Shown: positions 1 through 47,237 of the stretch, one piece after another
How positions within the stretch are numbered: position 1 is the first letter of the stretch
How the letters are laid out: each line of letters starts with the position of its first letter
Source of the DNA: Candidatus Nanoarchaeia archaeon
GTDB taxonomy: Archaea > Nanobdellota > Nanobdellia > Woesearchaeales > SM23-78
Direction: 5' to 3'
NCBI GenBank assembly: GCA_041479965.1
Contig: JBGOZE010000002.1
Location: forward strand, 1-47,237
DNA: 47,237 bases
Translations under genes and position numbers: made by a program
The notes under the pieces: generated by a model
Told to the model about the DNA's origin: nothing
The model's input: the letters and a program-made list of their open reading frames with translations, nothing else
Databases searched by the model: none

Positions 1-263
1 AGCACTTCCAGGCCAGTGATGTTGAATCCGAGCTTCTCTGTCATCTCAGGCTTCTTGGTCTTGGATTGGCCATGATAGCTGCTGCACCCGACGCTCGCCA
101 TGCAACCAACTCCGAGGTAGTCGCTCATGAACCGCGCAGGCACCCAGCCGCCCTTGGCAATCCCGATGATGAAGTCGGGCTTGAAATGGTCTTTCTCGAC
201 CTGGCCCGCCAGGCTTTTGCACAAGCTCTTGAATTTCTCAAAGCTGATGTATTCCTTGCTCAT
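1..263 (-). CDS. phosphoribosyltransferase-family protein, N-terminal part (gene runs off the left edge)
   Basis: Absent from the ORF track because it is truncated. Reverse-strand translation from ATG (complement of 261-263) gives MSKEYISFEKFKSLCKSLAGQVEKDHFKPDFIIGIAKGGWVPARFMSDYLG..., which resembles the N-terminal region of type I purine PRTases. The frame stays open to the window edge. Confidence 0.5.
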   Translation of the reverse strand, partial: MSKEYISFEKFKSLCKSLAGQVEKDHFKPDFIIGIAKGGWVPARFMSDYLGVGCMASVGCSSYHGQSKTKKPEMTEKLGFNITGLEV

Positions 264-264
264 A

Positions 265-381
265 CGCCCCGGCCGGGATTCGAACCCGGGTCGAAGCCTT
301 GCTGTGCATTCAACCATTAATGATGATTAATGATTATAATCCTCGACAGGGCTTCATGATAGGCCACTACACTACCAGGGC
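265..381 (-). tRNA. tRNA-Asp(GTC) with one roughly 44-nt intron at or near the canonical 37/38 position
   Basis: Minus strand reads GCCCTGG-TA-GTGT-AGTGGCCTA-TCAT-G-AAGCC-CTGTCGA-[intron]-GGCTT-CGAC-CCGGG-TTCGAAT-CCCGG-CCGGGGC-G. The acceptor pairs 7/7 with one G:U. The T-loop is TTCGAAT and the anticodon loop is CTGTCGA. Confidence 0.9.
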
Positions 382-795
382 ACTCTGTGCGCGTGCTGAA
401 TGAAGTTGAATAATGATTGTTATTGGATGTTGTTAATAATATAGAGCCGTGGCTCTTTCCTTCTTGCGTATTACCTTTAGAAACTTCCTGCCCCTCCAAA
501 CATTTTTTCCGAAATCCTCTCCGCTAGCCTGGCTATGATATGATAATATCTATATATTACCAGTTAATGCTGGGAATTCTGGAAAAGAGTTCTGAGCCAT
601 TTATAAAGCTTGCGGTTTATTACAGGTTGAGTTTAATACCCCAATGCTTTGCATCGATTGGCAATACACAACCTGTAATCTCAAAAATGCCGGTCGCGAA
701 GCGAACAATTCGCGTCATACTCCGGAGCCTGCTCCGATTGGGTTAGTGAATTGCAGGCATTTTTGTTGATTTTATGCTATTTCTTCTTCCTGGCC

Positions 796-1416
796 TTATT
801 CTTTCTTTTGGCTCTTCTTCTTTTCTTTGCCTCCAAAGAAGCTGTTGAGGCTCTTACCTATATTATAGAATAAGTGCTTGAACTCGTCGCCGACATCCTG
901 CCATTCGACTGTTTCTTCCTGCTTTCTCTTACTGGCTGGTTCTGCTTTTTTGCCTAGCCGCTCTTTCTCTTCGAGTTCTTTCTCTTTTTTTCTTCTCTTG
1001 TGGACTTCTCCTGGCTTTCCTTTCCTGAAGAGTATCAGGACATAGCCTGCGACCAGGACTATCAAGGCAATAGGCACATAGACGAATTCTGGCAGGACAA
1101 AATTGCTCTGCACATAATTATTGAGAAAGCTCCACACCCTGAAGATGAAAATAACTATGAAGAAGCTGAGGATGGCGCTGCTCACAGGAGCCAATATGTT
1201 GAAAGGAAAATAGAAGCTCCACAGGATATCATTTATCAATCCTACGAGCATCATGATGGTGAAGAGCACCAAGCTGCGGTTGAGGAACAAGACAACGTCG
1301 ACATAGACCAGGCTGTTGATGTGCGGCAAGAGGATGTTAGCTGTTCCTAGCAATATCAGGAATAGGATGAATCCTCCGACATTGGACATGACTATCTTGA
1401 AAGCTGACCTTGACAT
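796..1416 (-). CDS. multi-pass membrane protein with Lys/Glu-rich cytoplasmic tail, function unknown
   Basis: 206 aa ORF with 4-5 hydrophobic segments followed by a KRRKKEKELEEKERLGKK... tail. A TATA-like box (complement of 1434-1449) lies about 25 nt upstream of the ATG. It is the last gene of the minus-strand ABC cluster. Confidence 0.6.
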   Translation of the reverse strand: MSRSAFKIVMSNVGGFILFLILLGTANILLPHINSLVYVDVVLFLNRSLVLFTIMMLVGLINDILWSFYFPFNILAPVSSAILSFFIVIFIFRVWSFLNNYVQSNFVLPEFVYVPIALIVLVAGYVLILFRKGKPGEVHKRRKKEKELEEKERLGKKAEPASKRKQEETVEWQDVGDEFKHLFYNIGKSLNSFFGGKEKKKSQKKE

Positions 1417-1532
1417 GGATTAGAGTAATCAAGGCGAATTTAAAAAGGTTTGTAGCTCATGAGAAAAAAAATCCTAAAAAAATTCTTTACTCATAACGCA
1501 AAGCAACAAAACTTGCAGTTTTGAGCATTGCG

Positions 1533-2777
1533 TCATTCGTAACGCAAAGCATCCACTGGCTTGAGTTTTGAAGCCCTGTAAGCAGGTATGATTCCTGATA
1601 TCACTCCTATGCCTACTGATACTGATAATGCGATGATTACAGAGTTCAAAGCGACAAAGGTCCCTCCTCTAAGCATTCCTGTCTCACCCATGAGCGCAGG
1701 CAGCGCTCCTGAGAGCAAAGCCCCAAAAAATATTCCTAGGACTCCGCCTACCAGGCCTATTAGCGCTGCATGTAGAAGGAAGATTCTCATGATATCCTTG
1801 TTCCTTGCCCCTATGGCTTTCATTATGCCTATCTCCTTGGTCTTTTCAAGCACAGATGTGAACATGGTATTGGCGATGCCGACAGCTCCGACTATCAAGG
1901 AGACTGCTGCTATGGCCAGGAGGAATGTATTCATTGTCGACATCATCGCTGACCTGGTCTCCTGCATTTGCTTGCTAGAGATGAGCGAGAAATCCTGTGT
2001 CTTATCTGTGACGTGCCTCACCATCATGAGCTTATCCTCGATTTTTGCCATTACTGCATCCAGTTGCTCCTCATCCTTTATCTTTATGATTATAGAATCA
2101 TAAACTCCGTTCTCCGAGTCCTCAAGGACCTGGTAAGCCATCTGTATCGGCATATAGATGCTGTTGCTCTCCTCATCAAGTATGCCCACAACCCTGAACA
2201 CATTGCTTTCTATGGTTATCATCTGGTTGATGCCTATTGGCTTGTCAAAATATGACTCTGCCAATCTTGCGCCTATAACAACAACATTCTGGTCAGCAGC
2301 ATCAAGCATCCTGCCTTCTTTTATCTCAGATGTGGTTATCCTGGACCAAACTGCCTGGTCCACTCCTGTCAATGAGACAGTGCCTGATTTACCAAAGTAT
2401 GACACCTCGACAGTCCCGCTGATGCGCGTATCTATCAATTCAATGTCAGGTATTGATTTCAAAGCCTGGATGTCTGTCCGGTCCAAGACCGGCTCTTCAT
2501 CTGTTGCTGTGGCTCCTGTGCCAAATGCTCCGCCGCCGTCCCTGTCTGAAGGGCCGAACATGCTAGCCCCTCGAGAGTAGCCTACCCTCAGGGTCAGAAG
2601 GTCCCCTCCCAATCCTCCCAGCTGGTCGCTCATCCTTTCCTGCATGCCGCCGCCTATTGACATTATGCCGACAACAGCACCTACACCAATCACGATTCCG
2701 AGTATGGTCAGCCAGCTCCTTAGCTTGCTGTGCATAACCATATCAAATGCATGCTTTAGGCACTTTCGTAACTTCAT
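1533..2777 (-). CDS. ABC transporter permease, MacB/FtsX-like
   Basis: An N-terminal TM (LRSWLTILGIVIGVGAVV) is followed by a large periplasmic-type domain and a C-terminal FtsX-type 3-TM bundle (KEIGIMKAIGARNKDI...). I start at the internal ATG at 2777, which overlaps the upstream TGA as ATGA. The longer track ORF (to 2915) overlaps the upstream gene. Confidence 0.85.
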   Translation of the reverse strand: MKLRKCLKHAFDMVMHSKLRSWLTILGIVIGVGAVVGIMSIGGGMQERMSDQLGGLGGDLLTLRVGYSRGASMFGPSDRDGGGAFGTGATATDEEPVLDRTDIQALKSIPDIELIDTRISGTVEVSYFGKSGTVSLTGVDQAVWSRITTSEIKEGRMLDAADQNVVVIGARLAESYFDKPIGINQMITIESNVFRVVGILDEESNSIYMPIQMAYQVLEDSENGVYDSIIIKIKDEEQLDAVMAKIEDKLMMVRHVTDKTQDFSLISSKQMQETRSAMMSTMNTFLLAIAAVSLIVGAVGIANTMFTSVLEKTKEIGIMKAIGARNKDIMRIFLLHAALIGLVGGVLGIFFGALLSGALPALMGETGMLRGGTFVALNSVIIALSVSVGIGVISGIIPAYRASKLKPVDALRYE

Positions 2778-4183
2778 TTTTTCTTCCCAGCAGGAACATC
2801 CTTTTTCCTGAAGACGTCTTTCATCCGGAAGCTCGGGTCGAGCATCTTCCCTTTCCGGTATTTTCCATATAATGCACCGAGGACTAACACAAGGACGAAC
2901 CCCACAATATACCATTTGTACTTAGAGAAGAAGCTCTCTTGGTTCCTTGTTCTGAAATAGGCTGCTCCTCCTGCCTGAAGGCTTGTGCTGTTGCTTCCTG
3001 TAGACGATTGCTGGTTCATGGCTACTTCTTTCTCCACCATGCTTCTTGTTCCCATGGTATCTGTGTAGGCCACCTGGACCTTCAAGGCATTCGCGTTCTG
3101 CGCCGTAGCATTCCTCCTCAAGGCTGCCCTTGGGTCAGTTTGATTAGATTGGACTTGTGGCATTGTTGGTGCTGATGCCTGCGTTGATTGCAGAGTGAAG
3201 CTTGCGACTGTATAATCTCCTGTGTTGAGGTTGCCGATTATCATTGAATTGGATCCTGTGACACTCCAGCCTTCTTGCTGGGGGATGATCACTGAGACTG
3301 AGAACGCGGGGTTGCTGCCGATGTTCGCTACAGAGAAAGATATCTGGTCGCTTGAGCTCTCAGAGAAAGCAACATCAAAATCAGTTCCTCCACCGACATA
3401 TATGCCTGCTATGGTGGATATTTTTTTGGTAGAGCCATTAAACGAATTCTCATAGGTGAGGTACAGGTTGAGCTTGTAGAGGCCTGGATCTGCGTTAGTA
3501 TCAGCGATGACCTGGTATTCTATCTCAGCGCTTTCACCGACATCGATATAATTGATGTATCTTGTGTTGTCGCTTCCAACAGGCAATATTATATCATCTG
3601 TGTTCTCCCATGAAAAGGTCAGGTCCCTCAAGGGAGCGTTCCCTACGTTGTTGATGCTGAACTTCAGGCTGCTCTGGTGGCCAGGGATCAGGGTGGTCTT
3701 ATCAATATGGATTATTTCTGCGTTCTCCCTGCCTTTGACGTCTATAGCAAGGCTTTTCTCAATCATGTTCCCTAATATCCCGTCATAATACTTGATCTTG
3801 AGGTCGTAACTGCCGGCTATTGCGTCCTTGTCGACTCGTACCTTGTACTTGATTATCTTCATGCTCGAGCTCTCATAATATCCTTGGTATCCTTGGATCG
3901 CTCCTATGTTCTGCACTGCACTATCACCTGATAGGAGAGTGAACGGGTATGCTGGCACCAGCTCTGCTGTAAGGTTATCAACAGCTCCTCCTCCGATGTT
4001 CTGGATCCCGATCCTGATCTCCACCGTGTCTCCTGCAACTGCAGGGTCAGGGTCTTGGTTGACCAAGCTTAGAGATATCGATGCCAGATTATCGAGTTCC
4101 GCATGCACAGCTGACACGCACAATACTAGAACTAATATCATTACTACTCCAAAAATTGTTTTGTTCATTTTCGTTTTTCTCAT
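2774..4183 (-). CDS. secreted, C-terminally anchored protein with repeated CARDB/COG1361-like beta-sandwich domains
   Basis: Signal peptide MNKTIFGVVMILVLVLCVSAVHA. Three N-x-G-x-x-x signature strands (IGIQNIGGGAVDNL, FSINNVGNAPLRDL, FSVANIGSNPAFSV). C-terminal TM plus basic tail. ATGA overlaps with both flanking ABC genes. Confidence 0.7.
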   Translation of the reverse strand: MRKTKMNKTIFGVVMILVLVLCVSAVHAELDNLASISLSLVNQDPDPAVAGDTVEIRIGIQNIGGGAVDNLTAELVPAYPFTLLSGDSAVQNIGAIQGYQGYYESSSMKIIKYKVRVDKDAIAGSYDLKIKYYDGILGNMIEKSLAIDVKGRENAEIIHIDKTTLIPGHQSSLKFSINNVGNAPLRDLTFSWENTDDIILPVGSDNTRYINYIDVGESAEIEYQVIADTNADPGLYKLNLYLTYENSFNGSTKKISTIAGIYVGGGTDFDVAFSESSSDQISFSVANIGSNPAFSVSVIIPQQEGWSVTGSNSMIIGNLNTGDYTVASFTLQSTQASAPTMPQVQSNQTDPRAALRRNATAQNANALKVQVAYTDTMGTRSMVEKEVAMNQQSSTGSNSTSLQAGGAAYFRTRNQESFFSKYKWYIVGFVLVLVLGALYGKYRKGKMLDPSFRMKDVFRKKDVPAGKKK

Positions 4184-4926
4184 TTTCTTCTTACCTCGTT
4201 ATGTTCAGATATTCCATTTTCAATTATCCTTGTTATTATACCATCTTTCAATTCAATTGTAGTATGAGCATACTTGGCTAGGCTGAGGTCATGGGTGACT
4301 AATATTATAGTCTTGCCCTGCTCCTTCCATAAAGTATGAAGCATGTTAAGGACTTCTCTTCCAGTGACGCTGTCAAGAGCTCCTGTTGGCTCGTCAGCAA
4401 ATATTATATCTGGGTTGGCTGCCAGGCTTCGCGCAATTGAGACTCTCTGTTGCTCTCCTCCAGAGAGCTGCGTCGGGCGGTTGTTCATCTTATTAGAGAG
4501 GCCTACAAGGCTGAGTATCTCTCTTGCTCTCTTGGCTGCTTCACTGGTACTGTATTCCAAGAGCTCCAACGGAAGCATCACATTCTCAAATGCAGTCAAT
4601 GAAGGGATGAGGTTGTACTGCTGGAAGATGAAGCCTATTGTTTTTCCTCTGAAAGAAGCTAAGTCAGACTCTCGCAAAGTGCTGATGTCATGCGACTCAA
4701 GAAAAACCTTTCCCTGAGAAGGCAAGTCCAAGCAACCCATAAGGTTCATCATGGTAGACTTGCCGCTACCAGAAGCTCCGATGATAGCCACGAAATCCCC
4801 TCTCTTGATGTCAACGCTTATTCCCTTGAGAGCAGGCACTTCTACCTCTCCCATCTTGTAAATCTTCCATACATCTTCAAGGCGAAGTATTGGCTCTTGC
4901 CTGTTTGACTTATCGGTTTTGATCAT
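4180..4926 (-). CDS. ABC transporter ATP-binding protein (MacB/LolD/FtsE-like)
   Basis: Walker A GASGSGKST, signature LSGGEQQR, Walker B IIFADEPTGALD and H-loop VTHD. Confidence 0.95.
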   Translation of the reverse strand: MIKTDKSNRQEPILRLEDVWKIYKMGEVEVPALKGISVDIKRGDFVAIIGASGSGKSTMMNLMGCLDLPSQGKVFLESHDISTLRESDLASFRGKTIGFIFQQYNLIPSLTAFENVMLPLELLEYSTSEAAKRAREILSLVGLSNKMNNRPTQLSGGEQQRVSIARSLAANPDIIFADEPTGALDSVTGREVLNMLHTLWKEQGKTIILVTHDLSLAKYAHTTIELKDGIITRIIENGISEHNEVRRK

Positions 4927-5033
4927 TCCAACTTCAAAGGCGTTGTTCTTTGAGTTGTTTATAAATCAAATGGATTTCATGTCCACCTTTTTTATATACA
5001 TTTAAATATTGCAGATGATTCGGTGATGTAAAA

Positions 5034-5714
5034 ATGGCGCCTCCGCCCCCTATGAATCCGATGATTTTCAGTACAGAACTATTGTTTACAATAATAGCTG
5101 TGATATTCTGTTTTCTTATATACTTCAAGACCCGGGAGATCTATAAGCTCACCAAGTACGAAGGTATTAAGTATTTTAGAGGAGCGTTCCTGTTCTTCGG
5201 ATTATCCTATGTTCTTAGGTTCATCTTCAGCCTCATAAGGTTCACTGGGATTGCTTTTGACTTTTTTATTCCCAGAGAGATGTTTGCTCTACTATTCATA
5301 TTACCACTAGGATATTTCAGCACCATAGGCATATTATACCTGATATTCGGTTCTGTATGGAAGAGATTCAAGAGCAAAAAATTGCTCGTGATTGGGCATG
5401 TGATCGCGGTGCTCCTGTCAGTCATCTCCTTCCTGACCAGGTCCCACATAATACTGCTCTACCTGCAGACAGCTCTCCTGGTTATCGCAGCCACACTAAG
5501 CTTTTTTGTGCACAAGAAAGATGCTCTCAAGAAAGAGAAGAAGATAACAGGCATGAAGATGCTGTACCTCCTGATTTCTGCCTTGTGGCTCATCAACCTG
5601 TGGATAATAGACGAGAAGAGACCCTTCCCTCTGGAAGTAGAAATCTTTTTCCAAATCATTTCCCTTATTGTGTTTATTATTATTTACCATAAAGTATCCA
5701 AGTGGCTCAAATGA
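5034..5714 (+). CDS. polytopic membrane protein, function unknown
   Basis: 226 aa with about 6-7 hydrophobic helices. A TATA-rich stretch at 4990-5010 lies about 30 nt upstream of the ATG. Confidence 0.6.
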   Translation: MAPPPPMNPMIFSTELLFTIIAVIFCFLIYFKTREIYKLTKYEGIKYFRGAFLFFGLSYVLRFIFSLIRFTGIAFDFFIPREMFALLFILPLGYFSTIGILYLIFGSVWKRFKSKKLLVIGHVIAVLLSVISFLTRSHIILLYLQTALLVIAATLSFFVHKKDALKKEKKITGMKMLYLLISALWLINLWIIDEKRPFPLEVEIFFQIISLIVFIIIYHKVSKWLK

Positions 5715-5989
5715 ACAGCAAGAAAAGAGACAGGCTGGCAGTGATATTTGATATCCTAAAAATCATCAGGGACAAACATAATTCAATAAAGCCGACGCCG
5801 CTCATGAGATACTCCAACCTGTCATCAAGCAGCTTCTCAGAATACTACTCAGAGCTTATAGCCAAAGAGTTCGTTAAGGAGATAACTGACAAGAAAGGAA
5901 GAAAATATATCACTCTCACAGACAGAGGATTCAAATACCTTGAGAAGTACAACCTTATTCTAGGATTCATTGATGAGTTTGAATTATGA
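5711..5989 (+). CDS. small winged-helix DNA-binding protein (COG3432-like)
   Basis: MNSKKRDRLAVIFDILKII...KPTPLMRYSNLSSSSFSEYYSELIAKEFV...GRKYITLTDRGFKYL is the typical archaeal wHTH pattern. ATG at 5711 overlaps the upstream stop as ATGA. The track starts at GTG 5702. Confidence 0.65.
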   Translation: MNSKKRDRLAVIFDILKIIRDKHNSIKPTPLMRYSNLSSSSFSEYYSELIAKEFVKEITDKKGRKYITLTDRGFKYLEKYNLILGFIDEFEL

Positions 5990-6039
5990 TTCTCTGCCAA
6001 CTCACGTCTTGCAAGCCATCAGGCAGGAAATCTTATGCT

Positions 6040-6609
6040 TCACCTGAATATACGCAACAACGGGTTCGGCTGGCCCTGCTGCGTTTGCGTCCGGGCTGAA
6101 GGCGAAGTGCTCTGATAGCCAGTGATTATGCTGATCTTGCCCTCATTAAGCTCTTTCAAGAAAGCTTCATCAGGCTCAGTCAGCTTCACCTTATAAGAAG
6201 CGTCAATAGTAATCAGGTAAAATTTCTCAATGGCAGTATGAGAGTTGTCTGTGACTATTGGTTTTATTGGCTGCGCAGCAGCAAGAAGTCTCAATCCATT
6301 CCTTTCCAGCAATACAAAGTAAAGGCCTTGCTTTAGAAGCTCTGCCTTGAGCTCGATAACAGAAGGAAACCTGGCTCGCTGCACAGAGCCCTTTGCCTGA
6401 GGATTAGCGCCAGAATACTGGGCAGTTGAGATGCTCTTGCCAGTGATTAGCTTCTCAAGTCCTGTCCTGTCGCCAGTGTAATGATTAGCAAAATAGCCTG
6501 CTGTGCCAATTGCGAGAACTCCAACAGTCCACTTGACCCATCCTCTTAGCTCTTGCTTAGGCATCATGCCTTCAAGGCCAGAATCTGTTTTCTTAATAAA
6601 AAATCCCAT
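6040..6609 (-). CDS. N-terminally anchored extracytoplasmic protein, function unknown
   Basis: 189 aa with a single TM (WTVGVLAIGTAGYF) followed by a soluble domain. A TATA-like box on the complement of about 6645-6658. Confidence 0.5.
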   Translation of the reverse strand: MGFFIKKTDSGLEGMMPKQELRGWVKWTVGVLAIGTAGYFANHYTGDRTGLEKLITGKSISTAQYSGANPQAKGSVQRARFPSVIELKAELLKQGLYFVLLERNGLRLLAAAQPIKPIVTDNSHTAIEKFYLITIDASYKVKLTEPDEAFLKELNEGKISIITGYQSTSPSARTQTQQGQPNPLLRIFR

Positions 6610-6674
6610 AAATCGTCACCATCAATCAGAAAATGACAGTAAATGTATCCACTATAAAAAAGTTATGATTAAAA

Positions 6675-6717
6675 GCCTGCCCCCGGACGAGAGCTTTTCA
6701 CTCAAATCCCGATGGGC
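6675..6717 (-). repeat. copy A (most diverged) of the tRNA-Tyr 3'-end-like GC-rich element, with an arm shared with copy B
   Basis: Minus strand reads ...CATCGGGATTTGAGTGAAAAGCTCTCGTCCGGGGGCAGGCTTTT. The CCGGGGGC core and a T-run match the tRNA-Tyr 3' end. CA(C/T)TCAAATCCCGATGG matches copy B at 16/17 positions. Confidence 0.5.
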
Positions 6718-6745
6718 TTCCCTGCGGGTGACCACAAAATGACAA

Positions 6746-6756
6746 AATATATAAAC
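6746..6756 (+). promoter_or_regulatory. TATA box for the Fic gene (leaderless)
   Basis: AATATATAAAC is centred about 27 nt upstream of ATG 6778. Confidence 0.55.
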
Positions 6757-6777
6757 GTGGACACCTTATAATATATT

Positions 6778-7701
6778 ATGTTCATAGAAAAGCGGAGAGC
6801 CGGCAAGAGCATTAAGAATTATCTTGTTTATTCTTACAGGGAAAAGGACGAAGTAAAGAAAATCCGGCATTATCTCGGCTTAAACCTGACAAAAGAAGAG
6901 TTGCAAAAAGCTAAAGAAGAGGCTGAGCAGCAAATCAAGAGGGAATTAGAGGAACTTCGCACTGAAATATTCAATTTCTCGCTTACAAAGAACCAGTTGG
7001 CAAAGCTTAACAAGTTTGATAGGCAAATAAAAGTTCATCATTTACAGGGCTTTGAATGGAAGGCTTTCACAGAACAGTTCACCTACAACACCAACGCAAT
7101 AGAAGGCTCGAGCGCGCAACTGAATGAAGTCCCTGAAATCTTGCACAAGCAGAAAGCTGAGGGTAATGAGGAGCTTGAGACAAAAGGCGTTGCCAAGGCT
7201 GTTGATCTTATCAGAAACACAAGAGAAGAACTGTCTTTGGACTTGATTAAAAAGCTGCATAAGCTCTGTTTTGAAGGCTCAAAGCACTTTGCGGGGCAAT
7301 TCAGGACTGTTGAAGTAGTCATAAGAAATGGCAAAGGAAATGTTATTCACGCAGGAGTTCCTGTGGCCAAACTAAATGAAGCGCTAAAAGACCTTATCGA
7401 ATGGTACAAGAAGAACAATAATAAATTCAAGCCTCTAATTCTAGCTGCCATCATCCACAACCAGTTTGAGCACATTCATCCATTCCAGGACGGCAACGGA
7501 AGAGTTGGCAGGTTATTGCTTAATTTCGTGCTGCTCAAGAACAAGCATCCGCCAATAAACATATCGCTTGAAAACAGGGCAGAATACTATCATTCACTAC
7601 AAGAATACTCAAAAAACCAGAATTTAAGGCCAACAATAATGTTCTTAATAAAGCAATACAAGAAAACACTCAAGCAGGTGACTACAAAAAAGCATAAGTA
7701 A
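6778..7701 (+). CDS. fic: Fic-domain protein (AMPylase family), class II with N-terminal inhibitory motif
   Basis: The canonical Fic motif HPFQDGNGRVGR (aa 234-245, nt 7477-7512) matches HxFx(D/E)GNGRxxR. TNAIEG (aa 105-110, nt 7090-7107) matches the (S/T)xxxE(G/N) alpha-inh motif and lies upstream of the core. Confidence 0.9.
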   Translation: MFIEKRRAGKSIKNYLVYSYREKDEVKKIRHYLGLNLTKEELQKAKEEAEQQIKRELEELRTEIFNFSLTKNQLAKLNKFDRQIKVHHLQGFEWKAFTEQFTYNTNAIEGSSAQLNEVPEILHKQKAEGNEELETKGVAKAVDLIRNTREELSLDLIKKLHKLCFEGSKHFAGQFRTVEVVIRNGKGNVIHAGVPVAKLNEALKDLIEWYKKNNNKFKPLILAAIIHNQFEHIHPFQDGNGRVGRLLLNFVLLKNKHPPINISLENRAEYYHSLQEYSKNQNLRPTIMFLIKQYKKTLKQVTTKKHK

Positions 7702-7744
7702 GTAAATGTGGTCACCTAAAAGGCGAATTTTAATTCTAAAAAAA

Positions 7745-7811
7745 AGTATCCCCGCCCCCGGCAAAGAGTAATTTTGATACCTTGAGCAGGATTTCATTCA
7801 AATCCCGATGG
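7745..7811 (-). repeat. copy B of the tRNA-Tyr 3'-end-like element, with extended arm
   Basis: Plus strand reads AGTATCCCCGCCCCCGG. This is the complement of CCGGGGGCGGGGATACT, against CCGGGGGCGGGGACTACT at the real tRNA-Tyr 3' end. The next 30 nt match copy C at 23/30. Confidence 0.75.
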
Positions 7812-7917
7812 CTCTCGCATCCTAGAGACAGAAAACACAGGATTCCTGCCATTCTGAGTTAAAATTGACAGGATCTTTCATAAACCCTTATAAACAAACT
7901 TTGTTTCTTTATTTCCT

Positions 7918-8655
7918 ATGGCTCGTAATTTTGGGAGTGTGGTTAATGGCGTAATTTCAGAGGCAGATATTCTTCTGGAGATAATTGATGCCAGGGCTGT
8001 TGCTCAAACCAGGAACCTGGAAATTGAGGATAAGGTTCAAAGGTCAGGTAAAACATTGATTTACGTCCTTAATAAGTGCGATCTTGCTGATAAGAGTGAG
8101 CTTGATAGGATCAAGAAAACACTCTCCCCTTCTGTGTTTATTTCTTGCAAAGATTATCATGGCATGAATCTTCTTAGGGAGAGAATAATTATTGAGGCTA
8201 AGAGAAGAGGTTTTGAAAAGCCAATAGTTGGAGTTTTAGGCTATCCTAACATGGGCAAGAGCTCTGTAATAAATGCTCTTAGCGGGACAGGAAAAGCCAG
8301 AACATCAAGCACTTCGGGGTTTACTCGCGGTAAGCAATATGTTACTTCACGACACTTCTATCTTATTGATACCCCGGGAGTTATTCCTTACGGTGAGAAT
8401 GATGTTGTGAAAAACACAATGACTGGAATAAAAACCGGGTCAAAGGATCCTGAAACAGATCTTCTTCTGATAATGCAATCGCATCCAGGGCTTATAGAAT
8501 CGCATTACAATCTTCCTGTGGAAGATGATAAAGAAGAAACTCTTGAGAAAATAGCCATTAAAATGAATTGCGTGAGAAAAGGAAACCTGCCAGACACAGT
8601 AAGAGCAGCAAGAACAATCATTAGTTGGCTCAGAGAAGGAAAGATCAGGATATGA
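7918..8655 (+). CDS. circularly permuted GTPase (YlqF/RbgA/YawG-like ribosome-biogenesis GTPase)
   Basis: G4 NKCD (YVLNKCDLAD) comes before G1 GYPNMGKSS and G3 DTPG, which is the cpGTPase order. TATA CTTATAAAC at 7887-7895 lies about 27 nt upstream of the ATG. Confidence 0.85.
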   Translation: MARNFGSVVNGVISEADILLEIIDARAVAQTRNLEIEDKVQRSGKTLIYVLNKCDLADKSELDRIKKTLSPSVFISCKDYHGMNLLRERIIIEAKRRGFEKPIVGVLGYPNMGKSSVINALSGTGKARTSSTSGFTRGKQYVTSRHFYLIDTPGVIPYGENDVVKNTMTGIKTGSKDPETDLLLIMQSHPGLIESHYNLPVEDDKEETLEKIAIKMNCVRKGNLPDTVRAARTIISWLREGKIRI

Positions 8656-8749
8656 TTAACCCAGAAGAGCCAATAGAATTAATGCTTTTAGATAATATTT
8701 AAATCGTTTTTCAGCAATCTTTATATAATTCGTTGTTTAGCTGTTGGTC

Positions 8750-9064
8750 ATGGCAGGTAGGTGTTCTGGTTGTGGTATCTGTTGCAGCCTATTCATGATT
8801 AATTTGTCTGAGGAGGAGTACAAGTCTAAGAAATTCAGGACTCAGTTTGCGAGGTTTGGACTAATTCGTGATTTTATTGAGGCTGAAATGTGCGGCGCTA
8901 ACATTCTTGAGCAAAAAAAGGATGGCAGCTGCGTTTATCTTAAGGATGGCAAATGCTCTATCCATGAGTCAAGGCCAAAGGCTTGCAGAGCATTCTTTTG
9001 CACGTCAAAAAATAAAGCGTTTAAAAAGATGATTGATGATATTAATGAAAGGAAGAATGCTTAA
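8750..9064 (+). CDS. YkgJ-family (UPF0153) cysteine-cluster protein
   Basis: N-terminal CSGCGICC (CxxCxxCC) and C-terminal DGKCSIHESRPKACRAFFC. TATA CTTTATATAA at 8719-8728 lies about 26 nt upstream of ATG 8750. The track starts at TTG 8744. Confidence 0.75.
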   Translation: MAGRCSGCGICCSLFMINLSEEEYKSKKFRTQFARFGLIRDFIEAEMCGANILEQKKDGSCVYLKDGKCSIHESRPKACRAFFCTSKNKAFKKMIDDINERKNA

Positions 9065-9162
9065 TGAAGACCTCCATCCCAATAGACATCCTGAAGCCCA
9101 GCTCTCCCCCATTGGATACCAGGAGTTAAGAAAAATAATTAATCAGGACTTGAGTGAAAATA

Positions 9163-9210
9163 AGTAGCCCCCGCCCCCGGAACAGAGCACTTTTGATACT
9201 GTTAGCAGGA
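9163..9210 (-). repeat. copy C of the tRNA-Tyr 3'-end-like element, with extended arm
   Basis: Plus strand reads AGTAGCCCCCGCCCCCGG followed by AACAGAGCACTTTTGATACTGTTAGCAGGA, which is homologous to copy B. It lies immediately 3' of the minus-strand gene ending at 9228. Confidence 0.75.
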
Positions 9211-9227
9211 ACATTTGCCATTTTGCA

Positions 9228-10046
9228 TCACCTATTATAAAATGGATTATCTCGCCATTTGGGCCTGTAGCTTGGTTCCAAAATTTCTTTCTTGTGAATT
9301 ACAGGTCCTAACACAAAAATATGACCGGTATCTTGGTTAACGTAGTTCTTGCCGTCCACGAGATCAGAATTAAATTTGAAGCTTTTGAGCCAGCAGGTCC
9401 GCACTAAAGCCTTCGCATCTTTTTGTTCAGCTAATGCATTCAGGATATAATTTTCCATTAAGAACTCCTCAGTAATATTTTCTATGCCTGAATCACTAAA
9501 CATCTTCATATTCCCATGAAATTCTCTTTCTGTTCTCGCAAAATGTTTTCTTGCTATTTTTCCTTCCCAAGTTTCTAGAGTGGGGGGATTTGCAGTTTGT
9601 ACAACTAAATGCCCGTGTTCATAATCTTTACGTCCTATTAATTCAATTCCGCTATAGAGTATGTGGAGAACTCTCTCATCATTAGCAATGGCATCAACAG
9701 AATCCTTATTCCTCATGAAATAATTGCCTTTAGTTACCCATGCTCCTAATTCATAGCATGCTTCTTCAGGATTATTAAAAACAGGGTCTAAATCGGCAGG
9801 AGGGATATGCACCATGACTCCATCATCATCCAAGGTATAGACTCGGCTATTAGGCACCCAGCCACTGCCTTCCCTAATCTTTTTCTTCAATTCCTTATCC
9901 TCAACAACCCTCCTGGCTTTCGTTACATCTGCTACTTCGAGAGGTTTCAAACCAAGGTAATTAACTTCTTTAATACAATTTAATAACTCCTTCCCTTCTC
10001 TTCCTGGAATTATCTTAATTCTCTGAAGCTCATTGTCTGAAATCAT
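9228..10046 (-). CDS. hypothetical protein (P2), distant tandem paralogue of the upstream gene
   Basis: Start taken at the internal ATG at 10046 (MISDNELQRIKII...). The longer track ORF overlaps P1. It shares a (G/N)(E/D)DER(A/V) block and similar overall length and spacing with P1. No family recognised. Confidence 0.55.
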   Translation of the reverse strand: MISDNELQRIKIIPGREGKELLNCIKEVNYLGLKPLEVADVTKARRVVEDKELKKKIREGSGWVPNSRVYTLDDDGVMVHIPPADLDPVFNNPEEACYELGAWVTKGNYFMRNKDSVDAIANDERVLHILYSGIELIGRKDYEHGHLVVQTANPPTLETWEGKIARKHFARTEREFHGNMKMFSDSGIENITEEFLMENYILNALAEQKDAKALVRTCWLKSFKFNSDLVDGKNYVNQDTGHIFVLGPVIHKKEILEPSYRPKWRDNPFYNR

Positions 10047-10878
10047 TTTTTTGCGCACCACCTTCAGCAGGCTCACGATGCAATCCGCGAATCCTGTAAC
10101 CAACTCCTGCGCCCATGCTGTCGCCGCTGATGTAGGAAAGAGAACTGCGCCCACCAAACGAGAGCCCACTAAGCAAGAGCTGATGCGCATAGGGTCTTGG
10201 CTGCTTATCGATTAATTCGTCGCTTGCAAAAATCATATCAATAATCAGTTCAGGAGTTACTTTTTTATAGCTCCCGTATATTAACCGCATTTCTGCCATG
10301 CTTTCCAAGAATAGCCCATAATTCTTGGCTTGGTCCTGGTATAGCCACACTGCTCTTTCATCCTCGCCAAGCCGATTGGCTGGCACTCTAGATATATCGT
10401 TCAATATAAGATAGTTATCTTTGCCAATCTGCTCTAAATAGGCGTCGACATTGAAGTTTTCAGGCAGATAGCATTGATCAATTGCCACTTCATAGCAGCC
10501 ATAATCACCAGGGTCCTCCATCACTAATGACTTCCTGAGCGCAATCCTCCTATTCTCTTTTTTAGGAATTAATAGGCTTCCCTCGCGCACAAACGAGCCG
10601 TCGTGTAATAGGGTGCTGGACTTTGCCGCCTTGATTCTTGCATACGCTAAATCTCTTAATGAAATTACCTCATCACACTCCTTCATTATTGCCTCTAATG
10701 AGCTTTTGAAATCAGGATGTTCACAGTAAAAGATAGTTCCTAATCCATCAATGTGTGCTTCTTTTTTGGCATATCTGGACGGCTCCTGGCGCAGCGGCGG
10801 ATCACCATATCCTTCATAAGTTAACCTATCATTATCCTGCCATCGTTTTAACAACTCCTTATACGTTTGTCTTGCCAT
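10030..10878 (-). CDS. hypothetical protein (P1)
   Basis: 282 aa ORF. A TATA-like ATATTTAAATG on the complement of 10920-10932. No family recognised. Confidence 0.55.
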   Translation of the reverse strand: MARQTYKELLKRWQDNDRLTYEGYGDPPLRQEPSRYAKKEAHIDGLGTIFYCEHPDFKSSLEAIMKECDEVISLRDLAYARIKAAKSSTLLHDGSFVREGSLLIPKKENRRIALRKSLVMEDPGDYGCYEVAIDQCYLPENFNVDAYLEQIGKDNYLILNDISRVPANRLGEDERAVWLYQDQAKNYGLFLESMAEMRLIYGSYKKVTPELIIDMIFASDELIDKQPRPYAHQLLLSGLSFGGRSSLSYISGDSMGAGVGYRIRGLHREPAEGGAQKNDFRQ

Positions 10879-11079
10879 ATTTCATTGCCCCAAAAATCAT
10901 GTAGAGGAATCTTCCTGAGCATTTAAATATTGCCTTTGAAGGGTACTGTGCAATTAAGTTGTCACAAAGGTTTATCCTGTAGTTAGTCTTTCGTATTTCT
11001 TATATGAGGAACAAGGAACCTGGATTCTGCATCCTCGGCGTTCCAATCGTACCAAATTTCTTCCTTAATAATTTCGTAT

Positions 11080-11946
11080 TTATTTTCTGCGATGTTTAAG
11101 CAGTCTTCTTTGTTTCCAGCTCAATCCAGGGATCTTAGAAGATAATAATCTATACTTCGGATCTTCAATTGTATCTGCAAGCTGAACTATTCGGTCCGGG
11201 GTTATACCAGGCATATGACGGGCACTTTCATATTTATATTTATCAGATGTTACTTTCAATAACAGTTCCCATCTCTTTCCAACATCTATACCAGTACTAT
11301 TACAAGCAGCACCGAATATATATTGATCATCTTTCATGCTCGATGCAATCCGAAATTTCTGGTCAGAATCAAAATGTGGCACATAATTCTTAGGTGGAAA
11401 ATCAATAAGAGACTGCAATTTAATTTCATCAGATGCTATGCTTATCGCAATTTCTGCTCGCTGATCAAGAGTTATATTTGTCAACTCCCGAGCGGCACGG
11501 ACCTTATATTCATCAGATTTTATGTTTGATACAAGCTGAAATCTCCAGTCAGTATTTGCATATGGCGTATAACAAGCAACAGCGAATATATATTCATCAG
11601 GTAAGCTTGATACTAGTTGATATATGTGTGTAAAACTTAAACTTTTCACTTCACGAGCAATAATACACTTCGATGCATCAGATGTTATGCGTGATGCAAG
11701 TTCAAATCTCTGGTCAGCAGTTAGGTTTGGCAAATCAGCAGCAGCATGATATAAAAACCAATCTGAATAATAATCAGGATCATAAGAATTACATTCTCTG
11801 ATTTTTTTCAGATGTTCATCAGTTATCCTGTCCTCTGGTTTTAGAGATAACTCCCTCCGACAATATGTAACCAAGGCCTGAGGCGGATTCAGTTCACGGA
11901 CATCTTTCCATCTTATTACAATATCTTCGAGTAAAGCTTTAGCCAT
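11080..11946 (-). CDS. tandem-repeat (about 30-36 aa units) predicted alpha-helical protein (P3)
   Basis: Recurring unit [LI]TxDQRFxLxSxIxSDxYKxxAAR, for example LTADQRFELASRITSD, NTDWRFQLVSNIKSDEYKVRAAR, ITLDQRAEIAISIASDEIK, DSDQKFRIASSMKDDQY, VGKRWELLLKVTSDKYKYESAR and ITPDRIVQLADTIEDPKY. Start taken at MAKALLEDIV. Confidence 0.55.
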   Translation of the reverse strand: MAKALLEDIVIRWKDVRELNPPQALVTYCRRELSLKPEDRITDEHLKKIRECNSYDPDYYSDWFLYHAAADLPNLTADQRFELASRITSDASKCIIAREVKSLSFTHIYQLVSSLPDEYIFAVACYTPYANTDWRFQLVSNIKSDEYKVRAARELTNITLDQRAEIAISIASDEIKLQSLIDFPPKNYVPHFDSDQKFRIASSMKDDQYIFGAACNSTGIDVGKRWELLLKVTSDKYKYESARHMPGITPDRIVQLADTIEDPKYRLLSSKIPGLSWKQRRLLKHRRK

Positions 11947-12153
11947 GAAATGAAGAAAGATCGACGGCTTTATAAGCATTTCTTTAATACTTACTTTATA
12001 ATAGTTACTTATAAGATTTATGATTATAATACAAAAATGAAAGGCTTAAAAAGACACCATTAGCCAAATTGAACTTTTCCAACTACAGGTATTTATTCAT
12101 ATCAACTTAAGGACACAGTACTCTTCGGAGTAGTTATATATTAAGAATAGGAA

Positions 12154-12171
12154 AGTAGTCCCCGCCCCCTG
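12154..12171 (-). repeat. copy D of the tRNA-Tyr 3'-end-like element (core only)
   Basis: Plus strand AGTAGTCCCCGCCCCCTG differs from the tRNA copy AGTAGTCCCCGCCCCCGG at 1 nt. It lies about 30 nt 3' of the minus-strand gene ending at 12203. Confidence 0.75.
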
Positions 12172-12202
12172 ACTTTTATGTATAATCAAATTCCGCGAAG
12201 AA

Positions 12203-12574
12203 TCATAAGCTTCTTGCAGAAACAGGAACCCCAACTCTGCCTGCGGCGATATGCTCAGCTTTAGGCTGCTCTTCTGTCTCAGATTCAACAACGCTCCAGT
12301 AGAAATCCATGAATTTTTGGACTTTCTGGTTTTTAACATTAAGCTTGAACATCTGTGCTCTTCCCACTTTCCGTGTCATAATTATCCACTTATTATTAAC
12401 TAATTCTTTCTTTAACTGCTTCATGCAAGGATAACTTATTACAGCATGCCTGGCGATATCTTTGAGTGAATAGTCAAAATCCTGGGCGACTATTAAGAAA
12501 TCAAGCACCTTGTTCTTAGGCGTAAATCCTTCTCTTTTCAAAAATAATGATTTAGGTTCCATCTTATACAACAT
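12203..12574 (-). CDS. winged-helix-like small protein with acidic C-terminal tail
   Basis: 123 aa. ...NKVLDFLIVAQDFDYSLKDIARHAVISYPCMKQLKKELVNNKWIIMTRKVGRAQMFKLN has an HTH plus wing pattern. A TATA-like box lies 20-26 nt upstream. Confidence 0.5.
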   Translation of the reverse strand: MLYKMEPKSLFLKREGFTPKNKVLDFLIVAQDFDYSLKDIARHAVISYPCMKQLKKELVNNKWIIMTRKVGRAQMFKLNVKNQKVQKFMDFYWSVVESETEEQPKAEHIAAGRVGVPVSARSL

Positions 12575-12682
12575 TAAGTGATAATAACAAGTATTTAAAG
12601 GTTTCCATTTTATACCATAAGGGATATTTATATAACCCCCAATAAGAAAAGCATATAAATAAGCCCATGCAATTCCTTAATT

Positions 12683-12979
12683 GTGAAAATACACAAAAGC
12701 GATTATGTCAAGTATAGCAGATTCTTAGTTAGAAAGCTCAATAAGAGCGGCTGCTGGGGAGCGGGCTCAATGTATGAAGACAACCTTCTCGATGGTCTGC
12801 CAGATAAATCCATCGGCAGAAAAGTCCTTGACGCCCTTATCAAGCAAAGAATAATTATCGGAAAAAAGAAGAAATACGGGCATAAATATTATTTGAACAC
12901 GGAAAGAATGGACAAGGCAAAAGAAATAGTGAAAGAGCAAGGAAACAGGTCAATCATACTAATACTTCTGATGATATAA
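12683..12979 (+). CDS. small basic protein, function unknown
   Basis: 98 aa ORF with a GTG start about 25 nt downstream of TATA CATATAAATAAG (12651-12662). Divergent from the gene at 12203-12574. Confidence 0.4.
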   Translation: MKIHKSDYVKYSRFLVRKLNKSGCWGAGSMYEDNLLDGLPDKSIGRKVLDALIKQRIIIGKKKKYGHKYYLNTERMDKAKEIVKEQGNRSIILILLMI

Positions 12980-12981
12980 AA

Positions 12982-13000
12982 AGTAGTCCCCACCCCCGAG
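12982..13000 (-). repeat. copy E of the tRNA-Tyr 3'-end-like element
   Basis: Plus strand AGTAGTCCCCACCCCCGAG has 3 mismatches to the tRNA copy. It lies about 150 nt 3' of the giant minus-strand gene. Confidence 0.65.
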
Positions 13001-13150
13001 CTAGAGTGTTTGGCTCAAGTCCGGACAAATAAGGCATTCCATGGCAGAAACACTATGTTTTAAGGCATACTGAGTTTAAAATTATTTCTATTAATCTACT
13101 GCAAAGATGCTCAACCCTCAAATAGGGGGTTAGGATTATACTTATCTAAT

Positions 13151-16100
13151 TTAGTTAGCGTTCGATGTCGCTACGCAAGTAGCTTTTAATGTGCGCCCGC
13201 TGCCTGTGAACTTGACTTTGCAGTCATTCGGGAATATATTACGTTCATTATTCTGCCAATCAGCGGTTACGCATTTTGCCATTCCTAAGGCGTCTCGTGT
13301 GCTCGTAATTTTTATGTTACCACAGTAAGTTGCTGCTGTGCAGGGAGACTCATCAGTCTTGCCATCACAATCATTGTCCTTGTTATCACAGGTCTCTGTT
13401 TTCGCCCCTGCGAATGGATTGCAAGTGTCTCCTCCCCATACTCCTGCTGTGCAGGTCTTAATGCCTTTGTTGCCTGAGCATATTCCTTTTCCGCAAGTTG
13501 TTGCTTTAGTAAGGCTTTCATCAGTTAAGCCGTCACAGTCATTGTCCTTGTTATCACATATCTCGGTTTTTGGTGTTCCTGCAACACAGCTGTTTTTCTC
13601 AACTCCACTTACGCAGGTCTTTTGCCCTGTTTTTGCGCATACTCCCAGCCCGCAGTTGGTTGCTGTTGGGACATAACCTTCATCTGTTTGCCCGTTGCAG
13701 TTATTATCTAGGCCGTCACAATTATTGTCAGTTAGTGCTGGTGTTCCTGCTACGCATGCTGTTTCTTGTCCTGCTACGCATGTTGATGCTGCATTTGATA
13801 ATGCACATACTCCTGGCAGGAAGCAGCTTGTTATTGCTACGTAATCTTCATCTGCTGTTCCGCTGCAATCTTCATCTAATCCATTGCAGTTAGCGTCGTT
13901 TGCTGCTGGTGTTCCAGTCTTACATGCTGTTTCTACTCCTGCTGTGCAGCTTGATGCTACGTTTCCTGCAGCGCAAACTCCTGGTAAGAAGCAGCTTGTT
14001 ACTGGTACATAGCCTTCATCTACCGCATTGTTGCAGTTGTTGTCTATTCCATCGCAATTATTGTCAGTTGCTGCTGGTGTTCCTGCTACGCATGAGTCTA
14101 CGATTCCGCCGCTTACGCATGATGTTGTTCCTGCTGCTGTGCATGCTCCAACTCCACAAGTTGTTGGTAAGCTTACATAATCTTCATCAGCTACTCCGGA
14201 GCAATCATCATCTATACCATCACAAATGGCGTCAGTTGCTCCAGGATGTACTGCTGCGTTTGCGTCATTGCAGTCAGTAGCATCTGCTACATATCCTGTT
14301 GGTGCTATGCAAGCTAGTTGTGTTACAAGAACATTTCCGTAAGTATCACTGTCTAAGTCTTGGTAAAAGGTGTTCTGTACTCCGTTATCTACTGTTCCGT
14401 CACAGTCATCATCAACATTGTTGCATGTTTCTGTGGTTGCTCCAGCGAATGGATCACAAGTGTTATCTCCCCATGTTCCTGCTGTGCATGTTTCGATTCC
14501 AACATTGCTTGAGCAAGCTCCTAGTCCGCAACTGGTTGATCTTGTTAGGCTTTCGTCAATGTTTCCGTCGCAATTGTCATCAAGGTTATTGCAAGTCTCA
14601 GTTGCTCCTGGATGAACATCAGCGTTGTTATCGTCGCAATCGCCAGCTGCGACAGTATAACCATCGCCATCTGCATCAATGGGCTCGCACTTGTATATAT
14701 TCACTGCTAAGCTTCCTGAGTTATCACCATACCATCCTTCAGTTGGGATTCCAGTGTTTGAATCTCCGTCAAACACTCTGAACTTAACAGCTGAACCTGC
14801 TCCAATCATGCTGTTAGCGTAGATGTGACTTGAGTAATATGTTCCCCAATCAACAAATGCATCATTAACCTGCAAGTCAAATGAGCCTTCACCTAGGAAG
14901 TAAGGATCGATGTCGTATCCATCTGTAAATGTTGCCCAGTTGTCATTGCTGATGTATTCTGCATCAGCAGCATTGTTGCTGTTCTGCCAGGTTCCTAATG
15001 CTACAAATAGGTAGGTTTTGCCGTTTTCCAAGGCAGCGCTGCTTGCACCTAAGACGTCATTGGCTGGGACAGTAATTGTCTCAACAAAGGACTTTCCAGT
15101 GCCATCAGGGCATGAGCCATCGCCAGTGCAGCCCTCATCTTCTGTTCCGTCACAATCATCATCTGCAAGGTTGCAGATTTCTATTGGTGTTGTAGGAGTT
15201 AGTGCGTTACACACAGTTCCTAACGTATCTAAAGTGCAGACATACACTCCTGTATTGTAAGCACCGCAGTCATTAGTTCCGCTGTTGCAAGATTCTCCGA
15301 CATTGAATCCGTTGTCGACTAATCCGTCGCAATCATCATCCAAGCCGTTACATGCTTCTGCTGTTTCGGTTCCTCCTATGCAGCTGTCTACTTCAGAGCC
15401 ACCTACGCATGTCATTGAACCTGTGCTTGCGCATACTCCAACACCACATGTAGTTGCATCATTGAGCCAATCCTCATCCCATCCATCATTTGTGGCTGAG
15501 TTGCAGTCATTGTCTATTCCGTCACATAAGTCGAAAATGTTGCCTGTGTTGTCTGATGAGCAATCCGGTAGGCCGCCAGTGCAAGTGAATGTTCCTTCCT
15601 TGCATAAGTCAGTGTCAGCTCCATCACATGCAGTGCCGTGCCATGACGCATCAACTCCATCTGGTGAGTTTACGTCACAATCGTCATCAACATTGTTGCA
15701 CTCTTCTGGTGCGAATGGATGAGTTGTTGGTACTGCGTCATCGCAGTCAGTATTGTCTGCTATGTATCCTGCTGGTGGTGCGCATGCTAGTTGTGAAACC
15801 TCATTATCTCCATAACCATCACTATCTGCATCGGCATAGAAGTTTATCTTGACACCTTCGTCAACACCAGTATCGCAGTCATTATCTAATCCATCACATA
15901 CTTCTGCTGCGTTTGGATGTACAAACTCATTGAAGTCATCACAATCTCCACATGTTGATGCATAGCCATCTCCATCAAGATCATTTCCATCATGGCTTAT
16001 TTCTCCTGCTGAAGTGCAAGTATTAGCATCTTCATCACAAGCTGATGTGAAAGCAGCTCTGAGGTCCCACGTGTAGTCATTATTATCTGGGTCATTGAAA

Positions 16101-19100
16101 CAGTCTGCGATTTCAGGCATATTAAATCCTGTGCAGCTCATTGCAGTCTTCTGAACACATAAACCACCACCGTTGCACTGGTCTTCTGCTGAGCAGAAGT
16201 TACCGTCATCACATGTTGTTGTGGAAGGCGCGAATCCATTTGCTGGGCACAGATCGCTTACTCCGTCACAACTCTCAGCAACATCACAGTCTCCTGCTGA
16301 TGCTCTGCAAACAGTTGTTGAAGGCTCATTATTAGTTAAGCAGCTTCCTGCTCCGTCACAAGCATCTGGTTTTGTGCAGGCAGTGCTAGCTGAGCTCCCA
16401 CAGCTAGTTCCTACTGTTTTGAACCCATTATCTGAACATACTCCTGCTGTGCATTTATCTTGATTTATGCATTCTGAGCCTGCATCACCGCAGTTGTTGC
16501 CATCAGTTGAGCAGACACTCCAACCACCAGCAGAACAAGTTTGAGTTCCAGCGCACACGCCTGAGCCGCAAGCTTGAGTTATGCTTTCATCAACAGAACC
16601 GTTACAATCATTATCCTTATTATCACAAGTTAATTCATCTAGTTCATAATAGGCAACAGATGAATAATCATCAATCCATCCATTTGAACCATCACAATGT
16701 TGAATAGAACCTAAACAAACACCATCCTGCATTGTATTTAATCCTGGAGTCAAACCATTGTCAGCTGAACCATCACAATCATTGTCATTTCCGTCACATA
16801 CTTCTGTTGCTGGCCCTACAGCAGTGCATCCTGTCCAACCACCAAGGTCTGTGCATGTTTCTGTCCCAAAGGCGCATTCTCCAATATCAACACCACACGG
16901 CTGGGATAAGGATTCAGAACCATCCAAGACTCCGTCACAATCATCATCAAAACCATTACAAGATTCTACATTGTTGCCTGTCGTGTCTGAACAAACTTGA
17001 TCACCAATACACTGATATGTTCCTTCCTGACATAAATCAGTATCAACACCATCACAAGCAGCACCAAACCATGCTTCGCTAGCACCGTCAGCAGTTGCAC
17101 CATTACAATCATCATCAAAACCATTACAGATCTCAGATGCACCAGGATGAATTGCAGCATTACCATCATTACAATCACCGTTATTTGCTACGTATCCTGC
17201 TGGCGCAACGCATGCTAGTTGTGTTACAAGAACATTTCCGAAGCCATCTGAGTCTGAGTCTTGGTAGAATGTTGTTTGGACTCCTTCATCAGTTTGTCCG
17301 TCGCAGTTATCATCTAATCCGTTGCAGGTTTCTGCTAAAGGCTCATAATTTGATGAACTGTCAAGCCAGATTTTCTCCCAGGGCTTTGCTGGATTTACAA
17401 GACATTCCTTAACATTATCTGAACATGCTCCTTGTATATTATCAGAAGGAATTGTTCCTAGGCCATCATCTATCTGTCCATTACAGTTATCATCTTTTGC
17501 GTTACATGTTTCTGGTAATGCTTTTCTTCCTGGAACATCAGCAGGAGTAGTAAAAGTCCAATAGCAGTTACAATTTGCAGCACTCAAACTACCGCCATCA
17601 TCAATTTTTCCATTACAATCATCATCTACTCCGTTGCACGTGACGTCATGACCGGCCGGGTTAACATTTACATCATTATCGTTGCAGTCATCATCATTTG
17701 AAACATATCCGGCAGGCTGGCTTACTGAATAAAGAGAATCGCTTGGGTCTCCGTAAGTATCGCCATCTCCATCATGATACCAAAGGGACTCGGTCTGGCA
17801 AGTTGCAGAGCATCCATCTGCAGAATTAGTATTGCCATCGTCGCATTGCTCACCAGATTCGATAAAGCCATTGCCGCATGAAGGTGCATCACAAGCGTCT
17901 CCAATTCCATCTCCATCCAAGTCAGCTTGGTCAGCATTAGAGACTAGCTGGCAATTATCTGCGCCATCTCCTACACCATCGCCATCATCATCAGAATCAC
18001 AAACATCTCCTTGTGCATCTCCATCAGTATCTAATTGATCTGCATTAGGATTCATAGGGCAATTATCCACGGCATTAGCAATTCCATCGCCATCAGTATC
18101 GCCATCGCAATCATCACCAATATTATCACTATCAATATCAGACTGTGTTGGATTGCCTATGAAATGACAATTGTCGTCGCAATTGGTGATCTGCAAGTGA
18201 TCACAGAGGTTGTTACCGATAATTCCGTCGCCATCACCGCTGTCTAAGACTCCGTCATTATCGTCGTCAGGGTCAACGCAGTCAGCTATTCCGTCTGGTT
18301 CATTGTCAGGGAATCCTTCATCAGTCTGTCCATCACAATCATTGTCTACGCCATCACAAACTTCTTCTGTTGGGACACAGCTTGCAGCATGCTGACATCC
18401 TAATGCTATATCACAGGTATCTGTTGTTTGTATATCATTATCATCACAATTCACTTGCGTATAGCTGCAGCTTATCATATTATTATTATCTATTGTACAT
18501 GCATCAGCATCATCACAACTTATTATATTAAACATACATCCTATTCCTGGAACGCATGAATCAGCAGTATTAGCATTGTTATCATTACACACAACATTTG
18601 TGTGTGTACAGACATTATTTACATTTGCATCTGTAGTGCATACATTATTATCATTACAATTTGTATAAACGCATCCTATCGAATTATCACATGTGTCTAT
18701 TGTGTCTGGATTGTTATCAAAACAACCTACTGGCAAACACATGCAAAAAGTTCCCGTCCAAGCACAATTTATACATGCATTAGGTGAAGGACAAGTACTA
18801 GCGGTATGCACGCATCCTGTTAAAGGATTGCAACTGTCTGATGTTCCAGGATTATTGTCGTCGCAGTTTATAGGTGTATTCATGCATCCAAATGGTCCCA
18901 GGTTAGCATCTGTAGTGCATGCATTGCCATCATCACAATTTGTTGGTGTATAGCAGTATATATTGCCTGTTGTCGGATGGTTTTGGCATGTTCCTAATCC
19001 ATTGTTGCACGAGGTATCTATGGCCATAGGAAAATGCTGGCATGTACCGAAGCAGGCATCAGTTGTGCATTCATTCCCGTCAGGACTGCAAGGACCACTA

Positions 19101-19300
19101 ACAGGCAAGTATCCCAAACATGTGTCGCCAATCCATCCGATGCATTCAGATCCACATTCTGCCTTTACAGCTGTTGCCAATAACATCAATCCAAATATAA
19201 AAACTAATATAAGATATGCTTTCTTCATTTTATTTCCCTCCAAACGTTTTAATGAGCGTGATATATTCTTATTATAGATATTACCAGTGTTTGTTTTCAT
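13151..19300 (-). CDS. giant secreted cysteine-rich repeat protein (about 2,025-2,049 aa), adhesin-like
   Basis: One uninterrupted ORF.
- Signal peptide [23 protein letters not shown] if translation starts at ATG 19228. Both ATG 19300 and ATG 19228 have a GGAGG about 8 nt upstream.
- N-terminal CxDxNxCTxDxC repeats.
- TSP3-like Ca-binding repeats ([35 protein letters not shown]).
- One [27 protein letters not shown] myxococcal-type repeat.
- More than 20 MopE-like motifs (DCNDxxxxxxPGAxExCNGxDDDCDG).
- One Cys-free domain of about 140 aa. Confidence 0.9.
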
Positions 19301-19605
19301 TTTTACTTTCCTCCGTTTGCTAAATAGAACTCTTTTTGTTTGTGGGTAGAACTCTTAGAAATTATAGTCGTACGAATATTATGCATATTCGGTTGCATTA
19401 ATTACCCCCAGATGACACGCCTTTCACTATATTATAGGCGCGCGGAAGATTAGGAATTACCATACATATTTAAACTTAATCTTTTTTATCCTCTGATGAA
19501 TAGTTAATTTTTTGGGTCGCATTGAAAGATATTTTGGTGAGTTTCCTCACAGCATAGGCAAATTTAAAAAAGCGGTGTTTTGTCGTCGATAAATTAGAAA
19601 AGTAG

Positions 19606-19822
19606 TCCCCGCCCCCGGACTCGAATTTCCCAAGCTTGCGAATGCTTTCTTAGTTCGGAGGACTTAACGAAGTTAATGTCCTCCTTAAGTTTTTCCCTTA
19701 AGGCTTTCGCAAAGGCTTACCAGGAACCTCTCGGGCACTGCTGACCGCATTTCATTCATACTCTTGCGAGTTTGTCTTGCGGCATCTACAGCCAAGTGCT
19801 CAAACCGTTAAGCTAGGCGGGG
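19606..19822 (-). tRNA. tRNA-Tyr(GTA) with two introns (about 50 nt after the anticodon loop; about 94 nt between T-stem and T-loop, position 53/54)
   Basis: Minus strand reads CCCCGCC-TA-GCTT-AACGGTTT-GAGC-A-CTTGG-CTGTAGA-[50 nt]-CCGAG-AGGTT-CCTGG-[94 nt]-TTCGAGT-CCGGG-GGCGGGG-A. The spliced product is exactly 73 nt with all stems paired. The C1:G72 pair is the archaeal/eukaryal Tyr identity pair. TATA (complement of 19847-19857) lies about 30 nt upstream. Confidence 0.85.
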
Positions 19823-19900
19823 TTCTTAGCAGTATGAAAAATACTGGGTTTATAAAAGTTTTGCAAATAGTTCAGTTATAATTGAAAGAAAAAAATATTC

Positions 19901-20758
19901 TTATTCTGTCTTGTACGTCAGGTTGACGCTGTTGGAGTAGATTGTCCTCTCCTTGCCTTTTCCTGTGTCAAAGGTCACTTTGGCGTCTGGAAGCCTGATG
20001 CCTCCGATGAGGGTAAGCTTGCTTTTCACCCTGTAGGATATGATTCTTTCTTCGTAGGGTTCCAAAGCGTCCATCTCCCATCTCGGCACTGTGCCTCTCT
20101 TGCCTTTGCCTATGCTTACTGGCTCCATGCTTCCCAGGTGAGTTGTCCTGTCTATCTCTGCGATGTGAGGCACGAAGTCTATCACTCGTAGGTTATGCAC
20201 TGGCTTCCTGGCCCTGTTCTTGAGGTAAAGCCTTACCTTCACTTCACTAAGGCCGTCCTTGGTCTGTCCCATTGGCTCTGCGTTCTTCATTATCACTATC
20301 GGGCTCCTCCAGACGTAGTAGAATATCACTGCCAATATCAATAGGATTATCACCAGCACGAGCATCCTGTAATCAGTGACCATGCTTCCGGCAAGGGTTT
20401 CCTGCGGGTCCAGGGTTTGGCGTATCACATAGTAGCTCTTGCCATCAAGCCCTTTCTCTTTCACAGCATCTGGCGTGAACTTGGTGAAGAGCCTCTTGAT
20501 GAGGTTCACAGAAAAGCTCTTCTCTGCCGTGGCTGGCTGGTTGCCGTTGTTGTAGATGGTGAAGCGCTCTTCTGTCCTGAATAAGAAGGTGTTTTTGGAT
20601 GATTTCTCCTTGAGGTCAGAGTAGCCTTGCACGTCGAATTCTGCTGATGCTTCTGCTACGTTCTTATCATTATAGTACAGTTGGAGTGTCAGGGTCTTGG
20701 TTCCTGGCTTGGTGAGCGGGTCCACAGAGAAAAGCACCTCGTTGGTCTTCTCTTCCAA
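19901..20758 (-). CDS. C-terminal half of a COG1470/CARDB-like surface protein (TM plus beta-sandwich domain); probably not an independent gene
   Basis: The track start is a TTG with no SD or TATA. It is in the same frame as the ORF at 20795-21355, separated only by one TAG (20795-20797) and 12 sense codons. The first internal ATG is more than 120 codons in. Confidence 0.5.
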   Translation of the reverse strand: MEEKTNEVLFSVDPLTKPGTKTLTLQLYYNDKNVAEASAEFDVQGYSDLKEKSSKNTFLFRTEERFTIYNNGNQPATAEKSFSVNLIKRLFTKFTPDAVKEKGLDGKSYYVIRQTLDPQETLAGSMVTDYRMLVLVIILLILAVIFYYVWRSPIVIMKNAEPMGQTKDGLSEVKVRLYLKNRARKPVHNLRVIDFVPHIAEIDRTTHLGSMEPVSIGKGKRGTVPRWEMDALEPYEERIISYRVKSKLTLIGGIRLPDAKVTFDTGKGKERTIYSNSVNLTYKTE

Positions 20759-20794
20759 TGGCAGTAGCTTGGTGGTGTATTCCTTGGAGAATAT

Positions 20795-21355
20795 CTATCC
20801 GTTCAGCACGACCTTGATATTGTCCAGCTCTCTTGGGTTCCTATTCTTAAGTATGAGGAGCACAGAGACTTTCTGCCTCGGGTCTATGGCGTTGTCAATT
20901 GATATTACTGGCGTAACAGTAGGGATGTATTCTCCAGGCCCAAGGTCAGGTGAGACCACGTAGATGGCGAATTTCTCCCTTTCTTCATAGTAGAAGCCTG
21001 TCTTCTCAGACTTAATCTTGACAGGTATGAAGTAGGTCTTCATCTCATCCACTGTGAGCTTGGGGTTGAATTCGAGAAGGAATTTCATTTCTCCATGGGC
21101 ATTGATGTAGCTTGATTGTGGGTCTATGTTGAGGACCCAGTTCACGTCTCTAGTGCTTATGGTGAAGTAATCATCATAGTCTGCTGTGTTGCTGATTATG
21201 AGCTCGAAATAGGCTGTCTCTTCCTTGGTGATGGTGTTATTGAGGACATTCACAGAATAGGCAAACGCTGACACTTGCGCAGCTGTAGAAATAATGATTA
21301 TCAATGCAGTCAAAAGTAAGATAGATAACCTGTATGCGGCTTTATTACCCACCAT
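20795..21355 (-). CDS. N-terminal half (signal peptide plus beta-sandwich domains) of the same surface protein, ended by an in-frame TAG
   Basis: Signal peptide MVGNKAAYRLSILLLTALIIIISTAAQVSA, then FELIISNTADYDDYF and LILKNRNPRELDNIKVVLNG strands. The ORF stops in the middle of a domain. Confidence 0.55.
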   Translation of the reverse strand: MVGNKAAYRLSILLLTALIIIISTAAQVSAFAYSVNVLNNTITKEETAYFELIISNTADYDDYFTISTRDVNWVLNIDPQSSYINAHGEMKFLLEFNPKLTVDEMKTYFIPVKIKSEKTGFYYEEREKFAIYVVSPDLGPGEYIPTVTPVISIDNAIDPRQKVSVLLILKNRNPRELDNIKVVLNG

Positions 21356-21451
21356 GACACTTCGCCTCCTTGCCTTATTATATACTCCTAATCTTAGATT
21401 AATCCATTTATATACCTTTCTATTTTCAAGCTGAGAAATCCTTCACAAAAC

Positions 21452-21871
21452 CTATTTTTTGTTCCTAAGCCTGTAGATATCCACCCATTTGTCAGGCTGC
21501 GACTTGAAGGATAGCTTTTTCACAGTGTTCTTTATGTTCTCATGGATTGCGGGCCTGTGGTGCTCGAAGTAGCGCAAATAATACATGCCTAGGGTTGAAA
21601 GGGTGTAGAGCATGACTGCCACGCCTGACAAGACAAAGAAGATTGTGAAGAGCTTTGAGGTCGGAGTGGATGGTGTGAGGTCTCCGTAGCCAATGGTGGT
21701 CATGGTGACTGTTGAGAAGTATAATGAGTCTATGAAACTCCAGCCTTCAAGATGGGAATACATGATTGAGCTTCCTATGAGCAGGACAAAAACAACTGCC
21801 AGCAAGGAGAATATCTTGTGCCTAAGCTTCTTCTTCTCACCGTCTTCCTTAGAGGTTATGAAATCATCCAT
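21452..21871 (-). CDS. minimal two-TM potassium channel (KcsA-like pore only)
   Basis: The selectivity filter TMTTIGYGDL lies between two TM helices. The protein is 139 aa with no RCK or ligand-binding domain. Confidence 0.9.
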   Translation of the reverse strand: MDDFITSKEDGEKKKLRHKIFSLLAVVFVLLIGSSIMYSHLEGWSFIDSLYFSTVTMTTIGYGDLTPSTPTSKLFTIFFVLSGVAVMLYTLSTLGMYYLRYFEHHRPAIHENIKNTVKKLSFKSQPDKWVDIYRLRNKK

Positions 21872-21935
21872 TGCTGCTCTTTGCGAAGCTAGTATTTAAA
21901 AACTTTTTGACAGCCACACATACTAAAAAATCTGA

Positions 21936-22143
21936 TGGGGCCGCGGAGACTTTCGGGATTCTTGCACTTTTGGTAATTCGGAGGACTTAACGAAGTTAAT
22001 GTCCTCCTTAATTGCTTTTTACCAGATTTTTTGCAAAAATCTGTTCGAACTCCGGTTACTACCACCCCAAGGTAGAATGATAGTTGCTTCCAAGCAACCT
22101 CAAAAACAGAGGTTTTTGTTGGACCAAGCTACACTACGGCCCC
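21936..22143 (-). tRNA. tRNA-Pro(GGG) with two non-canonical introns (about 38 nt in the D-loop; about 94 nt in the T-loop near position 59/60)
   Basis: Minus strand reads GGGGCCG-TA-GTGT-AGCTTGGTCC-[intron]-(C)TA-TCAT-T-CTACC-TTGGGGT-GGTAG-TAAC-CGGAG-TTCGAA-[intron]-T-CTCCG-CGGCCCC-A. The acceptor, anticodon and T stems are all Watson-Crick. G37 fits Pro. TATA (complement of 22169-22180) lies about 32 nt upstream. The exact D-loop intron borders are ambiguous. Confidence 0.75.
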
Positions 22144-22180
22144 GTGTTTGCTTGCTAGAAATATGCTCTCTTTATATAGA

Positions 22181-23185
22181 TTATTTTTTCTTCCGGGATT
22201 TCTTCTTGGCTGGCTTGGCTTTAGTCGTCCACACCTTCGTGGGGGTGGTCTTAGCTTTCACTTTCAGGTTGGTGAGGTATTTCTTCTCGTTCCAGTGGCT
22301 TTTCCAGGTTATAAGCACTGAGAGTATCATCACAATAACAGCTCCTATAAGAAATATCTCGACCAGGCCAGTGGTGCCAGTCTCTGCGCCAGACGATGAT
22401 TTGAATAGGTAGCCTGATGGTCCTGCTGCTGCAGCTTGTTTTGCAGTCGCTACAACTCTTGCTGTCATGAAAGCCTTATTATAGGAGATATCATCAAGGG
22501 TCAATTGCAGGTCGTCAGCGCCGTCATTGTTGAAGTCAATGTTTACGCTCTGGTACTGGTTCAATCTAATCCTCTTGCTAGCTGGTGTGGTTATCATGTC
22601 GACATACTCTATGCCTCTACTGTAGTCCTGGCTCACTCTGAGAACATCCAGGGAATAAGTGTTAAGGCCTTGCTTTACTTTTATGACATCATTAGGTATG
22701 AGGTTTTGCAGGTTCAGCACCAATCCCTCTTTGAGTTGGAATTCATAGAGGTTGCCTGGCCTGCGAGGCATCTTGGTTATCCTCAGATCAGGGTTTTTTA
22801 TCTCTCCTATAACTACTCTCCTGGTCTCTGACGATATCTTGGTGCCTTCAGTTGTCAAGCATTCTACGCGCCAATCATAGGAACCTGTCACTAGTTCTGC
22901 TGTGATCCTGTTGTTATAGGGTGAGAGCATGGCATTGGCTACAGCCACCAAATTATTATTGATTATCAGTGAGCACTCTTTTACATTGTAGGTGTCGCGA
23001 TAGGAGTAGATGAAAGTTATCATTGGACTGGCAGTCTGCGTGTTAGGAGCAGGCGATACCAAGCTTACCTCTGATGATGAGCTTATGACAAAGCCTGTTA
23101 TTGAAGCATTGCTGGTTATGACGAAGTATATCAGTCCAAGGGCGAGCAATCCAAAAGCTATCTCTGTTCCTGTTGATTTCTTCAT
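22181..23185 (-). CDS. secreted, C-terminally anchored surface protein (paralogue of the upstream gene)
   Basis: A signal/anchor segment, an N-terminal two-Cys Ig-like domain (...VKECSLIINNN...GSYDWRVECLT...), a second domain (YSLDVLRV...IDFNNDGADDLQLTLDD), then a TM and a Lys-rich tail. ATGA overlap with the upstream gene. Confidence 0.7.
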   Translation of the reverse strand: MKKSTGTEIAFGLLALGLIYFVITSNASITGFVISSSSEVSLVSPAPNTQTASPMITFIYSYRDTYNVKECSLIINNNLVAVANAMLSPYNNRITAELVTGSYDWRVECLTTEGTKISSETRRVVIGEIKNPDLRITKMPRRPGNLYEFQLKEGLVLNLQNLIPNDVIKVKQGLNTYSLDVLRVSQDYSRGIEYVDMITTPASKRIRLNQYQSVNIDFNNDGADDLQLTLDDISYNKAFMTARVVATAKQAAAAGPSGYLFKSSSGAETGTTGLVEIFLIGAVIVMILSVLITWKSHWNEKKYLTNLKVKAKTTPTKVWTTKAKPAKKKSRKKK

Positions 23186-24315
23186 CTTCTCACTCTTCCT
23201 CCAGTGCTTTTTATGATATCGAATTTTTCATCTAGAGGAGCTGCTTCTTCCTCTTCATTAAGGGTCTCTGGCGGCAGCTCTTTCTTCGCCTCTTTCTTAG
23301 GAGTTTTTGCTTCTTTCTTCTTAGGGCTTTGCTTTTCAGAGCCTTTTCTTTTATTCATCACCACCAAGATTATCATTATTATGATGATTAGCACCAATAG
23401 CGCAGGCAGGATTATCGTGAGGATGCTTGCCTCTTTTGGTTCTGCTTCTTGCTCGGGCTGAGGCTGGGTTGAGGGCTTCTCTTCTCCTGTCTCTTGTCCT
23501 GCTGGCTGCTCTGCTGGCGTGGTTGTTCCTGTTCCTTGCTCAACAGGTTCCTCCTCTGGAGGCGTCACAACAGGCGGAGTCTCTGGTGTTGTTGGAGTGA
23601 CAGGCGCAGTTGTCCCAGGATAGGGCTTGACCACAAAGTAAGCATTGATGTTTCTCTCAACATCTTTGAGCTGCAATTCAACTTCTATGACTTCATCATC
23701 GTTGAAGTCAAACTTCACAGAATCTCCTACGAGCATATGGCTGATCTTTCCGCTGTTCCTGTCCCTGACATCCACAAAATAAGTATCAAGATAAGCTCCC
23801 ATCTTTAGCACATCGAGGTAGTATGATTTTCCTCCGAGCTTTATGTTGATGTCCTCTCCTCCTTTCATCGCTGGCAAGGTCACCTCTTCCTGGCCAAGGG
23901 CGATGGTGAAGACATAGCTTCTCAAACCAGTAGAGTAATAGACTATAGTGTATCCTTCCTTGATGGATTGGCCAGCATCAACCTTGAAGTTCCTGCTTTC
24001 AGACACCAGGCTGCTCATTTCAGTGTCATAGCACTGGATGTTCCATGTGTGAGAGCCATCTGCGACAGCTAGTGTAAACTTATTGTTATTCAGTTTGATG
24101 AGTGAGTTCATGGTCTTCTGGACAGCTCCGTCAATGACCAATGAGCAGTTCAGCACATTAGGTTCCATGTCAAAGCCGAATATGAAGTCAGTGGTCGTAG
24201 TGGTTATGACTGCTCCATCACCAGGCGTCATCAGGACTATGGCTGCTGACACAGACAAAGCTAGCATTGAGAAAAGTAGCAGAACAAATGTAATTACACA
24301 TAGTTGTTTTCTCAT
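23182..24315 (-). CDS. secreted, C-terminally anchored surface protein with Pro/Thr/Glu-rich stalk
   Basis: Signal peptide MRKQLCVITFVLLLFSMLALSVSAA. Same two-domain layout as the paralogue (...LNCSLVIDGA...GSHTWNIQCYD...; YYLDVLKM...FDFNDDEVIEVELQLKD). Then a PT/E-rich linker, a TM and a charged tail. Confidence 0.7.
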   Translation of the reverse strand: MRKQLCVITFVLLLFSMLALSVSAAIVLMTPGDGAVITTTTTDFIFGFDMEPNVLNCSLVIDGAVQKTMNSLIKLNNNKFTLAVADGSHTWNIQCYDTEMSSLVSESRNFKVDAGQSIKEGYTIVYYSTGLRSYVFTIALGQEEVTLPAMKGGEDINIKLGGKSYYLDVLKMGAYLDTYFVDVRDRNSGKISHMLVGDSVKFDFNDDEVIEVELQLKDVERNINAYFVVKPYPGTTAPVTPTTPETPPVVTPPEEEPVEQGTGTTTPAEQPAGQETGEEKPSTQPQPEQEAEPKEASILTIILPALLVLIIIIMIILVVMNKRKGSEKQSPKKKEAKTPKKEAKKELPPETLNEEEEAAPLDEKFDIIKSTGGRVRR

Positions 24316-24455
24316 TCACACCCACCCTCGGATTGTGTTTTTAGGTATATCAACCTATTGTTGATTATTATACGCAAGAGAATTACTTGTTAGAGTGGTA
24401 TTTAAATCTTTTGATGAAAGGCGAGAATGTGTGAAAATTGAAAACTGAAGAAAAA

Positions 24456-25424
24456 TTATTTCTCTCTTGTTTTCATTTGCTCAATATGCGATCTTTCCTG
24501 CCATTTGCTGTACGGTATTGCTATGGTTGTAAGAGCATCTTCATTCAATTTCAAGATTTGACCTAAGGCATTATAGTCTGGTTTTTTTTGCGTGATGACT
24601 TCCAAGATTACGTCTCGGGTCTTTTCAGGCGATAGCTCAGGCGAGTATCTTGCTAAGTATGCTCCACTCAGGTTAGCGAGCACTCTTGATTTATCATCAG
24701 GCAGAATGTCTGCACAATCTTTTGATACATAGCCTATCTGAGGGGTTCCCCCAACTCCTCCATTCAGAGTGGACACCGAAAAAGCATTAATTGCATAAAA
24801 AGCCAATTCCTCTTTACTCAATGTCGCAGCGTTTCTGCCTTGAAGCTCTTGAGTAAAATACATGTTGGCGCCGTCAGTTCCTGACCCTATCTCCTGATGA
24901 GATAAAAATAATTCCATGTAACCAGGTTCACGGCCACCATTGCATACATTTGCATGCCTCATTTTGTTGGCTATTTTATCAAAAGATGCTATGATGAATG
25001 TTGCAATTCCATACCATTGGCTTTTACGCCCTTCATATTTATTCATCAAGTCTCGTGTTTCTGATTTCACCAATTTCTTTTTTTGCCGCTCATCTAAAAA
25101 TGCCGCGGCCTTTTTTGCTATCTCTTCCTTTTCATAATCTAGAAACATTTTATCAGAATGATTACTTCGCTGTTTTGCAAGATTATAAACCGCTTCAAGA
25201 TATGATTCAAAAGTAGTGTGAGGAAAAGAATCTGCATTCTTCAATACCTCATCATTGATGTTTGCGTCTCCTGCTGCCAGGATAATGCCGTGAGAATTTC
25301 CATTTTGAATCTTTGCTCTTTTAATAGCAAAATCAGTAAGTCTAGCACCACCTGAACCGGATTGCCTTGAATCACTAATCAAGAAGGTTTCAAGCCCGTT
25401 AGTAAGATAGATTCCTACAGTCAT
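24456..25424 (-). CDS. HslV/proteasome-beta-like Ntn-hydrolase homologue with a helical insertion and C-terminal extension
   Basis: - It starts MTVGIY..., so Thr would be exposed after Met removal.
- ISDSR places an Asp at mature position 17.
- AIKRAKI supplies a Lys near position 33.
- ILAAGDA matches the HslV AGFAGG region.
- EIGSGTDGANMY matches the proteasome/HslV GSG(x)xxA block after an insertion of roughly 50 aa or more.
- Own TATA (complement of about 25450-25465). Confidence 0.55.
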   Translation of the reverse strand: MTVGIYLTNGLETFLISDSRQSGSGGARLTDFAIKRAKIQNGNSHGIILAAGDANINDEVLKNADSFPHTTFESYLEAVYNLAKQRSNHSDKMFLDYEKEEIAKKAAAFLDERQKKKLVKSETRDLMNKYEGRKSQWYGIATFIIASFDKIANKMRHANVCNGGREPGYMELFLSHQEIGSGTDGANMYFTQELQGRNAATLSKEELAFYAINAFSVSTLNGGVGGTPQIGYVSKDCADILPDDKSRVLANLSGAYLARYSPELSPEKTRDVILEVITQKKPDYNALGQILKLNEDALTTIAIPYSKWQERSHIEQMKTREK

Positions 25425-25505
25425 TTTATCCTGTTTATGTCAGAACTAGTATATAAATCTTTCGTTTATTTAACCACTAAAGAGTGACTACAAACCGAAA
25501 GGTTT

Positions 25506-27575
25506 TCACTCCCTGCTTATCCTGCTCTCGTGGCCGTCCTTCCTTATCCTGATGATGTGGTCCACGAATCCTTCCATCTTGGCCTCGTGGCTTACTATGA
25601 TGGTCTGCTTCACATGGGTCTGGTTGAGCACTTCTCGAACTCGGTCAAGCTGCTCTGAAGAAAAGCCTTCTGTGGGCTCATCAAGGATTATCAGGTCCCT
25701 GGTCCTTATGGTGCTCAAAAAGTCATTGATGACTTTGTTCAAGGCAAGCCTGTAGGCTAAGGCTACGCTGGTCTTCTCTCCTCCTGAAAGGTTGTCTATC
25801 CAGGTCTCATAGCCGTTCTGCTCAATCACAGGAGCGAAGTTATCGTCAAGCCTGATGCTTATGGTCTCGTCCTCTATGAGCGTGCTGAACCATTCCTGGA
25901 AGAAAGCATTGAACTCGCTGTATATCATGGCCAGGATGTTCTTCTCTATGAGGTCTGTCAGGCTGACAAAGTGCTCTTCCATCCAGCTCTTGAGGGAGTT
26001 GAGCCTGTTGAGATGCTTCTCACCCTCTCTCATCCTATCAATCTCTTTTTTCAGCCTCTCTGCTATCTGGCTGAGGGCATTAAGGCGTGTCTTGCTCTCG
26101 AGCGCTGACTTCTCAAGCTTGTATTTCTCCTCTCTCCTGGTCTCAAGCTCTTTTTTCGCTTTCTCAAAATCATTTTTCTTATCCTTCTGTTTCTCAAGCT
26201 TCTCATCAATCTCAGCGATCATGGAATTGGCTTTCTGCAAGTTCTCCTTGAGCTCCTTGAGCTCGTGCTCCAATAGTTTCTTGCGTTCCTTTTTCTCCTC
26301 TAAAGCTTCGAACTTGGCCTTCTTAGCCTCCACTTCCCGCTCCCCTTTCAGGTATTGCTCAATCTCTTCCTCGATAGCTTCTCTTTTCTGCCTGAACTTC
26401 TTCTCGAACTCATCCAGCTTTTCCAGGTTGTTCTCGCAGTTCTTGACCACCACGTGCTCTCGCCCTGTCACCTCGCTGATGTGCTCAGGAGTCACTTTCT
26501 GCTTGCAAGTAGGGCACTCATCGAGCTTTGAAATCTCATTTATCATCTTCAAGGAAGCATTCTTCCTAGTGCTGTTCTCTGCTCTCCTAGTGTTGATGTC
26601 AGAGAGCTGCTTCTCAAGGCTTTTCAGCTCAGCCTTCTTCTTCTCAACCAATTGCTTGATCTCATCTGCTTTTCTCAGGTCAAATCCTTCAAGGCCTCTG
26701 AGCAGCTCATCTAGCAGAGGGATTATTTTTTTCATCTCAGACTCGCTCCTCTCAAGCTGCCTGGTCAATGAGAACAGTTCGCTCTTGCTCACAGCAGCTT
26801 CTTTCTCAAGCTTCTTCATCTCTTCAAGCTCCTGCTCTAATTTCTCAAATCCATTCTGTGCATCTTCAAATGCATGCTTGACCTTAGCTAGTTCAGAGTC
26901 GCTTTGCTCAAGCTTTTTCTTGAGATCAAACGCCTGCTTGTCATAGTCCTCGAGCTCTTGCTTCTTGTCAGGAAGAGTCTCAAGCTTTCCTTCAAGCACA
27001 TTGGCTCTGGCTTTCAGCTCTCTAATATATAATAAGGAGTTCTCCTTGACTCTCTTGTACTTGTCGATGTTGAACAAGCGCCTCAAGATGTCCAATCGCT
27101 CTTCCCTGTTCTCATACAATATCTTCTTCATCTCTTCCTGAGGCGTGAACACTGTGTAACGGAATATCAAGGACTTTGACTTGGTAAGAAGCTCCTCAGG
27201 GTAGCCTATCAATTCAAGGACTTTTGCCTTCAGCTCTTGAGGCGTTCCTTCAAAAGAAACATTGTTGACTATCAGCTCTCCGCTTTCCTGGGCAACACCT
27301 GCAAGAGTCCTCTTGAGCGAGCGCTTGATGAAGAGCTTGTCATTGCCAAGAGTGAAGTGAAGCTCAACAGAGCCCTGGCTTGCTCCGTGCCTGAGAAGAG
27401 TGCTTCCGCTCACCAATCCCTTCATGATGCCGAAGATGGCGAACTCCATAGCCAACAGGATGCTGGTCTTGCCACCGCCGATGTCACCTGAGAGAAGCAC
27501 GCTGCCTGGAGGGAACTCAATGGTCGCATCTACGTATGAGCGAATATTCCTCAATCTTAAAGAACTGATAATCAT
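25506..27575 (-). CDS. rad50: Rad50/SbcC-like SMC-family ATPase with central zinc hook (short form, about 689 aa)
   Basis: N-terminus MIISSLRLRNIRSY..., Walker A GDIGGGKTS, long heptad-rich E/K coiled coil, CPTC hook at nt 26505-26516 (mid-protein), signature LSGGEKTSVALAYRLAL, Walker B LIILDEPTEGF and H-loop VSHE. Start taken at the internal ATG at 27575, which has its own TATA (complement TTATTTATAA) about 30 nt upstream. Confidence 0.8.
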   Translation of the reverse strand: MIISSLRLRNIRSYVDATIEFPPGSVLLSGDIGGGKTSILLAMEFAIFGIMKGLVSGSTLLRHGASQGSVELHFTLGNDKLFIKRSLKRTLAGVAQESGELIVNNVSFEGTPQELKAKVLELIGYPEELLTKSKSLIFRYTVFTPQEEMKKILYENREERLDILRRLFNIDKYKRVKENSLLYIRELKARANVLEGKLETLPDKKQELEDYDKQAFDLKKKLEQSDSELAKVKHAFEDAQNGFEKLEQELEEMKKLEKEAAVSKSELFSLTRQLERSESEMKKIIPLLDELLRGLEGFDLRKADEIKQLVEKKKAELKSLEKQLSDINTRRAENSTRKNASLKMINEISKLDECPTCKQKVTPEHISEVTGREHVVVKNCENNLEKLDEFEKKFRQKREAIEEEIEQYLKGEREVEAKKAKFEALEEKKERKKLLEHELKELKENLQKANSMIAEIDEKLEKQKDKKNDFEKAKKELETRREEKYKLEKSALESKTRLNALSQIAERLKKEIDRMREGEKHLNRLNSLKSWMEEHFVSLTDLIEKNILAMIYSEFNAFFQEWFSTLIEDETISIRLDDNFAPVIEQNGYETWIDNLSGGEKTSVALAYRLALNKVINDFLSTIRTRDLIILDEPTEGFSSEQLDRVREVLNQTHVKQTIIVSHEAKMEGFVDHIIRIRKDGHESRISRE

Positions 27576-27631
27576 AATTAAGAGGGAAAAAAAATGGTTA
27601 TAAATAATTTGTTGTTTTGGGAATAGCATCC

Positions 27632-28873
27632 CTATTTCTTCAGGAGCTTCAGAGGCACATCTGAGCGTACAGTGTCCTTGTAGCCAACATCATAGTTCTC
27701 CCTCAAGTAAGAGTCAATCACTTCGCAGCCATTCTTGTAATTATCATCCCACTCCTGCTTTTTCTGCGCAATGAAGGTTTCTGGAGCGATTCCAAGCCTG
27801 TTAGCCTCACAAGTAAGCCTCTGTATTGTTGGTCCGTACGACGCCTTTAATGGGCCAACATGTACTCTGAGAGCAAAGTTCTCAATGTGCCTATCCATTT
27901 TCTCAAGGTAAGGCCAGAGCGTTTCAGGGTTAGGGTTGTACATCTGGGGATAGATGTCAAATCCAGCCTTCACGAACCTCTTGATGGAATAGAGCTGCTC
28001 TTGCATGCTAGGATTGGACTGCACATTGCTTTTGAGGTTCTCAGCATCACAGCCCTTCAAGGCAGTAAGAACCTTGACAGGATGCTCTGCAAGCTTCTCA
28101 AGGATGTGCTTCTCATAAATCCCTTCCTTCTCAAACCTCTTGACAACCGAGCCAGTTGATAGGTTGCTGTCAATCTGACCTACCAAGTCCAATCCTCGAT
28201 TGCTTATCTCACGCCACACATCCAATACATAATCAAGCACAATAGTCGGCTCTCCTCCTGAAATCCTAAGCACCTTGATGTCAAGGTCAAAGCCAAACTC
28301 TTTATTATAGAAACTCCTTATCTTGTCTTTTGCAGACAGCATGCTATCAATTATTTCATCAACACCAAGCCAGGCCTTTCCAGGGGCTATCTTCCCATCA
28401 TTGCTCTTATCATCAACAAAGCAATACCAGCACCCGCCAGTCTCTGTTCCGTCATGGAAATTGCAGCCAGCTACCTGGGCTATGAAAGGAGTGTTGTAAT
28501 CAGAAGCTCTCCGGATATCAAATCCTTGGTTATGCTTGAACCATAAAGGGAAATCAAACTCCTGGCGCTTAATCAGCTCCTCGATTTCGCTGCTTGGCAT
28601 CTGCCTGATGTCCTTGAAAGGCATCTTGTACTCAACCGCTGCCTTAGGGTCAATGTCCTTGATATTGAACTTAGCCCTGAAAACATACTCTCCAGTTTTA
28701 ATGTTAGGCATGAGGTCAATCACCTTGGAAGTGTCCTTGCCCTGCAAAGTATTGGAGAAGTCTGTCACCAGCACTTTGTCGTCTTTCCTTAAAGTCTTCC
28801 TCAACTCAAGAGCCCTGCTTATCGCATCAGTCTTCATAATGCCCCCCCGCAAATGTTTAGCTGAATAACTCAC
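27632..28873 (-). CDS. radical-SAM-like protein with atypical spaced cluster motif and N-terminal extra domain
   Basis: GCNFHDGTETGGCWYCF gives C-x10-C-x2-C (nt 28421-28465) rather than CxxxCxxC. A downstream ISGGEPT glycine-rich SAM motif is present. The roughly 130 aa N-terminal region is not recognised. An alternative start is ATG 28837 (MKTDAISR...). Confidence 0.6.
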   Translation of the reverse strand: MSYSAKHLRGGIMKTDAISRALELRKTLRKDDKVLVTDFSNTLQGKDTSKVIDLMPNIKTGEYVFRAKFNIKDIDPKAAVEYKMPFKDIRQMPSSEIEELIKRQEFDFPLWFKHNQGFDIRRASDYNTPFIAQVAGCNFHDGTETGGCWYCFVDDKSNDGKIAPGKAWLGVDEIIDSMLSAKDKIRSFYNKEFGFDLDIKVLRISGGEPTIVLDYVLDVWREISNRGLDLVGQIDSNLSTGSVVKRFEKEGIYEKHILEKLAEHPVKVLTALKGCDAENLKSNVQSNPSMQEQLYSIKRFVKAGFDIYPQMYNPNPETLWPYLEKMDRHIENFALRVHVGPLKASYGPTIQRLTCEANRLGIAPETFIAQKKQEWDDNYKNGCEVIDSYLRENYDVGYKDTVRSDVPLKLLKK

Positions 28874-28959
28874 CTAAAGAATCAGTCTTCAGGGCTCACC
28901 CCTCTTTTTGAGATGAAGATTCCAGATATTACTATATATATCTTTCTTTTTTAAAAAAA

Positions 28960-28969
28960 CTTTATAAAG
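28960..28969 (+). promoter_or_regulatory. TATA box for tRNA-Gln
   Basis: CTTTATAAAG is centred about 27 nt upstream of the tRNA 5' end at 28992. Confidence 0.55.
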
Positions 28970-28991
28970 CCAGTAAGAATAATAATCTTCA

Positions 28992-29182
28992 CAGCCCCGT
29001 GGTGTAGCGGCCAAGCATACCGGACTTTGGAAGTGCAGGAAGAGAAGCCTGTGCTGAACACATCCGTTGACCCAGGTTCAAAAGAGATTTTTGCGAAAAA
29101 TCTCGTAAAAAGCAGGCGACATTCGCCTACGGCGAAGTCCCCTTACGAAAAGCAAGATCTCATGAAACTCCTGGCGGGGCTA
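28992..29182 (+). tRNA. tRNA-Gln(TTG) with two introns (about 31 nt canonical 37/38; about 87 nt in the T-loop near 59/60)
   Basis: AGCCCCG-TG-GTGT-AGCGGCCAA-GCAT-A-CCGGA-CTTTGGA-[intron]-TCCGT-TGAC-CCAGG-TTCAAA-[intron]-T-CCTGG-CGGGGCT-A. The spliced length is 73 nt. A1:U72 is typical of archaeal tRNA-Gln. There is one C27:U43 mismatch, so a Pro(TGG) reading cannot be fully excluded. Confidence 0.75.
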
Positions 29183-29293
29183 TTAACCAATGCGTGACTT
29201 GGGTGGACTACATTTTCCACCCAGCTCACTTTTTCTAGTTTTATCAAAAAGAGTCAAAATGTGTTCCTTGACTGTCACGCACTCGGCGTTCGC

Positions 29294-29309
29294 CCTGGCA
29301 GGGCTATTA
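29294..29309 (+). repeat. pseudo-copy 1 of the tRNA-Gln 3' end
   Basis: CCTGGCAGGGCTATTA against the tRNA 3' end CCTGGCGGGGCTATTA (29170-29185), 1 mismatch, same orientation. Confidence 0.7.
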
Positions 29310-29338
29310 TGATTTTTCTTTAAAGGTGAAAAAATAAA

Positions 29339-29752
29339 ATGATAAAGGAAAAATTAAAGCAAGATCAAGGGTTATTGGTGCTCTGGGCTGCTAAGTGCGC
29401 TGAGCATGTGCTTCCCTATTTCGAGAAAGAATATCCTCGAGACGATCGACCTAGCAAAGCCATTGAAGCAGGGCGCGCTTGGGTGCGTGGTGAGATAAAA
29501 ATGAATGAAGTTCGTGCTGCTGCAATTGCAGCTCACGCTGCTGCTCGTGACTGCGAGCATTCTGGGGCTCGTGCGGCCGCGCGTGCATCTGGTCACGCTG
29601 CTGCAACTGCTCATGTTGTCACTCACGCCCCTCATGCTGCCAATTATGCTGTTACTGCCGCCGAAGCTGAAGGTATCGTTGGAGAGCGCGAGTGGCAATT
29701 TCGACATCTTTCAAAACGCCTTCGGCCAGTAATGAAAAAGTTAGTGAGATAA
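29339..29752 (+). CDS. Ala/His-rich helical repeat protein; resembles a bacterial family I recall being annotated as putative (Imm5-like) immunity protein
   Basis: 137 aa: ...LWAAKCAEHVLPYFEKEYPRDDRPSKAIEAGRAWVRGEIKMNEVRAAAIAAHAAARD...ARAAARASGHAAATAHVVTHAPHAANYAV. SD AGGTGA about 10 nt upstream. It is visibly more GC-rich than its surroundings. The family assignment is from memory and unverified. Confidence 0.6.
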   Translation: MIKEKLKQDQGLLVLWAAKCAEHVLPYFEKEYPRDDRPSKAIEAGRAWVRGEIKMNEVRAAAIAAHAAARDCEHSGARAAARASGHAAATAHVVTHAPHAANYAVTAAEAEGIVGEREWQFRHLSKRLRPVMKKLVR

Positions 29753-29755
29753 GAA

Positions 29756-29772
29756 TTTGGCAGGGCTACTTA
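29756..29772 (+). repeat. pseudo-copy 2 of the tRNA-Gln 3' end
   Basis: TTTGGCAGGGCTACTTA shares the core TGGC(A)GGGCTA with copy 1 and with the tRNA. It lies directly after the stop of the gene at 29339-29752. Confidence 0.55.
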
Positions 29773-29850
29773 TTTTTTTCTTGCCAAGAAAAGAAAATGT
29801 TTTTATATTAGAGTGGTTAAGCAGGCTTGTTTTGGGAGGGTGCCGGGTGT

Positions 29851-31188
29851 ATGACTGATAATCTTTTTGACGTAGCTATCATCGGCAGCGGTCCTGCGGG
29901 CTTGTGGGCAGCTGATGAGCTGATAAGTTCTAACCCTAAGCTAAAAGTAGCTATCTTCGAGAAGAACACTTTCTCATCTGGCGGCATGATAAATGATTGC
30001 AAGCTCAACCTGACTCCTAAGATAGGCATGGATTTGGATGAGCTCAAGGTTTCTGAAGCAGAGGCTTGGGACTTTATCCAGAAGATTGATGACAAATTCC
30101 TGCAATACGGAGCAGACCCTGTTGTTTCTGGCACTAATGAGCACGAAATTAAGAAATGGGTTGACAGGGCTAAGAGGTGCGATGCTGAGCTGATTGTGTG
30201 CAAGCAAAGGCACATAGGAACTGACAAGGCAGGGCTTATTGTCAAGCAGTACAAGGAGGAGCTTGAGTCCCAGGGAATCAAGTTCCTGGTTAACACTCCG
30301 GTTGATGATATCCAGAAAGAAGGAGATATGTTCAAGCTAAAATCAGGCTTAAATGAGTTCCAAGCCAAGTTTGTCATCTGCGCTCCTGGCAGGGACGGAG
30401 CTTACTGGCTGAGAGACCTGGCGAAAAAATTAGGCATCAATTTCAGGTGGAGCGCAGTTGATGTAGGAGTAAGGATAGAGGTGCTGAGAGAAGTGTATGA
30501 CCCGATAACTGATGTCATCTATGACCCTAAGTTCATCTTCAACACCAAGTGCCACGGAGACAAGGTCAGGACTTTCTGCACCAACCCTGGCGGAAGAGTC
30601 AGATTGGAGCCTGCCAATGGCAAAGGCTTCTTCCTGATAAACGGCGATGCTTTGAAGGACAAGAAGACTCAGAACACTAATTTCGCGATACTGAACACCA
30701 TTGATTTAACCCAGCCTTACGGAGACACCACTGAGATGGCGCGCTCAATAGCCATTGAAACCAACAGGCTAGGAGGGGGCAAGCCCATAATCCAGAGGAT
30801 GGGAGACTTCCTTAACGGCAAGAGGTCAAAGATGGAAACTTTCTATGACAAGAGCAAAGGCTATGACCAGGTAGAGCCTACTCTCAAGCCTGGCTTGCAG
30901 GTAGTTCCCGGAGACATCAACCTGGCTTACAGGGCGAGGATCATGCAGAACCTTGCAGAAGCCATTGACAGGCTTGACAGGATTGTTCCTGGAGTAGCTC
31001 ATCCTGCGACCCTGATTTATGCTCCTGAGATCAAGTTCTATGACACCAAGTACAAGACCAACAGGTTCCTTGAGACCAACCTTGAGAACTTCTTTGTCGC
31101 AGGGGACGGAGCTGGTAAGAGCAGGGGAATAGTCGGAGCAGCCATGACTGGGATGCTCGCAGCCAGAGGAATTCTTAGCAAGCTTTAA
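29851..31188 (+). CDS. FAD-dependent dehydrogenase (COG2509-like)
   Basis: N-terminal dinucleotide fold DVAIIGSGPAGLWAA and C-terminal FVAGDGAGKSRGIVGAAMTG. Start taken at ATG 29851 (the track starts 24 nt earlier). Confidence 0.75.
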   Translation: MTDNLFDVAIIGSGPAGLWAADELISSNPKLKVAIFEKNTFSSGGMINDCKLNLTPKIGMDLDELKVSEAEAWDFIQKIDDKFLQYGADPVVSGTNEHEIKKWVDRAKRCDAELIVCKQRHIGTDKAGLIVKQYKEELESQGIKFLVNTPVDDIQKEGDMFKLKSGLNEFQAKFVICAPGRDGAYWLRDLAKKLGINFRWSAVDVGVRIEVLREVYDPITDVIYDPKFIFNTKCHGDKVRTFCTNPGGRVRLEPANGKGFFLINGDALKDKKTQNTNFAILNTIDLTQPYGDTTEMARSIAIETNRLGGGKPIIQRMGDFLNGKRSKMETFYDKSKGYDQVEPTLKPGLQVVPGDINLAYRARIMQNLAEAIDRLDRIVPGVAHPATLIYAPEIKFYDTKYKTNRFLETNLENFFVAGDGAGKSRGIVGAAMTGMLAARGILSKL

Positions 31189-31267
31189 ATAGTAGTAAAA
31201 CAAGGCATTTCTCAGAGAATATTGAGAATAAATTAATTCATCCAAAAGACAATATGGAGGCGGAATA

Positions 31268-31408
31268 ATGATAGCAGTGATGTGCGACAAGTGCGGAAAG
31301 GCCATGACCAAGAAAGGCGTTCTCTTCATGAGCAACAGCAAGTTCGAGGTCTACAAGTGCTCTTGCGGCAACGAGAAGAAAATATGCCTAGGACTGGCTA
31401 ATCCTTAA
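31268..31408 (+). CDS. small zinc-ribbon protein (46 aa)
   Basis: Below the track cutoff. MIAVMCDKCGKAMTKKGVLFMSNSKFEVYKCSCGNEKKICLGLANP has paired CxxC...CxC. It sits in the gap between two plus-strand genes. Confidence 0.4.
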   Translation: MIAVMCDKCGKAMTKKGVLFMSNSKFEVYKCSCGNEKKICLGLANP

Positions 31409-31464
31409 AAAAAAGGCATTGGCAAAAAAGCAGATTTTTAAATCGAGTTGCTCTACTTCTTCCT

Positions 31465-32178
31465 ATGAATATCTTACCGAGCATCAGGATTATCGGCCTC
31501 ACACTGTATCTGGAAAAACACAAGGTCTTAGTTATCGCTGACTCTCACATAGGCTATGAGGAAGCCTTGAACAAGGAAGGAGTGATGATTCCGAGGCTGC
31601 AGTATAAGGAGATAATGAAGCAGCTGGAGCCTGTCTTCAAAGAGATAAAGCCTGATATTATTGTGATGCTCGGAGACATCAAGCACGAGTTCGGAACAAT
31701 ATCACGACAAGAATGGAGAGACACTCTTAACCTGCTGGACTATCTGCTCAGCAAAACAGGAAAGGTTATCCTAATCAAGGGCAACCATGACACTATTCTT
31801 GGCCCGTTGGCTGACAAGAAAGGCTTGGCTGTCAGGGATAGTTTTCTTGTTGATGACGTCCTTTTCTGCCACGGCCATAAGCTTATTGATGAGAAGAGCG
31901 ACTCTTTTAAGATGGCAAAAACAATCATCATTGGCCACGAGCATCCTGCGATCAGCCTGTGTGACGGCCCGAGAGTTGAGAAGTACAAATGCTTCTTGCT
32001 AGGCAAGTTCAAGAAGAAGAACCTGATAGTCATGCCCAGCTTTAATTTCGTGACAGAAGGAACAGATGTGATGCAGGAGAAGCTCCTGAGCCCTTTCATT
32101 GAGAGCCTTGATGACTTCGAAGCCTTTGTCGTCGGGGACAAAGTATATAAGTTCGGCAAGATTAGCAGATTGAAATAG
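31465..32178 (+). CDS. SbcD/Mre11-related metallophosphoesterase (short archaeal type)
   Basis: Calcineurin-like motifs in order: IADSHIG, GDIKHEF, GNHD, CHGH and GHEHP. At 237 aa it is too short for a full Mre11 with a capping domain. TATA at 31433-31445. Confidence 0.8.
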   Translation: MNILPSIRIIGLTLYLEKHKVLVIADSHIGYEEALNKEGVMIPRLQYKEIMKQLEPVFKEIKPDIIVMLGDIKHEFGTISRQEWRDTLNLLDYLLSKTGKVILIKGNHDTILGPLADKKGLAVRDSFLVDDVLFCHGHKLIDEKSDSFKMAKTIIIGHEHPAISLCDGPRVEKYKCFLLGKFKKKNLIVMPSFNFVTEGTDVMQEKLLSPFIESLDDFEAFVVGDKVYKFGKISRLK

Positions 32179-32200
32179 GTTAGAAAGGGGGCGCTATCAT

Positions 32201-32521
32201 ATGGTATTGGAAAATAAGGTCAGTGAATCGTGGGCTTCTGTTGAGAGGATTGAGAAAGGCAGCCAGAAAAAGAGAAAGATAGTCCTGAGCTGCATCTACG
32301 GAGAATACTCTGTTGAGCTTAAAGACCCTGTGGCCAGGAAGCTATGGGTGGGTGACATGCTCAAAGCTGGATTTATAACTGTTCCTAGCAGCCTGACAGA
32401 TTTCATCGGCCAGAAGCCAGAGCCAGGCGATGTGTTCACTGCTTCCCTGGAGCTAGAGTACTTGCGTGGGCCTGAAGGAGATTATATTTATCGCAGGAAT
32501 TACAACTCTAGAAAAAGATAA
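32201..32521 (+). CDS. hypothetical protein
   Basis: 106 aa ORF with SD AAGGGGG upstream of the ATG. No family recognised. Confidence 0.45.
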   Translation: MVLENKVSESWASVERIEKGSQKKRKIVLSCIYGEYSVELKDPVARKLWVGDMLKAGFITVPSSLTDFIGQKPEPGDVFTASLELEYLRGPEGDYIYRRNYNSRKR

Positions 32522-32541
32522 TTCTTAAGGCTTCGGGGCTC

Positions 32542-33237
32542 TTAATCTCTAGAATGTTGACTTTGATTATTTTTTCTTTTTCCTATTCTCTTTGCTCTTC
32601 CCTTTTTATTCTCCTGCTTGTAAACAACATAAGAATAGACCACCGCGTATATCGAGGCTAGGATTATGGGTGCTAAAAGCAGCAGGAAAGCTTGCTTGGG
32701 AAATATCAAGCCGAGAAGCACTAGCAGCGCAGCAATCTTGAAGAGCTTTCCTCCGATCAGGTGAGTCTTGTCCCACACCACATCGCTGCTCAGGGTCCAC
32801 GGAGTCCTTATGCCGATGAACCAGTTCCTCTTGGCATTGCTTATCAGGATTCCAGCGTAGAAGAAGAGCAGAGCCATCGCGGGTATGAGCATCTGCACCA
32901 TGTCGAATCTCATTCCAAGGTTCCATATTAGAGTCAGCAGGTAGATGTAAAGGAAGAACATCATGATCAGCAGGATGAACCTCTCATACTGGTTCCTGAA
33001 CTTGTCGATATTCTCTTTCAACGGGTCTATCAACGGGATGAATATGAAAAGCAAGAACAAACCAGCAGACATGATGGGCATCAGGAATAATCCCCAGAAC
33101 CTATCCATATATCCGTTCACTCTGCCCTGGGCATCCCAATGCGAAGCCATCTGCTCAGGCATCTCGGGGTAGAGATATAATCCTAGGAGGAAAGAGAGCA
33201 TTATCAATGCTATGATGGCTGCCAGGATTTTTCTCAT
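32542..33237 (-). CDS. SdpI/YhfL-family membrane protein (DUF1648 plus SdpI)
   Basis: N-terminal ...MASHWDAQGRVNGYMDRFWG... and the signature NWFIGIRTPWTLSSDVVWDKTH, with several TM helices. Start taken at MRKILAAIIALIML. Confidence 0.75.
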   Translation of the reverse strand: MRKILAAIIALIMLSFLLGLYLYPEMPEQMASHWDAQGRVNGYMDRFWGLFLMPIMSAGLFLLFIFIPLIDPLKENIDKFRNQYERFILLIMMFFLYIYLLTLIWNLGMRFDMVQMLIPAMALLFFYAGILISNAKRNWFIGIRTPWTLSSDVVWDKTHLIGGKLFKIAALLVLLGLIFPKQAFLLLLAPIILASIYAVVYSYVVYKQENKKGRAKRIGKRKNNQSQHSRD

Positions 33238-33378
33238 AATGACAGAAAATGCTTGCTTTCTTATCAATGTTTCGCAAGGCAAGCAAGGCAAAGTACACGA
33301 TTAGGGTTTGCAATTTAATAAAATTTATAAATGCGCTCGAAAAGAAAATGCAGATACAATTTTTATGAGGTGGTTCAT

Positions 33379-34533
33379 TTGGCTAAATCTTTTTTCACAA
33401 GCGAAAGCGTCACTGAAGGTCATCCTGACAAGATATGCGACCAGATAAGCGATTCTATACTTGACGACCTATTACGCCAAGATCCTTATTCCAGGGTTGC
33501 TATTGAATCCTTGACCACAACAGGCTCTGTTCACGTGGCAGGAGAGGTCACCACCAAAGGCTTTGCTGATGTCCAGCAGATAGTCAGGCAGACACTCAAG
33601 GATATAGGTTACACTGACCCGAGGTTCGGAATAGATTTTGAAGATGCTGGCGTCTGGGTGTCTATCCACGCCCAAAGCCCGGACATATCTCAGGGAGTGA
33701 GCGAGGGCAAGAATAAGGAGCAGGGAGCAGGAGACCAGGGCATGATGTTCGGCTTTGCCTGCAACGAAACAAAAGAATTGATGCCTTTGCCGATAATGCT
33801 TGCCCATAGGCTGGCCATGAAGCTCGCAGAGGTAAGAAAGAAAGGAATTGTCAAAGGGCTTGGTCCTGACGGCAAGAGCCAGGTAACTGTTGAGTACGAT
33901 GATGGCAAGCCTAAGAGGGTTGATGCTGTGGTGATAGCGCAGCAGCACATCGATGATGTCTCTGAGGACATATTGAGGAAAGATATCCTGGAGAAAGTGA
34001 TCAAGCCTGTGTGCGGCAAGTACCTTGATGCTAAGACCAAGATTTTCATCAACGCCACTGGCAGGTTCGTGATTGGCGGGCCAGAGGGAGACACAGGAGT
34101 CACTGGAAGAAAAATAATAGTCGACACTTATGGTGGAATGGGAAGGCACGGGGGAGGAGCATTCTCAGGCAAAGACCCTAGCAAGGTTGACAGGTCTGCT
34201 ACCTATGCCTGCAGGTACATCGCCAAGAACATCGTGGCTGCTGGCCTCGCTGACAGGTGCGAAGTCCAACTATCATACGCGATTGGAGTCGCAGATCCCA
34301 TGGGCGTGTTTGTTGACACGTTTGGCACTGGCAAGGTTGCTGATGACAAGATTGTCGAGCTCATCAAGAAGCATTTCCCGCTCAAGCCTGCTGAGATAAT
34401 CAAGCACCTGAATCTGAGAAGGCCCATCTACAGGAAGACTGCTGCCTACGGCCACTTCGGCAGGGAAGACCCTGATTTCACATGGGAGAAGACTGATAAG
34501 GCTGAACTGTTAAAAAAGGAAGTAAAGAAATAA
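33379..34533 (+). CDS. metK: S-adenosylmethionine synthetase, bacterial/eukaryal MetK type
   Basis: [29 protein letters not shown] and [17 protein letters not shown] favour the TTG start at 33379, which is preceded by GAGGTG at 6 nt. The track's ATG 33331 abuts the TATA box. Confidence 0.95.
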
Positions 34534-34537
34534 ATTC

Positions 34538-34687
34538 TCACCTGAATACAGGATGGATGTATTCAATCTCTGCATCAGGCTCCTCTACGAAATTCTGTTT
34601 TGGGCAGTGGTCGCATTTCATAGCCACAAATCCTTTCTTCTTCTTGTCAGGGTCAAAGCATATTCCGTTGAATGAGTATTCGCACAT
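34538..34687 (-). CDS. possible small Cys-containing protein (49 aa)
   Basis: Below the track cutoff. MCEYSFNGICFDPDKKKKGFVAMKCDHCPKQNFVEEPDAEIEYIHPVFR. Convergent with metK. Coding status is uncertain. Confidence 0.3.
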   Translation of the reverse strand: MCEYSFNGICFDPDKKKKGFVAMKCDHCPKQNFVEEPDAEIEYIHPVFR

Positions 34688-34843
34688 CTTACATCACCGT
34701 TACATCTTGTACGCTCTTCTTTGTTTTCTCTGTTTTTAAACTTTGCGCAAATCATCCGTACACCATCACTATTTTATAATGGTTACAGAATACAAAAAGA
34801 TATAAATACTCGCGAATCAAAGGAAATTATCAGAGGAAGGTTT

Positions 34844-35452
34844 ATGGGGAAGAAAGGGTACCTAGGCATTGACGAGTCCAACAACGGAAGATTCCCGGAA
34901 ATATTTGTCGCAGTCTATTCTGAGGATGAAGCAGATATCACTCATCATGACAGAGGGTTGTCGAAAAAAAGGAACAGGCTAGGTGACAGCATCAGCAGCA
35001 TTCTAAAAGGAAGAGAATACCTGTACGTTATGGCTGGCGAGGAATACGGCAGGGCATTCCCTATGCCCAACATTAGTGTGATAGCATGTTCTGAGCTCAT
35101 CAACTCATTCGGAGACCTGGAGCTCGTGATAATAGATGGGCTTCCGGGAGTCCAGTACATGAAAAAGCTTGAAAGCATGATCAAGTGCGGCACACAGATC
35201 AAGACTGCTGCAAAAGGCGACACCACCTACCCTATAGTCAACCTGGCAGACCGCATAGCGCACAAGCTCTACAAGTACCACTCAGAAGCCAAGAGAAGGA
35301 ACAATGACGGGAATGATTATCAGGATAGCCTCATCATCCCCGGAATAGAGGATTATGCTTCCTTGTACAAGACAGAAAAAGATGAGAAAAGCCACAGGCA
35401 GAAAGAGCCTTTCATTAAGAACGCGGCAGTAGCGCTCCAGAAGATAGCATAA
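34844..35452 (+). CDS. divergent RNase HII-like protein
   Basis: LGIDESNNGRFPEIFVAVYSEDE (compare GIDEAGRGP...), VIIDGLPGV, and AAKGDTTYPIVNLADRIAHKL (compare KADxxxPxVSAASILAK). ATG 34844 is preceded by AGAGGAAGG and a TATA at 34798-34810. Confidence 0.5.
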   Translation: MGKKGYLGIDESNNGRFPEIFVAVYSEDEADITHHDRGLSKKRNRLGDSISSILKGREYLYVMAGEEYGRAFPMPNISVIACSELINSFGDLELVIIDGLPGVQYMKKLESMIKCGTQIKTAAKGDTTYPIVNLADRIAHKLYKYHSEAKRRNNDGNDYQDSLIIPGIEDYASLYKTEKDEKSHRQKEPFIKNAAVALQKIA

Positions 35453-35496
35453 ATAACCTTGTTCTAGCAATTATTAATTCAGAAGAATAATGCTGC

Positions 35497-36120
35497 CTAA
35501 AGCTTGGTCTTGACTACCTTGTCAGAGATAATAGCGGAATTACCGCTCGGGTCCTCGATGATGATCTTCAATTTCTCCTGGCCCCATATCACCCTGAGCA
35601 GCTTCTTCAGGATGTTCTTGGCCTTCTTCTTGTCATCCTCGTCCTCAGAATCATCCCTCAAGATCTCGACCATCTTCTTCATCCTCTGCAAGATGCCCTC
35701 GATGTTGGTGATGTAGCCATTGGAAGCTGCTCCAGGCTCAATGTTCCCGACATGAGGAATCTTCACAGTAGCATTGGCTGACTTGATGACGCGTATCTTC
35801 ATGTCATCCTCAGAGCCTATCTCGATAGTATATTTGCACGGCTCTCGCTCCTCTTCTGATTCCACATCAGACTTGTGATAGTTGCAAGAAGAGCAGTTCA
35901 TGGAGAAAAGATAGGTCTTGCCAAAGAAAGGCACGTCCGTCATGGCCTCTATCAAGGTGAGAGTCTTATTATGGCAGATAGGACATTCCTCGCCCTTTAT
36001 CAGCGACGGAGCTTCATCCTCAGCTCCCTCTGCCTTCTTTGGCTTGGCCTCTTTCTCCTCTATTGCTTTTGCCTTTTTCCCCGCGGCACCAGCTTTTTTA
36101 TTATCAACCATACCTTTCAT
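35497..36120 (-). CDS. ZPR1-related zinc-finger protein
   Basis: CPICHNKTL...NCSSCNYH C4 zinc finger followed by the ZPR1 beta-domain (KYTIEIGSEDDMKIRVIKSANATVKIPHVG...ITNIEG). Confidence 0.75.
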   Translation of the reverse strand: MKGMVDNKKAGAAGKKAKAIEEKEAKPKKAEGAEDEAPSLIKGEECPICHNKTLTLIEAMTDVPFFGKTYLFSMNCSSCNYHKSDVESEEEREPCKYTIEIGSEDDMKIRVIKSANATVKIPHVGNIEPGAASNGYITNIEGILQRMKKMVEILRDDSEDEDDKKKAKNILKKLLRVIWGQEKLKIIIEDPSGNSAIISDKVVKTKL

Positions 36121-36212
36121 ACTGGAAAAGATGCTTTTTATAGTTTATGGTTATATAAACTAATAGTTCGCAACACCTAGGTTGTTTAATAGAAAGCTTT
36201 TTAAAACATCAA

Positions 36213-36731
36213 TCAGGAATTTTTAAAGCTATTCATTTGCTGCACATTGTTTGCAACTGAGAAGTTATTTGCCTTTTTTGCATAGCTAACATAAACCTTT
36301 CTGTAATGGTCGTACATCATCTCTATTTGGGGTTTGATTTTTTTCGCATCATCCTTGGAGATTTCAAAATCAGTTATCTCTCCAGCTATAACCTTTTCCA
36401 GGGAATTGCCAACTCTTTGCCAGTCTGAAGCAAGAGCTATTGCATCCATCTGTTCTGGAGCCAAATCTGCTCTATCGTATAACGGATGAATTGAATCATT
36501 AATTTCATCCATCACACCAAGAACAAGATTTATTCTCTTAGAATCTGGATTTAAGCTGAATCCCATTCCATAGAAATCACGAACCGAGCTCATGCCTCTC
36601 AGAAAAGCCTTCCTGCGTTGCTTTCTTTTGGCTTCATTATCCTCAGGTTTTTCCTTTGATGCCAGCCACTGATTATAGCTTTTGACTGTTTCATCAAACT
36701 CAATCGCATAGTCCTTTTCTTGGGTTTTCAT
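36213..36731 (-). CDS. hypothetical protein
   Basis: 172 aa ORF with no recognised motifs. Confidence 0.45.
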   Translation of the reverse strand: MKTQEKDYAIEFDETVKSYNQWLASKEKPEDNEAKRKQRRKAFLRGMSSVRDFYGMGFSLNPDSKRINLVLGVMDEINDSIHPLYDRADLAPEQMDAIALASDWQRVGNSLEKVIAGEITDFEISKDDAKKIKPQIEMMYDHYRKVYVSYAKKANNFSVANNVQQMNSFKNS

Positions 36732-36847
36732 TAAGGAATGGAATCTGCTTGTGCAATATAAACATTTCGAAAAAAATAATAGTTCATAAATTCGTTAACT
36801 AATAAGAACAAAACTAGAGAAACAAAGAAAAAAACAATGAAAAAATC

Positions 36848-37285
36848 TTACATGTCTGAGTCGCCTGCTGCGCCTGCTCCGCCAGTCATCTCCTCCTTGA
36901 GAGGATTGGTGGCCTTGCTCCTGTAGATGGTTGCAAAGCTCGGGGTGATTACAATGTAGTCATCGCCGAAGCCTGCGATGTCGCCTTCTATGGCGTCACA
37001 GGTCTTCTTGAGCTTGTTGACTGCTCTTTTCAGCTCTACCAGATCTTTCTCTTTGAGAGGCTTGATGTTGACCAAAGCTATGGTGTAGCCTTCTCTCAGT
37101 GAGTCAAGCACTGGCTTGATGTCAGAGAAGTCGTTCATCACAAAAGGCCTTACAATGATTCGTGAGCCCTTGCCGCGCTCTGCTTCTGTGTTCAGCTCAA
37201 CGTAATCATCTGTTGCCTGGACATTCTCATCCTCGTCAAAGTGCTCCTTCTTCATGCGTTTGAATGATAAAAACTTCCAAGCCAT
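36848..37285 (-). CDS. sepF: cell-division protein SepF (DUF552)
   Basis: ...IIVRPFVMNDFSDIKPVLDSLREGYTIALVNIKPLKEKDLVELKRAVNKLKKTCDAIEGDIAGFGDDYIVITP is the canonical SepF core. Confidence 0.85.
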   Translation of the reverse strand: MAWKFLSFKRMKKEHFDEDENVQATDDYVELNTEAERGKGSRIIVRPFVMNDFSDIKPVLDSLREGYTIALVNIKPLKEKDLVELKRAVNKLKKTCDAIEGDIAGFGDDYIVITPSFATIYRSKATNPLKEEMTGGAGAAGDSDM

Positions 37286-37414
37286 AATTTCCCTCCTTAA
37301 TCCTCACCTTAACCGAGGTTTCATATTGATTGTATAATTAACCTTTGGTCTTACTCTTTTAATATATAAAGCTTTTGTTTTTCGTGCATAATTCCTGATA
37401 AAGCCCTAAAATGA

Positions 37415-38455
37415 TTATGCAACCCAAGGGCCCAGCCTGTCTTTCAGCTCATCTATCATGGAGATGTCTGTCGGGTTGGTCTTAAGCCTCAAGGCCAGAT
37501 AGTAGCTGGTGAGGTCTCCAAGGATGATGGCTGAGAACATCTTGCTGAGCAGCGAAGTCCCGTGTATGGCTATCTCTGTTGCGCTCACTCCTTTGCGCAG
37601 CATGATATCCTTGGTCAGCACCATTCTTCTCTGCACTCTCCTGTGGTCCTCATCAAACCTTAGGATGATGGCGTGATAGTTGCCTCGGACATTCTCGAAG
37701 CCCTGGAACTCATTGTGGTTAAGCTCAGAGAATACGTGGTTGAAAGCTTGGGTCTTGGAGTTCTCATTGAACTGGCACTTCCACCTGTAGCCTATGGCTC
37801 CGAATCTTGGTCCAGCATATATCAGTGGTGTCCTGTGGACTAGTTTTTCAGATAGTATCATGGCGTTCTTCTCCAATCCCGGGAGCTGGGCTTTGAGCTC
37901 TTCTTTGAGCTTGATGACGTCCTTGGCTTTGCTCTCAATCAATCTCAGCTTTTCAAGAATCCTTAGGATTGCGAAGAACAGATAGGCCAATGCAGCCCTG
38001 GGCTGATAGCCAGTGGGAATATTAACAATTATAAGCTTCGAAACTCGGGCATATTCCTCAATCTTTCCGCCAGTTGTGACCACGATGACGTCGCAGCCCT
38101 TCCTCCTTGCTTCCTTGTACATGCTCAAGGTCTCTTCTGTGTTGCCTGAGTAGGAGCAAGCTATGATAAGGGTTTGCTTGTCAACCCATAGTGGAAGCGA
38201 GTAGTCCTGGACAACTTCCAAGCGAATGGGCTGGTCTGCGAGAAATCCTTTTAGCAATAGGCCTGCTATGGCTGAGCCTCCCATGCCTGCCATTAGAACG
38301 CTAGAATATTTTCCTCCTGCTTTGCTGAAATCCAGGGTTTCTGCTAGTTTGTAGCCTTGCTCTGCCTGCTCAGGAGTTTGCAGGATAGCCTGCCTCATGT
38401 TCTCTGTATCGTATTTGTAGTAATCATCAGGCAGCTTAAGCTCTTGCTCAGTCAT
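37415..38455 (-). CDS. bifunctional phosphoglucose/phosphomannose isomerase (SIS family)
   Basis: SIS motifs GMGGSAIAG and CSYSGNTEET. Length and layout are typical of archaeal PGI/PMI. Confidence 0.8.
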   Translation of the reverse strand: MTEQELKLPDDYYKYDTENMRQAILQTPEQAEQGYKLAETLDFSKAGGKYSSVLMAGMGGSAIAGLLLKGFLADQPIRLEVVQDYSLPLWVDKQTLIIACSYSGNTEETLSMYKEARRKGCDVIVVTTGGKIEEYARVSKLIIVNIPTGYQPRAALAYLFFAILRILEKLRLIESKAKDVIKLKEELKAQLPGLEKNAMILSEKLVHRTPLIYAGPRFGAIGYRWKCQFNENSKTQAFNHVFSELNHNEFQGFENVRGNYHAIILRFDEDHRRVQRRMVLTKDIMLRKGVSATEIAIHGTSLLSKMFSAIILGDLTSYYLALRLKTNPTDISMIDELKDRLGPWVA

Positions 38456-38745
38456 AAGAATCCTTCCTCATCTTTTCCCTTTGCCTAGAGAATTATTTCC
38501 GGATTTTAAATACTTTATGATAACAGCGAACCGCTAATCAATGTGAGAGTCATAAAATTTCACGCTTCAGTGTGAGAGTAGGATTGAGCACGGTTCGCTG
38601 GGATGAGAACGCTCGCAGGACTTAAAATCTCTTACTTTAGTGTGAGCGTTCCCATAAAAATGATTGAAAGGATTAATTAGAAAGTTTTAAATACGCCCGC
38701 TATTTATTATTGATAGTTAAAAAAACTTAAAAAAGGGGCTGGTGA

Positions 38746-39354
38746 ATGAAGCAAGATAATAATTTCTCCTACTTGATAGGCATACTATCTTTGGCCCTGA
38801 TTCTCTTGCTCTTGATTGCCTTAGCAGGAGCAGAAGTAGATGGCGGGGCGGCTGATCTCACTGCAACAAAATCGCCTGTTACTCCGCCAGAAAAACCTTC
38901 ATGGTTCTTGCCCATCATAATATCAGTCATCATCCTTGAGGCTGGTTTCATCTTCATCATCCTGAGCAGGAGAAAAGCCAAGAGCCAGACTAAAGCTCTG
39001 CCAGAGGCAGAGAAGAAGCCAGAGCCTGAGCCCAAGGACCTGACTATCAGGCCAGACATGGTGATATCTTATGAGAAAGTCAGGCACGTTGAGAAGTTCA
39101 TCGAGAGCCAGTTGCGAAAGGGCAAGAGCACCACTGAGATCAAGCACGAGCTGATAAGCGTGGGCTGGGACGAGCACGTTGTCGAAGTCATCTTGCACGA
39201 TGTCCACACAGTAGACAAGAAGATTGACAAGCTCGACAAGTTCGTGCTCGAGAACATCAACAAAGGCATGCCCATTGATGAGATAAGGACAACGCTAGTC
39301 AACATAGGCTGGCGAGAAGACTTGATAGACTTGGTGCTTGACGACTTCAAATGA
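38746..39354 (+). CDS. membrane protein with duplicated C-terminal helical motif
   Basis: A signal/TM segment, a second TM, then two copies of KGxxxxEIxxxLxxxGWxxxxxxxxL (KGKSTTEIKHELISVGWDEHVVEVIL and KGMPIDEIRTTLVNIGWREDLIDLVL). Confidence 0.55.
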   Translation: MKQDNNFSYLIGILSLALILLLLIALAGAEVDGGAADLTATKSPVTPPEKPSWFLPIIISVIILEAGFIFIILSRRKAKSQTKALPEAEKKPEPEPKDLTIRPDMVISYEKVRHVEKFIESQLRKGKSTTEIKHELISVGWDEHVVEVILHDVHTVDKKIDKLDKFVLENINKGMPIDEIRTTLVNIGWREDLIDLVLDDFK

Positions 39355-39595
39355 TTCTGAGTGATAACAAAAACTCGCTGCTCGAGCCTATCTGCGACCT
39401 GAAGGTCGTAGTATTACGGCTCTCGCTTAATCGCGAGTTTTTGGGACGAGCAAGCAAGGCTTGCTGGCTCAGAAAATCAGTTGTTTTCTGGGACCAAAAA
39501 GTCGAGCCTGTATCTACAAACTAAAGTATATAGTATTATGCTCGACTTTTTGATAAAAAAGATTTATTAATTCATGCCTATTTCCCCTCTTCTCC

Positions 39596-40879
39596 ATGAG
39601 AATATTCATCCGTACTTTCGGCTGTACATTGAACCAGTCTGACAGCGAGGTAATGGCAGGATTGCTTGCCAAAGCTGGCCATGAATTGGTCTCTGAGCTA
39701 GCAAACGCAGAGATGGTGCTCTTCAACACCTGCACAGTCAAGGACAAACCAGAGAAAAGGTTTTATTCTGAACTTAAGAAAGTCATGGATAGCGGCAAGA
39801 AGGTTGTGGTTGCTGGCTGCATCCCCCAGTCAGACTCATATAATGAGTCATTGAAGCATGTTTCATTGATTGGAGTCCGCAATCTTGACAGCATCGTTGA
39901 GGTCGTGGAGAAGACTGCTGCTGGCCAGGCAGTGAGATTGCTTGGCTCAAGCAATAATCCAAGGCTTAACCTGCCGAAGATCAGGAAGACTTCTGCTGTC
40001 GAGATAATCCCCATAGCAGTCGGATGCCTTGGCGAGTGCAGCTATTGCAAGACCAGGTTCGCTCGCGGCAAACTGATGAGCTATGAAGCTCGAGCCATCA
40101 AGAAACAGTTCGAAGATGCATTGGCTGATGGTGTCAAGGAGGTGTGGCTGACAAGCCAGGACTGCGGAGCCTATGGAAAAGACATCAACTCAAGCCTTCC
40201 TGAGCTGCTCAATGAGCTCTTGAAGGTCAAGATGAACCCTGATGTCAGGATAAGGATAGGCATGATCAATCCCAACCACGCCCTTGAATTCCTGGACGAA
40301 TATGTGCAAATCCTCAAGCATCCTAATGTGTTCAAGTTCGCTCACCTGCCTGTGCAGAGCGGAAGCAATAACATCTTGAGCTCGATGAACAGGAAATACA
40401 AGGCCGAGGACTTTGTGAAGATAGTCAAGAGGCTCAGGAAAGAAATCCCTATGATAACCATAGCCACAGACATCATCTGCGGCTTCCCTGGCGAGAGCGA
40501 TGATGATTTTGACAAGACTTACAAGCTGCTTGAGGCTCTCAAGATTCCAGTGGTCAACATCACCAAATTCTCTCCGAGGCCCAGGACTCCTGCTGCTAGG
40601 ATGCAGAAGCTCAACACCAAGATTGTCAATCAGAGGTCTTCGAGGCTGGGTGAGCTCCAGGCGTGGTTCGTGGACAACAGGGATTGGCTGGGCTGGAAAG
40701 GCAGAATAATCATTGACAAGATGGGAAAAGAAGAGTCTGTGGTCGGAAGGAATGATTACTACAAGCCTGTTGTGATCAAGAAAGCTGACATGGCTGGCAA
40801 GAAGCTAGCGATTGGCGATGTTGTAGAAGTCAAGGTTGATGGTGCCATGCAGAATTATCTAGAGGCAAGTCCTGTATGA
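39596..40879 (+). CDS. archaeal/eukaryal-type MiaB-like methylthiotransferase (CDKAL1/e-MtaB-like radical SAM)
   Basis: UPF0004 N-domain MRIFIRTFGCTLNQSDSE, radical-SAM motif CLGECSYCKTRFARG and a C-terminal TRAM-like domain. Confidence 0.9.
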   Translation: MRIFIRTFGCTLNQSDSEVMAGLLAKAGHELVSELANAEMVLFNTCTVKDKPEKRFYSELKKVMDSGKKVVVAGCIPQSDSYNESLKHVSLIGVRNLDSIVEVVEKTAAGQAVRLLGSSNNPRLNLPKIRKTSAVEIIPIAVGCLGECSYCKTRFARGKLMSYEARAIKKQFEDALADGVKEVWLTSQDCGAYGKDINSSLPELLNELLKVKMNPDVRIRIGMINPNHALEFLDEYVQILKHPNVFKFAHLPVQSGSNNILSSMNRKYKAEDFVKIVKRLRKEIPMITIATDIICGFPGESDDDFDKTYKLLEALKIPVVNITKFSPRPRTPAARMQKLNTKIVNQRSSRLGELQAWFVDNRDWLGWKGRIIIDKMGKEESVVGRNDYYKPVVIKKADMAGKKLAIGDVVEVKVDGAMQNYLEASPV

Positions 40880-41232
40880 GAAACCATTCTCATATGCTGC
40901 TCACTCTCTCACTCACCCTCTTATTTTTTACGCATTTGCTTTCAGATACCCCCTGATGAACCTTGCGCGTTCAAGGTCTTTGCTCTCAATCTCTCCAAGG
41001 TCAACTTCGAGGGGCTCTTCTGAATCCTCATGGGACTCTCTCACTTTCACACCCCCTGAAAACCAAGTGAAAATCCTGCTTGACCCACTGGTTTTTTTAT
41101 GTACAACCCAGAGGTGTTTTTTTAATATTTAAATATTGTGGTGATTCATCATACTTTATCATACAAAACGTAAAATTTAAATATGCGATGCACATTTCAT
41201 CATACTTAATTCTTTTATCGAGGGGGATTAAT

Positions 41233-42066
41233 ATGAAAGAGAGAATCACTTTAACAATTGAGAAGGAAATTCTAGGGAGAGTAGACCGAAGCATCAACGG
41301 CACTGACGTGAAGAACCGAAGCCACGCAGTAGAGCTATTGCTCACCAAGGCATTCGGCGAGAACAAGCCCTCCAAGGCCATCATACTGGCGGGAGGGAAA
41401 GGCACCAGGATGAAGTCCATGACCAATTCCTTGCCCAAGCCCATGCTGAGGATACACAACAAGCCCATCCTCGAGCACAACATAGAGCTGCTCAAGAAGC
41501 ACGGAATAAAAGACATAGTCCTGAGCATCGGCTATCGAGGAGAGAAGATCAAAGAGTACTTTGGAGACGGAAGCCAGCTCGGAGTCAACATATCATATGT
41601 CGAAGAGGACGAGCCCATGGGGACAGCAGGCCCTCTCAACCTGCTCAAAGGCAAGATCAACGACACCTTCATACTCATGAATGGCGACGAGCTCAAAGAG
41701 ATAGACCTGGAAGACATGTTCATGTTTCACAAGAAAAACAAAGGGACAGCAACCATTGCATTGACAACTGTAGAAGACCCATCCATGTACGGAGTGGCTG
41801 TGATGAACGGCAACAAGGTCATGACCTTTGTGGAGAAGCCAAGCAAGGAGAGCGCGCCAAGCAAGCTCATAAGCGCAGGGCTCTACATCCTAGAGCCAGA
41901 GATACTCAAGACCATCCCTGACGGATTCTCCATGATGGAGAACGATGTCTTCCCTAAGTTAGCAACCAATGATAAGCTGCTAGGATATGTGTTCTCAGGC
42001 CAATGGTTCGACACAGGCACGCCAGAAAGATTCAGCCTAGCGGAAAGGGAATGGCAGAACAAGTGA
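41233..42066 (+). CDS. sugar-phosphate nucleotidyltransferase with N-terminal ribbon-helix-helix-like extension
   Basis: LAGGKGTRM...LPKPML... is an NTP-transferase fold. The first roughly 45 aa (MKERITLTIEKEILGRVDRSING...NRSHAVELLLTKAF) look CopG/RHH-like. ATG 41233 has GAGGGGG upstream. The track's longer ORF adds an implausible N-terminus. Confidence 0.85.
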   Translation: MKERITLTIEKEILGRVDRSINGTDVKNRSHAVELLLTKAFGENKPSKAIILAGGKGTRMKSMTNSLPKPMLRIHNKPILEHNIELLKKHGIKDIVLSIGYRGEKIKEYFGDGSQLGVNISYVEEDEPMGTAGPLNLLKGKINDTFILMNGDELKEIDLEDMFMFHKKNKGTATIALTTVEDPSMYGVAVMNGNKVMTFVEKPSKESAPSKLISAGLYILEPEILKTIPDGFSMMENDVFPKLATNDKLLGYVFSGQWFDTGTPERFSLAEREWQNK

Positions 42067-42067
42067 T

Positions 42068-42370
42068 ATGGTGACTGATTTCCAGAAAAAAGTCTACGAA
42101 CTGACTAAGAGAGTGCCGCGAGGGAAAGTCACAAGCTATTCTGCGATTGCGAAGAAACTCAGGAGCAGCCCGAGGGCTGTTGGCCAAGCATTGCGGGTGA
42201 ATCCCTTCGCCCCGATTGTTCCTTGCCATAGAGTTGTCAAGAGCGATGGGACAATAGGGGGATTTAACGGGCAGACATGCGGAAAATCTATTGACAGAAA
42301 GATTGCGATGCTGAGAGAAGAAGGCGTGACAGTGAAAGATAGCAGGATAGAAAAAAAGTTTTTTATATGA
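42068..42370 (+). CDS. ogt: methylated-DNA-protein-cysteine methyltransferase, C-terminal catalytic domain only
   Basis: Active-site motif IVPCHRVV and the HTH region (VTSYSAIAKKL). Only 100 aa. It starts 1 nt after the upstream stop. Confidence 0.85.
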   Translation: MVTDFQKKVYELTKRVPRGKVTSYSAIAKKLRSSPRAVGQALRVNPFAPIVPCHRVVKSDGTIGGFNGQTCGKSIDRKIAMLREEGVTVKDSRIEKKFFI

Positions 42371-42389
42371 GCTATGGTTTGCTGTTCCT

Positions 42390-42857
42390 ATGGTTAAGCC
42401 AAGCACAATAGAGGAGCAACTTGCAAAGCATGACATCTTATTGAATAATATCAAGGACAATCTTCCTGAGCTAGAGAAGCTGCTTGAGCAAGCTGATTCT
42501 CATTGGGGCGGAGAAGACGCGGTCTACAGGTATTACCATCAGTCATTCAAGGTCAACAGGGTGCAATCACTCACGCAGGAAATGTACGAATCCCTGGGAA
42601 AAATCTCTCCGCACGAGAAAAAAGATGTTCCAAATAAATTCTTCAACAACATCATGAAGCAAGGAGCCAGCGGCTTTGAGTTCAGCATAGAGCACAACTA
42701 CAAGTGGGAGAAAACCTACCGTCCTTGCCTGGAAGCCTTTTTCCATGCGCATTATTTCCTGGAGATGGCTGTGAAGTACGGAAAGAAATATGAAAAAGCA
42801 CCGAGCATGCTTGATTCTGGCTGGGCTGCACTGCTAGAGCTGTACAATATAAGATAA
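42390..42857 (+). CDS. hypothetical protein
   Basis: 155 aa ORF that looks helical. No family recognised. Confidence 0.45.
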   Translation: MVKPSTIEEQLAKHDILLNNIKDNLPELEKLLEQADSHWGGEDAVYRYYHQSFKVNRVQSLTQEMYESLGKISPHEKKDVPNKFFNNIMKQGASGFEFSIEHNYKWEKTYRPCLEAFFHAHYFLEMAVKYGKKYEKAPSMLDSGWAALLELYNIR

Positions 42858-42863
42858 CTTCAT

Positions 42864-43838
42864 CTACAACTGCTTGTTCTTCACATAATGCTCATATGTC
42901 AAGCGCACTCCGTCTTCTAAGCTAACTTTTGACTCATAGCCAAAATCCTTTTTTGCATTCTGGTTGGAAGCAATCCAGAAATCAGGCTCTGACAATCTTA
43001 TCTTCTGCACATTAAGCAATGAACAACTGCCTGAAAGGTGTGCATAGGCGTCTCCTGCATATGAAAGCGCCTTAATGAAAAGAAAAGGTATGCTGATGCT
43101 CAATGGCTTTTTGTCCATGGCTTTGAAGATGGCCTCATGCATTTGCTGCCAACTGACAGACTCATCATTGCACATGAAATAAGTCCTTGCTATGGTCGTA
43201 TCAGAAAGAGAAGCAGCAATCATACCATCTACCAAGTCATCAATGTAAATCAAAGACATGTATTTCTTCTTATTGCCAGCATAGATGTTCATGCCTGACT
43301 TGACCATCTTGAAGATATTCAGGAAATCAGGGTCTCCAGGGCCATAAACACTGCTGGGACGGACAATAGTGCATGGCAGAATTGAGTGATAGCCTTTCAC
43401 TGCCTGCTCTGCCATCCATTTGCTCTCGCCATAATACTCCACAGGGTTTTCTTCTTCTGACTCTGTCCTGTAGTGCTGCCTGCTTTTTGACGGGCCTGCT
43501 GCTGCCTGGGAGGATGCGAAGACAAATCTTTTCAGATTAAGGCTTTTTTGTTTCAAAGCATTGAGCAGGTTCTCTGTAGGCACAACATTGGCGTTATAGA
43601 AATGGCTGAAAGATACTTCTTTTGTGACGCCTGCTATGTGGAATGCGTAATCAACATTCTTGCAAGCCTCGCAATCAACAAGAGTCTGGGCATCAGAGTA
43701 ATCCACCAGGTGCTCGCCTGTTCTCAAAGCTCCTTCTCTCTTGAGGCTTACAATCTCAGCATCGCTGAACTGCTTCTGCAATGATTTCTTCAGGTTCTTT
43801 CCGATGAAGCCGCTGGAGCCTGTCAATAGTATCTTCAT
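42864..43838 (-). CDS. NAD-dependent epimerase/dehydratase (extended SDR)
   Basis: N-terminal LLTGSSGFIGKNL and catalytic YGESK. Confidence 0.85.
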   Translation of the reverse strand: MKILLTGSSGFIGKNLKKSLQKQFSDAEIVSLKREGALRTGEHLVDYSDAQTLVDCEACKNVDYAFHIAGVTKEVSFSHFYNANVVPTENLLNALKQKSLNLKRFVFASSQAAAGPSKSRQHYRTESEEENPVEYYGESKWMAEQAVKGYHSILPCTIVRPSSVYGPGDPDFLNIFKMVKSGMNIYAGNKKKYMSLIYIDDLVDGMIAASLSDTTIARTYFMCNDESVSWQQMHEAIFKAMDKKPLSISIPFLFIKALSYAGDAYAHLSGSCSLLNVQKIRLSEPDFWIASNQNAKKDFGYESKVSLEDGVRLTYEHYVKNKQL

Positions 43839-43910
43839 TGAGAGGAGAAAACTAGCTTTAAATTTAAATTATGTGTTTGGAAAAGAAAAATAATGGAAAA
43901 AAAGGAAAGA

Positions 43911-44828
43911 TTATTTTCTCTTCTTGACTTTCTTTATGTCTTTCTCAAGCTTCAGCTCTTCCAGGAGTTCCTTGTACCTGTTCCTGATGGTGACTTCTGT
44001 GACTCCGGCGACATCTGCGACTTCTCTCTGAGTCCTTTTCTCACCGTTGATGAGAGCTGCGACGTAAAGCGCTGCTGCTGCTATGCCTGTCGGCCCTCTG
44101 CCTGAAGTCAATTCGACGTTCTGGGCTGACTCGATTATCTCGACAGCTTTGCTCTGGGTCTCTGCGTTGAGCTTTAGGCTTGAGGCGAATCTTGGAATAT
44201 AATCCGCAGGGTTGCTGGGCAGTATCTTGATGCCTAGCTCTCGCGTGATGAACCTGTAAGTCCTTCCTATCTCTTTCTTCTCGATGTTGGAAGCTTCTCC
44301 GAGCTCATCAAGAGTCCTGGGAACGTCATGCCTTCTGCAGGCAGCGTAAAGCGCTCCTGCGACTACTGACTCCATGCTTCTTCCCCTGACTAGCCCTTTC
44401 TGCACAGCAAGTGTGTAGATCCTTGCAGCTTCCTCCTCGACGCTGCTGGGTAGCTTGAGATAGGAGCTCACTCTCTTGAGCTCTGACAATGCCAGCTTGA
44501 GGTTCCTCTCGATGGCTGTGCTTATTCTCTGCTGCCATTTCCTCAACCTGAAGAACTTGCTCTTGGCCTTGCTCCCTAATTGGTATAAGTCTGATTTTTT
44601 GCCTACGTCCGTCCCCAGTCCTTGGTCGAAATGAGTGTAGCTCATGGGCGCTCCTGTCCTTCGCATCTTCTCTGCGTCTTCTCCGTCGAACTCCCTCCAT
44701 TCCTGGTCAAAGTCGACCATCTTGTCCTCTACGACAAGACCGCAGTCTCTGCAGATGATCTCTCCTTTCTCCTTGTTCCAGAACAAGTTTATTCCGCCGC
44801 ACTCAGGACATTTCTTGACAAAAGTCAT
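43911..44828 (-). CDS. tfb: transcription initiation factor IIB (TFB)
   Basis: N-terminal zinc ribbon CPECGG...CRDCG, a B-reader/linker, two cyclin-like repeats and a C-terminal HTH (VADVAGVTEVTIRNRYKEL). Confidence 0.95.
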   Translation of the reverse strand: MTFVKKCPECGGINLFWNKEKGEIICRDCGLVVEDKMVDFDQEWREFDGEDAEKMRRTGAPMSYTHFDQGLGTDVGKKSDLYQLGSKAKSKFFRLRKWQQRISTAIERNLKLALSELKRVSSYLKLPSSVEEEAARIYTLAVQKGLVRGRSMESVVAGALYAACRRHDVPRTLDELGEASNIEKKEIGRTYRFITRELGIKILPSNPADYIPRFASSLKLNAETQSKAVEIIESAQNVELTSGRGPTGIAAAALYVAALINGEKRTQREVADVAGVTEVTIRNRYKELLEELKLEKDIKKVKKRK

Positions 44829-45104
44829 TCTGCTCCCCCCATTGAAGATGATGTTAACTTATTAAGCCCCCGGACCTAACAAATAACTTTATAAAGTGGA
44901 AAAAAGGAAGGTTTAAAAATCTTTCGCTTGTAATCGTCTAAGGCTGAGAAATGCTTTTTCTTGCAACCGATTAGGGAAAAATATAAAAACTTGCTAATCT
45001 GAAATAGAAAGTATTAAAAAGCCAAAATGAATAGTCACAAAAAGGATATTTCAAAAAAGAGGGGAAAGCCTTCTCTGAGGGTTTCTCATTCACGGGAAGA
45101 GGAG

Positions 45105-45521
45105 ATGGAAAGAGGGCAGATTTGGAGTGTTGATGTCTTGTTAGCTGTCATCATATTCGTTTCAGTAATACTGATATTCTACGTCGCCATGACTTCCAAT
45201 CAGAAGCCTAACATACAGGACTTGGAAGCAGAGGCTGAGAACATCAAGGTGGAGATTGAGCAGAACCACGAGATAGGGTTCATCACCAATGATGAGGTGG
45301 ACATGTCCAAGTTCCTGGCCTTCAGAGACAATGTAACAGTAGACTACAATGCCATGAAGCAGAAGATGGGAGTGAAAGGAGATTTCTGCCTGTTCTATGA
45401 GGACGAAGGCTATGTGGTCATCATCCCAACTTCAGATGGCAACAAGACTGTAGGCATAGGCAGCTCCAACATATCCATAGGTGGCCAGCCCTGCGGCTTA
45501 CCCATCCCAGTTATCCCATAA
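45105..45521 (+). CDS. archaeal type IV pilin-like protein (class III signal peptide)
   Basis: MERGQ-IWSVDVLLAVIIFVSVILIFYVAM has a basic residue, Gly, then a hydrophobic helix, which is typical of prepilin-peptidase substrates. ATG 45105 is preceded by GGAAGAGGAG. The track starts at 45027. Confidence 0.5.
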   Translation: MERGQIWSVDVLLAVIIFVSVILIFYVAMTSNQKPNIQDLEAEAENIKVEIEQNHEIGFITNDEVDMSKFLAFRDNVTVDYNAMKQKMGVKGDFCLFYEDEGYVVIIPTSDGNKTVGIGSSNISIGGQPCGLPIPVIP

Positions 45522-45560
45522 TTAAAAATATTTATAAACAAGCCCTTCTTGGAATCAGTT

Positions 45561-46037
45561 ATGCTCTTAACCTATTTTTTGCTATTGCTCATAGTTTTCA
45601 TAGGAGTGTTTGTCGGGCTTTTGATAAGCTATTTTTCCAAGGAAGAGCTAAAGCCAGGCTTCCAGTACATCAATGCCCTGCGCCACATGATATTCCTGGT
45701 TATAATCGTGCTATTCTTCATCTACAATCCAGATTGGGTGTTTGCAGTAATAATAGGAGCTATCATACTCCTCTTCAGCTTCCACAAGCACAGAGAGACA
45801 CTATACTATTACGCCCTTGCGCTCTTCTTCTTCCTATCATGGAAGTACAATGGCTTTGGCTTGATATCTCAGCTAATCTTCCTTTACGGAATAACTCTCG
45901 GAAGCATCTATCTCCACGCTCACATGAAAGAAAAAATCAAGAAGGTGATTCTCGGAGCATTCTACAGGTACGCAGGCTTCCTCATATGCGGAGTTGCCCT
46001 TGTGATTTTCTTATCATTGCTAGGACTAATTTTATAA
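45561..46037 (+). CDS. polytopic membrane protein, function unknown
   Basis: About 5 TM helices. ATG 45561 lies about 25-30 nt downstream of TATA ATATTTATAAAC. The track starts at TTG 45549. Confidence 0.5.
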   Translation: MLLTYFLLLLIVFIGVFVGLLISYFSKEELKPGFQYINALRHMIFLVIIVLFFIYNPDWVFAVIIGAIILLFSFHKHRETLYYYALALFFFLSWKYNGFGLISQLIFLYGITLGSIYLHAHMKEKIKKVILGAFYRYAGFLICGVALVIFLSLLGLIL

Positions 46038-46061
46038 GCAGGCAAAAATTATCTTTCTATC

Positions 46062-46793
46062 ATGAAGCGGGTCATCACCAAGGACAGCAGCATCACCTTC
46101 TACAATGAGGAATACGGCGAGACCTATCATTCAGTCACAGGAGCTGTGGAGGAAGCTTTCAGGAAGTTCGCGGAGCCAGCGCTTATAGCTACCAAAGGCA
46201 AGAGCCATGTCAGAATCCTCGATGTGTGCTTTGGTCTGGGATACAATTCAGCAGCTGCAATTGATGAGATTCTCAAGCAGAATATAAATTGCGAAATCAC
46301 CATTGTCGGCTTGGAAAAGGATGAGAAGGTACTTGAGCAGATAAAAAATCTGGAGCCGATGATAATCAGCTATCCCGTAATAAAAGACATGATTGAGCAC
46401 AACTACAAGTACGACCGGAACGGCATAAAGATTGACCTATTGATCGGCGACGCCTTGGAAACAATAAAGCAGGTCAGCAAGGAAGTGAAAAAATCCAAGG
46501 AAAAAATCGACAGTTTCAATAAGAAACTTCAAAAACAAGGTGTTTTTGACATCATCTTCCTGGACCCTTTCAGCCCAAAGAAGAATCCTGAGCTATGGAC
46601 AGAAGAATTCTTCAGAGAACTAAGAAAATTAATAAAGCCAGACGGCATACTCACAACCTATTCCTGCGCAGGACAAGTGAGGAGAAACCTCAAAGCAGCA
46701 GGATTCACAGCCAAGGACGGGCCATGCGTAGGCAGGAGAAGCCCGTCAACAATAGCATTTCCGCAACAATTATTAGTAAGTGGGACTAAGTGA
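46062..46793 (+). CDS. MnmC-type SAM-dependent methyltransferase domain protein (Methyltransf_30-like)
   Basis: ITFYNEEYGETYHS, ILDVCFGLGYNSAAAI and DIIFLDPFSPKKNPELWTEEFFREL...DGILTTYSCAGQVRRNLKAAGF. Confidence 0.75.
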   Translation: MKRVITKDSSITFYNEEYGETYHSVTGAVEEAFRKFAEPALIATKGKSHVRILDVCFGLGYNSAAAIDEILKQNINCEITIVGLEKDEKVLEQIKNLEPMIISYPVIKDMIEHNYKYDRNGIKIDLLIGDALETIKQVSKEVKKSKEKIDSFNKKLQKQGVFDIIFLDPFSPKKNPELWTEEFFRELRKLIKPDGILTTYSCAGQVRRNLKAAGFTAKDGPCVGRRSPSTIAFPQQLLVSGTK

Positions 46794-46888
46794 GCGTAGC
46801 GAACGCATGTCGCACACCTTCAAACGAAGCAGATCTTCGTTGTCCCAAAAGCAAAAGCTTTTGTGATACCAGATTTTGTGAAATCTGT

Positions 46889-46962
46889 GCCCCTGTGGTA
46901 TAGCTTGGATAGCATGAGAGCTTGCGGAGCTTTAGACCTGGGTTCAAATCCCAGCGGGGGCG
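46889..46962 (+). tRNA. tRNA-Arg(GCG), intron-less
   Basis: GCCCCTG-TG-GTAT-AGCTTGGATA-GCAT-G-AGAGC-TTGCGGA-GCTTT-AGAC-CTGGG-TTCAAAT-CCCAG-CGGGGGC-G, 74 nt. There is one A:C mismatch in the D-stem. Confidence 0.8.
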
Positions 46963-47021
46963 TTTTCACGAAGTGAAATAAGCAACTGCTGGCTCAAAAA
47001 CAGTCAAGTGTTTTTGCCTGT

Positions 47022-47037
47022 CAGCAGGGGCGTTTTC
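47022..47037 (+). repeat. pseudo-copy of the tRNA-Arg 3' end
   Basis: CAGCAGGGGCGTTTTC against CAGCGGGGGCGTTTTC at 46952-46967. One mismatch, same orientation, 70 nt downstream. Confidence 0.65.
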
Positions 47038-47068
47038 GCGCAGTAGAATAAACCATTATGGAAAATTC

Positions 47069-47237
47069 TTAAATAACCTTCTCCAGCGCATCCAGGATTT
47101 TATAATCTCCTGGGAACATTTTTAGCTTTCTTGCTTCAGGTATTGATAATAATCTCATTCCAGCCCCTTCTTTGACTGTGAATAGCTTCAGATTATTCTT
47201 AATGGGGGCTACAAACACATATTCGATAACTCTCAAT
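47069..47237 (-). CDS. C-terminal fragment of an unidentified protein (gene enters from the right edge); weak resemblance to the C-terminus of DNA C5-methyltransferases
   Basis: Open frame ...IEYVFVAPIKNNLKLFTVKEGAGMRLLSIPEARKLKMFPGDYKILDALEKVI-stop. The R-L-L-S-x-x-E-A-x-x-L-x-x-F-P-x-D-Y string is reminiscent of the RxLTxxExxRLQxFPDxY block. This is very tentative. Confidence 0.3.
   Translation of the reverse strand, partial: LRVIEYVFVAPIKNNLKLFTVKEGAGMRLLSIPEARKLKMFPGDYKILDALEKVI

Follow-up and report, generated by a model that had tools for sequence, protein, structure and literature searches.

How did copies of the 3' end of a single tRNA gene come to stand, one behind another, between the genes of a 13-kb stretch of an archaeal contig? 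The window studied here, a stretch of 47,237 nt, is a contig of a Woesearchaeota MAG, and it was compared with about 20 related contigs. We consider it probable that the 13 kb on the 3' side of the tRNA-Tyr gene were built up by site-specific recombination as an integration hotspot, the copies being att remnants. Integration into tRNA ends is a well-known route of gene gain, met here in the tiny-celled and little-studied DPANN lineage Woesearchaeota.

The anchor of the array is a genuine tRNA-Tyr(GTA) gene on the minus strand (19606-19822), recognized by reading the sequence and by splicing it in silico into a 73-mer, which ARAGORN calls as tRNA-Tyr(GTA). Exon 1 (19822-19785) is followed by a 50-nt intron in the anticodon loop (19784-19735), exon 2 (19734-19720), a 94-nt intron in the T-arm at position 53/54 (19719-19626), and exon 3 (19625-19606). 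Because of these two introns, ARAGORN finds no tRNA in the unspliced DNA at 19.6-19.8 kb, and Rfam gives no match there at the gathering threshold. The relatives carry the same two-intron gene. A conserved trailer lies 3' of it (19567-19598, minus strand; TTCTAATTTATCGACGACAAAACACC, with CGACGACAAAA at 19578-19588), and in the relatives this trailer is found behind the tRNA or behind a displaced core; in L058, apparently a free element, it stands inverted, upstream of the attP core.

The core that recurs 3' of the tRNA consists of the last 13 nt of tRNA-Tyr and a 7-nt trailer. The attL-type copy at the gene itself (19599-19618, CCGGGGGCGGGGACTACTTT) spans the 3' strand of the T-stem, the 3' strand of the acceptor, the discriminator, and the trailer bases. 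With up to three mismatches, CCGGGGGCGGGGACTACTTT matches the 47-kb window four times, always on the minus strand: at the gene, at 12980-12999 (c1, TCGGGGGTGGGGACTACTTT), at 12152-12171 (c2, CAGGGGGCGGGGACTACTTT), and at 9161-9180 (c3); 100 shuffles gave no occurrence. Searching with GGGGGCGGGGA and up to one mismatch adds 7749-7759, within c4 (core 7742-7761, with a one-base deletion), which gives five matches, each on the minus strand, where 0.14 would be expected. A decayed sixth copy, c5 (core 6667-6686, CCGGGGGCAGGCTTTT), was accepted because its arm, CATCGGGATTTGAGTGAAAAGCTCT, matches the arms of c4 and of the L030 copies. No further copy was found in the window (0-0.14 expected by chance).

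Thus the tRNA end, the four copies, and the degenerate sixth reported in an earlier note on this DNA do exist, four of them within 1-3 nt of the coordinates given there; its span for the sixth, 6675-6686, covers only the tRNA-proximal part. It was also right that all copies are intergenic (c1 directly abuts the stop codon of ORF 12683-12979), lie 3' of the tRNA in the same orientation, and are followed by a T-run (3-8 T). The length of about 20 nt that it assigned to them holds for the core; each copy as a whole is longer, with a conserved upstream arm of up to about 110 nt. The arm of c1 (12980-13082 with the core) measures about 85 nt and includes CCGGACTTGAG, and that of c4 (7742-7864) about 100 nt, while c5 with its arm occupies 6667-6715. 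In c2 (12152-12202 with its spacer) 25 of 27 nt are identical to the tRNA end, and 31 nt separate it from the stop codon of a wHTH-like gene. The region of c3 (9142-9227 with the upstream arm) contains, 12-13 nt downstream of the core, CTCAAGTCCTG (9154-9144, minus strand), which resembles the arm behind the core of L025 and L056, two elements that bear an integrase.

The segment next to the tRNA, E1 (13000-19598, minus strand), is occupied by the gene of a secreted repeat protein of 2,049 aa (13151-19300), in which TSP3 repeats and 14 MopE/Cu-binding motifs occur; among the loci examined this gene is restricted to one population (the window and L014). E2 (12172-12979) is a divergent pair of small genes, one of 98 aa (12683-12979, plus strand) and a wHTH-like one of 123 aa (12203-12574, minus strand). 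E3 (9181-12151, minus strand; GC content 0.389) contains three ORFs (11080-11979, 10030-10878, and 9228-10190), none with a family match. On the plus strand, E4 (7762-9160) has genes for a circularly permuted GTPase of the YlqF-like type (7918-8655) and for a CxxCxxCC protein (8744-9064), and E5 (6687-7741) has one for a Fic protein (6778-7701) with a match to the SoFic defence model. At the distal boundary (5702-6609), formed by a 189-aa ORF that varies between lineages (6040-6609, minus strand) and an HTH_45 gene (5702-5989, plus strand), the conserved chromosome resumes; in L026 and L030 the HTH_45-ABC block stands directly behind the array. The compositional comparison proposed earlier does set the segments apart, with a GC content of 0.36-0.40 in E2-E5 versus 0.45 in the flanks.

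The description of the cargo as typical accessory genes does not hold throughout, as the two wHTH-type genes and the GTPase show. The E2 pair is conserved across Woesearchaeota, including distant ones that have no core at all, and in L026 the GTPase adjoins tRNA-Tyr with the distal core absent; some segments may therefore be trapped chromosomal genes rather than imports. Since no segment keeps an integrase, the five are att-flanked, integrase-less units, either decayed elements or cargo-only cassettes.

The relatives carry zero to four extra cores behind the same tRNA-Tyr, always downstream and co-oriented, and the lineages differ in the content and order of their segments. The window has the giant gene, E2, E3, E4, and E5; L027 has X and E2; L028 only E2; L030 has E2, SH3, NUDIX-rSAM-NDK-rSAM, and E4; L016 has HEPN-NTase; and L024 two other segments. 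E2 is common to the window, L027, L028, and L030, at differing array positions. Segments present or absent with breakpoints at the core, which the earlier note had suggested looking for, are seen in L027 and L028: their flanks are 97.5-99.6% identical, one clean 1,155-bp segment differs, and the breakpoints fall inside the core, which is the 26 nt aligning to both sides of the indel. This indel alone is no proof of integrase action, because a 16-26-nt repeat could support a RadA-type deletion, an alternative source of the difference. Between the window and L030, E4 agrees at 91.75% and the flanks at 71-77%; between L030 and L027, E2 agrees at 89.8%, versus 67-72% over long alignments of the flanks. 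No excision circle or empty site was seen for the window's own segments; over the part that it covers, the array of the sole near-identical contig, L014 (99.98% identical), is the same.

Pfam and tblastn (precomputed Pfam marks for 22-31 kb) detect no integrase or integrase fragment in the window, as first reported, and the recombinase missing there is present in relatives. Tyrosine integrase genes (PF00589) start 60 nt (L025 and L056) or 460 nt (L036) after the tRNA-Tyr core, and in L056 the core belongs to a fragment that also comprises intron 2 and the 3' exon of tRNA-Tyr. L058, a sequence of 8,227 bp whose ends share a 30-nt direct repeat, is apparently a free circular element. It has no tRNA 5' part, and its attP-like core, CAGGGGGCGGGGACTTA, is flanked by a 17-nt imperfect inverted repeat (fold z = -2.6) and lies 80 nt upstream of an integrase gene whose product is 54% identical to that of L025. 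The relatives' integrase measures about 400 aa and has a zinc ribbon at its C terminus. It is distantly related to archaeal virus and plasmid integrases, with an identity of only 22-28% to those from viruses or plasmids of haloarchaea, Archaeoglobus, and Methanomicrobiales. An assignment to the SSV type was rejected, since attP lies upstream of the int gene and not inside it.

The core-bounded indel, the lineage-specific arrays, and the relatives' integrases together support the proposal of the earlier note that this is the footprint of repeated site-specific integration into one tRNA gene. Circular DNAs whose attP corresponds at its centre to the final 13-14 nt of tRNA-Tyr and a few trailer bases would be inserted into the 3' end of the gene by a tyrosine integrase. 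At each insertion the incoming copy would rebuild the tRNA end, and the older copy with everything behind it would be shoved further downstream, yielding a series of co-oriented cores that separate segments. Segments would then move, be deleted, or be exchanged only through an integrase supplied in trans or through recombination between repeats. We infer that this integrase family made the array in the window, where the enzyme presumably acts in trans or was lost, and that the segments are probably still mobile.

An unlikely competitor is that after one or a few ancient integrations the array was made and reshuffled without an integrase: unequal crossing-over or RadA recombination between direct repeats would have copied a unit of gene 3' end plus core, and homologous recombination with relatives' DNA would have swapped the cargo between conserved arms. 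The arms of c1, c4, c5, and several relatives' copies do resemble a decayed wHTH 3' end plus the c2 spacer (TGTTTCTGC...CGGA.TTTGA), and this points to a single chromosomal unit having been duplicated; the E2 pair is ancestral to the lineage, the window is devoid of integrase, and archaeal tandem integrated elements are known to exchange modules by homologous recombination (PMC8371274). However, the order of E2 and the slot running from trailer to arm is inverted in L030 relative to the window and L027, a pattern explained better by independent insertions at cores than by replacement. Moreover, the same 50-110-nt ends bound unrelated cargo in five lineages, and the lineage has integrases and, as far as sequence can tell, a free attP with the same core.

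Much less probable is an integron-like platform, in which an integrase elsewhere in the genome would capture promoterless cassettes through folded, single-stranded attC-like sites formed by arm and core, with the tRNA end as attI. As in integrons (IntI, attI, attC cassettes), there is an ordered array of small (0.8-6.6 kb) integrase-less units, each ending in a conserved site, here arm plus core, with one fixed genomic anchor; a 3-4-bp mini-hairpin with GAG/CTC to TAG/CTA double changes directly precedes the core on its 5' side, and the L036 integrase reaches 135 bits against the NCBIfam 'XerA / integron integrase' model, whose cut-off is 220. Yet when the arm and core of seven copies are folded as single-stranded DNA, they gain no stability over shuffled sequence (z from -1.5 to +0.8), and the consensus structure reaches only -5 kcal/mol, so that the sites form no stable hairpins. 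Unlike in integrons, gene orientation relative to the cores is mixed, no intI adjoins the array, the anchor is a tRNA 3' end, and the free element L058 has, beside its own integrase, an attP that is a duplex-type inverted repeat around the core. The absence of stably folded sites and the presence of genes in both orientations thus speak against the cassette array that had been offered as the other option.

A role of the motif as a functional RNA or as a transcription signal serving several genes, such as a terminator or a tag for tRNA-like 3' processing, in place of a recombination scar, is hardly credible: the T-run behind every copy, the location of c1, c2, and c3 30-150 nt past stop codons of minus-strand genes, and the weak flags of a simple terminator scan at the tRNA end, c3, and c4 would suit it, but c4 has a plus-strand gene on either side and c5 is upstream of a minus-strand one, so that core orientation tracks the tRNA and not the neighbouring genes, no Rfam family matches, segments come and go together with the copies, and copies are absent from the remaining 34 kb of the window and, in every relative, from the region upstream of tRNA-Tyr. 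The core is not a general intergenic element either: in the window and in the related loci L016, L018-L038, and L039-L044 its profile hits only the tRNA's strand downstream of tRNA-Tyr, with the sole exception of one E=31 match to the tRNA's own 5' acceptor strand.

Behaviour comparable to repeated integration at the tRNA end is described in other systems (10.1101/2020.12.28.424599, PMC6563490, PMC8371274). Tyrosine-recombinase integration into tRNA genes, intron-bearing ones included, attL/attR direct repeats, arrays arising by re-use of a site, and loss of the integrase gene after integration are all shared with archaeal tandem elements, surveyed in Thaumarchaeota (PMC6563490) and covered in a review of archaeal tyrosine recombinases (PMC8371274). 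What differs is the integrase, by the features given above, and the placement of attP relative to SSV-type elements. No such array in Woesearchaeota or other DPANN occurs in PMC8371274 (zero occurrences) or emerged from a literature search on Woesearchaeota, integrase, and tRNA. In streptococcal ICE/IME systems, CIMEs (cis-mobilizable elements) likewise have lost their integration genes and kept att sites on both sides, build up in tandem at the 3' end of the target gene, and can be moved by a related element's integrase (PMC5704250); here the host is an archaeon, conjugation genes are absent, mobilization in trans is presumed, and several units are single genes. Tycheposons of Prochlorococcus, which seed tRNA-anchored genomic islands (Hackl et al., bioRxiv 10.1101/2020.12.28.424599), also insert themselves into the 3' portion of a tRNA, leave only a partial tRNA copy between neighbouring elements, displace older elements deeper into the island, where degenerate remnants and extra partial tRNAs are scattered, and carry adaptive or defence-related cargo. 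In contrast to those islands, the present array resides in a DPANN archaeon, none of its five very small segments keeps an integrase or replication module, the identity segment is 14-20 nt versus about 40, and the target tRNA has two introns.

The 13-kb array is best explained by classical integrase-mediated integration into the 3' end of tRNA-Tyr. The anchor of the array, a tRNA-Tyr(GTA) gene on the minus strand at 19606-19822 with introns in the anticodon loop and at T-arm position 53/54, is passed over by general searches: ARAGORN reported only tRNA-Arg in the window, Rfam at the gathering threshold reported tRNA-Arg and an intron-containing tRNA at 265-381 (minus strand, 117 nt, 45 bits) that ARAGORN had missed, and neither found anything at 19.6-19.8 kb. 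Read on the minus strand, the gene consists of the acceptor strand CCCCGCC, the D-arm GCTT/GAGC, the anticodon stem CTTGG with loop CTGTAGA, a 50-nt insertion, CCGAG-AGGTT-CCTGG (the 3' strand of the anticodon stem, the variable loop and the 5' strand of the T-stem), a 94-nt insertion, and TTCGAGT-CCGGG-GGCGGGG-A. With both insertions deleted, the resulting 73-mer has a canonical fold and is called tRNA-Tyr(GTA) by ARAGORN; with the first insertion alone retained, it is called tRNA-Tyr with a 50-nt intron. The tRNA-Tyr named in an earlier note on this DNA is therefore real. The gene is intact at the proximal junction of the array, and its exons are conserved in relatives. Standard tRNA finders overlook multi-intron tRNAs, and hence also the integration sites anchored there.

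The core of the repeats is the 20-mer CCGGGGGCGGGGACTACTTT, which comprises the 3' strand of the T-stem, the 3' strand of the acceptor stem, the discriminator and seven trailer bases. Allowing three mismatches, it has four matches in the window, all on the minus strand, and none in 100 shuffles; the 11-mer GGGGGCGGGGA with at most one mismatch has five, again all on the minus strand, where 0.14 are expected. Besides the tRNA's own end (core 0, 19599-19618), the minus-strand copies are c1 (12980-12999), c2 (12152-12171, the same as the tRNA end at 25 of 27 nt, flanks included), c3 (9161-9180), c4 (7742-7761, with one base deleted) and the decayed c5 (6667-6686), recognized mainly by the stretch upstream of it. 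No copies were found in the remaining 34 kb of the window. Thus the earlier description of six intergenic copies on the tRNA's strand and 3' side, each followed by a T-run, holds against a chance expectation of 0-0.14, but the length of about 20 nt given for them does not: most cores are preceded by a conserved arm of up to ~110 nt, containing TTTCTGC...C(C/G)GGA(C/T)TTGAG, which had been missed. In addition, the 11-mer CCGGACTTGAG, approximately the reverse complement of the tRNA-Tyr T-loop and T-stem (TTCGAGTCCGG in the window, TTCAAGTCCGG in the related locus L056), recurs in direct orientation 12-13 nt past c3, and likewise past the core in L025 and L056, two loci that carry an integrase. 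The arm was rejected as a conserved micro-ORF, its reading frames varying between copies. The copies were also rejected as 3' halves of split tRNAs or functional mini-helices, because the 5' acceptor strand CCCCGCC was not found near any displaced copy and the T-arm-like stems are imperfect.

The segments between cores, numbered E1 to E5 from tRNA-Tyr outward, carry a 2,049-aa MopE/TSP3 repeat protein (E1), a divergent pair of small genes for a 98-aa protein and a 123-aa wHTH-like protein (E2), three ORFs that have no family in Pfam, PHROGs, NCBIfam or PADLOC (E3), a YlqF-like circularly permuted GTPase with a CxxCxxCC protein (E4), and a Fic protein matching the SoFic defence model (E5). The E2 proteins and a 189-aa ORF likewise gave no PHROGs, NCBIfam or PADLOC family, and exact-protein look-ups with the Fic and HTH_45 proteins, seeking other strain contexts, returned no matches. 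In E3, the familyless 299-aa ORF contains four diverged direct repeats of ~79 nt (11233-11746), and its product is therefore internally repetitive. The comparison of segments with flanks proposed in the earlier note gave a GC content of 0.36-0.40 in E2-E5 and of 0.45 in each flank. Each of E1-E5 has a core on either side, and none contains PF00589. Pfam searches detected no integrase domain in any ORF of the window (at 22-31 kb this rests on precomputed Pfam marks), and tblastn of the window with two integrase types from relatives gave no matches, in agreement with the first impression that no integrase is visible here.

The gene 5' of tRNA-Tyr belongs to a 484-aa family that has no Pfam match and whose named members are mostly from Woesearchaeota. 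Alignment of this family led to 21 JGI metagenome loci, with others added by exact-protein look-ups, and in most of those related loci tRNA-Tyr follows the 484-aa gene. In the window itself the gene (19901-21355, minus strand) is split into ORFs of 285 and 186 aa, a single gene in all relatives; a G-to-T change near 20783 relative to the 99.98% identical L014 converts GAG to TAG, and reflects a nonsense polymorphism or else an error of assembly. Farther upstream lies a minus-strand block (22181-28873) of a radical SAM protein, a 707-aa SMC-like ATPase that matches the Lamassu LmuB model at 128 bits, and three ORFs of unknown function. In L016, L039, L041 and L043 an SMC-like ATPase is likewise followed by two or three ORFs of unknown function, joined by the radical SAM gene in L039 alone, which places the block outside the variable array.

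The content of the array differs from one lineage to another. One extra core was found in L016/L029 and in L028, two in L024/L043/L044 and in L027, and four, two of them degenerate, in L030, all downstream of tRNA-Tyr on its strand; L020, L026, L036 and L039 have none, nor does L041 in the ~2 kb of contig after the tRNA. The cargo between these cores includes a HEPN/nucleotidyltransferase pair (L016), a peptidase-like and other ORFs (L024), two small ORFs (L027), and an SH3 protein followed by NUDIX, radical-SAM, NDK and radical-SAM genes (L030). By blastn mapping, E2 is common to the window, L027, L028 and L030, at array positions 2, 2, 1 and 1, respectively, and a core-bounded E4 is common to the window and L030, whereas L026 shares only the GTPase and lacks the distal core. 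The conserved chromosome with HTH_45, membrane protein and ABC/CARDB genes resumes directly past the array in L026 and L030.

Turnover at a core is seen between L027 and L028, where flanks are 97.5-99.6% identical and one clean segment of 1,155 bp differs. The two sides of this indel share 26 aligned nt, which are the core, and the L028 junction consists of the left side with tRNA, the core, and then the right flank of L027's second core. Single segments are also better conserved than their surroundings: E4 of the window is 91.75% identical to that of L030 over 1,200 nt vs 71-77% for the flanking genes, and E2 of L030 is 89.8% identical to that of L027 vs 67-72% for the flanks over long alignments. 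The presence or absence of whole segments with breakpoints at the core, which the earlier note had suggested looking for, is thus observed, and the related loci show neither a constant gene order free of indels nor cores dispersed away from tRNA-Tyr. A second indel between L027 (11390-11503) and L028 (915-922), of ~113 nt and just upstream of tRNA-Tyr, has no core at its bounds.

Candidate enzymes are found in the relatives. Two of them have an integrase gene next to tRNA-Tyr: in L025 it is an ORF of 416 aa that combines a Phage_integrase domain with a zinc ribbon and begins 60 nt past the core, and in L036 it encodes 280 aa (107 bits on PF00589) and begins 460 nt past the core. The L025-type family has 226 homologues, all with PF00589 and many on contigs of 5-9 kb, and is 22-28% identical to integrases of Archaeoglobus pleomorphic virus, Methanomicrobiales virus, Halorubrum viruses and haloarchaeal plasmids. 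One of these homologue contigs, L058, is 8,227 bp long and has identical 30-nt ends, a signature of circular assembly. It carries the core, CAGGGGGCGGGGACTTA, 80 nt upstream of the integrase gene, with no 5' part of the tRNA; the core is bracketed by a 17-nt imperfect inverted repeat, GGGGTTGTGTGCAAAAC / GTTTTGCTATAAACCCC (fold z-score -2.6), and we read this arrangement as a putative attP. A motif present after the tRNA core both in the window and in several of the relatives, CGACGACAAAA, lies in inverted orientation a short distance upstream of the attP-like core. L058 is a related element, distinct from the window's own segments.

In L056 the integrase adjoins a 3' fragment of tRNA-Tyr. The enzyme of L056/L057 is 92% identical to that of L025 and is followed by restriction-modification and SNF2/PLD genes; intron 2, the 3' exon and the core of tRNA-Tyr precede it (L056:6787-7349, L057:214-776). 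No 5' exons of the tRNA were found anywhere in L056/L057, not even in the 560 nt that separate the core from the gene before it, and chromosomal genes lie upstream (PTH2, RimK and a class II aminoacyl-tRNA synthetase). The fragment could represent a tRNA-Tyr that has been rearranged or split, or an intron-carrying att site. Several relatives also have, 3-6 kb past the last core, a XerA-like recombinase gene of 271-276 aa with Phage_int_SAM_4 and Phage_integrase domains (L024:12271-13086, L027:15818-16648, L028:4069-4899, L043:17537-18352) for which the window shows no equivalent, and which is perhaps the chromosomal Xer recombinase or perhaps linked to the array.

Outside this set of loci, the core was scanned for in 185,579 species-representative genomes, a collection that does not include the source MAG. 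All 12 matches were judged to be due to chance: 11 are bacterial, and the remaining one falls within actin-like coding sequence on a contig from Njordarchaeum. The core pattern had no matches in IMG/VR; the arm with core had six (five on GC-rich contigs of 59-74%, one inside a 607-aa ORF), also taken as chance, and no relatives of the L025 and L036 integrases were found there.

In classical integration, each newcomer would regenerate the tRNA-Tyr end and shift the older att copies downstream, leaving E1-E5 as remnants or as cargo-only units that rely on an integrase in trans; since the window contains no integrase, its units count only as remnants or integrase-less units. We infer that the L025/L058-type family built the window's array and that its units are still mobile. 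Homologous recombination between the repeats may have done part of the reshuffling, and some units may be trapped or duplicated chromosomal DNA. The latter is suggested by the E2 gene pair, present in distant Woesearchaeota (L051, L053) with no core or tRNA-Tyr nearby, and by the arms of several other cores, which look like the decayed 3' end of the wHTH gene plus the c2 spacer, a resemblance not borne out at the protein level.

An integron-like platform with folded sites, the other origin considered in the earlier note, is a weak alternative to integration at the tRNA. Although the consensus structure contains one mini-stem of 3-4 bp with paired changes, it amounts to just -5 kcal/mol, and the seven arm-plus-core stretches fold no better than shuffles (z-scores from -1.5 to +0.8); attC-like folding was rejected on these grounds, attC sites being imperfect palindromes that form hairpins as single-stranded DNA. 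Integrons have an IntI-type gene, attI and a promoter beside the array, whereas here the place is taken by the 484-aa family and no integrase is present in the window. Their cassettes are mostly promoterless and co-oriented, in contrast to genes that lie mainly on the minus strand in E1-E3, with a divergent pair in E2, and on the plus strand in E4-E5. A transcription terminator, RNA or regulatory intergenic repeat does not fit, as core orientation tracks tRNA-Tyr, not the adjoining genes, and no copies occur outside the array in the window or in the relatives' flanks. SSV-type elements, with attP inside the int ORF and int(N)/int(C) at the borders, were rejected: tblastn found no integrase fragments beside any core, and in L025, L056 and L058 int is intact, with the core 60-80 nt upstream of its start.

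Integration into tRNA-Tyr has close parallels. Arrays of att-bounded units anchored at tRNA genes are already well known in bacteria and archaea, and the window's array matches both the tRNA-anchored islands seeded by tycheposons (10.1101/2020.12.28.424599) and the tandem integrated elements of archaea (PMC6563490; PMC8371274). Like the integrase-less, att-flanked structures named CIME in streptococci (PMC5704250), E1-E5 each lie between two att sites and lack genes for recombination. CIMEs are mobilized by a related integrase; a similar process may be reflected here in the 92% (E4) and 90% (E2) identity of segments vs 67-77% in their flanks. What sets the array slightly apart is that its integrase-less units are very small and have conserved ends, that there is evidence that exchange was recent, and that the core begins 7 nt past a polymorphic T-arm intron. 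Our literature search found no description of such an array in Woesearchaeota, and DPANN are unmentioned in the 2021 review of archaeal tyrosine recombinases (PMC8371274). For DPANN, whose genomes are tiny and whose gene gain is poorly documented, the locus offers a concrete, comparable variable region whose bounds are known, with tRNA-Tyr at one end and the HTH_45/ABC block at the other. It shows turnover among near-identical contigs and single-segment exchange from lineage to lineage, and comes with a candidate integrase family that is also represented on a free element.

A broader reading, which we consider rather improbable, is that Woesearchaeota possess a tRNA-anchored cassette platform. 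In it, small integrase-less gene cassettes, each with a conserved arm of ~50-110 nt plus a 14-20-nt tRNA-Tyr core at its end, would be taken up, rearranged and transferred from one lineage to another by a zinc-ribbon tyrosine integrase of ~400 aa acting in trans from circular elements of ~8 kb. If true, it would be a functional analogue of integrons with duplex, tRNA-derived att sites, and these could, as a by-product, move T-arm introns between tRNA genes.

The T-arm intron of tRNA-Tyr is polymorphic among close relatives. It is ~94 nt long in the window, ~95-96 nt in L016 and L025, and ~30 nt in L039-L042; it is also present in L030, L032-L034, L019/L020 and L022, and absent from L023, L024, L026, L027, L028, L031, L036 and L038. 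Core arrays occur both with and without it. As the core begins so near an intron that may be present, short or absent, the locus provides material on the long-standing question of mutual influence between mobile elements and tRNA introns. The fragment in L056/L057 may be compared with a proposal, cited in PMC8371274, that attP sites serve as vectors of such introns.

A second tRNA-like gene, missed by both ARAGORN and Rfam, lies at 21937-22143 on the minus strand, with the acceptor GGGGCCG/CGGCCCC and a T-arm CGGAG-TTCGAA|insertion|T-CTCCG. After removal of the T-loop insertion ARAGORN calls a tRNA; its anticodon assignment is unstable, wavering between Gly and Pro, and the gene therefore probably holds another non-canonical intron. 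The T-loop insertion shares the hairpin TTAAGGAGGACATTAACTTCGTTAAGTCCTCC with intron 2 of tRNA-Tyr, and 38 nt of it are 95% identical to the counterpart in L016.

Follow-up and report, generated by a model that had tools for sequence, protein, structure and literature searches.

The gene at positions 13151–19300 of the window (the whole stretch of DNA analysed, 47,237 nt on contig JBGOZE010000002.1 of assembly GCA_041479965.1, Candidatus Nanoarchaeia archaeon) encodes a protein of 2049 residues, counted from M1, which we read, with a probability of about 0.55, as a secreted, Ca2+- and disulfide-stabilized, unglycosylated modular adhesin that is reshuffled among DPANN archaea. The gene, like all its modules and the tRNA features described below, lies on the reverse strand. 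The first-pass annotation had proposed a secreted protein of several metal-binding repeat types, encoded beside a tRNA gene by a small archaeon and a candidate for host-cell attachment; its modules, secretion signal, small archaeal host and tRNA-adjacent cassette stand, whereas its metal binding in the copper sense is unsupported and the lack of a sorting motif needs revision. The assignment to a small DPANN archaeon agrees with the TFB gene of the window, whose product is 84–90% identical to Woesearchaeota/Nanoarchaeota proteins, and the organism is probably tiny and host-dependent.

Gene model and export

The single 6.1-kb open reading frame is real: the protein is predicted identically on one NCBI MAG contig and one JGI contig, which have no nucleotide difference within the frame. 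The protein sequence is strongly repetitive, the breaks of Logan contigs fall within the gene, and metagenomes hold many short 'joints' stemming from other repeat genes, as might be expected of an assembly artefact in which shorter repeat genes were joined or collapsed. Against this, the repeats have diverged in DNA (mostly 60–80% identical, at best 85–90% over 30–65 nt), the same frame comes from two separately named assemblies, and it is tiled by Logan contigs of two samples/studies, free of mismatches and even in depth (7.8–13x in X1). Where one contig ends and the next begins differs between X1 and X2; at these junctions the overlap is perfect, and neither run offers an alternative path of 95% or higher identity. 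An artefact is thus largely refuted already, and we give it almost no credence. A search for RNA runs holding the giant-gene sequence found none.

Both candidate start codons, M1 and M25 (nt 19228), are preceded by GGAGG. Starting at M25, the protein begins with a predicted Sec-type signal peptide (aa 25–47, 19160–19228; [23 protein letters not shown]) followed by ECGSEC, in agreement with its proposed secretion. This is the only hydrophobic segment: 19-residue Kyte–Doolittle hydropathy exceeds 1.6 at aa 24–32 and reaches at most 1.42 elsewhere, and the full-length scan reveals no second hydrophobic or transmembrane segment, nor was a membrane anchor identified. All 184 cysteines (9.0%), an even number, lie downstream of the signal peptide. 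Aspartate makes up 13.9% of the residues, acidic residues outnumber basic ones by 358 (D+E) to 52 (K+R), giving a net charge of about −300, and DxDxDG loops occur 18 times compared with 0.64 in shuffled sequences.

Module architecture

The four repeat types noted at first pass all score above curated Pfam cut-offs (MopE, TSP_3, DUF4215 and Dicty_CTDC). Following the signal peptide, aa 48–312 (18365–19159) comprise about eight Cys-rich units of 23–24 residues of the Dicty_CTDC type; the CxDxNxCTxDxC run, scanned alone, scores 65.8 bits over seven repeats, and PF00526 is present in all homologues of the array. The next segment (aa 315–471, 17888–18358) holds the first MopE core and a thrombospondin type-3 calcium 'wire' (TSP_3, PF02412, 52.5 bits). 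Residues 374–491 match thrombospondin-2/COMP structures with E values of 1e-38 (1yo8/2rhp) and 3e-36 (3fby); the aligned part corresponds to nt 17888–18181, and the acidic repeats continue to about 18358, close to the span of about 17880–18330 first proposed. The single myxococcal-type Cys-rich repeat, expected at about 17790–17880, is a DUF4215 domain at aa 469–502 (17795–17896; 29.5 bits, cut-off 27).

The remainder is dominated by three blocks of MopE-type units, at aa 503–905 (16586–17794, seven cores), aa 1106–1391 (15128–15985, five cores) and aa 1541–1985 (13346–14680, eight cores, including 168-nt or 56-residue tandem units). Pfam assigns 14 stretches to Cu-binding_MopE (PF11617, 223.5 bits), and a regular-expression count gives 21 cores, in keeping with the proposed 'more than 20'. 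The CxGxDxDCDGxxDE motif heads each repeated six-Cys unit of 54–67 residues, in which Asp, Asn and Cys are the conserved residues, a pattern typical of Ca2+ loops and disulfides. The predicted structure of a MopE unit gives no usable model (pLDDT 50), so a rod-like shape is an assumption.

Three further modules had escaped the first-pass annotation. Between blocks 1 and 2 lies a Cys-rich region (aa 906–1105, 15986–16585); its disintegrin-like stretch ([22 protein letters not shown]) scores 21–25 bits, below the Pfam cut-off of 35.1, and is 44% identical to a bona fide Disintegrin domain of another archaeal protein, P0248. Between blocks 2 and 3 is a Cys-free module (aa 1392–1540, 14681–15127; ADAEY...FDGD...WYGDNSG) belonging to a large unannotated family of 1,460 representatives, whose members are also found in further multi-domain extracellular proteins, accompanied there by SdrD_B, SpaA, DUF11, CBM96, dockerin and Laminin_G. 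Its predicted structure is a beta-sandwich (pTM 0.73, with one low-confidence loop), and the best PDB matches of the model are the PA-IL/LecA-family lectins PllA (5ofz) and EclA (6ygq), small Ca2+-dependent sugar-binding beta-sandwiches. With borderline scores (E 1e-3, TM 0.38–0.51) and no sequence similarity, the model would be at the border of a lectin-like fold, a resemblance to these lectins rather than membership of their family. The third is C-terminal: the tail of about 64 residues ending in CVATSNAN (13154–13345), which has no Pfam match, is part of a conserved 147-residue block that another archaeal surface protein also carries at its C-terminus, with 69% identity. Because of this match, the earlier statement that the C-terminus lacks a sorting motif needs revision; the block is likely a tether or sorting element. 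The domain search found no enzymatic domain, and specifically no dockerin, protease, nuclease or glycoside-hydrolase domain.

Predicted calcium rather than copper binding

The name and score of the Pfam family, together with a weak match (E 4.6e-4) between aa 1106–1151 and 2vov, the sequence of the MopE crystal structure, could suggest that the protein acquires copper or another metal in the manner of Methylococcus MopE, its repeats being metal sites for uptake. However, the 2vov match is limited to chain residues 5–49 of MopE*, an N-terminal stretch not seen in the crystal, and lies away from the Cu(I) site formed by His132, His203 and kynurenine-130 (PMC3423442). In addition, His and Met are scarce in the giant protein (18 and 15 of its 2049 residues), and the residues conserved in its units are of the Ca2+-loop and disulfide type. 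Like the MopE/CorA copper proteins of methanotrophs, it carries the signature motif and is secreted, but nothing in it resembles the Cu-binding domain of MopE*, and its motif heads a repeated scaffold unit; MopE itself is also stabilized by Ca2+ (PMC3423442). Copper binding is unsupported, and we consider copper acquisition very improbable.

A further analogy is the calcium wire of thrombospondin/COMP (1yo8, 2rhp, 3fby, 1ux6), with which about 100 residues align and whose DxDxDGxxDxxDNC...Q.D.D.DG.GD.CD spacing and Cys positions are conserved, so that a similar extended, Ca2+-wrapped and disulfide-pinned structure may be expected. The archaeal protein differs in having only about 3–4 type-3 repeats, no C-terminal lectin-like domain, EGF domains or coiled-coil, and Ca2+ binding that is predicted. 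In vivo, Ca2+ and disulfides would stabilize the protein.

Sequon purge and archaeal relatives

The mature protein contains a single N-X-S/T sequon against 28.3 ± 4.6 expected, whereas the mirror motif occurs 26 times. Related archaeal surface proteins are similarly depleted (0/48.6, 3/20.9, 0/16.3 and 1/8.7 observed/expected), while proteins from the bacterial-type locus L001 are not (8/6.8 and 11/10.6) and across all 155 proteins of the family pooled, observed and expected counts agree (ratio 1.00). The prediction that a purged protein is archaeal held for P0249. The purge is specific to certain genes, because the probable surface protein of the CARDB type in the same window (2774–4183) has 6 sequons against 4.6 expected. 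AglB acts at N-X-S/T, and DPANN archaea possess it (PMC6098224; PMC8993221); its gene is not contained in the window. We infer that the purge may keep the protein free of N-glycans, though archaea glycosylate exported proteins at such sites via AglB.

The evidence for an inter-domain transfer of modules, raised at first pass, is mixed. The module families are mostly bacterial, in favour of transfer, but individual segments find their nearest relatives in other archaeal surface proteins (77–88% nucleotide identity), and the purge indicates a long residence of the gene under archaeal constraints. A syntenic site in two other archaeal contigs carries the same modules, reshuffled. P0248 (4,824 residues, locus L024) and a three-gene set in L028 share with the giant gene the MopE units, disintegrin, central beta-sandwich, DUF4215 and C-terminal block, 77–88% identical segments, the sequon purge and low GC3. 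They differ in the order and number of modules (overall identity is only 28–32%), in the additional modules CBM96, LTD, dockerin, Laminin_G, Glug and Flg_new, and in adjoining ribosomal-protein genes. ARAGORN, which would also miss a multi-intron tRNA, calls no tRNA at these loci, and one may still be present there.

The tRNA-Tyr setting

The proposed adjacency to an intact tRNA-Tyr is right once two introns (50 and 94 nt) are removed: exons 19822–19785, 19734–19720 and 19625–19606 (gene 19606–19822) splice to a canonical tRNA-Tyr(GTA), which ARAGORN and Rfam miss because of the two introns. L026, L025 and L027 each keep this tRNA in the corresponding place. In the window, its 3' end recurs three times downstream as direct copies, consistent with the proposed cassette: within a degenerate gene copy of 5' and 3' blocks (12970–13145, 20-nt 3' core at 12979–12998) that bounds the giant-gene segment, at 12151–12170 (two mismatches, 0 expected by chance), and outermost at 9160–9179. 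No gene other than the giant one lies in the tRNA-proximal segment.

Discussion

This arrangement, with low GC3 in the genes from 7.9 to 19.3 kb and wholly different content downstream of the tRNA in L026, would suit a gene brought in by an element, mobile or of viral descent, that integrated at tRNA-Tyr, so that the protein would serve the element (for example in receptor binding or superinfection) and not the symbiosis of the archaeon; weak fold matches to phage tail proteins point the same way. We regard such an origin as quite unlikely, given that the region has no recognisable integrase, capsid, replication or other virus/plasmid gene and that the similarity of the copies at 12151 and 9160 extends over only about 20 nt. 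Low GC3, moreover, is a property of the gene class, because giant and surface genes of other archaeal loci are equally GC3-poor with no tRNA association detected. Somewhat less unlikely is a structural component of the cell coat or matrix, or a divalent-cation buffer, that is, an acidic, Ca2+-binding and disulfide-rich polymer with no defined ligand. The strong negative charge with dozens of acidic loops, the dominance of repeats, and the lack of an enzymatic domain or identified anchor fit such a role, yet the lectin-like sandwich, the disintegrin-like stretch and the CTDC array, three distinct modules outside the scaffold, are of types that serve binding elsewhere, and a mosaic gene that varies between strains and lineages, missing at the syntenic site in L026, fits an interaction protein better than a core envelope component.

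Nanohaloarchaeal SPEARE proteins are large, repeat-rich, Ca2+-binding adhesin-like proteins of episymbionts that are tied to cell-cell attachment. For predatory bacteria, a link between giant TSP-3/dockerin proteins and attachment has been described (bioRxiv 10.1101/2023.11.21.568195). Those of Omnitrophota are likewise large, extracellular, Ca2+-binding and repeat-rich, and are tied to cell-cell attachment in cell-dependent organisms (bioRxiv 10.1101/2023.11.21.568195); the archaeal protein is much smaller than these bacterial giants of >10,000 residues, far richer in Cys, and differs in its lack of detected dockerin and enzymatic domains.

In the adhesin reading, this Woesearchaeota-type DPANN archaeon would export through Sec an extracellular protein in which 21 six-cysteine units of the MopE type and a type-3 wire make up most of the length, as an elongated and strongly acidic scaffold. 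About 92 disulfides, together with many bound Ca2+ ions, would hold this scaffold together, and it would present three candidate binding modules, the N-terminal Dicty_CTDC array, the disintegrin-like module and the lectin-like beta-sandwich. The gene, situated next to the tRNA within a variable region bounded by repeats, is a mosaic built from a module pool common to DPANN archaea, and its product would most likely be a Ca2+-dependent adhesin whose binding partners on a host cell or matrix may be glycans or proteins.

The giant gene and its product

The giant surface-protein gene runs without interruption from 13151 to 19300 on the minus strand and encodes 2049 amino acids, as the first-pass annotation had proposed (a single ORF of about 6.1 kb, about 2,000 residues). 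The product contains 184 cysteines (9.0%), is rich in aspartate (13.9%), glycine (11.5%) and asparagine (9.3%), and carries 358 acidic residues (Asp and Glu) against 52 basic ones (Lys and Arg), with 18 histidines. Both candidate starts, Met1 and Met25, are preceded by GGAGG. From Met25 the protein begins with a textbook Sec signal, with cleavage predicted before ECGSEC. All 184 cysteines lie after the signal peptide, and no other segment of the protein is hydrophobic enough to form a transmembrane helix, in keeping with the secretion proposed for it earlier.

The same annotation would fall if the ORF were a chimeric or collapsed assembly, and this was checked. The DNA repeats inside the ORF are diverged, being mostly 60–80% identical and at best 85–90% across 30–65 nt, and TRF detects one array only (2.2 copies × 168 nt, 72%). 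Two public contigs encode the identical protein, one of 49 kb from an NCBI MAG (GCA_041490125.1) and one of 18.5 kb from a JGI metagenome (3300052988); both are 99.98% identical to the window and show 0 differences within the giant ORF. The ORF is covered without a mismatch by Logan contigs from two sediment metagenomes, which belong to different studies. In one of these samples, X1, the depth over the ORF is flat (7.8–13x) and equal to that of the flanks; the contig junctions inside the ORF differ in position between the two runs and overlap perfectly, with no competing path at ≥95% identity. The numerous short joints seen in the same comparison belong to other repeat genes of the metagenomes. 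An assembly artefact is thus extremely improbable. No RNA runs containing the sequence were found.

The content of the window is archaeal, with a transcription factor TFIIB/TFB, a Rad50-like ATPase and intron-bearing tRNAs. The TFB is 84–90% identical to proteins named Candidatus Woesearchaeota, Nanoarchaeota or Nanoarchaeia, which confirms a DPANN lineage. Two other genes, a bacterial/eukaryotic-type S-adenosylmethionine synthetase with MetK domains (33331–34533, plus strand) and a 'bacterial' phosphoglucose isomerase C-terminal SIS domain (37415–38455, minus strand), are possible inter-domain acquisitions. At 264–382 (minus strand), Rfam detects an intron-containing tRNA (45.4 bits), which the intron mode of ARAGORN reads as tRNA-Ala(AGC) with a 44-nt intron and whose anticodon loop could, by eye, read GTC (Asp).

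Repeat families and the copper question

Each of the four kinds of repeat claimed for the protein is recovered above its curated Pfam cut-off. Cu-binding_MopE (PF11617) scores 223.5 bits (cut-off 27, 2e-67) over 14 stretches, and a regular expression for the MopE core finds 21 copies, in line with the 'more than 20' first counted. TSP_3 (PF02412) scores 52.5 bits (cut-off 25, 3.9e-14). Residues 374–491 align with the type-3 'wires' of thrombospondin-2 (1yo8 and 2rhp, E about 1e-38), and also with the type-3 repeats of COMP (3fby) and thrombospondin-1 (1ux6), with the cysteines and the acidic DxDxDG loops in register with those of the solved structures. TSP-3 repeats are wrapped around Ca2+ and pinned by disulfides; the giant contains 18 DxDxDG loops, against 0.64 in shuffled sequences (shuffle maximum 4). 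The myxococcal Cys-rich repeat DUF4215 (PF13948) is present once, at residues 469–502, and passes marginally (29.5 bits, cut-off 27, 9e-7); like the TSP-3 repeats, it lies where the first reading had placed it. Dicty_CTDC (PF00526) is above its cut-off in the whole protein (28.6 bits, 1.3e-6) and reaches 65.8 bits over 7 stretches, as tandem 24-residue units, when the N-terminal 265 residues (48–312) are scanned alone. The homologues of this N-terminal array are exclusively Dicty_CTDC proteins (112/112 carry PF00526), and those with named sources come from Acidobacteria, Myxococcota and one dictyostelid. An NCBIfam match to Omp28_seleno (29 bits, cut-off 200) merely mirrors the TSP-3-like repeats and was rejected. 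In sum, the giant is a secreted, extremely acidic, cysteine-rich, multi-module protein with genuine TSP-3 repeats and numerous loops of the DxDxDG type.

The description of the MopE-like units as metal-binding holds only in part. The PF11617 motif is confirmed, and its name would suggest a copper protein; the resemblance does not extend to the copper-site domain of MopE*. The Cu(I) site of MopE* is formed by His132, His203 and Trp130, the latter as kynurenine (PMC3423442), whereas the giant matches the sequence of the MopE crystal structure (2vov) only at chain residues 5–49, outside which all of the site residues lie, so that it does not qualify as a functional homologue of MopE* from M. capsulatus. 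Since this sole similarity covers N-terminal residues that the crystal does not show and that are distant from the His/kynurenine site, and histidine is scarce, the comparison does not support copper binding, and we regard a copper protein as highly unlikely. A structure prediction for a single MopE unit derived from 12 internal units is too poor for use (pLDDT 50, pTM 0.24).

Three further modules

In addition to these repeats, the protein contains three modules that had escaped notice. Within its Cys-rich region, at residues of about 906–1105, is a disintegrin-like stretch. Disintegrin (PF00200) scores 21.4 and 25.3 bits here, below the curated cut-off of 35.1, and a PDB sequence search with the region gives no match; the stretch is 44% identical over 63 residues to the Disintegrin domain of P0248, a 4,824-residue archaeal giant surface protein, which is itself above the cut-off.

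The central module (residues 1392–1540; nt 14681–15127, minus strand) is free of cysteine and bears the signature ADAEY / FDGD / WYGDNSG. A word-indexed search returns 15 homologues (44–60% identity), mostly proteins of 200–260 residues without a Pfam domain, several of them with a signal-peptide-like N-terminus. An exhaustive profile search yields 1,460 cluster representatives at E ≤ 1e-3, of which 164 are at E ≤ 1e-30. The family thus has at least 1,460 cluster representatives, has no Pfam model, and extends over CPR bacteria, actinomycetes and archaea; the relatives found in the species-representative genome set are all bacterial (CPR phyla and Actinomycetes). The module can stand alone, form tandem arrays of as many as eight copies, or be part of proteins as long as 4,824 residues, and its partner domains elsewhere are of extracellular adhesion or carbohydrate types (SdrD_B, SpaA, DUF11, DUF642, CBM96, dockerin and MopE). 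AlphaFold predicts a beta-sandwich (pTM 0.73, pLDDT 74.6) with one poorly modelled or disordered loop. The top PDB folds in Foldseek are the lectins PllA and EclA of the PA-IL/LecA family (E 1e-3), with TM-scores of 0.38–0.40 normalized to the query and 0.47–0.51 to the target, where assignment to that family was taken to require more than 0.5 both ways together with conserved Ca2+ and sugar ligands. A PDB sequence search with the module finds no match, and a viral fold library gives weak generic jelly-roll matches only. 'Lectin-like' is therefore a lead from the predicted model, not an established membership.

The C-terminal 147 residues consist of two MopE units and a 64-residue tail that ends in CVATSNAN and has no match in Pfam. 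This block shares 69% identity with the C-terminal end of a 980-residue archaeal surface protein that differs in all other parts and ends in CVATTNAN. Its conservation contradicts the earlier statement that no C-terminal sorting motif is apparent, and marks the block as a candidate sorting or tethering element.

A mosaic of archaeal modules

No full-length orthologue of the giant was found in searches with sub-region queries. P0248, whose gene is flanked by ribosomal-protein genes on an archaeal contig of 529 kb, combines ten MopE units, the Disintegrin domain, CBM96, LTD, dockerin and the central module in two copies. Its locus (L024, 8001–25567) is syntenic with a second archaeal locus, on a related contig (L028, 61–10889), both beside L15e/L31e/S19e, and in L028 the module vocabulary of P0248 is spread over three genes of 1,543, 980 and 688 residues. 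One 4,824-residue gene against three genes at the same site suggests that surface-protein genes split, fuse or are shuffled rapidly. We note that the L028 site also encodes an M10 peptidase and a Bro-N protein, and that the contig of P0248 carries, between Spt5 and ribosomal protein L11, a 462-residue gene with bacterial Sigma70 regions 2, 3 and 4 (1705–3093).

Overall, the giant of the window and P0248 are 28–32% identical. Particular segments are far more similar: residues 554–614 are 88% identical to P0248 at the nucleotide level and include a run of 37 identical residues, the central module is 80% identical to that of P0248 in nucleotides, and the C-terminal block is 77% identical in nucleotides to the 3′ end of the 980-residue gene of L028. 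Judged by these segments, the giant gene is a mosaic assembled from a module pool common to these archaea. The repeat families themselves have been described before, and episymbionts would be expected to have large adhesin-like proteins; among these, the giant represents a new architecture.

Loss of N-glycosylation sequons

The mature giant contains one N-X-S/T sequon, where 28.3 ± 4.6 are expected, and the lowest count in 2,000 shuffles is 15. The mirror motif, S/T-X-N, is present 26 times, and at position N+2 serine and threonine alone are avoided. The same loss is found in P0248 (0 against 48.6 expected), in the 1,543-residue (3 against 20.9), 980-residue (0 against 16.3) and 688-residue (P0249; 1 against 8.7) proteins of L028, and in a 616-residue Cys-rich neighbour of P0248 (0 against 5.7); the prediction from its purged sequence that P0249 is archaeal proved correct. 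The MopE proteins of L001, a locus of bacterial type that also carries pilin-like, SpaA and VWA genes, have 8 and 11 sequons against 6.8 and 10.6 expected, and two further proteins, P0260 and P0250, have 22 against 17 and 8 against 7.5. The ratio of observed to expected sequons is 0.03 for the three archaeal MopE giants and 1.00 for 155 other members of the central-module family pooled, in a comparison that represents three archaeal genomes. A TFB set tried as a control was discarded, being a single orthologue group.

The archaeal enzyme AglB attaches glycans to exported proteins at N-X-S/T, and it is present in DPANN archaea (PMC6098224; PMC8993221). A CARDB/NPCBM_assoc protein of the window (2774–4183, minus strand), beside a MacB/FtsX ABC transporter, has 6 sequons against 4.6 expected; it is not depleted, so that the purge is gene-specific within this genome. 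The simplest reading of these counts is that selection keeps the purged archaeal proteins unglycosylated, which would imply that they are exported by archaeal cells and have long evolved there. None of the papers listed by a literature search on sequon depletion in archaea describes such a purge.

A two-intron tRNA-Tyr and the variable region beside it

The intact tRNA-Tyr placed next to the giant ORF by the first-pass annotation becomes visible when two introns are removed. ARAGORN and Rfam report two tRNAs only in the window, both distant from the giant ORF; at 19.6–19.8 kb, no tRNA is called by ARAGORN in default, intron or low-threshold mode, in 864 single-intron in-silico splices, or by Rfam at the gathering score and at E ≤ 10. 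Comparison with a related locus, L026, reveals the second intron. The gene occupies 19606–19822 on the minus strand, with exons at 19822–19785, 19734–19720 and 19625–19606, and the introns measure 50 nt (after position 37/38) and 94 nt (at 53/54). From the doubly spliced sequence, ARAGORN calls a canonical 74-nt tRNA-Tyr(GTA) cloverleaf in the window and in L026, and the two-intron gene keeps the same position in three relatives (L025, L026 and L027). The tRNA counts of such genomes are probably underestimated.

The 20-nt 3′ core of this tRNA, CGGGGGYGGGGACTACTT, occurs in four direct copies in the window (0 expected by chance), at 9160–9179, 12151–12170, 12979–12998 and 19598–19617, all on the minus strand and each a short distance downstream of a minus-strand gene. 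The copies bound three segments, all of whose genes are unannotated and low in GC3; the giant ORF is the sole gene between the intact tRNA and the first copy, and its neighbours have no Pfam or PHROG annotation. Direct repeats of a tRNA 3′ end are a classical footprint of insertions there, and an intact tRNA with such repeats bounding DNA is the layout of an integrated element, from which the giant gene might be read as mobile-element cargo. However, the ORFs of 8.7–13 kb contain nothing that Pfam or PHROGs recognizes as an integrase or mobility gene. The copy at 12979, nearest to the intact tRNA, is a degenerate duplicate of most of the tRNA-Tyr gene, and the two outer copies (12151 and 9160) share about 20 nt only. 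GC3 is 0.26–0.47 for the genes at 7.9–19.3 kb (0.30 for the giant gene) and 0.48–0.66 elsewhere, but the giant and surface genes of two other archaeal loci are equally GC3-poor relative to their own ribosomal-protein neighbours, so that composition alone is no proof of recent import and was rejected as such. These three points weaken the insertion reading, and cargo of a mobile element is an improbable origin.

The region is variable between relatives. In L026, the upstream gene order is retained and the flank protein shares 65% identity, whereas the genes downstream of tRNA-Tyr are unrelated to any in the window and the giant gene is absent. A 690-nt Logan contig of X1 (5.5x), about 95% identical to the flank at 12863–12976, continues from 12976 directly into the tRNA core at 19595 (19595–19618), after which it diverges. 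It was rejected as proof of a strain lacking the gene, as the two copies of the tRNA core explain the joint and only 24 nt are matched on the far side; the contig may come from a co-occurring strain either with different content beside the repeat or without the cassette. In the JGI contig, C replaces A at window position 20797, in the stop codon of the ORF at 20795–21355 (minus strand); the stop is lost, and the 186- and 285-residue ORFs are fused into a 484-residue gene. As L026, a distant relative, likewise has a single gene (487 residues), the two separate ORFs of the window seem to result from a recent nonsense variant.

Proposed role

From the properties of TSP-3 repeats, the giant would form an extended scaffold, stabilized by Ca2+ and disulfides, that presents binding modules. 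Adhesion to a host or a matrix is its most likely role, with a probability of roughly 0.55, by analogy with giant attachment proteins that carry TSP-3 or dockerin domains and in view of the DPANN lineage and of the variability and mosaicism of the gene. That it is instead a non-specific envelope or matrix protein seems unlikely. We put forward, tentatively and at well below even odds, a joint reading in which adhesin modules stabilized by disulfides and Ca2+ form a pool that DPANN archaea maintain and exchange horizontally. The modules would be recombined into lineage-specific giants at variable, sometimes tRNA-linked, sites, the giants would be under strong selection to lack sequons, and the WYGDNSG beta-sandwich would represent a novel and widespread family of glycan-binding domains.

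New here are the verification of the gene, the unannotated WYGDNSG beta-sandwich family, the block conserved at the C-terminus, the tRNA-Tyr with two introns and its series of repeats, the mosaic use of modules among archaea and the archaeon-specific sequon purge. How DPANN archaea recognize and hold their hosts is largely obscure, as most of them are uncultured. The locus provides a verified gene, a candidate attachment protein and defined modules that can be expressed and tested one by one, among them the conserved C-terminal block, which may serve as a signal for sorting or tethering, and a member of a large unannotated beta-sandwich family (about 1,460 cluster representatives) common to CPR bacteria and actinomycetes. 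The two-intron tRNA, missed by standard tools, marks a variable region and bears on the annotation of tRNA sets and islands in DPANN genomes. The near-total loss of N-X-S/T in archaeal, not bacterial-type, relatives could, if general, flag interaction proteins across archaeal metagenomes. If the joint reading is true, host recognition would functionally require a surface protein that stays 'naked' on an archaeal cell which is glycosylated elsewhere, and sequon depletion would be a sequence-only signature of interaction proteins in uncultured archaea.

Follow-up and report, generated by a model that had tools for sequence, protein, structure and literature searches.

The T-arm introns of the tRNA-Tyr, tRNA-Pro, and tRNA-Gln genes in the window (the whole stretch of 47,237 nucleotides of Candidatus Nanoarchaeia archaeon DNA analyzed here) belong to one structured family, which, in our judgment, fairly probably behaves as a non-autonomous mobile bulge-helix-bulge (BHB) intron. 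The sequence-only reading of this DNA had proposed the homology of the three introns on the strength of a shared 35-nt block and similar ends; this was borne out, and the tRNA-Gln intron does have its flanking modules in common with the other two.

Three intron copies in the window and the 35-mer

The tRNA-Tyr(GTA) gene (19606..19822, minus strand), the tRNA-Pro(GGG) gene (21936..22143, minus strand), and the tRNA-Gln(TTG) gene (28993..29182, plus strand) harbor two introns each, whose positions were read off the sequence: a canonical one (about 19784-19735) and a T-arm one (19719-19626) in tRNA-Tyr, a D-arm one (about 22116-22077) and a T-loop one (22043-21950) in tRNA-Pro, and a canonical one (about 29032-29062) and a T-loop one (29083-29168) in tRNA-Gln. 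In-silico removal of both introns restores a functional-RNA fold in each case, ARAGORN returning clean cloverleaves for Tyr(gta), Pro(ggg), and Gln(ttg); when run without intron search, the same program recovers one of the five tRNA genes of the window.

Copy 1, a diverged one, is the 94-nt T-arm intron of tRNA-Tyr (19626..19719, minus strand), inserted at position 53/54 and made up of hairpin 1 AAGCCUUUGCGAAAGCCUU, an A-rich linker, a type-C second hairpin (the 35-nt block, an exact match at 19654..19688, minus strand), and the 3' tail CGCAAGCUU followed by GGGA and AA. Copy 2 is the 94-nt T-loop intron of tRNA-Pro (21950..22043, minus strand; position 59/60). It comprises hairpin 1 (22043-22023), the linker GUAAAAAGC (22022-22014), the 35-mer (22011-21977), UUACC (21976-21972), the tail (21971-21956), and the adaptor CGAA (21955-21952), after which comes AG. 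Copy 3, the 86-nt T-loop intron of tRNA-Gln (29083..29168, plus strand; position 59/60), has a type-A second hairpin (GGCGAC...GUCCCC), UUACG, the tail GCAAGAUCUC, and the adaptor UGAA. This intron had been placed at 29082-29168; the intron is real and its start was set one base too early. An identical copy of the Gln element is present in the JGI contig Ga0534151_0000418.

The family model R1 scores the Tyr copy at 42.5 bits (E about 6e-6), the Pro copy at 73 bits, and the Gln copy at 70 bits. The Pro and Gln T-loop introns have 28 of 30 nt in common at their 5' end (E = 2e-7); hairpin 1 of the Tyr copy has diverged and contains one C.C mismatch, and clear divergence separates the Tyr intron from the Pro intron outside the 35-mer.

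The 35-mer, TTCGGAGGACTTAACGAAGTTAATGTCCTCCTTAA, is indeed identical at 19654-19688 and 21977-22011 (plus strand), both sites falling inside minus-strand tRNA genes; no third site turns up in the window when as many as 3 mismatches are allowed, and shuffles gave an expectation of 0 matches. As previously described, it folds into a hairpin, in which GGAGGAC/GUCCUCC and UUAAC/GUUAA are paired and a single A is bulged; the folding energy is -15.3 kcal/mol (z = -5.1). Two exactly identical blocks, 2.3 kb apart within introns whose remainder differs, might speak for a purely local event without wider meaning, i.e., a recent duplication or gene conversion between neighboring tRNA genes, or an assembly artefact. 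We consider this very improbable. The JGI metagenome contig Ga0534151_0000409 carries both 35-mers and identical Tyr and Pro genes, with one base different from the window over the 1521-base stretch compared; the same hairpin recurs with 34 of 35 identities at locus L013, a different tRNA in another MAG, and the PGI-like protein of that MAG shares only 76% identity with its window counterpart. Moreover, two pairs of the type-C hairpin are changed in a compensatory manner in L016, from a third genome, L013 has a single wobble change, and the family occurs in dozens of genomes and metagenomes. From these comparisons, the 35-mer is best described as one conserved variant (type C) of the second hairpin; since this variant is conserved across genomes, its exact identity in the window is poor evidence for a recent local duplication. 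Gene conversion of the module between the Tyr and Pro introns may nevertheless have occurred as an additional event.

A similar hairpin had also been pointed out in the tRNA-Arg leader. The hairpin (CAGATTTTGTGAAATCTG, 46871-46888) exists; it is not a significant member of the family, R1 giving the minus strand only 13.4 bits (E = 2.6). The minus strand of the leader aligns with hairpin 1 plus linker of L010, and on the plus strand, at about 46807-46837, 27 of 31 aligned positions match 'TGTAGCACCCCTTTCAAACGAAGCAGAGCTT' of the same locus. The hairpin could thus be, at best, part of a degenerate element copy, and the region just upstream of tRNA-Arg(GCG) (46780..46888, no strand assigned) is weakly suggestive of a degenerate, rearranged remnant.

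Element anatomy and the BHB splice motif

The element is 86-99 nt long (about 90) and has a two-hairpin core. From 5' to 3', it consists of the 5' arm N-AGAUUUUUGC and its local complement AAAAAUCU-N', together forming hairpin 1; the A-rich linker GUAAAAAGC; a second hairpin, variable in sequence and always paired; UUAC-N'', pairing back to N'-GUAA; a 3' tail complementary to the 5' arm; and a 4-nt adaptor plus 2 nt. The AAAG..CAAG-like 3' ends remarked on earlier are real, and represent the strand that pairs with the intron 5' arm.

Hairpin 1 is 99.3% paired, with six of its nine pairs changed on both sides, and none of 500 shuffles reached the observed values. Its closing pair is GC in 28 cases, CG in 21, and UA in 2, while the P2 pair N':N'' is C:G in 10 copies, G:C in 6, a G:U wobble in 1, and unpaired in 2. 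The second hairpin shows compensatory changes as well, and several of its subtypes are common to different species. Hence, as to whether the hairpins covary or are strictly conserved, hairpin 1 and the linker keep their sequence and the second hairpin keeps its structure through compensatory changes; this conservation across many species agrees with the suggestion that a conserved RNA is embedded in the introns. The folds of the window introns range from z = -3.9 (Tyr, a rod) to z = -6.8 (Pro). In the prediction for the excised intron, the left arm of hairpin 1 binds the 3' tail rather than pairing locally. The right arm and the linker are strictly conserved though unpaired in the rod fold.

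The archaeal BHB motif comprises two 3-nt bulges on opposite strands with a 4-bp helix between them, the splice sites lying after the second base of each bulge. The minimum free energy structure of the Pro T-arm plus intron is such a motif (CGGAG/CUCCG, UUCG/CGAA, a 3-nt 3' bulge AG|U, and the 5' arm:tail pairing), and so is that of Gln (CCAGG/CCUGG, UUCA/UGAA, bulges AA|A and AC|U), each with one extra unpaired base opposite the 5' bulge. At position 53/54, the Tyr copy has a relaxed version (UCCU/GGGA, bulges GG|U and AA|U), which was derived by hand and is absent from the minimum free energy structure; a strict BHB was rejected both for this copy and for the one in 23S rRNA described below, which have relaxed motifs only. 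A standard element copy is found at the same position 53/54 in the tRNA-Ser(GGA) of L019.

Among 50 copies, 25 have a strict BHB, with a 5-bp T-stem, a 4-bp H helix, 3-nt bulges, and introns of 86-99 nt. In these 25 the adaptor follows the host, 19 being TTCG:CGAA and 6 TTCA:TGAA; the general pairing in tRNAs is the T-stem as outer helix and T-loop UUCR with intron YGAA. In the pre-tRNA, the adaptor would pair with the last exon bases (T loop UUCG:CGAA or UUCA:UGAA), with the T-stem as the outer and the arm:tail duplex as the inner helix; this, in turn, would leave a 4-bp helix between the two 3-nt bulges that hold the splice sites. Excision of the element by the host splicing endonuclease (EndA), with ligation by the RNA ligase (RtcB), would then be feasible and, judging from the modeled pairing, the host tRNA-splicing enzyme probably does cut it out, which would make the insertion harmless. 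Furthermore, UUCRA is found in almost every tRNA; thus, a copy adapted to 59/60 should fit any tRNA with at most one base change, which would account for the presence of the element in Tyr, Pro, Gln, and many others. DPANN EndAs with the L3 loop have been linked to increased tRNA gene disruption (PMC5829648).

Distribution, site occupancy, and probable mobility

In a collection with one genome per species, the exact 28-mer GATTTTTGCRAAAAATCTNGTAAAAAGC was retrieved from 26 places on 24 Woesearchaeota/Nanoarchaeota MAG contigs. The 5' module of 28-30 nt, i.e., the hairpin NAGATTTTTGC-R-AAAAATCTN' plus GTAAAAAGC, is identical across many DPANN species. A metagenome search on the linker and the type-A hairpin only yielded 23 further copies, 18 of which have the exact hairpin-1 arms, which were not part of the search pattern. 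Because fixed sequence patterns served as the query in both searches, some of the apparent invariance of the queried segments is due to ascertainment.

The hosts comprise at least nine tRNA species, including Val, Leu, Lys, Thr, Pro, Gly, Ala, Ser, Gln, and Tyr, and the insertions lie at 59/60 (the 25 strict cases), at 53/54, at 37/38, and in the D loop. One copy resides within 23S rRNA (L033), where the LSU model match (529 bits) spans the insertion with about 92 extra bases at the element. All copies found within tRNA and rRNA genes are in the sense orientation. Genomes contain many copies with differing second hairpins, plus degenerate ones. On the sequence searches made here, the family is specific to Woesearchaeota-type DPANN archaea. 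A viral or plasmid origin was rejected, as neither module gave a match in the viral collection IMG/VR and BLAST retrieved no match to the element from phage and plasmid collections; Rfam, at gathering and permissive thresholds, returned nothing besides tRNA and LSU rRNA from the window and the loci. A description of the element was found neither in Rfam nor in the literature searched.

These data agree with the earlier proposal that homologous introns in non-homologous tRNAs reflect spread between genes, since at least nine tRNA species, four tRNA positions, and 23S rRNA are occupied. Site occupancy also differs between genomes. In tRNA-Gly(GCC), the element is at 37/38 in L020, L029, L044, L028, and L035, and at 59/60 in L017; in close relatives the T loop of this tRNA is empty or carries a 21-nt intron (L020) or an unrelated intron of about 70 nt (L044). 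The L010 copy lies downstream of a PGI-like gene, and the syntenic site in the window is without the element.

Intergenic copies are bounded by direct repeats of gene ends (L007, L012, L024, L025). Around non-intronic copies such repeats measure about 11, 14, 17, and up to about 55 bp, a range of lengths that fits no single known transposition chemistry; none surround the intronic copies, TTCA hosts having TGAA and not TCAA. Terminal inverted repeats are formed by the 5' arm NAGATTTTTGC together with the 3' tail GCAARAWCTN; the L039 copy has CAGATTTTT...AAAAATCTG as its exact bounds (thus ending in AAAAATCTG) and lies between imperfect direct repeats of 14 bp. An all-against-all comparison of 641 ORFs (window plus L002-L027) disclosed no protein family recurring beside the copies, Pfam annotation of the window neighbors found ordinary genes only, and among neighboring ORFs and Pfam matches no transposase, reverse transcriptase, integrase, or homing endonuclease was linked to the copies. 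The lack of a recurrent neighboring protein gene suggests that the element is non-autonomous.

Several known classes of elements were considered and set aside. Neither integron attC sites nor IS200/IS605 ends, compared by eye, fit in consensus and geometry. Palindromic elements of IS200/IS605 origin (PATEs) have similar subterminal hairpins at both ends and insert 3' of a fixed tetranucleotide; here, the sequences of the two hairpins show no relationship, the boundary is only 0-2 nt away from the start of hairpin 1, and the copies have no upstream tetranucleotide in common. Casposon-like target duplications of 14-15 bp are ruled out by the varying repeat lengths, and diversity-generating retroelement repeats (duplicated gene 3' ends, L007 and L039) by differences that are not confined to A positions. 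As to a homing-endonuclease or group I intron, 86-99 nt are too short for an ORF and Rfam gave no intron match. Finally, L045, taken up as evidence for a circular intermediate, is a copy whose left arm holds an insertion and whose tail is a direct copy of the arm, and is not decisive.

The possible role of the core, related systems, and significance

T-loop introns without the core (the 21-nt one of L020 and the one of about 70 nt in L044) occur in the same lineages, so the core is not needed for splicing. Hairpin 1, linker, and hairpin 2 are conserved far beyond splicing needs, which suggests that the core is recognized by something: possibly a protein by which the element is moved or stabilized, or a partner with which the RNA interacts after excision, probably as a circle. 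A purely selfish intron does not explain the strict conservation of the right arm and the linker, and a functional RNA fits it at least as well. It is therefore conceivable, though we hold it to be rather less than probable, that the element is a small-RNA gene hitch-hiking in tRNA transcripts, with the core as a functional ncRNA, e.g., a protein-binding or scaffold RNA. Such a gene would rely for its own production on tRNA promoters and EndA (introns) or on RNase Z or RNase P (trailers and spacers); its intron position would be a means of expression, not parasitism, and it would be compatible with mobility. Besides the conserved right arm and linker, which the BHB does not need, this would agree with the core being dispensable for splicing, with a second hairpin that varies while keeping its structure and has subtypes common to several species, with copies beginning exactly at a tRNA 3' end (L025, L024) or lying in a tRNA-tRNA spacer (L022), with a TATA-like box about 45 nt upstream of the L003 copy, and with the core of L010 being embedded in a 215-nt fold (z = -6). 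On the other hand, the element matches no Rfam family, the multiple copies with differing second hairpins and the degenerate copies are more like a repeat family than a gene, and antisense and intergenic copies with direct repeats (L024, L007, L039) are hard to reconcile with a requirement for being expressed. A targeted search for C/D-box or other guide features had been suggested; by pattern, the three introns contain neither a C box (RUGAUGA), strict or relaxed, nor a D box (CUGA). Rfam snoRNA matches near the loci had E > 0.4, far below gathering scores and outside the introns; each intron has a single ACA, at the center of the second hairpin, and neither a K-turn nor an H/ACA pocket was seen by eye.

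The terminal inverted repeats, the exact bounds and 14-bp imperfect direct repeat of L039, and the repeated gene ends around L007, L012, L024, and L025 could instead be taken as marks of a palindromic repeat acting at the DNA level in the manner of REP or MITE sequences, whose hairpins would be sites for a trans-encoded recombinase or nuclease, or cruciform or single-stranded DNA hairpins. It would insert in or beside genes, copies in RNA-gene loops surviving only where a BHB happened to be available. Related hairpin modules do recur in intergenic DNA of these genomes, and the 3' end of the window tRNA-Arg is duplicated about 60 bp downstream. Insertion blind to RNA, however, would hardly leave tRNA and rRNA copies that are all in the sense orientation with a host-matched adaptor at the exact BHB register; given also the inconsistent direct-repeat lengths and the lack of an associated transposase in the 641-ORF comparison, we regard this reading as unlikely. 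If the element is a mobile BHB intron, as we favor, it might move by an RNA-guided route, a specific proposal for which we claim little likelihood. A rod-shaped circle of about 90 nt would present the 4-nt adaptor (CGAA, UGAA, GCAA, or GGGA) in its closing loop and rebuild the BHB in trans on a target (T-loop UUCR, the tRNA-Gly anticodon loop UUGC, T-stem UCCY, or an rRNA loop); insertion would follow by a reversed endonuclease/ligase reaction, to be fixed in DNA via a cDNA or recombination step, and point changes in the adaptor would retarget the element.

The transposed tRNA introns of the Thermoproteales are mostly short (tens of nt) and alike within the genomes of one Crenarchaeota order. 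Closely similar introns likewise occur here at more than one position and in tRNAs that differ in identity; unlike those introns, the present element (86-99 nt) has a two-hairpin core and a 28-30-nt 5' module identical across DPANN species, prefers the T loop, and is found also in 23S rRNA and outside RNA genes. The archaeal tRNA-Trp intron contains a box C/D guide RNA, which the splicing endonuclease sets free and which often becomes circular. A conserved RNA is embedded in a BHB intron in that case too, whereas our element is without C/D boxes, multi-copy, variable in its second hairpin, and not tied to one tRNA. REP/BIME and MITE-type repeats are found in bacteria and rely on transposases of the RAYT or IS kind. 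Like them, the element is short, multi-copy, hairpin-forming, and non-coding, has inverted termini, and lies between genes; we know of no such repeat that is removed from RNA by protein splicing or carries host-matched splice adaptors. The BHB introns in Thermoproteales rRNA genes, together with their ORF-less derivatives, have been gained and lost among closely related organisms; they spread by homing endonucleases or are remnants of introns that did so, and are not reported to be shared with tRNA genes (PMC4496867). One copy of our family is likewise in 23S rRNA, with the differences that it is ORF-less and that the same element occupies tRNAs and rRNA. Disruption of tRNA genes by integrating mobile elements has been proposed for a 1.8-kb recombinase-encoding element (Sugahara et al. 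2012, PMC3293823); tRNA fragments or duplicated ends beside insertions (L024, L025, and the window tRNA-Arg) recall that model, whereas the unit here is about 90 nt and has no associated protein gene.

The Thermoproteales introns were read as gained by transposition through an unknown mechanism, with the BHB requirement thought to set the possible targets (Fujishima et al. 2010, Mol Biol Evol 27:2233, as summarized in PMC4090602); archaeal tRNA intron gain has been an open question ever since similar introns were described in different tRNAs there, and its mechanism is still called unknown (PMC4090602). The present family offers an unusually good handle on this question, having recognizable modules, many genomes, four tRNA positions plus 23S rRNA, an occupancy that differs between close relatives, and a host-matched 4-nt adaptor that can be tracked. 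If the RNA-guided reading were true, it would provide a defined transposition mechanism for archaeal protein-spliced introns and make the element a selfish circular RNA, similar to a viroid, that has copies in the genome. The element may also explain tRNAs missed by standard finders in these genomes; a 2026 preprint counts tRNA-Trp and tRNA-Val among the 'missing' tRNAs of some Nanobdellota orders, and tRNA-Val(TAC) is an element host in L004 and apparently also in L018. Lastly, the conservation of the core beyond what splicing needs points to a new RNA-protein or RNA-RNA interaction in these minimal-genome organisms.

Three T-arm introns in overlooked tRNA genes

The sequence-only reading had claimed that a 35-nt block is shared without change by the T-arm introns of tRNA-Tyr and tRNA-Pro; the identity was exact at 19654-19688 and 21977-22011, and these are exactly two occurrences in the window, against a chance expectation of 0. 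Both copies lie, in minus-strand sense, inside tRNA genes overlooked by tRNA finders: in the window, ARAGORN without intron search returned tRNA-Arg only, and Rfam added an intron-containing tRNA at 265-381, readable as tRNA-Asp(GTC). When two segments were cut by hand from each gene, ARAGORN folded tRNA-Tyr(GTA), tRNA-Pro(GGG), and tRNA-Gln(TTG). The T-arm introns occupy 19719-19626 (minus) in tRNA-Tyr, between T-stem and T-loop (positions 53/54), 22043-21950 (minus) in tRNA-Pro (59/60), and 29083-29168 (plus) in tRNA-Gln (59/60). All seven window introns were compared with the window by short-word BLAST, which gave only two significant cross-matches (Pro/Tyr, 35/35; Pro/Gln, 28/30 at the 5' end); the remaining (first) introns are unrelated. 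An assembly artefact as the source of the double 35-mer was ruled out by a JGI metagenome contig harboring both copies, with Tyr and Pro genes identical to those of the window and one base different in the 1521 bases compared.

Other features of these surroundings were recorded. The fifth tRNA gene (264-382, minus) is called tRNA-Ala(agc) with a 44-nt intron by ARAGORN with introns; inspection by eye makes it tRNA-Asp(GTC), whose canonical AT-rich intron of about 43 nt has no kinship to the element family. An ORF at 19901-21355 (minus) is broken into 285-aa and 186-aa pieces, where the JGI and Logan assemblies have an unbroken gene of 484 aa and, over 1521 bases, differ at a single base; this is either a sequencing/assembly error or a very recent pseudogene. 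A 2049-aa protein of MopE-type metal-binding and thrombospondin type 3 repeats (13151-19300, minus) adjoins tRNA-Tyr, and an Imm5-like immunity protein (29339-29752, plus) adjoins tRNA-Gln; both are unrelated to the intron finding.

A structured family in Woesearchaeota and related genomes

GTDB species-representative genomes were scanned with the module common to the Pro and Gln introns (GATTTTTGCRAAAAATCTNGTAAAAAGC), which was retrieved at 26 places on 24 MAG contigs, most of them titled Woesearchaeota, Nanoarchaeota, or Nanoarchaeia; five contigs with the module are titled 'uncultured Methanosarcinales', a suspected mislabelling. The window organism is of the same kind: the PGI-like protein of the window is 76% identical to its counterpart in the Woesearchaeota MAG Zod_Metabat.1155, with local synteny. 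An independent second scan, of JGI metagenomes, used the linker and the type-A second hairpin as its anchor, and thus left hairpin 1 unconstrained; it yielded 23 more copies, 18 of which have arms of exactly AGATTTTTGC...AAAAATCT, the closing pair being complementary each time. Three copies in the window reach significance with a covariance model made from 30 copies (Pro 73 bits, Gln 70 bits, Tyr 42.5 bits), and the model also detects further diverged copies in other loci. The similar hairpin reported upstream of tRNA-Arg does exist, and its membership in the family was not borne out (13.4 bits, E = 2.6); because the roughly 110 bases around it hold scrambled pieces resembling the element, this leader looks like a decayed remnant. 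The 3' end and trailer of tRNA-Arg(GCG) (CCAGCGGGGGCGTTTTCACGAAGTGAAATAA) are imperfectly repeated about 60 bp downstream (GTCAGCAGGGGCGTTTTCGCGCAGTAGAATAA; 46950-47060), with an A5/T5 hairpin between the two repeats; it looks as if an insertion into the 3' end of the tRNA had left a scar.

Every standard copy opens with N-AGAUUUUUGC, a loop run of 1-5 nt, and AAAAAUCU-N' (hairpin 1), followed by the linker GUAAAAAGC, the second hairpin, and UUAC-N'' or a variant pairing with N'GUAA or UCUCG; a short A-rich stretch then precedes a tail complementary to the 5' arm. Copies in RNA genes end with four bases complementary to the 5'-exon end (the adaptor) and two more. Recurring types of the second hairpin are GGCGAC...GUCCCC, in which a C.C mismatch is conserved and the upper stem takes three forms, GUUCAAG...GRACC, and (A/G)UU(U/A)AAGGAGG...CCUCCGAA(A/U)(U/C), the class of the 35-mer. 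The latter is 34/35 identical in a different tRNA of a contig (L013) from the same MAG as L010, a relative with 76% PGI identity to the window, and recurs in a tRNA-Pro(TGG) (L016) with compensatory changes in two pairs (C-G to U-A, A-U to C-G). The Tyr/Pro identity is thus mainly the conservation of a module; gene conversion between the neighbouring introns may be an additional event.

In an alignment of 56 copies made with the model, pairing in hairpin 1 reaches 99.3%, six out of its nine pairs have changes on both sides, and the closing pair is GC in 28 copies, CG in 21, and UA in 2; none of 500 shuffles reached the observed covariation, and slid controls were only 38-58% paired. The N':N'' pair covaries as well (C:G 10, G:C 6, one G:U wobble, two non-pairs). 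Moreover, the excised window introns fold to rods (z = -6.8 for Pro, -3.9 for Gln, -3.9 for Tyr), in which the predicted partner of the 5' arm is the 3' tail and not its local complement, and non-intronic copies, having no tail, form the local hairpin. The 5' arm has thus kept both of its pairings, which may represent a switch with a function or what is left of a triple repeat.

Standard copies all place a sense-strand T5 run inside the tRNA gene (hairpin 1; 22039-22035 and 29088-29092 in the window); in archaea, oligo-T signals termination. The trailer of tRNA-Pro, TCAGATTTTTTAG (21934-21925), resembles the element 5' arm CAGATTTTTGC, and hairpin 1 may have an origin linked to tRNA terminators.

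Hosts, sites and signs of movement

Copies sit in at least the following tRNAs: Val(TAC), Leu(CAA), Lys(CTT), Thr(TGT), Pro(TGG and GGG), Gly(GCC), Ala(GGC), Ser(GGA), Gln(TTG), and Tyr(GTA). The only differences between two introns in different tRNAs of different genomes (L014 and L027) are two bases of the second hairpin, in its apical stem. Among near-identical tRNA-Gly(GCC) genes, the element sits at 37/38 in L020, L029, and L044 and at 59/60 in L017; the T loop of these genes is empty in L029, and holds a 21-nt intron in L020, an unrelated intron of about 70 nt in L044, and the element in L017. Position 59/60 appears to be a general intron hot spot in these genomes. In the same lineages it hosts, besides that unrelated long intron, the 21-nt mini-intron (AGGCAGGAAATGCCGCGGAAG; L020 and L041) and, in the second tRNA of L045 (GGCTTTTTCGCGAAAAAGCC...), a T-loop intron subfamily whose hairpin 1 is like that of the window Tyr version.

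The element is not restricted to tRNA genes. At 231-325 of L033, a standard copy interrupts a hairpin loop of 23S rRNA domain V (...AUCCUGGCCGUGCAGAA|element|GCGGCCAAGGGU...; LSU model 529 bits, about 92 extra bases); a strict bulge-helix-bulge (BHB) was not obtained for this copy, only a relaxed motif. In L010 (1712-1926), a strongly folding 215-nt insertion (z = -6) downstream of the PGI-like gene holds a copy, a 12-bp terminal stem ending in U6, and a third hairpin (GTGCTACCGAGCAAATCAAGTTTGCGAGTGTAGCAC) recurring in L037; this insertion, absent from the syntenic spacer of the window (37286-37414), may be an independent RNA gene, or else a terminator hairpin into which an element has inserted. 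Copies outside RNA genes have the start or end of the adjacent gene repeated directly on their flanks, over about 11 to 55 bp (L012 3080-3320, L007 6575-6730, L039 1000-1110, L024 1240-1500, and L025 3200-3430). The repeat is the tRNA 3' end in L024 and L025, while in L007 and L039 it consists of the final codons of convergent genes; in L012, the first 17 nt of a GH57-like ORF (ATGGTAAGTGTATGCTT) are present in three tandem copies, with two different hairpin elements in tandem between them. No protein family recurred among the ORFs neighbouring the copies, and neither element module was present in viral, phage, or plasmid collections.

Predicted splicing and nature of the element

In the MFE structure, the T-arm and intron of Pro and Gln together form a BHB, with the T-stem as outer helix, the arm:tail duplex as inner helix, and a central 4-bp helix of T-loop bases 54-57 with intron CGAA or UGAA. 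The predicted 5' splice site follows A58-A59, with one extra unpaired base opposite the 5' bulge, and the 3' site falls within a 3-nt bulge (AG|U or AC|U); the tRNA-Pro exon-exon junction would be ...GGAGUUCGAA|UCUCCG... and that of the circular intron ...CCCGAAAG|CAGAUUUUU.... A strict parser, demanding a 5-bp T-stem, UUCR, two bulge bases, the complementary tetranucleotide, two bases, one base, and the T-stem complement, found the same register in 25 out of 50 copies (introns of 86-99 nt), in which the adaptor tracks the host (UUCG:CGAA 19, UUCA:UGAA 6). TTCA hosts have TGAA and not TCAA, so the similarity of the intron flanks reflects pairing, and target duplication was rejected as its cause. 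By inspection, adaptor GCAA or GUAA faces anticodon-loop UUGC in tRNA-Gly(GCC) at 37/38, and GGGA or GGGG faces UCCU or UCCC at 53/54 (window Tyr and the Ser of L019). The Tyr motif has no outer helix and differs from the MFE structure; its removal would need an endonuclease of relaxed specificity. DPANN EndAs with an L3 insertion are associated with increased tRNA gene disruption (PMC5829648). From these models we infer that the element is spliced.

The element is most likely a non-autonomous mobile BHB intron. Such a repeat could live within essential RNA genes by bringing its own inner helix and a short adaptor, so that the host tRNA-splicing enzymes can delete it from the transcript. Its principal site is the T loop, because UUCRA is universal, and a T-loop-adapted copy could be carried over to any tRNA with no more than one base changed. 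The main rival, a hitch-hiking small-RNA gene, may hold together with the mobile intron; a C/D-box RNA carried in the archaeal tRNA-Trp intron is a related idea to a conserved RNA inside an intron. The right arm and linker are conserved beyond what splicing asks, since they are unpaired in the rod and shorter, core-less T-loop introns occur in the same lineages; the core (hairpin 1, linker, and hairpin 2) must matter for something else, either propagation or a role of the excised RNA.

The initial interpretation was correct in part, in that the introns are homologous and mobile and a conserved RNA is carried within them, but on a scale quite unlike what the sequence alone could show. No description of the element was retrieved from Rfam 15 or the full-text literature searched. 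Its nearest precedent is the transposition of introns inferred for Thermoproteales, whose mechanism is still described as unknown (PMC4090602), and the Caldiarchaeum integration model for tRNA gene disruption (PMC3293823) is a related idea. A 2026 preprint on 208 complete Nanobdellota genomes describes order-specific 'missing' tRNA-Trp and tRNA-Val, for which split genes were considered; heavily interrupted tRNA genes such as those found here represent an alternative explanation.

Follow-up and report, generated by a model that had tools for sequence, protein, structure and literature searches.

The closest described system is the pre-tRNA-Pro(GGG) of Candidatus Micrarchaeum acidiphilum ARMAN-2, which carries introns at positions 53/54 and 59/60; the splicing endonuclease (EndA) of this archaeon cuts the 59/60 intron of tRNA-Cys in vitro (Fujishima et al. 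2011, PMC3239211). For some archaea, introns at non-canonical positions, among them 20/21 and 59/60, have been described, with as many as three in one gene, and in the Thermoproteales near-identical introns across tRNA species and positions were termed 'intron transposition' (Sugahara 2008; Fujishima 2010; both via PMC4090602). For DPANN lineages, with one Woesearchaeota MAG in the survey, alpha4-type EndAs and many disrupted tRNA genes were reported by Kaneta et al. 2018. Moreover, some DPANN genomes have incomplete tRNA sets, pointing to undetected disrupted genes, and broad EndA specificity was tied to an 'L3' insertion (PMC5829648).

The locus analyzed here lies within a window of 47,237 nt (the whole stretch of DNA that was analyzed) from a 1.14-Mb Woesearchaeota (DPANN) MAG, which is 92% complete and is called G000 below. 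It is very probably a single functional tRNA-Pro(GGG) gene with two BHB introns that are spliced by the standard mechanism of EndA and the ligase RtcB. It shares with the ARMAN-2 gene the DPANN host, the tRNA-Pro(GGG) identity and two introns with strict hBHBh′ motifs, of which one is at 59/60 and none at 37/38. In contrast to ARMAN-2, the other intron is located in the D-loop at 19/20 instead of 53/54, the 59/60 intron, at 94 nt, is long and has a repeat module as its filling, and EndA consists of one alpha unit that is extended at the N-terminus, in place of the three-unit epsilon2 enzyme. The Thermoproteales have in common with this system up to three BHB introns per gene, for example at 20/21 and 59/60, and intron sequences common to several tRNAs. 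However, they are thermophiles of another phylum whereas the present host is a mesophilic sediment DPANN archaeon, and here the shared sequence is also found in a 16S rRNA intron, tRNA 3′ trailers and intergenic DNA, partly in opposite orientation to the neighbouring genes.

The gene is located on the minus strand at 21936..22143, is 208 nt long including introns and covers tRNA positions 1-73; CCA is not encoded. Exon 1 (22124..22143, 20 nt) contains the acceptor 5′ strand, U8 A9, the D-stem 5′ strand GTGT and the D-loop up to G18 G19, and is the same or almost the same as the first 20 nt of intron-less orthologues. It is followed by intron 1 (22084..22123, 40 nt) in the D-loop at 19/20 and by exon 2 (22044..22083, 40 nt), which contains D-loop C20-A21, the D-stem 3′ strand, the entire anticodon arm with anticodon GGG, U33 and G37, a 4-nt variable loop, the T-stem 5′ strand and the T-loop up to position 59. 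Intron 2 (21950..22043, 94 nt) interrupts the T-loop at 59/60 and precedes exon 3 (21936..21949, 14 nt), which consists of U60, the T-stem 3′ strand, the acceptor 3′ strand and discriminator A73. All features are on the minus strand, and both introns were delimited by their BHB motifs and by the junctions of orthologues.

The acceptor stem, anticodon arm and T-stem had been claimed in a first-pass annotation of the sequence, and all three were found at exact coordinates on the minus strand. In the acceptor stem GGGGCCG (22143-22137) pairs with CGGCCCC (21943-21937), with the discriminator A at 21936, and in the T-stem CGGAG (22054-22050) pairs with CTCCG (21948-21944). The anticodon arm CTACC-TTGGGGT-GGTAG (22075-22059) is unbroken and, as claimed, has no intron at 37/38. 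The break in the T-loop (TTCGAA...T), which had been estimated at about 94 nt, is exactly 94 nt long and located at 59/60; a break in the D-loop is also present, with its length revised from about 38 nt to 40 nt and its position directly after G18-G19.

Splicing of the 20, 40 and 14 nt exons yields a sequence of 74 nt, for which ARAGORN returned the previously proposed identity, tRNA-Pro(ggg). Once both introns are removed, the canonical cloverleaf and the conserved nucleotides are regained, comprising by eye U8, A14, G18 G19, U33, G37, the T-loop TTCGAAT and A73. The ProRS identity set comprises G1-C72 and A73 together with GGG in a 7-nt anticodon loop with U33 and G37, and the spliced product has G1-C72, A73 and the loop TTGGGGT between CTACC and GGTAG. 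The computed minimum free energy (MFE) structure of the spliced sequence is not a cloverleaf; such a departure is common among mature tRNAs. In the genomic DNA the locus received no ARAGORN call and no Rfam match, neither at the gathering cut-off nor at E ≤ 10, which is not surprising for introns at non-canonical positions. Thus, like the genes considered by Kaneta et al. in DPANN genomes, it is a disrupted gene missed by standard finders. A TATA-box-like TATATAAA (22171..22178, minus strand), which ends 27 nt upstream of G1, is the probable archaeal promoter, and a T6 run (21925..21930, minus strand), which begins 5 nt past A73, is the probable archaeal terminator of the gene, both elements having been read from the flanking DNA.

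In the scan for intron borders every junction pair was tested, with the last six exon bases taken as four helix and two bulged bases and with the same pattern at the 3′ end of the intron. A BHB intron was defined by a 4-bp helix (H), a 3-nt bulge on each side and at least one outer helix (hBHBh′, or relaxed HBh′/hBH), and this structure was found for both introns. BHB modelling of the D-intron borders, which had been proposed as a check, gave one single best junction at G19/C20 with an intron of 40 nt. Its motif is GTA-GCTT[GG/T]CCAA ... TTGG-AAGC[AA/C]TAT (bulges in brackets, slash at the junction), with 4/4 pairs in H, 3 in h and 4 in h′. A D-loop BHB of this quality was obtained for 1 of 14,034 junction pairs in the gene, compared with about 1e-5 per pair in shuffled sequences, and this sole pair is the one which gives the D-arm of intron-less orthologues. 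The spliced D-arm reads GTGT / AGCTTGGCTA / TCAT with a U13-U22 mismatch, intron 1 being located between G19 and C20. For intron 2 the motif is CGGAG-TTCG[AA/C] ... CGAA[AG/T]-CTCCG, with 4/4 pairs in H, the 5-bp T-stem as h and an inner helix h′ of 10 bp in the MFE structure.

The precursor of 208 nt has an MFE of -79.8 kcal/mol (z = -6.6 vs dinucleotide shuffles); its MFE structure equals the centroid and shows the acceptor stem along with the cores of the two BHB motifs. In intron 1, three of the four H pairs have a probability of 0.85-0.87 and the fourth one of 0.14; the pairs of h′ reach 0.87-0.99. The very low predicted probability of its outer helix h (GUA/UAU) is due to the thermodynamic model favouring an over-extended anticodon hairpin, and the D-loop motif may work as HBh′ rather than as strict hBHBh′. 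The corresponding values for intron 2 are 0.64-0.71 for H and, within h, 0.99 for four of the five pairs and 0.45 for the outermost.

Orthologues were searched with the tRNA-Pro(GGG) gene as DNA query. Same-genus Pro(GGG) orthologues have 0, 1, 2 or 3 introns, all at identical junctions: none in G001, the D-loop intron only in G012, D-loop and T-loop introns in G014, D-loop, anticodon and T-loop introns in G003, and anticodon and T-loop introns in G011 and also in G029, the latter belonging to another family of the order. The 19/20 junction is common to G003, G006, G012 and G014, and the 59/60 junction to the orthologues of G003, G011, G014 and G029 as well as to at least 11 other tRNA genes of the present genome. 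Orthologues without the D-loop intron (G001, G011, G029) or without the T-loop intron (G012, G006) match the predicted splice, and the intron-less D-loops read GCTTGG-CTATCA, exactly as predicted. The intron-less G001 gene scored 44 bits against the Rfam tRNA family (RF00005, cut-off 29), with the same parse of the D-arm including the U13-U22 mismatch; with default filters the intron-less orthologues were missed in a joint multi-source scan and were recovered in a permissive scan. The spliced product is identical at 62/74 positions to the G001 gene and at 66/74 positions to the spliced G014 gene. Moreover, the D-intron helix covaries, with AAGC, GGGC or GAGC as 3′ strand that always pairs with GCTT, and at 59/60 the partner of TTCG is CGAA or TGAA (G-U) and that of TTCA is TGAA or one of a few G-U variants. 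For the D-introns of two loci (L013 and L015) the automatic choice of borders was wrong, and by eye their junctions agree with the others.

Additionally, Pro tRNA genes with a BHB intron at 37/38 were observed in three loci of the same genus (L013, L017, L018) and in two of other families of the order (L023, L025). Their spliced anticodon loop is TCGGGGA, that is, GGG with C33 and not the near-universal U33. Since G005 has also a separate Pro(CGG) gene (L015), these C33 genes look like Pro(GGG) orthologues.

With respect to the splicing machinery, one alpha-type EndA gene was identified on contig C25 of G000. It encodes 275 aa with an N-terminal extension of about 100 aa, matches PF01974 (99.9 bits) and, in the same ORF, PF02778 (N-terminal and catalytic domains), and among solved chains its product is closest to the catalytic alpha subunit of Nanoarchaeum equitans (E = 3e-39). 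Compared with the alpha4 enzyme of Methanocaldococcus jannaschii, its aligned catalytic part has no insertion, L3 being placed only approximately; within this aligned region it may differ from the EndAs to which the 'L3' insertion was ascribed. A second (beta) subunit was not found in this genome, the assembly of which is incomplete. RtcB is encoded by one gene (PF01139, 534 bits) on contig C65, and hence both the endonuclease and the ligase are encoded in the genome. When the mature sequence was compared by BLAST with the genome, which is 92% complete, no further Pro(GGG) gene emerged; Pro(UGG) and Pro(CGG) have genes of their own. CCT and CCC account for 61% of the proline codons in ORFs of at least 300 codons, and therefore the tRNA-Pro(GGG) gene must work.

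The following pathway is proposed. Transcription would probably be driven from the TATA box about 30 nt upstream and would yield a precursor with a length of roughly 210 nt and the oligo-T run at its end. Each junction of this precursor is predicted to fold as a BHB, a 4-bp helix between two 3-nt bulges: in the D-loop intron GCTT would pair with AAGC, and in the T-loop intron T-loop positions 54-57 (TTCG) would pair with CGAA near the 3′ end of the intron, with the T-stem as outer helix. EndA would then cut past the second bulged base at all four sites, and RtcB would join the exons of 20, 40 and 14 nt to the 74-nt tRNA decoding CCU and CCC and would probably also circularise the introns. The introns themselves, numbering 0 to 3 per orthologue within the genus, would be passengers.

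The locus might instead be a pseudogene, a former tRNA-Pro(GGG) gene wrecked by the insertion of a repeat, with the T-loop 'intron' being a landed mobile module that is never spliced. Copies of the 74-nt module located in intron 2 are found also outside introns, in spacers and beside protein genes, some with direct repeats of 20-45 nt, and because of these copies and flanking repeats the module does behave like an inserting element. Nevertheless, both BHB motifs are intact and the exon positions all retain cloverleaf pairing, in the sole Pro(GGG) gene of a genome with this high proportion of CCY codons. The 59/60 junction is also kept in other species and in another family while the interiors of the introns differ, and at least 12 tRNA genes of the genome have a 59/60 intron and cannot all be dead. 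The pseudogene reading is thus very unlikely, and the gene is almost certainly genuine and working. That its sequence is an artefact of assembly, with the long insert made by repeat-induced mis-joins, is vanishingly improbable: contigs of public sequencing runs do break at a repeated 35-nt block, where the depth rises, but two runs on sediment metagenomes, each from another study, yielded contigs that overlap at the block and give the whole gene with both introns and 0 differences, and the same junctions hold introns in orthologues of other genomes. A contig of low depth from run X4 lacks 34 nt of intron 1 (side 21 nt); it was left out of the analysis and is probably derived from a relative or from a repeat slip.

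Different borders for the D-loop intron were derived from the first-pass annotation, which gave none exactly. Here, exon 1 extends through ...GGTCCAACA, an intron of about 38 nt lies in the D-stem 3′ strand (22/23-24/25) and exon 2 begins with TT before the anticodon stem. This splice also yields a cloverleaf with a 4-bp D-stem and is called tRNA-Pro(ggg) by ARAGORN. However, by hand no BHB was seen at any of the three equivalent junction pairs, which are absent also from the scan matches listed, and the resulting D-loop matches no orthologue, as the intron-less genes have GCTTGG-CTATCA and the Pro(UGG) gene of the same genome has the D-loop AGCTTGGCTTA. Such borders, with exon 1 continued through ...TCCAACA, are therefore extremely improbable and were rejected; the mature tRNA would read GGUCCAACAUU with them and GCUUGGCUAUCAUU with the 19/20 splice.

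The arrangement of a double non-canonical interruption had been described as rare. This is true for archaea in general but not for the present genome: at least 12 credible tRNA genes, several with further introns and many long enough for more, were found in a simple scan to have a BHB intron at 59/60. A two-intron tRNA-Pro(GGG) has also been published for ARMAN-2 (PMC3239211). As 59/60 introns are plentiful here and non-canonical positions, the ARMAN-2 case and disrupted DPANN tRNA genes have been published, a gene of this kind is already known. The gene itself thus offers little that is new; the family of repeat-filled introns is moderately new. The 59/60-intron genes were located on contigs C13, C20, C21, C24, C27, C28, C52, C73, C76 and C78 of G000 and at 28993-29182 of the window. 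ARAGORN called only about two dozen tRNA genes genome-wide and some calls are apparently misparsed, and therefore non-canonical introns conceal a large part of the tRNA set. Gene finders that consider only 37/38 introns lead to incomplete tRNA sets for Woesearchaeota, which may wrongly imply loss of tRNAs or codon reassignment; in the present case the only decoder of 61% of the proline codons of the organism is invisible to ARAGORN and Rfam.

Intron 2 harbours a 74-nt two-hairpin module (21972..22045, minus strand), which is the best match of covariance model R1 (97 bits). Its first hairpin has 9 bp and is rich in A/U; the linker GTAAAAAGCA joins it to a second one of 12 bp (7 + 5 bp), in which an A is bulged. 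When 13 copies were aligned, 11 of the 21 pairs proved to be compensated, and for 37 distinct copies 96.9% of the cells pair, with changes on both sides in 18 of the 21 pairs, far above both controls. G-U pairs are no commoner than other mismatches (4 of 753 paired cells). No Rfam family matches the module. Model R1 detected 8 copies in this genome, 1 to 18 copies each in 9 of 14 same-genus genomes and none in 3 sister-genus genomes, the unpublished genome G002, which enters no other result, being counted among those without a match; elsewhere in the order three genomes gave single matches (E 6e-7 to 5e-4). Within the window, a copy with a 100% identical 35-nt block is located in the T-arm intron of the neighbouring tRNA-Tyr (19649..19721, minus strand), and a diverged copy that has retained the first hairpin and the linker in the 59/60 intron of tRNA-Gln (29082..29151, plus strand).

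The DNA search with the gene gave many matches to intron 2 alone. Its closest relatives, with 82-84% identity over 110-121 nt, are the Pro(UGG) intron of G003 and, in G007 and G014, the introns at 59/60 of a tRNA whose identity by eye is Ile(UAU). By the definition of Fujishima 2010, which requires about 80% identity or more between introns of different acceptor type and/or position, intron 2 hence belongs to a 'transposed' family of shared introns. The introns of orthologous Pro(GGG) genes are not the closest to intron 2 and have only the intron ends in common with it: the 59/60 intron of G014 is 33 nt long and consists of just the two ends of intron 2, and that of G003 has a different interior. 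Therefore, the junction is old and its filling exchangeable. An orthologue number of 0-3 introns together with swapped interiors at fixed junctions amounts to rapid intron turnover in a DPANN lineage with an apparently plain single-subunit EndA, and the common module provides a concrete handle on the change and spread of BHB introns.

Read by eye, the contexts of the module include the 59/60 introns of Pro(UGG), Ile(UAU), Ala(GGC), Gln, Leu and other tRNAs, the T-arm intron of tRNA-Tyr and D-loop introns, for example of a probable tRNA-Val(CAC) on C20. The module is found as well in tRNA 3′ trailers and in intergenic DNA, sometimes opposite to the neighbouring genes and with direct repeats of 20-45 nt. 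All 20 intron copies read are in sense orientation, and several non-intron copies are followed by T-runs. The module may be a selfish, structured repeat that persists at sites where splicing removes it or where it does no harm for another reason, a reading with about an even chance of being correct. Tentatively, and with slightly less than an even chance, it can be described as a largely genus-restricted mobile structured element that colonises any harmless site, namely BHB introns of many tRNAs, at three or more positions, as well as tRNA trailers, the 3′ ends of protein genes and an intron of the 16S rRNA gene. If so, the genus offers filled and empty sites for studying the remodelling and gain of archaeal tRNA introns. 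The near-absence of G-U pairs, which is odd for a constraint purely at the RNA level, suggests recognition of the hairpins in DNA or on both strands; the all-sense orientation of the intron copies points the other way. Introns can hold functional structured RNA, such as the C/D box sRNA in the tRNA-Trp intron of Haloferax. In the present module no C/D or H/ACA boxes were seen by eye. A functional RNA, acting as folding aid for long introns, stable circular RNA, protein-binding site or 3′-end hairpin, is a possible reading of the module. An IS200/IS605-derived (PATE) origin was rejected, as the G+C-rich hairpins on either side of the lone Y1 transposase gene (C10) bear no relation to those of the module; TnpB was not found in a search of this genome.

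Several individual loci were observed in the course of the analysis. Archaeal 16S rRNA BHB introns are spliced by the same enzymes as tRNA introns. The 16S rRNA gene (L112:186-326; G000 C61:6285-6425) contains an intron of 141 nt inside the conserved GGATTAGAT/ACCC, with an HBh′-type motif (TTAG[AT/A] ... CTAA[TT/A]) and a 5-bp inner helix, and this intron begins with a copy of the 74-nt module (79.5 bits). Between the genes of the ribosomal stalk proteins P0 and P1 (L114; G000 C28:4900-5250) the module is inserted in opposite orientation, with the 3′ end of P0 present as a direct repeat of 20 nt at its flanks, and is followed by an orphan copy of the old C-terminus; the P0 reading frame therefore ends in inserted sequence. 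The flanking direct repeats of two other copies (L140, L142) are 40-45 nt long. One tRNA gene of G003 (L130; C57:3024-3234), an orthologue of the gene on C20 of G000 (probably Val-CAC), contains the module twice, in a D-loop intron and in a 59/60 intron. In G014 (L014:254-329; C9) a sense copy is located directly 3′ of the Pro(GGG) orthologue, followed by a T7 run. On C78 of G000 (2100-2877; L113) tRNA-Ala(CGC), with G3-U70 and introns in D-loop and T-loop, and tRNA-Pro(CGG), with a 59/60 intron, are arranged in tandem, with the module on the opposite strand of the spacer. Finally, an intron-containing tRNA gene scoring 45.4 bits in Rfam is located at 265-381 of the window (minus strand); it was called Ala(agc) with a 44-nt intron by ARAGORN, which is doubtful because the loop CTGTCGA, read by eye, suggests Asp(GUC).

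What the first reader, a model, noticed from the sequence alone, without database searches (positions are those of the whole stretch)
24456..25424. Orphan HslV/proteasome-beta-like Ntn-hydrolase with no propeptide, an internal insertion and a roughly 100 aa C-terminal extension
The protein starts MT-VGIYL, so removal of Met would expose a Thr1 nucleophile, as in HslV.
- ISDSR puts Asp at mature position 17.
- A Lys follows near position 33 (AIKRAKI).
- ILAAGDA aligns with the HslV AGFAGG segment.
- EIGSGTDGANMY matches the GSG block that carries Ser129 in proteasomes.

The helical insertion (aa about 85-135) and the long C-terminal tail are not found in canonical archaeal PsmB or in HslV. This may therefore be a new branch of self-compartmentalising, or monomeric, Thr-proteases.
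Basis: inference. Interest (0 to 1): 0.68.

Follow-up and report, generated by a model that had tools for sequence, protein, structure and literature searches.

The report
Unclassified proteasome-like Thr protease, DPANN archaea
This gene encodes a very divergent relative of the proteasome's catalytic subunit. It keeps the full catalytic residue set, has no propeptide, and carries two extra helical modules. It represents an unannotated protein family of tiny DPANN archaea whose function is still unknown.

Summary
The 322-aa ORF at 24456-25424 (-) is real and has its own TATA box. It cannot have a propeptide, because an in-frame stop lies 6 codons upstream of the ATG.

It belongs to a family of at least 144 clusters at 50% identity. 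All members are unannotated, and the named ones come from Nanoarchaeota/Woesearchaeota MAGs. Across 109 full-length members:
- Thr2 is present in 105 (Ser in 3).
- Asp18, Gly52 and Gly180 are invariant.
- Lys35 is present in 108.

This is the proteasome Thr1/Asp17/Lys33/Gly47/Gly128 pattern.

Sequence searches barely see the relationship: no Pfam, NCBIfam or PDB hit for the window protein, and hhalign to PsmB gives E 0.003. A confident AlphaFold model (pLDDT 89.8) nevertheless matches 20S subunits at Foldseek probability 1.0, with 461 PDB hits.

Two features are specific to the family:
- The H1/H2 helix pair is lengthened into a hairpin whose tip varies in length.
- After H5 comes a four-helix C-terminal bundle with no PDB counterpart.

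It is not PsmB, HslV, Anbu or connectase. Membership in the 2021 PHI/ACC/WPH groups could not be tested by sequence. No gene neighbour is conserved.

It is a new variant of a known kind, of moderate interest.

The parts
24456..25424 (-). Complete ORF, 322 aa plus stop: proteasome-like Ntn-hydrolase homologue
   Evidence: ORF; family; fold
25450..25457 (-). Archaeal TATA-box-like TTTATATA centred about 30 nt upstream of the ATG. It implies the gene has its own promoter and a near-leaderless mRNA.
   Evidence: read directly from the sequence; functional role inferred from the known archaeal promoter consensus
25419..25421 (-). Thr2 codon. Thr2 becomes Thr1, the predicted N-terminal nucleophile, once the initiator Met is removed.
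   Evidence: T in 105 and S in 3 of 109 members; stop 6 codons upstream excludes a propeptide
25266..25421 (-). Strands S1-S5 (residues 2-53). Carries D18 (=Asp17), the family motif R28-x-x-D31, K35 (=Lys33) and G52 (=Gly47, oxyanion hole).
   Evidence: secondary structure; conservation
25020..25265 (-). Enlarged H1/H2 element (residues 54-135): a short helix at 54-62, then a long helical hairpin at 72-107 and 112-135. This is the least conserved region, and its tip tolerates insertions of up to 43 aa in relatives.
   Evidence: helices; helix 112-135 aligns with H2 of PsmB; conservation 0.29-0.30; insertions after residues 109 and 116
24699..25019 (-). Strands S6-S11 with helices H3/H4 (residues 136-242). 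Includes G180-S181-G182 (=Gly128-Ser129-Gly130) and N221-G-G-V-G-G-T-P228 (=the Asp166...Gly170 loop).
   Evidence: hhalign register; conservation
24459..24698 (-). H5 (243-257, carrying the conserved N251-L-S-G-A255 motif) followed by a family-specific four-helix C-terminal bundle (258-322, with conserved P304, W308 and position 313).
   Evidence: folds on its own at pLDDT 96.9; no significant PDB match, best E 0.65; conservation

Best explanation
The gene encodes a stand-alone, propeptide-less N-terminal-nucleophile (Ntn) hydrolase with the proteasome-beta/HslV fold. It belongs to a previously unannotated family that, as far as named sources show, is confined to DPANN archaea of the Nanoarchaeota/Woesearchaeota (Nanobdellota) type.

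**Proposed mechanism**
1. Methionine aminopeptidase removes Met1. This is inferred: Thr is a permissive second residue.
2. That exposes Thr1, whose hydroxyl is the nucleophile and whose free alpha-amine, together with Lys33 (here K35), acts as proton shuttle.
3. Asp17 (D18) positions the lysine.
4. The backbone NH of Gly47 (G52) forms the oxyanion hole.
5. S181 and N221 take the structural roles of Ser129 and Asp166.

**What is shown and what is inferred**
- Shown: the fold, the conservation of these residues, the lack of a propeptide, the two family-specific modules, and the absence of a conserved partner gene.
- Inferred: catalytic activity, and that it acts on peptide bonds.

The enzyme is made in an already 'mature' form and has no linked unfoldase. 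I therefore infer that the elongated, length-variable H1/H2 hairpin and the conserved C-terminal helical bundle restrict access to the active site. They could do this by substrate recognition or by an unusual oligomer. On this view the enzyme is a specific peptidase or transpeptidase, working alongside the canonical proteasome rather than replacing it.
For: **The gene and its family**
- ORF and start codon.
- Family of 14 clusters at 90% identity and 144 clusters at 50% identity, nearly all 300-350 aa and starting MT(V/I)G.
- Catalytic pattern invariant or near-invariant in 109 members.

**The fold**
- AF2 model pLDDT 89.8, with the S1-S5 / H1-H2 / S6-S9 / H3-H4 / S10-S11 / H5 order of proteasome subunits.
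- Foldseek PDB: the top 50 are all 20S subunits at probability 1.0, TM(target) 0.5-0.74, with 461 hits at E<=1e-3.
- Foldseek viral library: phage HslV/proteasome-like proteins.

**Weak but in-register sequence signal**
- Pfam PF00227 is the most recurrent family, hit by 6 of 109 members, best E 2.4e-4.
- PDB 'Proteasome subunit beta' at E 0.35 in the correct register.
- hhalign to a PsmB profile: E 0.0027, aligning H2, S6-S11, GSG, and N221/G225 to D166/G170.

**Context**
- The C-terminal bundle is an autonomous, conserved domain.
- Its own TATA box.
- Housekeeping-type, non-conserved neighbourhoods.
- A preprint reports a canonical proteasome subunit as a single-copy core gene across the phylum (bioRxiv 10.64898/2026.05.13.725050).
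Against: - Sequence-level homology to any characterised proteasome-family member is below significance. The window protein has no Pfam, NCBIfam or PDB sequence hit, and hhalign probability is only 11%.
- The assignment therefore rests on a predicted structure.
- Ser169 is replaced by an invariant Val (V224), and Asp166 mostly by Asn.
- No activity, oligomeric state or substrate is known for any member.
- Isolated proteasome subunits without their ring are inactive (stated in PMC8665760), so activity may depend on an assembly that has not been demonstrated.
Confidence: 0.72

Rival explanations
1. It is simply the organism's canonical 20S proteasome beta subunit (PsmB), highly diverged as is usual for DPANN genomes. 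On this view it assembles with PsmA into a normal 20S barrel.
For: - The best structural matches are 20S beta subunits.
- The catalytic residues are all present.
- Nanobdellota core proteins are reported to be exceptionally divergent.
- No other psmB is seen in the 47-kb window.
Against: - No member reaches the Pfam PF00227 gathering score, and the window protein gets no hit at all.
- There is no NCBIfam PsmB hit.
- The H1/H2 element is about 37 aa longer, and a roughly 65-aa extra C-terminal domain is present.
- A recognisable 'proteasome subunit' and 'proteasome endopeptidase' are already reported as phylum-wide markers. Those would be detectable by standard models, which this family is not.
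- The window is only about 47 kb, so the absence of psmB here says little.
Confidence: 0.07
2. It is a connectase-like enzyme: a monomeric Thr1 transpeptidase that ligates or recombines a specific target protein rather than degrading proteins.
For: It shares with connectase no propeptide, an N-terminal Thr/Ser, an archaeal host, an extra C-terminal domain, no AAA+ partner, and very low sequence similarity to proteasome subunits.
Against: - Connectase lacks H1/H2 and has a two-helix insertion between S3 and S4 (PMC7980362; PMC8665760). This protein has an enlarged H1/H2 and only a short loop at 21-30.
- The connectase C-terminal domain is a beta-barrel, whereas here it is all-helical.
- The known connectase substrate, MtrA, belongs to methanogens, while the named carriers here are DPANN MAGs.
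- DUF2121 does not appear among the recurrent Pfam hits.
Confidence: 0.12
3. It is the effector of a defence or DNA-repair module, working together with the Rad50/LmuB-like SMC ATPase encoded immediately upstream (and with the radical-SAM gene). This would be analogous to Lamassu LmuA-LmuB.
For: - The genes are on the same strand with an 81-bp gap to the 707-aa ATPase.
- The ATPase matches a PADLOC LmuB model end to end, E 1.6e-37.
- The adjacency is kept in the close relative L003.
Against: - The adjacency is absent in the other ten loci fetched: L001, L002, L004-L008 and the three loci of the divergent branch.
- The gene has its own TATA box.
- It has no PADLOC hit of its own.
- The ATPase scores better as Rad50, E 3.6e-46, and carries a CPTC zinc-hook motif, so it is more likely a housekeeping Rad50.
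- The radical-SAM gene lies in a block that is missing from L003.
Confidence: 0.04
4. It is a catalytically dead, alpha-subunit-like scaffold that keeps the fold for structural or regulatory purposes.
For: - Foldseek hits include alpha subunits nearly as high as beta subunits.
- Ser169 is replaced by Val, and Asp166 mostly by Asn.
Against: - Alpha subunits lack Thr1 and carry an N-terminal H0 extension. Here nothing precedes Thr.
- Thr/Asp/Lys/Gly are under near-absolute conservation across members only 20-40% identical. That is hard to explain without catalysis.
Confidence: 0.05

Closest known systems
Archaeal 20S proteasome beta subunit (PsmB; MEROPS T1A; Pfam PF00227)
   Same: - The alpha-beta-beta-alpha Ntn sandwich, with the same order of S1-S11 and H1-H5.
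- Thr1/Asp17/Lys33/Gly47 and Gly128-Ser129-Gly130 equivalents.
- It is the best structural match.
   Different: - No propeptide.
- H1/H2 extended by about 37 aa into a protruding hairpin.
- An extra four-helix C-terminal bundle.
- Ser169 replaced by Val, and Asp166 by Asn.
- Sequence similarity below the Pfam and NCBIfam thresholds.
- No evidence for a PsmA partner or a ring.
HslV (ClpQ)
   Same: Thr directly after the initiator Met, the same catalytic set, and the GSG motif. Phage HslV-like proteins are among the viral structural hits.
   Different: - HslV is bacterial, about 175 aa, compact, without H5 or insertions, and is encoded with HslU.
- This protein is archaeal and 322 aa, and no AAA+ gene neighbour was seen in any locus.
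- hhalign to E. coli HslV gives E 0.13 over 35 columns only.
Connectase (DUF2121; PDB 6ZVZ; Fuchs et al. 2021, PMC7980362)
   Same: An archaeal, stand-alone, propeptide-less Thr/Ser-1 enzyme with an additional C-terminal domain and extreme sequence divergence from proteasome subunits.
   Different: - Connectase lacks H1/H2, has Hins1/Hins2 between S3 and S4, has an optional beta-barrel C-domain, and occurs in methanogens.
- This family has an enlarged H1/H2, no S3/S4 helices and a helical C-domain, and its named hosts are DPANN.
Uncharacterised proteasome homologues of Fuchs, Alva & Lupas 2021 (PMC8665760), especially PHI, ACC and WPH (the ones recorded in 'Other Archaea'), and PMI-3/4, RPC/DAH (insertions or C-terminal domains)
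   Same: - The same concept: very divergent, propeptide-less proteasome-like proteins with conserved active-site residues, insertions near H1/H2 and/or extra C-terminal domains.
- No conserved gene context and no AAA+ partner.
   Different: [quoted passage not shown] Here the H2-S6 loop is only about 5 residues and the helices themselves are lengthened.
- ACC and WPH are described with a long coiled-coil H5. Here H5 is 15 residues and is followed by a globular bundle.
- PHI and WPH connect tightly to proteasome clusters by BLAST, whereas this family does not even reach Pfam thresholds.

Membership tests
Proteasome-like Ntn hydrolases (superfamily of 20S alpha/beta, HslV, Anbu, BPH, connectase) | Four-layer alpha-beta-beta-alpha fold with an S1-S11 core | tested here: met
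   AF2 model at pLDDT 89.8. Foldseek probability 1.0 to 20S subunits, with 461 PDB hits at E<=1e-3. This rests on a predicted structure, not an experimental one.
Proteasome-like Ntn hydrolases (superfamily of 20S alpha/beta, HslV, Anbu, BPH, connectase) | N-terminal Thr (or Ser) nucleophile exposed at residue 1 of the mature chain | tested here: met
   The protein starts M-T. Across 109 members this position is T in 105 and S in 3. No upstream start codon is possible. Removal of Met is inferred, not shown.
Proteasome-like Ntn hydrolases (superfamily of 20S alpha/beta, HslV, Anbu, BPH, connectase) | Asp17, Lys33 and the Gly47 oxyanion hole, each on its equivalent secondary-structure element | tested here: met
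   D18 109/109 at the end of S2, K35 108/109 before S4, and G52 109/109 at the end of S5. Inter-atomic distances were not measurable because no coordinates were available.
Proteasome-like Ntn hydrolases (superfamily of 20S alpha/beta, HslV, Anbu, BPH, connectase) | Significant sequence or profile similarity to a recognised member | tested here: inconclusive
   PF00227 hits 6 of 109 members, best E 2.4e-4, all below the gathering score. hhalign to a PsmB profile gives E 0.0027 and probability 11%. The PDB profile search gives E 0.35.
Proteasome-like Ntn hydrolases (superfamily of 20S alpha/beta, HslV, Anbu, BPH, connectase) | Thr1-dependent peptide-bond hydrolysis or transfer | not testable with these tools
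   This needs biochemistry.
Canonical archaeal PsmB | Matches the Pfam PF00227 or NCBIfam PsmB models above their cut-offs | tested here: not met
   The window protein has no hit, and no family member reaches the threshold.
Canonical archaeal PsmB | About 200-aa mature chain without large insertions, usually made with a propeptide | tested here: not met
   The protein is 322 aa, has no propeptide, an extended H1/H2 and an extra C-terminal bundle.
HslV | Compact chain of about 175 aa lacking H5, encoded with the AAA+ partner HslU | tested here: not met
   The protein is 322 aa and has H5 plus a bundle. No AAA+ neighbour is present in the window or in L001-L011. hhalign to E. coli HslV gives E 0.13.
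Connectase | Absence of H1/H2 and presence of a two-helix insertion between S3 and S4 | tested here: not met
   The model has helices at 54-62, 72-107 and 112-135 at the H1/H2 site, and no helix between residues 19 and 35. The defining features are taken from PMC7980362 and PMC8665760.
Connectase | Monomeric ligase acting on a KDPGA-type motif of MtrA in methanogens | not testable with these tools
   The named carriers are Nanoarchaeota/Woesearchaeota MAGs. Oligomeric state and substrate are unknown.
Anbu / ACC / WPH | Long C-terminal H5 that forms a coiled coil | tested here: not met
   H5 is 15 residues (243-257) and is followed by four short helices that pack into a bundle. The feature is as described in PMC8665760.
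PHI / PMI-3 / PMI-4 (Fuchs et al. 2021) | Long insertion after H2, at the pore-loop site | tested here: not met
   The loop between H2 (112-135) and S6 (141-149) is about 5 residues. The extra length lies within and between H1 and H2, with the variable tip after residues 109 and 116.
Any of the 22 subfamilies of Fuchs et al. 2021 | Clusters by sequence with that subfamily (CLANS or HHpred against the authors' alignments) | not testable with these tools
The paper's supplement holds no sequences.

The most novel reading that the evidence does not exclude
The family is a new functional type of proteasome homologue specific to DPANN archaea: a constitutively mature Thr1 enzyme. Its protruding, length-variable helical hairpin and novel C-terminal bundle would either recognise one specific protein target, making it a connectase-like sequence-specific peptidase or ligase with a new recognition tag. 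Alternatively, they would build a quaternary structure not yet seen, such as a self-capped ring that needs no ATPase. Either outcome would add a new branch point to proteasome evolution, and the first could yield a new protein-engineering tool.
Probability: 0.15. Interest if true: 0.8.

Novelty: new variant of a known kind. Interest (0 to 1): 0.5.

Why it matters
The proteasome family is a model for how a simple Ntn hydrolase became a self-compartmentalising machine. Its odd members have already produced surprises, such as Anbu's split ring and connectase's ligase activity, the latter now used as a laboratory tool.

This family is an uncatalogued, reasonably large branch in the smallest-genome archaea (at least 144 clusters at 50% identity). 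It keeps every catalytic residue and adds two modules with no known counterpart. Retention of an extra proteasome-like enzyme in such reduced genomes argues for a specific, selected function.

It gives a clean target for structure, oligomer and substrate studies, and a new data point for reconstructing proteasome evolution. It is not a conceptual surprise, though. The 2021 survey that described 22 new proteasome homologues explicitly predicted that more such families exist.

Tried and rejected
1. **Direct sequence searches.** Pfam, NCBIfam, PADLOC and PDB searches of the window protein and of the 14-member profile gave nothing usable.
2. **Finding related loci.** A six-member sub-alignment worked but returned only 6 loci.
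3. **Profile search of the 5.8-billion-protein set.** This recovered only family members and no bridge to named families.
4. **Last homologue search.** I spent it on A. fulgidus PsmB to build a beta-subunit profile. Only near-identical Archaeoglobales sequences were listed, so the profile had Neff of about 2 and the HH comparison stayed weak.
5. **HTH idea for the C-terminal domain.** The lead was a weak 'CAP repeat' match and an HTH_26 hit in one member. I rejected it: the isolated domain model has no significant PDB match, and HTH proteins appear only at E>2.
6. **Operon idea with the radical-SAM and Rad50-like genes.** Rejected. The rSAM gene lies in a block absent from the syntenic relative L003, and the Rad50 adjacency is absent from all more distant loci.
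7. **Lamassu-effector idea.** Rejected for the same reason, and because the ATPase looks like a zinc-hook Rad50.
8. **Canonical psmA/psmB.** I looked in the window and all fetched loci and found none, but the sampled DNA is far too small to conclude absence.
9. **Not achievable here.** I could not obtain model coordinates, so no catalytic distances were measured. I could not obtain sequences of PHI, ACC, WPH, Anbu, BPH or connectase for direct profile comparison.
Full report

The ORF lies at 24456..25424 on the minus strand and encodes 322 aa beginning MTVGIYLTNGLETFLISDSR. Reading upstream on the coding strand, the frame is ...*HKQDK-M. An in-frame stop sits six codons before the ATG and no ATG/GTG/TTG lies between. 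The protein therefore cannot be made with a propeptide.

A TTTATATA element (25457-25450) is centred about 30 nt upstream of the ATG. It matches the archaeal TATA-box consensus, which is established knowledge. Its function is inferred: it suggests the gene has its own promoter and a near-leaderless mRNA, independent of the gene 81 bp upstream.

**2. Is it a real, conserved gene?**

- A search of 5.8 billion proteins found 13 homologues besides the window protein itself, at 28-42% identity.
- An exhaustive HMMER scan of 1.84 billion cluster representatives found 144 clusters at E<=1e-3 and 68 at E<=1e-30. Nearly all are 300-350 aa and match from residue 1.
- Of 113 near-full-length members, 78 start MTVG and almost all of the rest start MT or MS.
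- Every member is unannotated. The only source names are 'hypothetical protein' from Nanoarchaeota MAGs, MCK4589687.1 and MEK6845125.1.
- Species-representative genomes that carry the family are labelled Woesearchaeota, Nanoarchaeota, 'uncultured archaeon' or 'uncultured Methanosarcinales'. I did not verify the last label.
- The window itself is archaeal, with TFIIB and SepF. It is syntenic with a Woesearchaeota MAG at 47-81% protein identity.

**3. The catalytic pattern.**

Conservation in 109 full-length members that are only 20-42% identical to the window protein:

| Position | Conservation | Proteasome equivalent |
|---|---|---|
| T2 | 105 T, 3 S | Thr1 |
| D18 | 109/109 | Asp17 |
| K35 | 108/109 | Lys33 |
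| G52 | 109/109 | Gly47 |
| G180 | 109/109 | Gly128 |
| S181 | 93 | Ser129 |
| G182 | 105 | Gly130 |
| N221 | 93 N, 4 D | Asp166 |
| V224-G225-G226 | at least 106 each | Ser169-Gly170-Gly171 |
| P228 | 105 | none |

With Met1 removed, these are the Thr1/Asp17/Lys33/Gly47/Gly128-Ser129-Gly130 positions that define proteasome-like active sites (definition from PMC8665760). An ungapped alignment from the N-terminus puts D18 on residue 17 of the PDB-verified Thermoplasma beta subunit (sequence verified).

Further family-specific conserved positions are R28, D149, N251-L-S-G-A255, P304, W308 and position 313.

**4. The fold.**

Sequence methods see almost nothing:
- There is no Pfam or NCBIfam hit, and no meaningful PDB hit, for the window protein or the 14-member profile.
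- With all 109 members scanned, Pfam Proteasome (PF00227) is the most recurrent family. It is hit by only 6 members, best E 2.4e-4.
- The 109-member profile touches PDB 'Proteasome subunit beta' at E 0.35 in the correct register.
- hhalign against a PsmB profile gives E 0.0027 and probability 11%. The profile was built from Archaeoglobales sequences plus the verified Thermoplasma beta.
- That alignment places helix 112-135 on H2, 141-149 on S6, G180-S-G on G128-S129-G130, N221 on D166 and G225 on G170. The single-sequence comparison gives the same register.

Structure prediction is decisive:
- The AlphaFold2 model built from the family alignment has mean pLDDT 89.8 and pTM 0.86. Its element order is that of a proteasome subunit.
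- Foldseek against the PDB returns 461 hits at E<=1e-3. The top 50 are all 20S subunits from archaea, actinobacteria and eukaryotes, at probability 1.0 and TM (target-normalised) up to 0.74.
- In the viral library the best hits are phage HslV/proteasome-like proteins.

One limitation remains. The tools do not expose coordinates, so I could not measure the geometry of the catalytic residues. Their placement rests on topological equivalence and the HH register.

**5. What is different from known members.**

(a) *No propeptide*. This is as in most non-canonical homologues.

(b) *The H1/H2 element spans residues 54-135.* It comprises a short helix at 54-62 and a long hairpin at 72-107 and 112-135. 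From the oxyanion Gly to S6 there are 89 residues, against 50 in the Thermoplasma beta subunit, counted from the sequences. This is the least conserved region, with mean top-residue frequency 0.29-0.30 against 0.52-0.57 in the core. The family's length variation is concentrated at the hairpin tip: 28 instances of insertions of up to 43 aa after residues 109 and 116. That fits a solvent-exposed protrusion.

(c) *After H5 (243-257) come four more helices (258-322).* The segment 241-322 folds on its own at pLDDT 96.9 and has no significant match in the PDB, the best being E 0.65 at probability 0.28. Weak HTH-like sequence hints are therefore not supported.

(d) *Ser169 is an invariant Val, and Asp166 is mostly Asn*.

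**6. Genomic context.**

In the window the gene follows a 707-aa SMC-type ATPase and a radical-SAM gene on the same strand.
- The ATPase is best described as a short Rad50. It matches NCBIfam Rad50 at E 3.6e-46 and carries a CPTC zinc-hook motif visible. It also matches a PADLOC LmuB model at E 1.6e-37.
- The Rad50 adjacency is kept only in the close relative L003.
- The radical-SAM, Imm5-like and FAD-oxidoreductase genes form a block that L003 lacks.
- In the other ten loci fetched (L001, L002, L004-L008 and the three of the divergent branch) the neighbours differ. They are mostly housekeeping genes: TFIIB, Spt5, FtsZ, ribosomal proteins, RIO1, GINS and methyltransferases.
- An all-against-all BLAST of neighbours finds no conserved partner.
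- No AAA+ unfoldase gene is adjacent anywhere.

This mirrors what Fuchs et al. reported for their new homologues: no informative context and no AAA+ partner.

No psmA or psmB is present in the window or the fetched loci. A 2026 preprint on 208 complete Nanobdellota genomes lists a proteasome subunit among the phylum-wide single-copy core genes. The family is therefore most likely an additional homologue, not a replacement. This is an inference and was not tested for this genome.

**7. Most likely mechanism.**

- *Shown:* a proteasome-type Ntn fold (predicted), a fully conserved catalytic set, a mature N-terminus encoded directly after Met, two family-specific modules, and a stand-alone gene.
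- *Inferred from established knowledge of Ntn hydrolases and methionine aminopeptidase specificity:* Met1 is removed. Thr1 O-gamma then attacks a peptide carbonyl, with its own alpha-amine and Lys33 as proton shuttle. Asp17 orients the lysine, and Gly47 NH stabilises the oxyanion.
- *Further inference:* the enzyme is born 'mature' and has no dedicated unfoldase. Uncontrolled proteolysis must then be prevented either by high substrate specificity, as in connectase, or by an assembly that sequesters the site. The variable hairpin sits at the position that mediates inter-subunit contacts in proteasomes. Together with the conserved C-terminal bundle, it is the obvious candidate for that control.

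I put about 0.7 on 'active Thr1 peptidase or transpeptidase of a distinct subfamily'. I cannot discriminate a ring from a monomer, or hydrolase from ligase chemistry.

**8. Comparison with known families.**

- *Canonical PsmB:* no. It fails the Pfam and NCBIfam models, has extra modules and lacks a propeptide.
- *HslV:* no. It differs in size, H5, host domain and the lack of HslU, and hhalign gives E 0.13.
- *Connectase:* no. Connectase lacks H1/H2, has an S3/S4 two-helix insertion and a beta-barrel C-domain. All three features are contrary to the model.
- *Anbu, ACC, WPH type:* no. H5 here is short, whereas those families have a long coiled-coil H5.
- *PHI, PMI-3, PMI-4:* by description these do not fit. 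Their insertion follows H2, whereas here the H2-S6 loop is about 5 residues.

I could not retrieve the sequences or alignments of the 22 subfamilies of Fuchs et al.. Sequence membership in one of them therefore remains untested. The two named NCBI members carry accession prefixes (MCK, MEK) that I believe post-date that survey's database. That dating is my own recollection and was not checked.

**9. Verdict.**

The interpretation, a new branch of proteasome/HslV-like Thr hydrolases with no propeptide, an internal helical elaboration and a C-terminal extension, is supported with corrected boundaries.

It is a new variant of a known kind: a distinct, unannotated, DPANN-associated subfamily of a superfamily already known to be rich in such variants. 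Interest is moderate, at 0.5. It is a good target for structural and biochemical work, but not conceptually unexpected after the 2021 survey.

Noticed in passing
window 24456-25424 versus L003 10001-10957: In the syntenic Woesearchaeota relative L003 the flanking orthologues are 47-81% identical, but the Ntn-like protein is only 38% identical. The window copy is also consistently more distant from all other family members (34-39%) than the L003 copy is (38-47%). It deviates at otherwise conserved sites, for example the family's N at position 313 is H here. The window lineage's copy therefore seems to be evolving faster.
   Followed up: partly
window 27632-31188: A block of three genes lies between the Rad50-like and Metallophos genes and is absent at the same place in L003, so it looks like an insertion. 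The genes are a radical-SAM protein (413 aa, weak viperin/activase-like hits only), an Imm5-like immunity protein (PF21805, E 1e-41) and an FAD-dependent oxidoreductase.
   Followed up: partly
window 25506-27629 (-): A short (707 aa) Rad50-type SMC ATPase with a CPTC zinc-hook motif. It scores as Rad50 (E 3.6e-46), as an archaea-specific SMC-related protein (E 3.8e-43), and end to end against a Lamassu LmuB model (E 1.6e-37). It reaches none of the NCBIfam curated cut-offs (PADLOC models have none). A 237-aa Metallophos (Mre11-like?) gene lies nearby at 31465-32178.
   Followed up: partly
window 22181-23185 and 23182-24315 (-): Two paralogous predicted surface proteins lie directly downstream of the finding, overlapping each other by 4 nt. 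Each has a signal-peptide-like N-terminus, a Pro/Thr/Glu-rich linker, a C-terminal transmembrane helix and a Lys-rich tail. Neither has a Pfam domain. The pair is conserved in L003 at 47-51% identity.
   Followed up: no
window 13151-19300 (-): A giant 2049-aa ORF with seven MopE-type putative metal-binding motifs (PF11617, E 2e-67), thrombospondin type-3 repeats and DUF4215. It is probably a large extracellular or adhesion protein.
   Followed up: no
window 19901-20758 and 20795-21355 (-): Two adjacent ORFs both match a single 492-aa ORF of L003 (14751-16229) at 58-67% identity. The gene therefore appears split in the window, by a frameshift, a stop codon or an assembly error.
   Followed up: no
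window 265-381 (-): Rfam finds a full-length tRNA match spanning 117 nt that ARAGORN did not call. This is probably an intron-containing archaeal tRNA.
   Followed up: no
window 33331-34533 (+): The S-adenosylmethionine synthetase is of the bacterial/eukaryotic MetK type (PF00438, PF02772 and PF02773, E down to 1e-69) in an otherwise archaeal genome. From my own knowledge, most archaea use a distinct archaeal-type enzyme, so this may be a horizontal acquisition.
   Followed up: no
window 6778-7701 (+); also next to the family gene in the P0151 contig, and at the edge of L010: A Fic/DOC-family protein that matches the PADLOC SoFic model (E 5e-40). Fic genes also occur within 1-6 kb of the Ntn-like gene in two loci of the divergent branch. 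That is probably coincidental.
   Followed up: no
L010 and L011 5278-5937; P0151 contig 5302-5961; window 46062-46793: In the divergent branch of the family, a 219-aa Methyltransf_30 (PF05430) gene sits immediately upstream on the same strand (40-64 bp gap), with a RIO1 kinase gene downstream. The window has a Methyltransf_30 gene too, but 21 kb away. L001 has a different methyltransferase directly upstream. This could be a weak recurrent association.
   Followed up: partly
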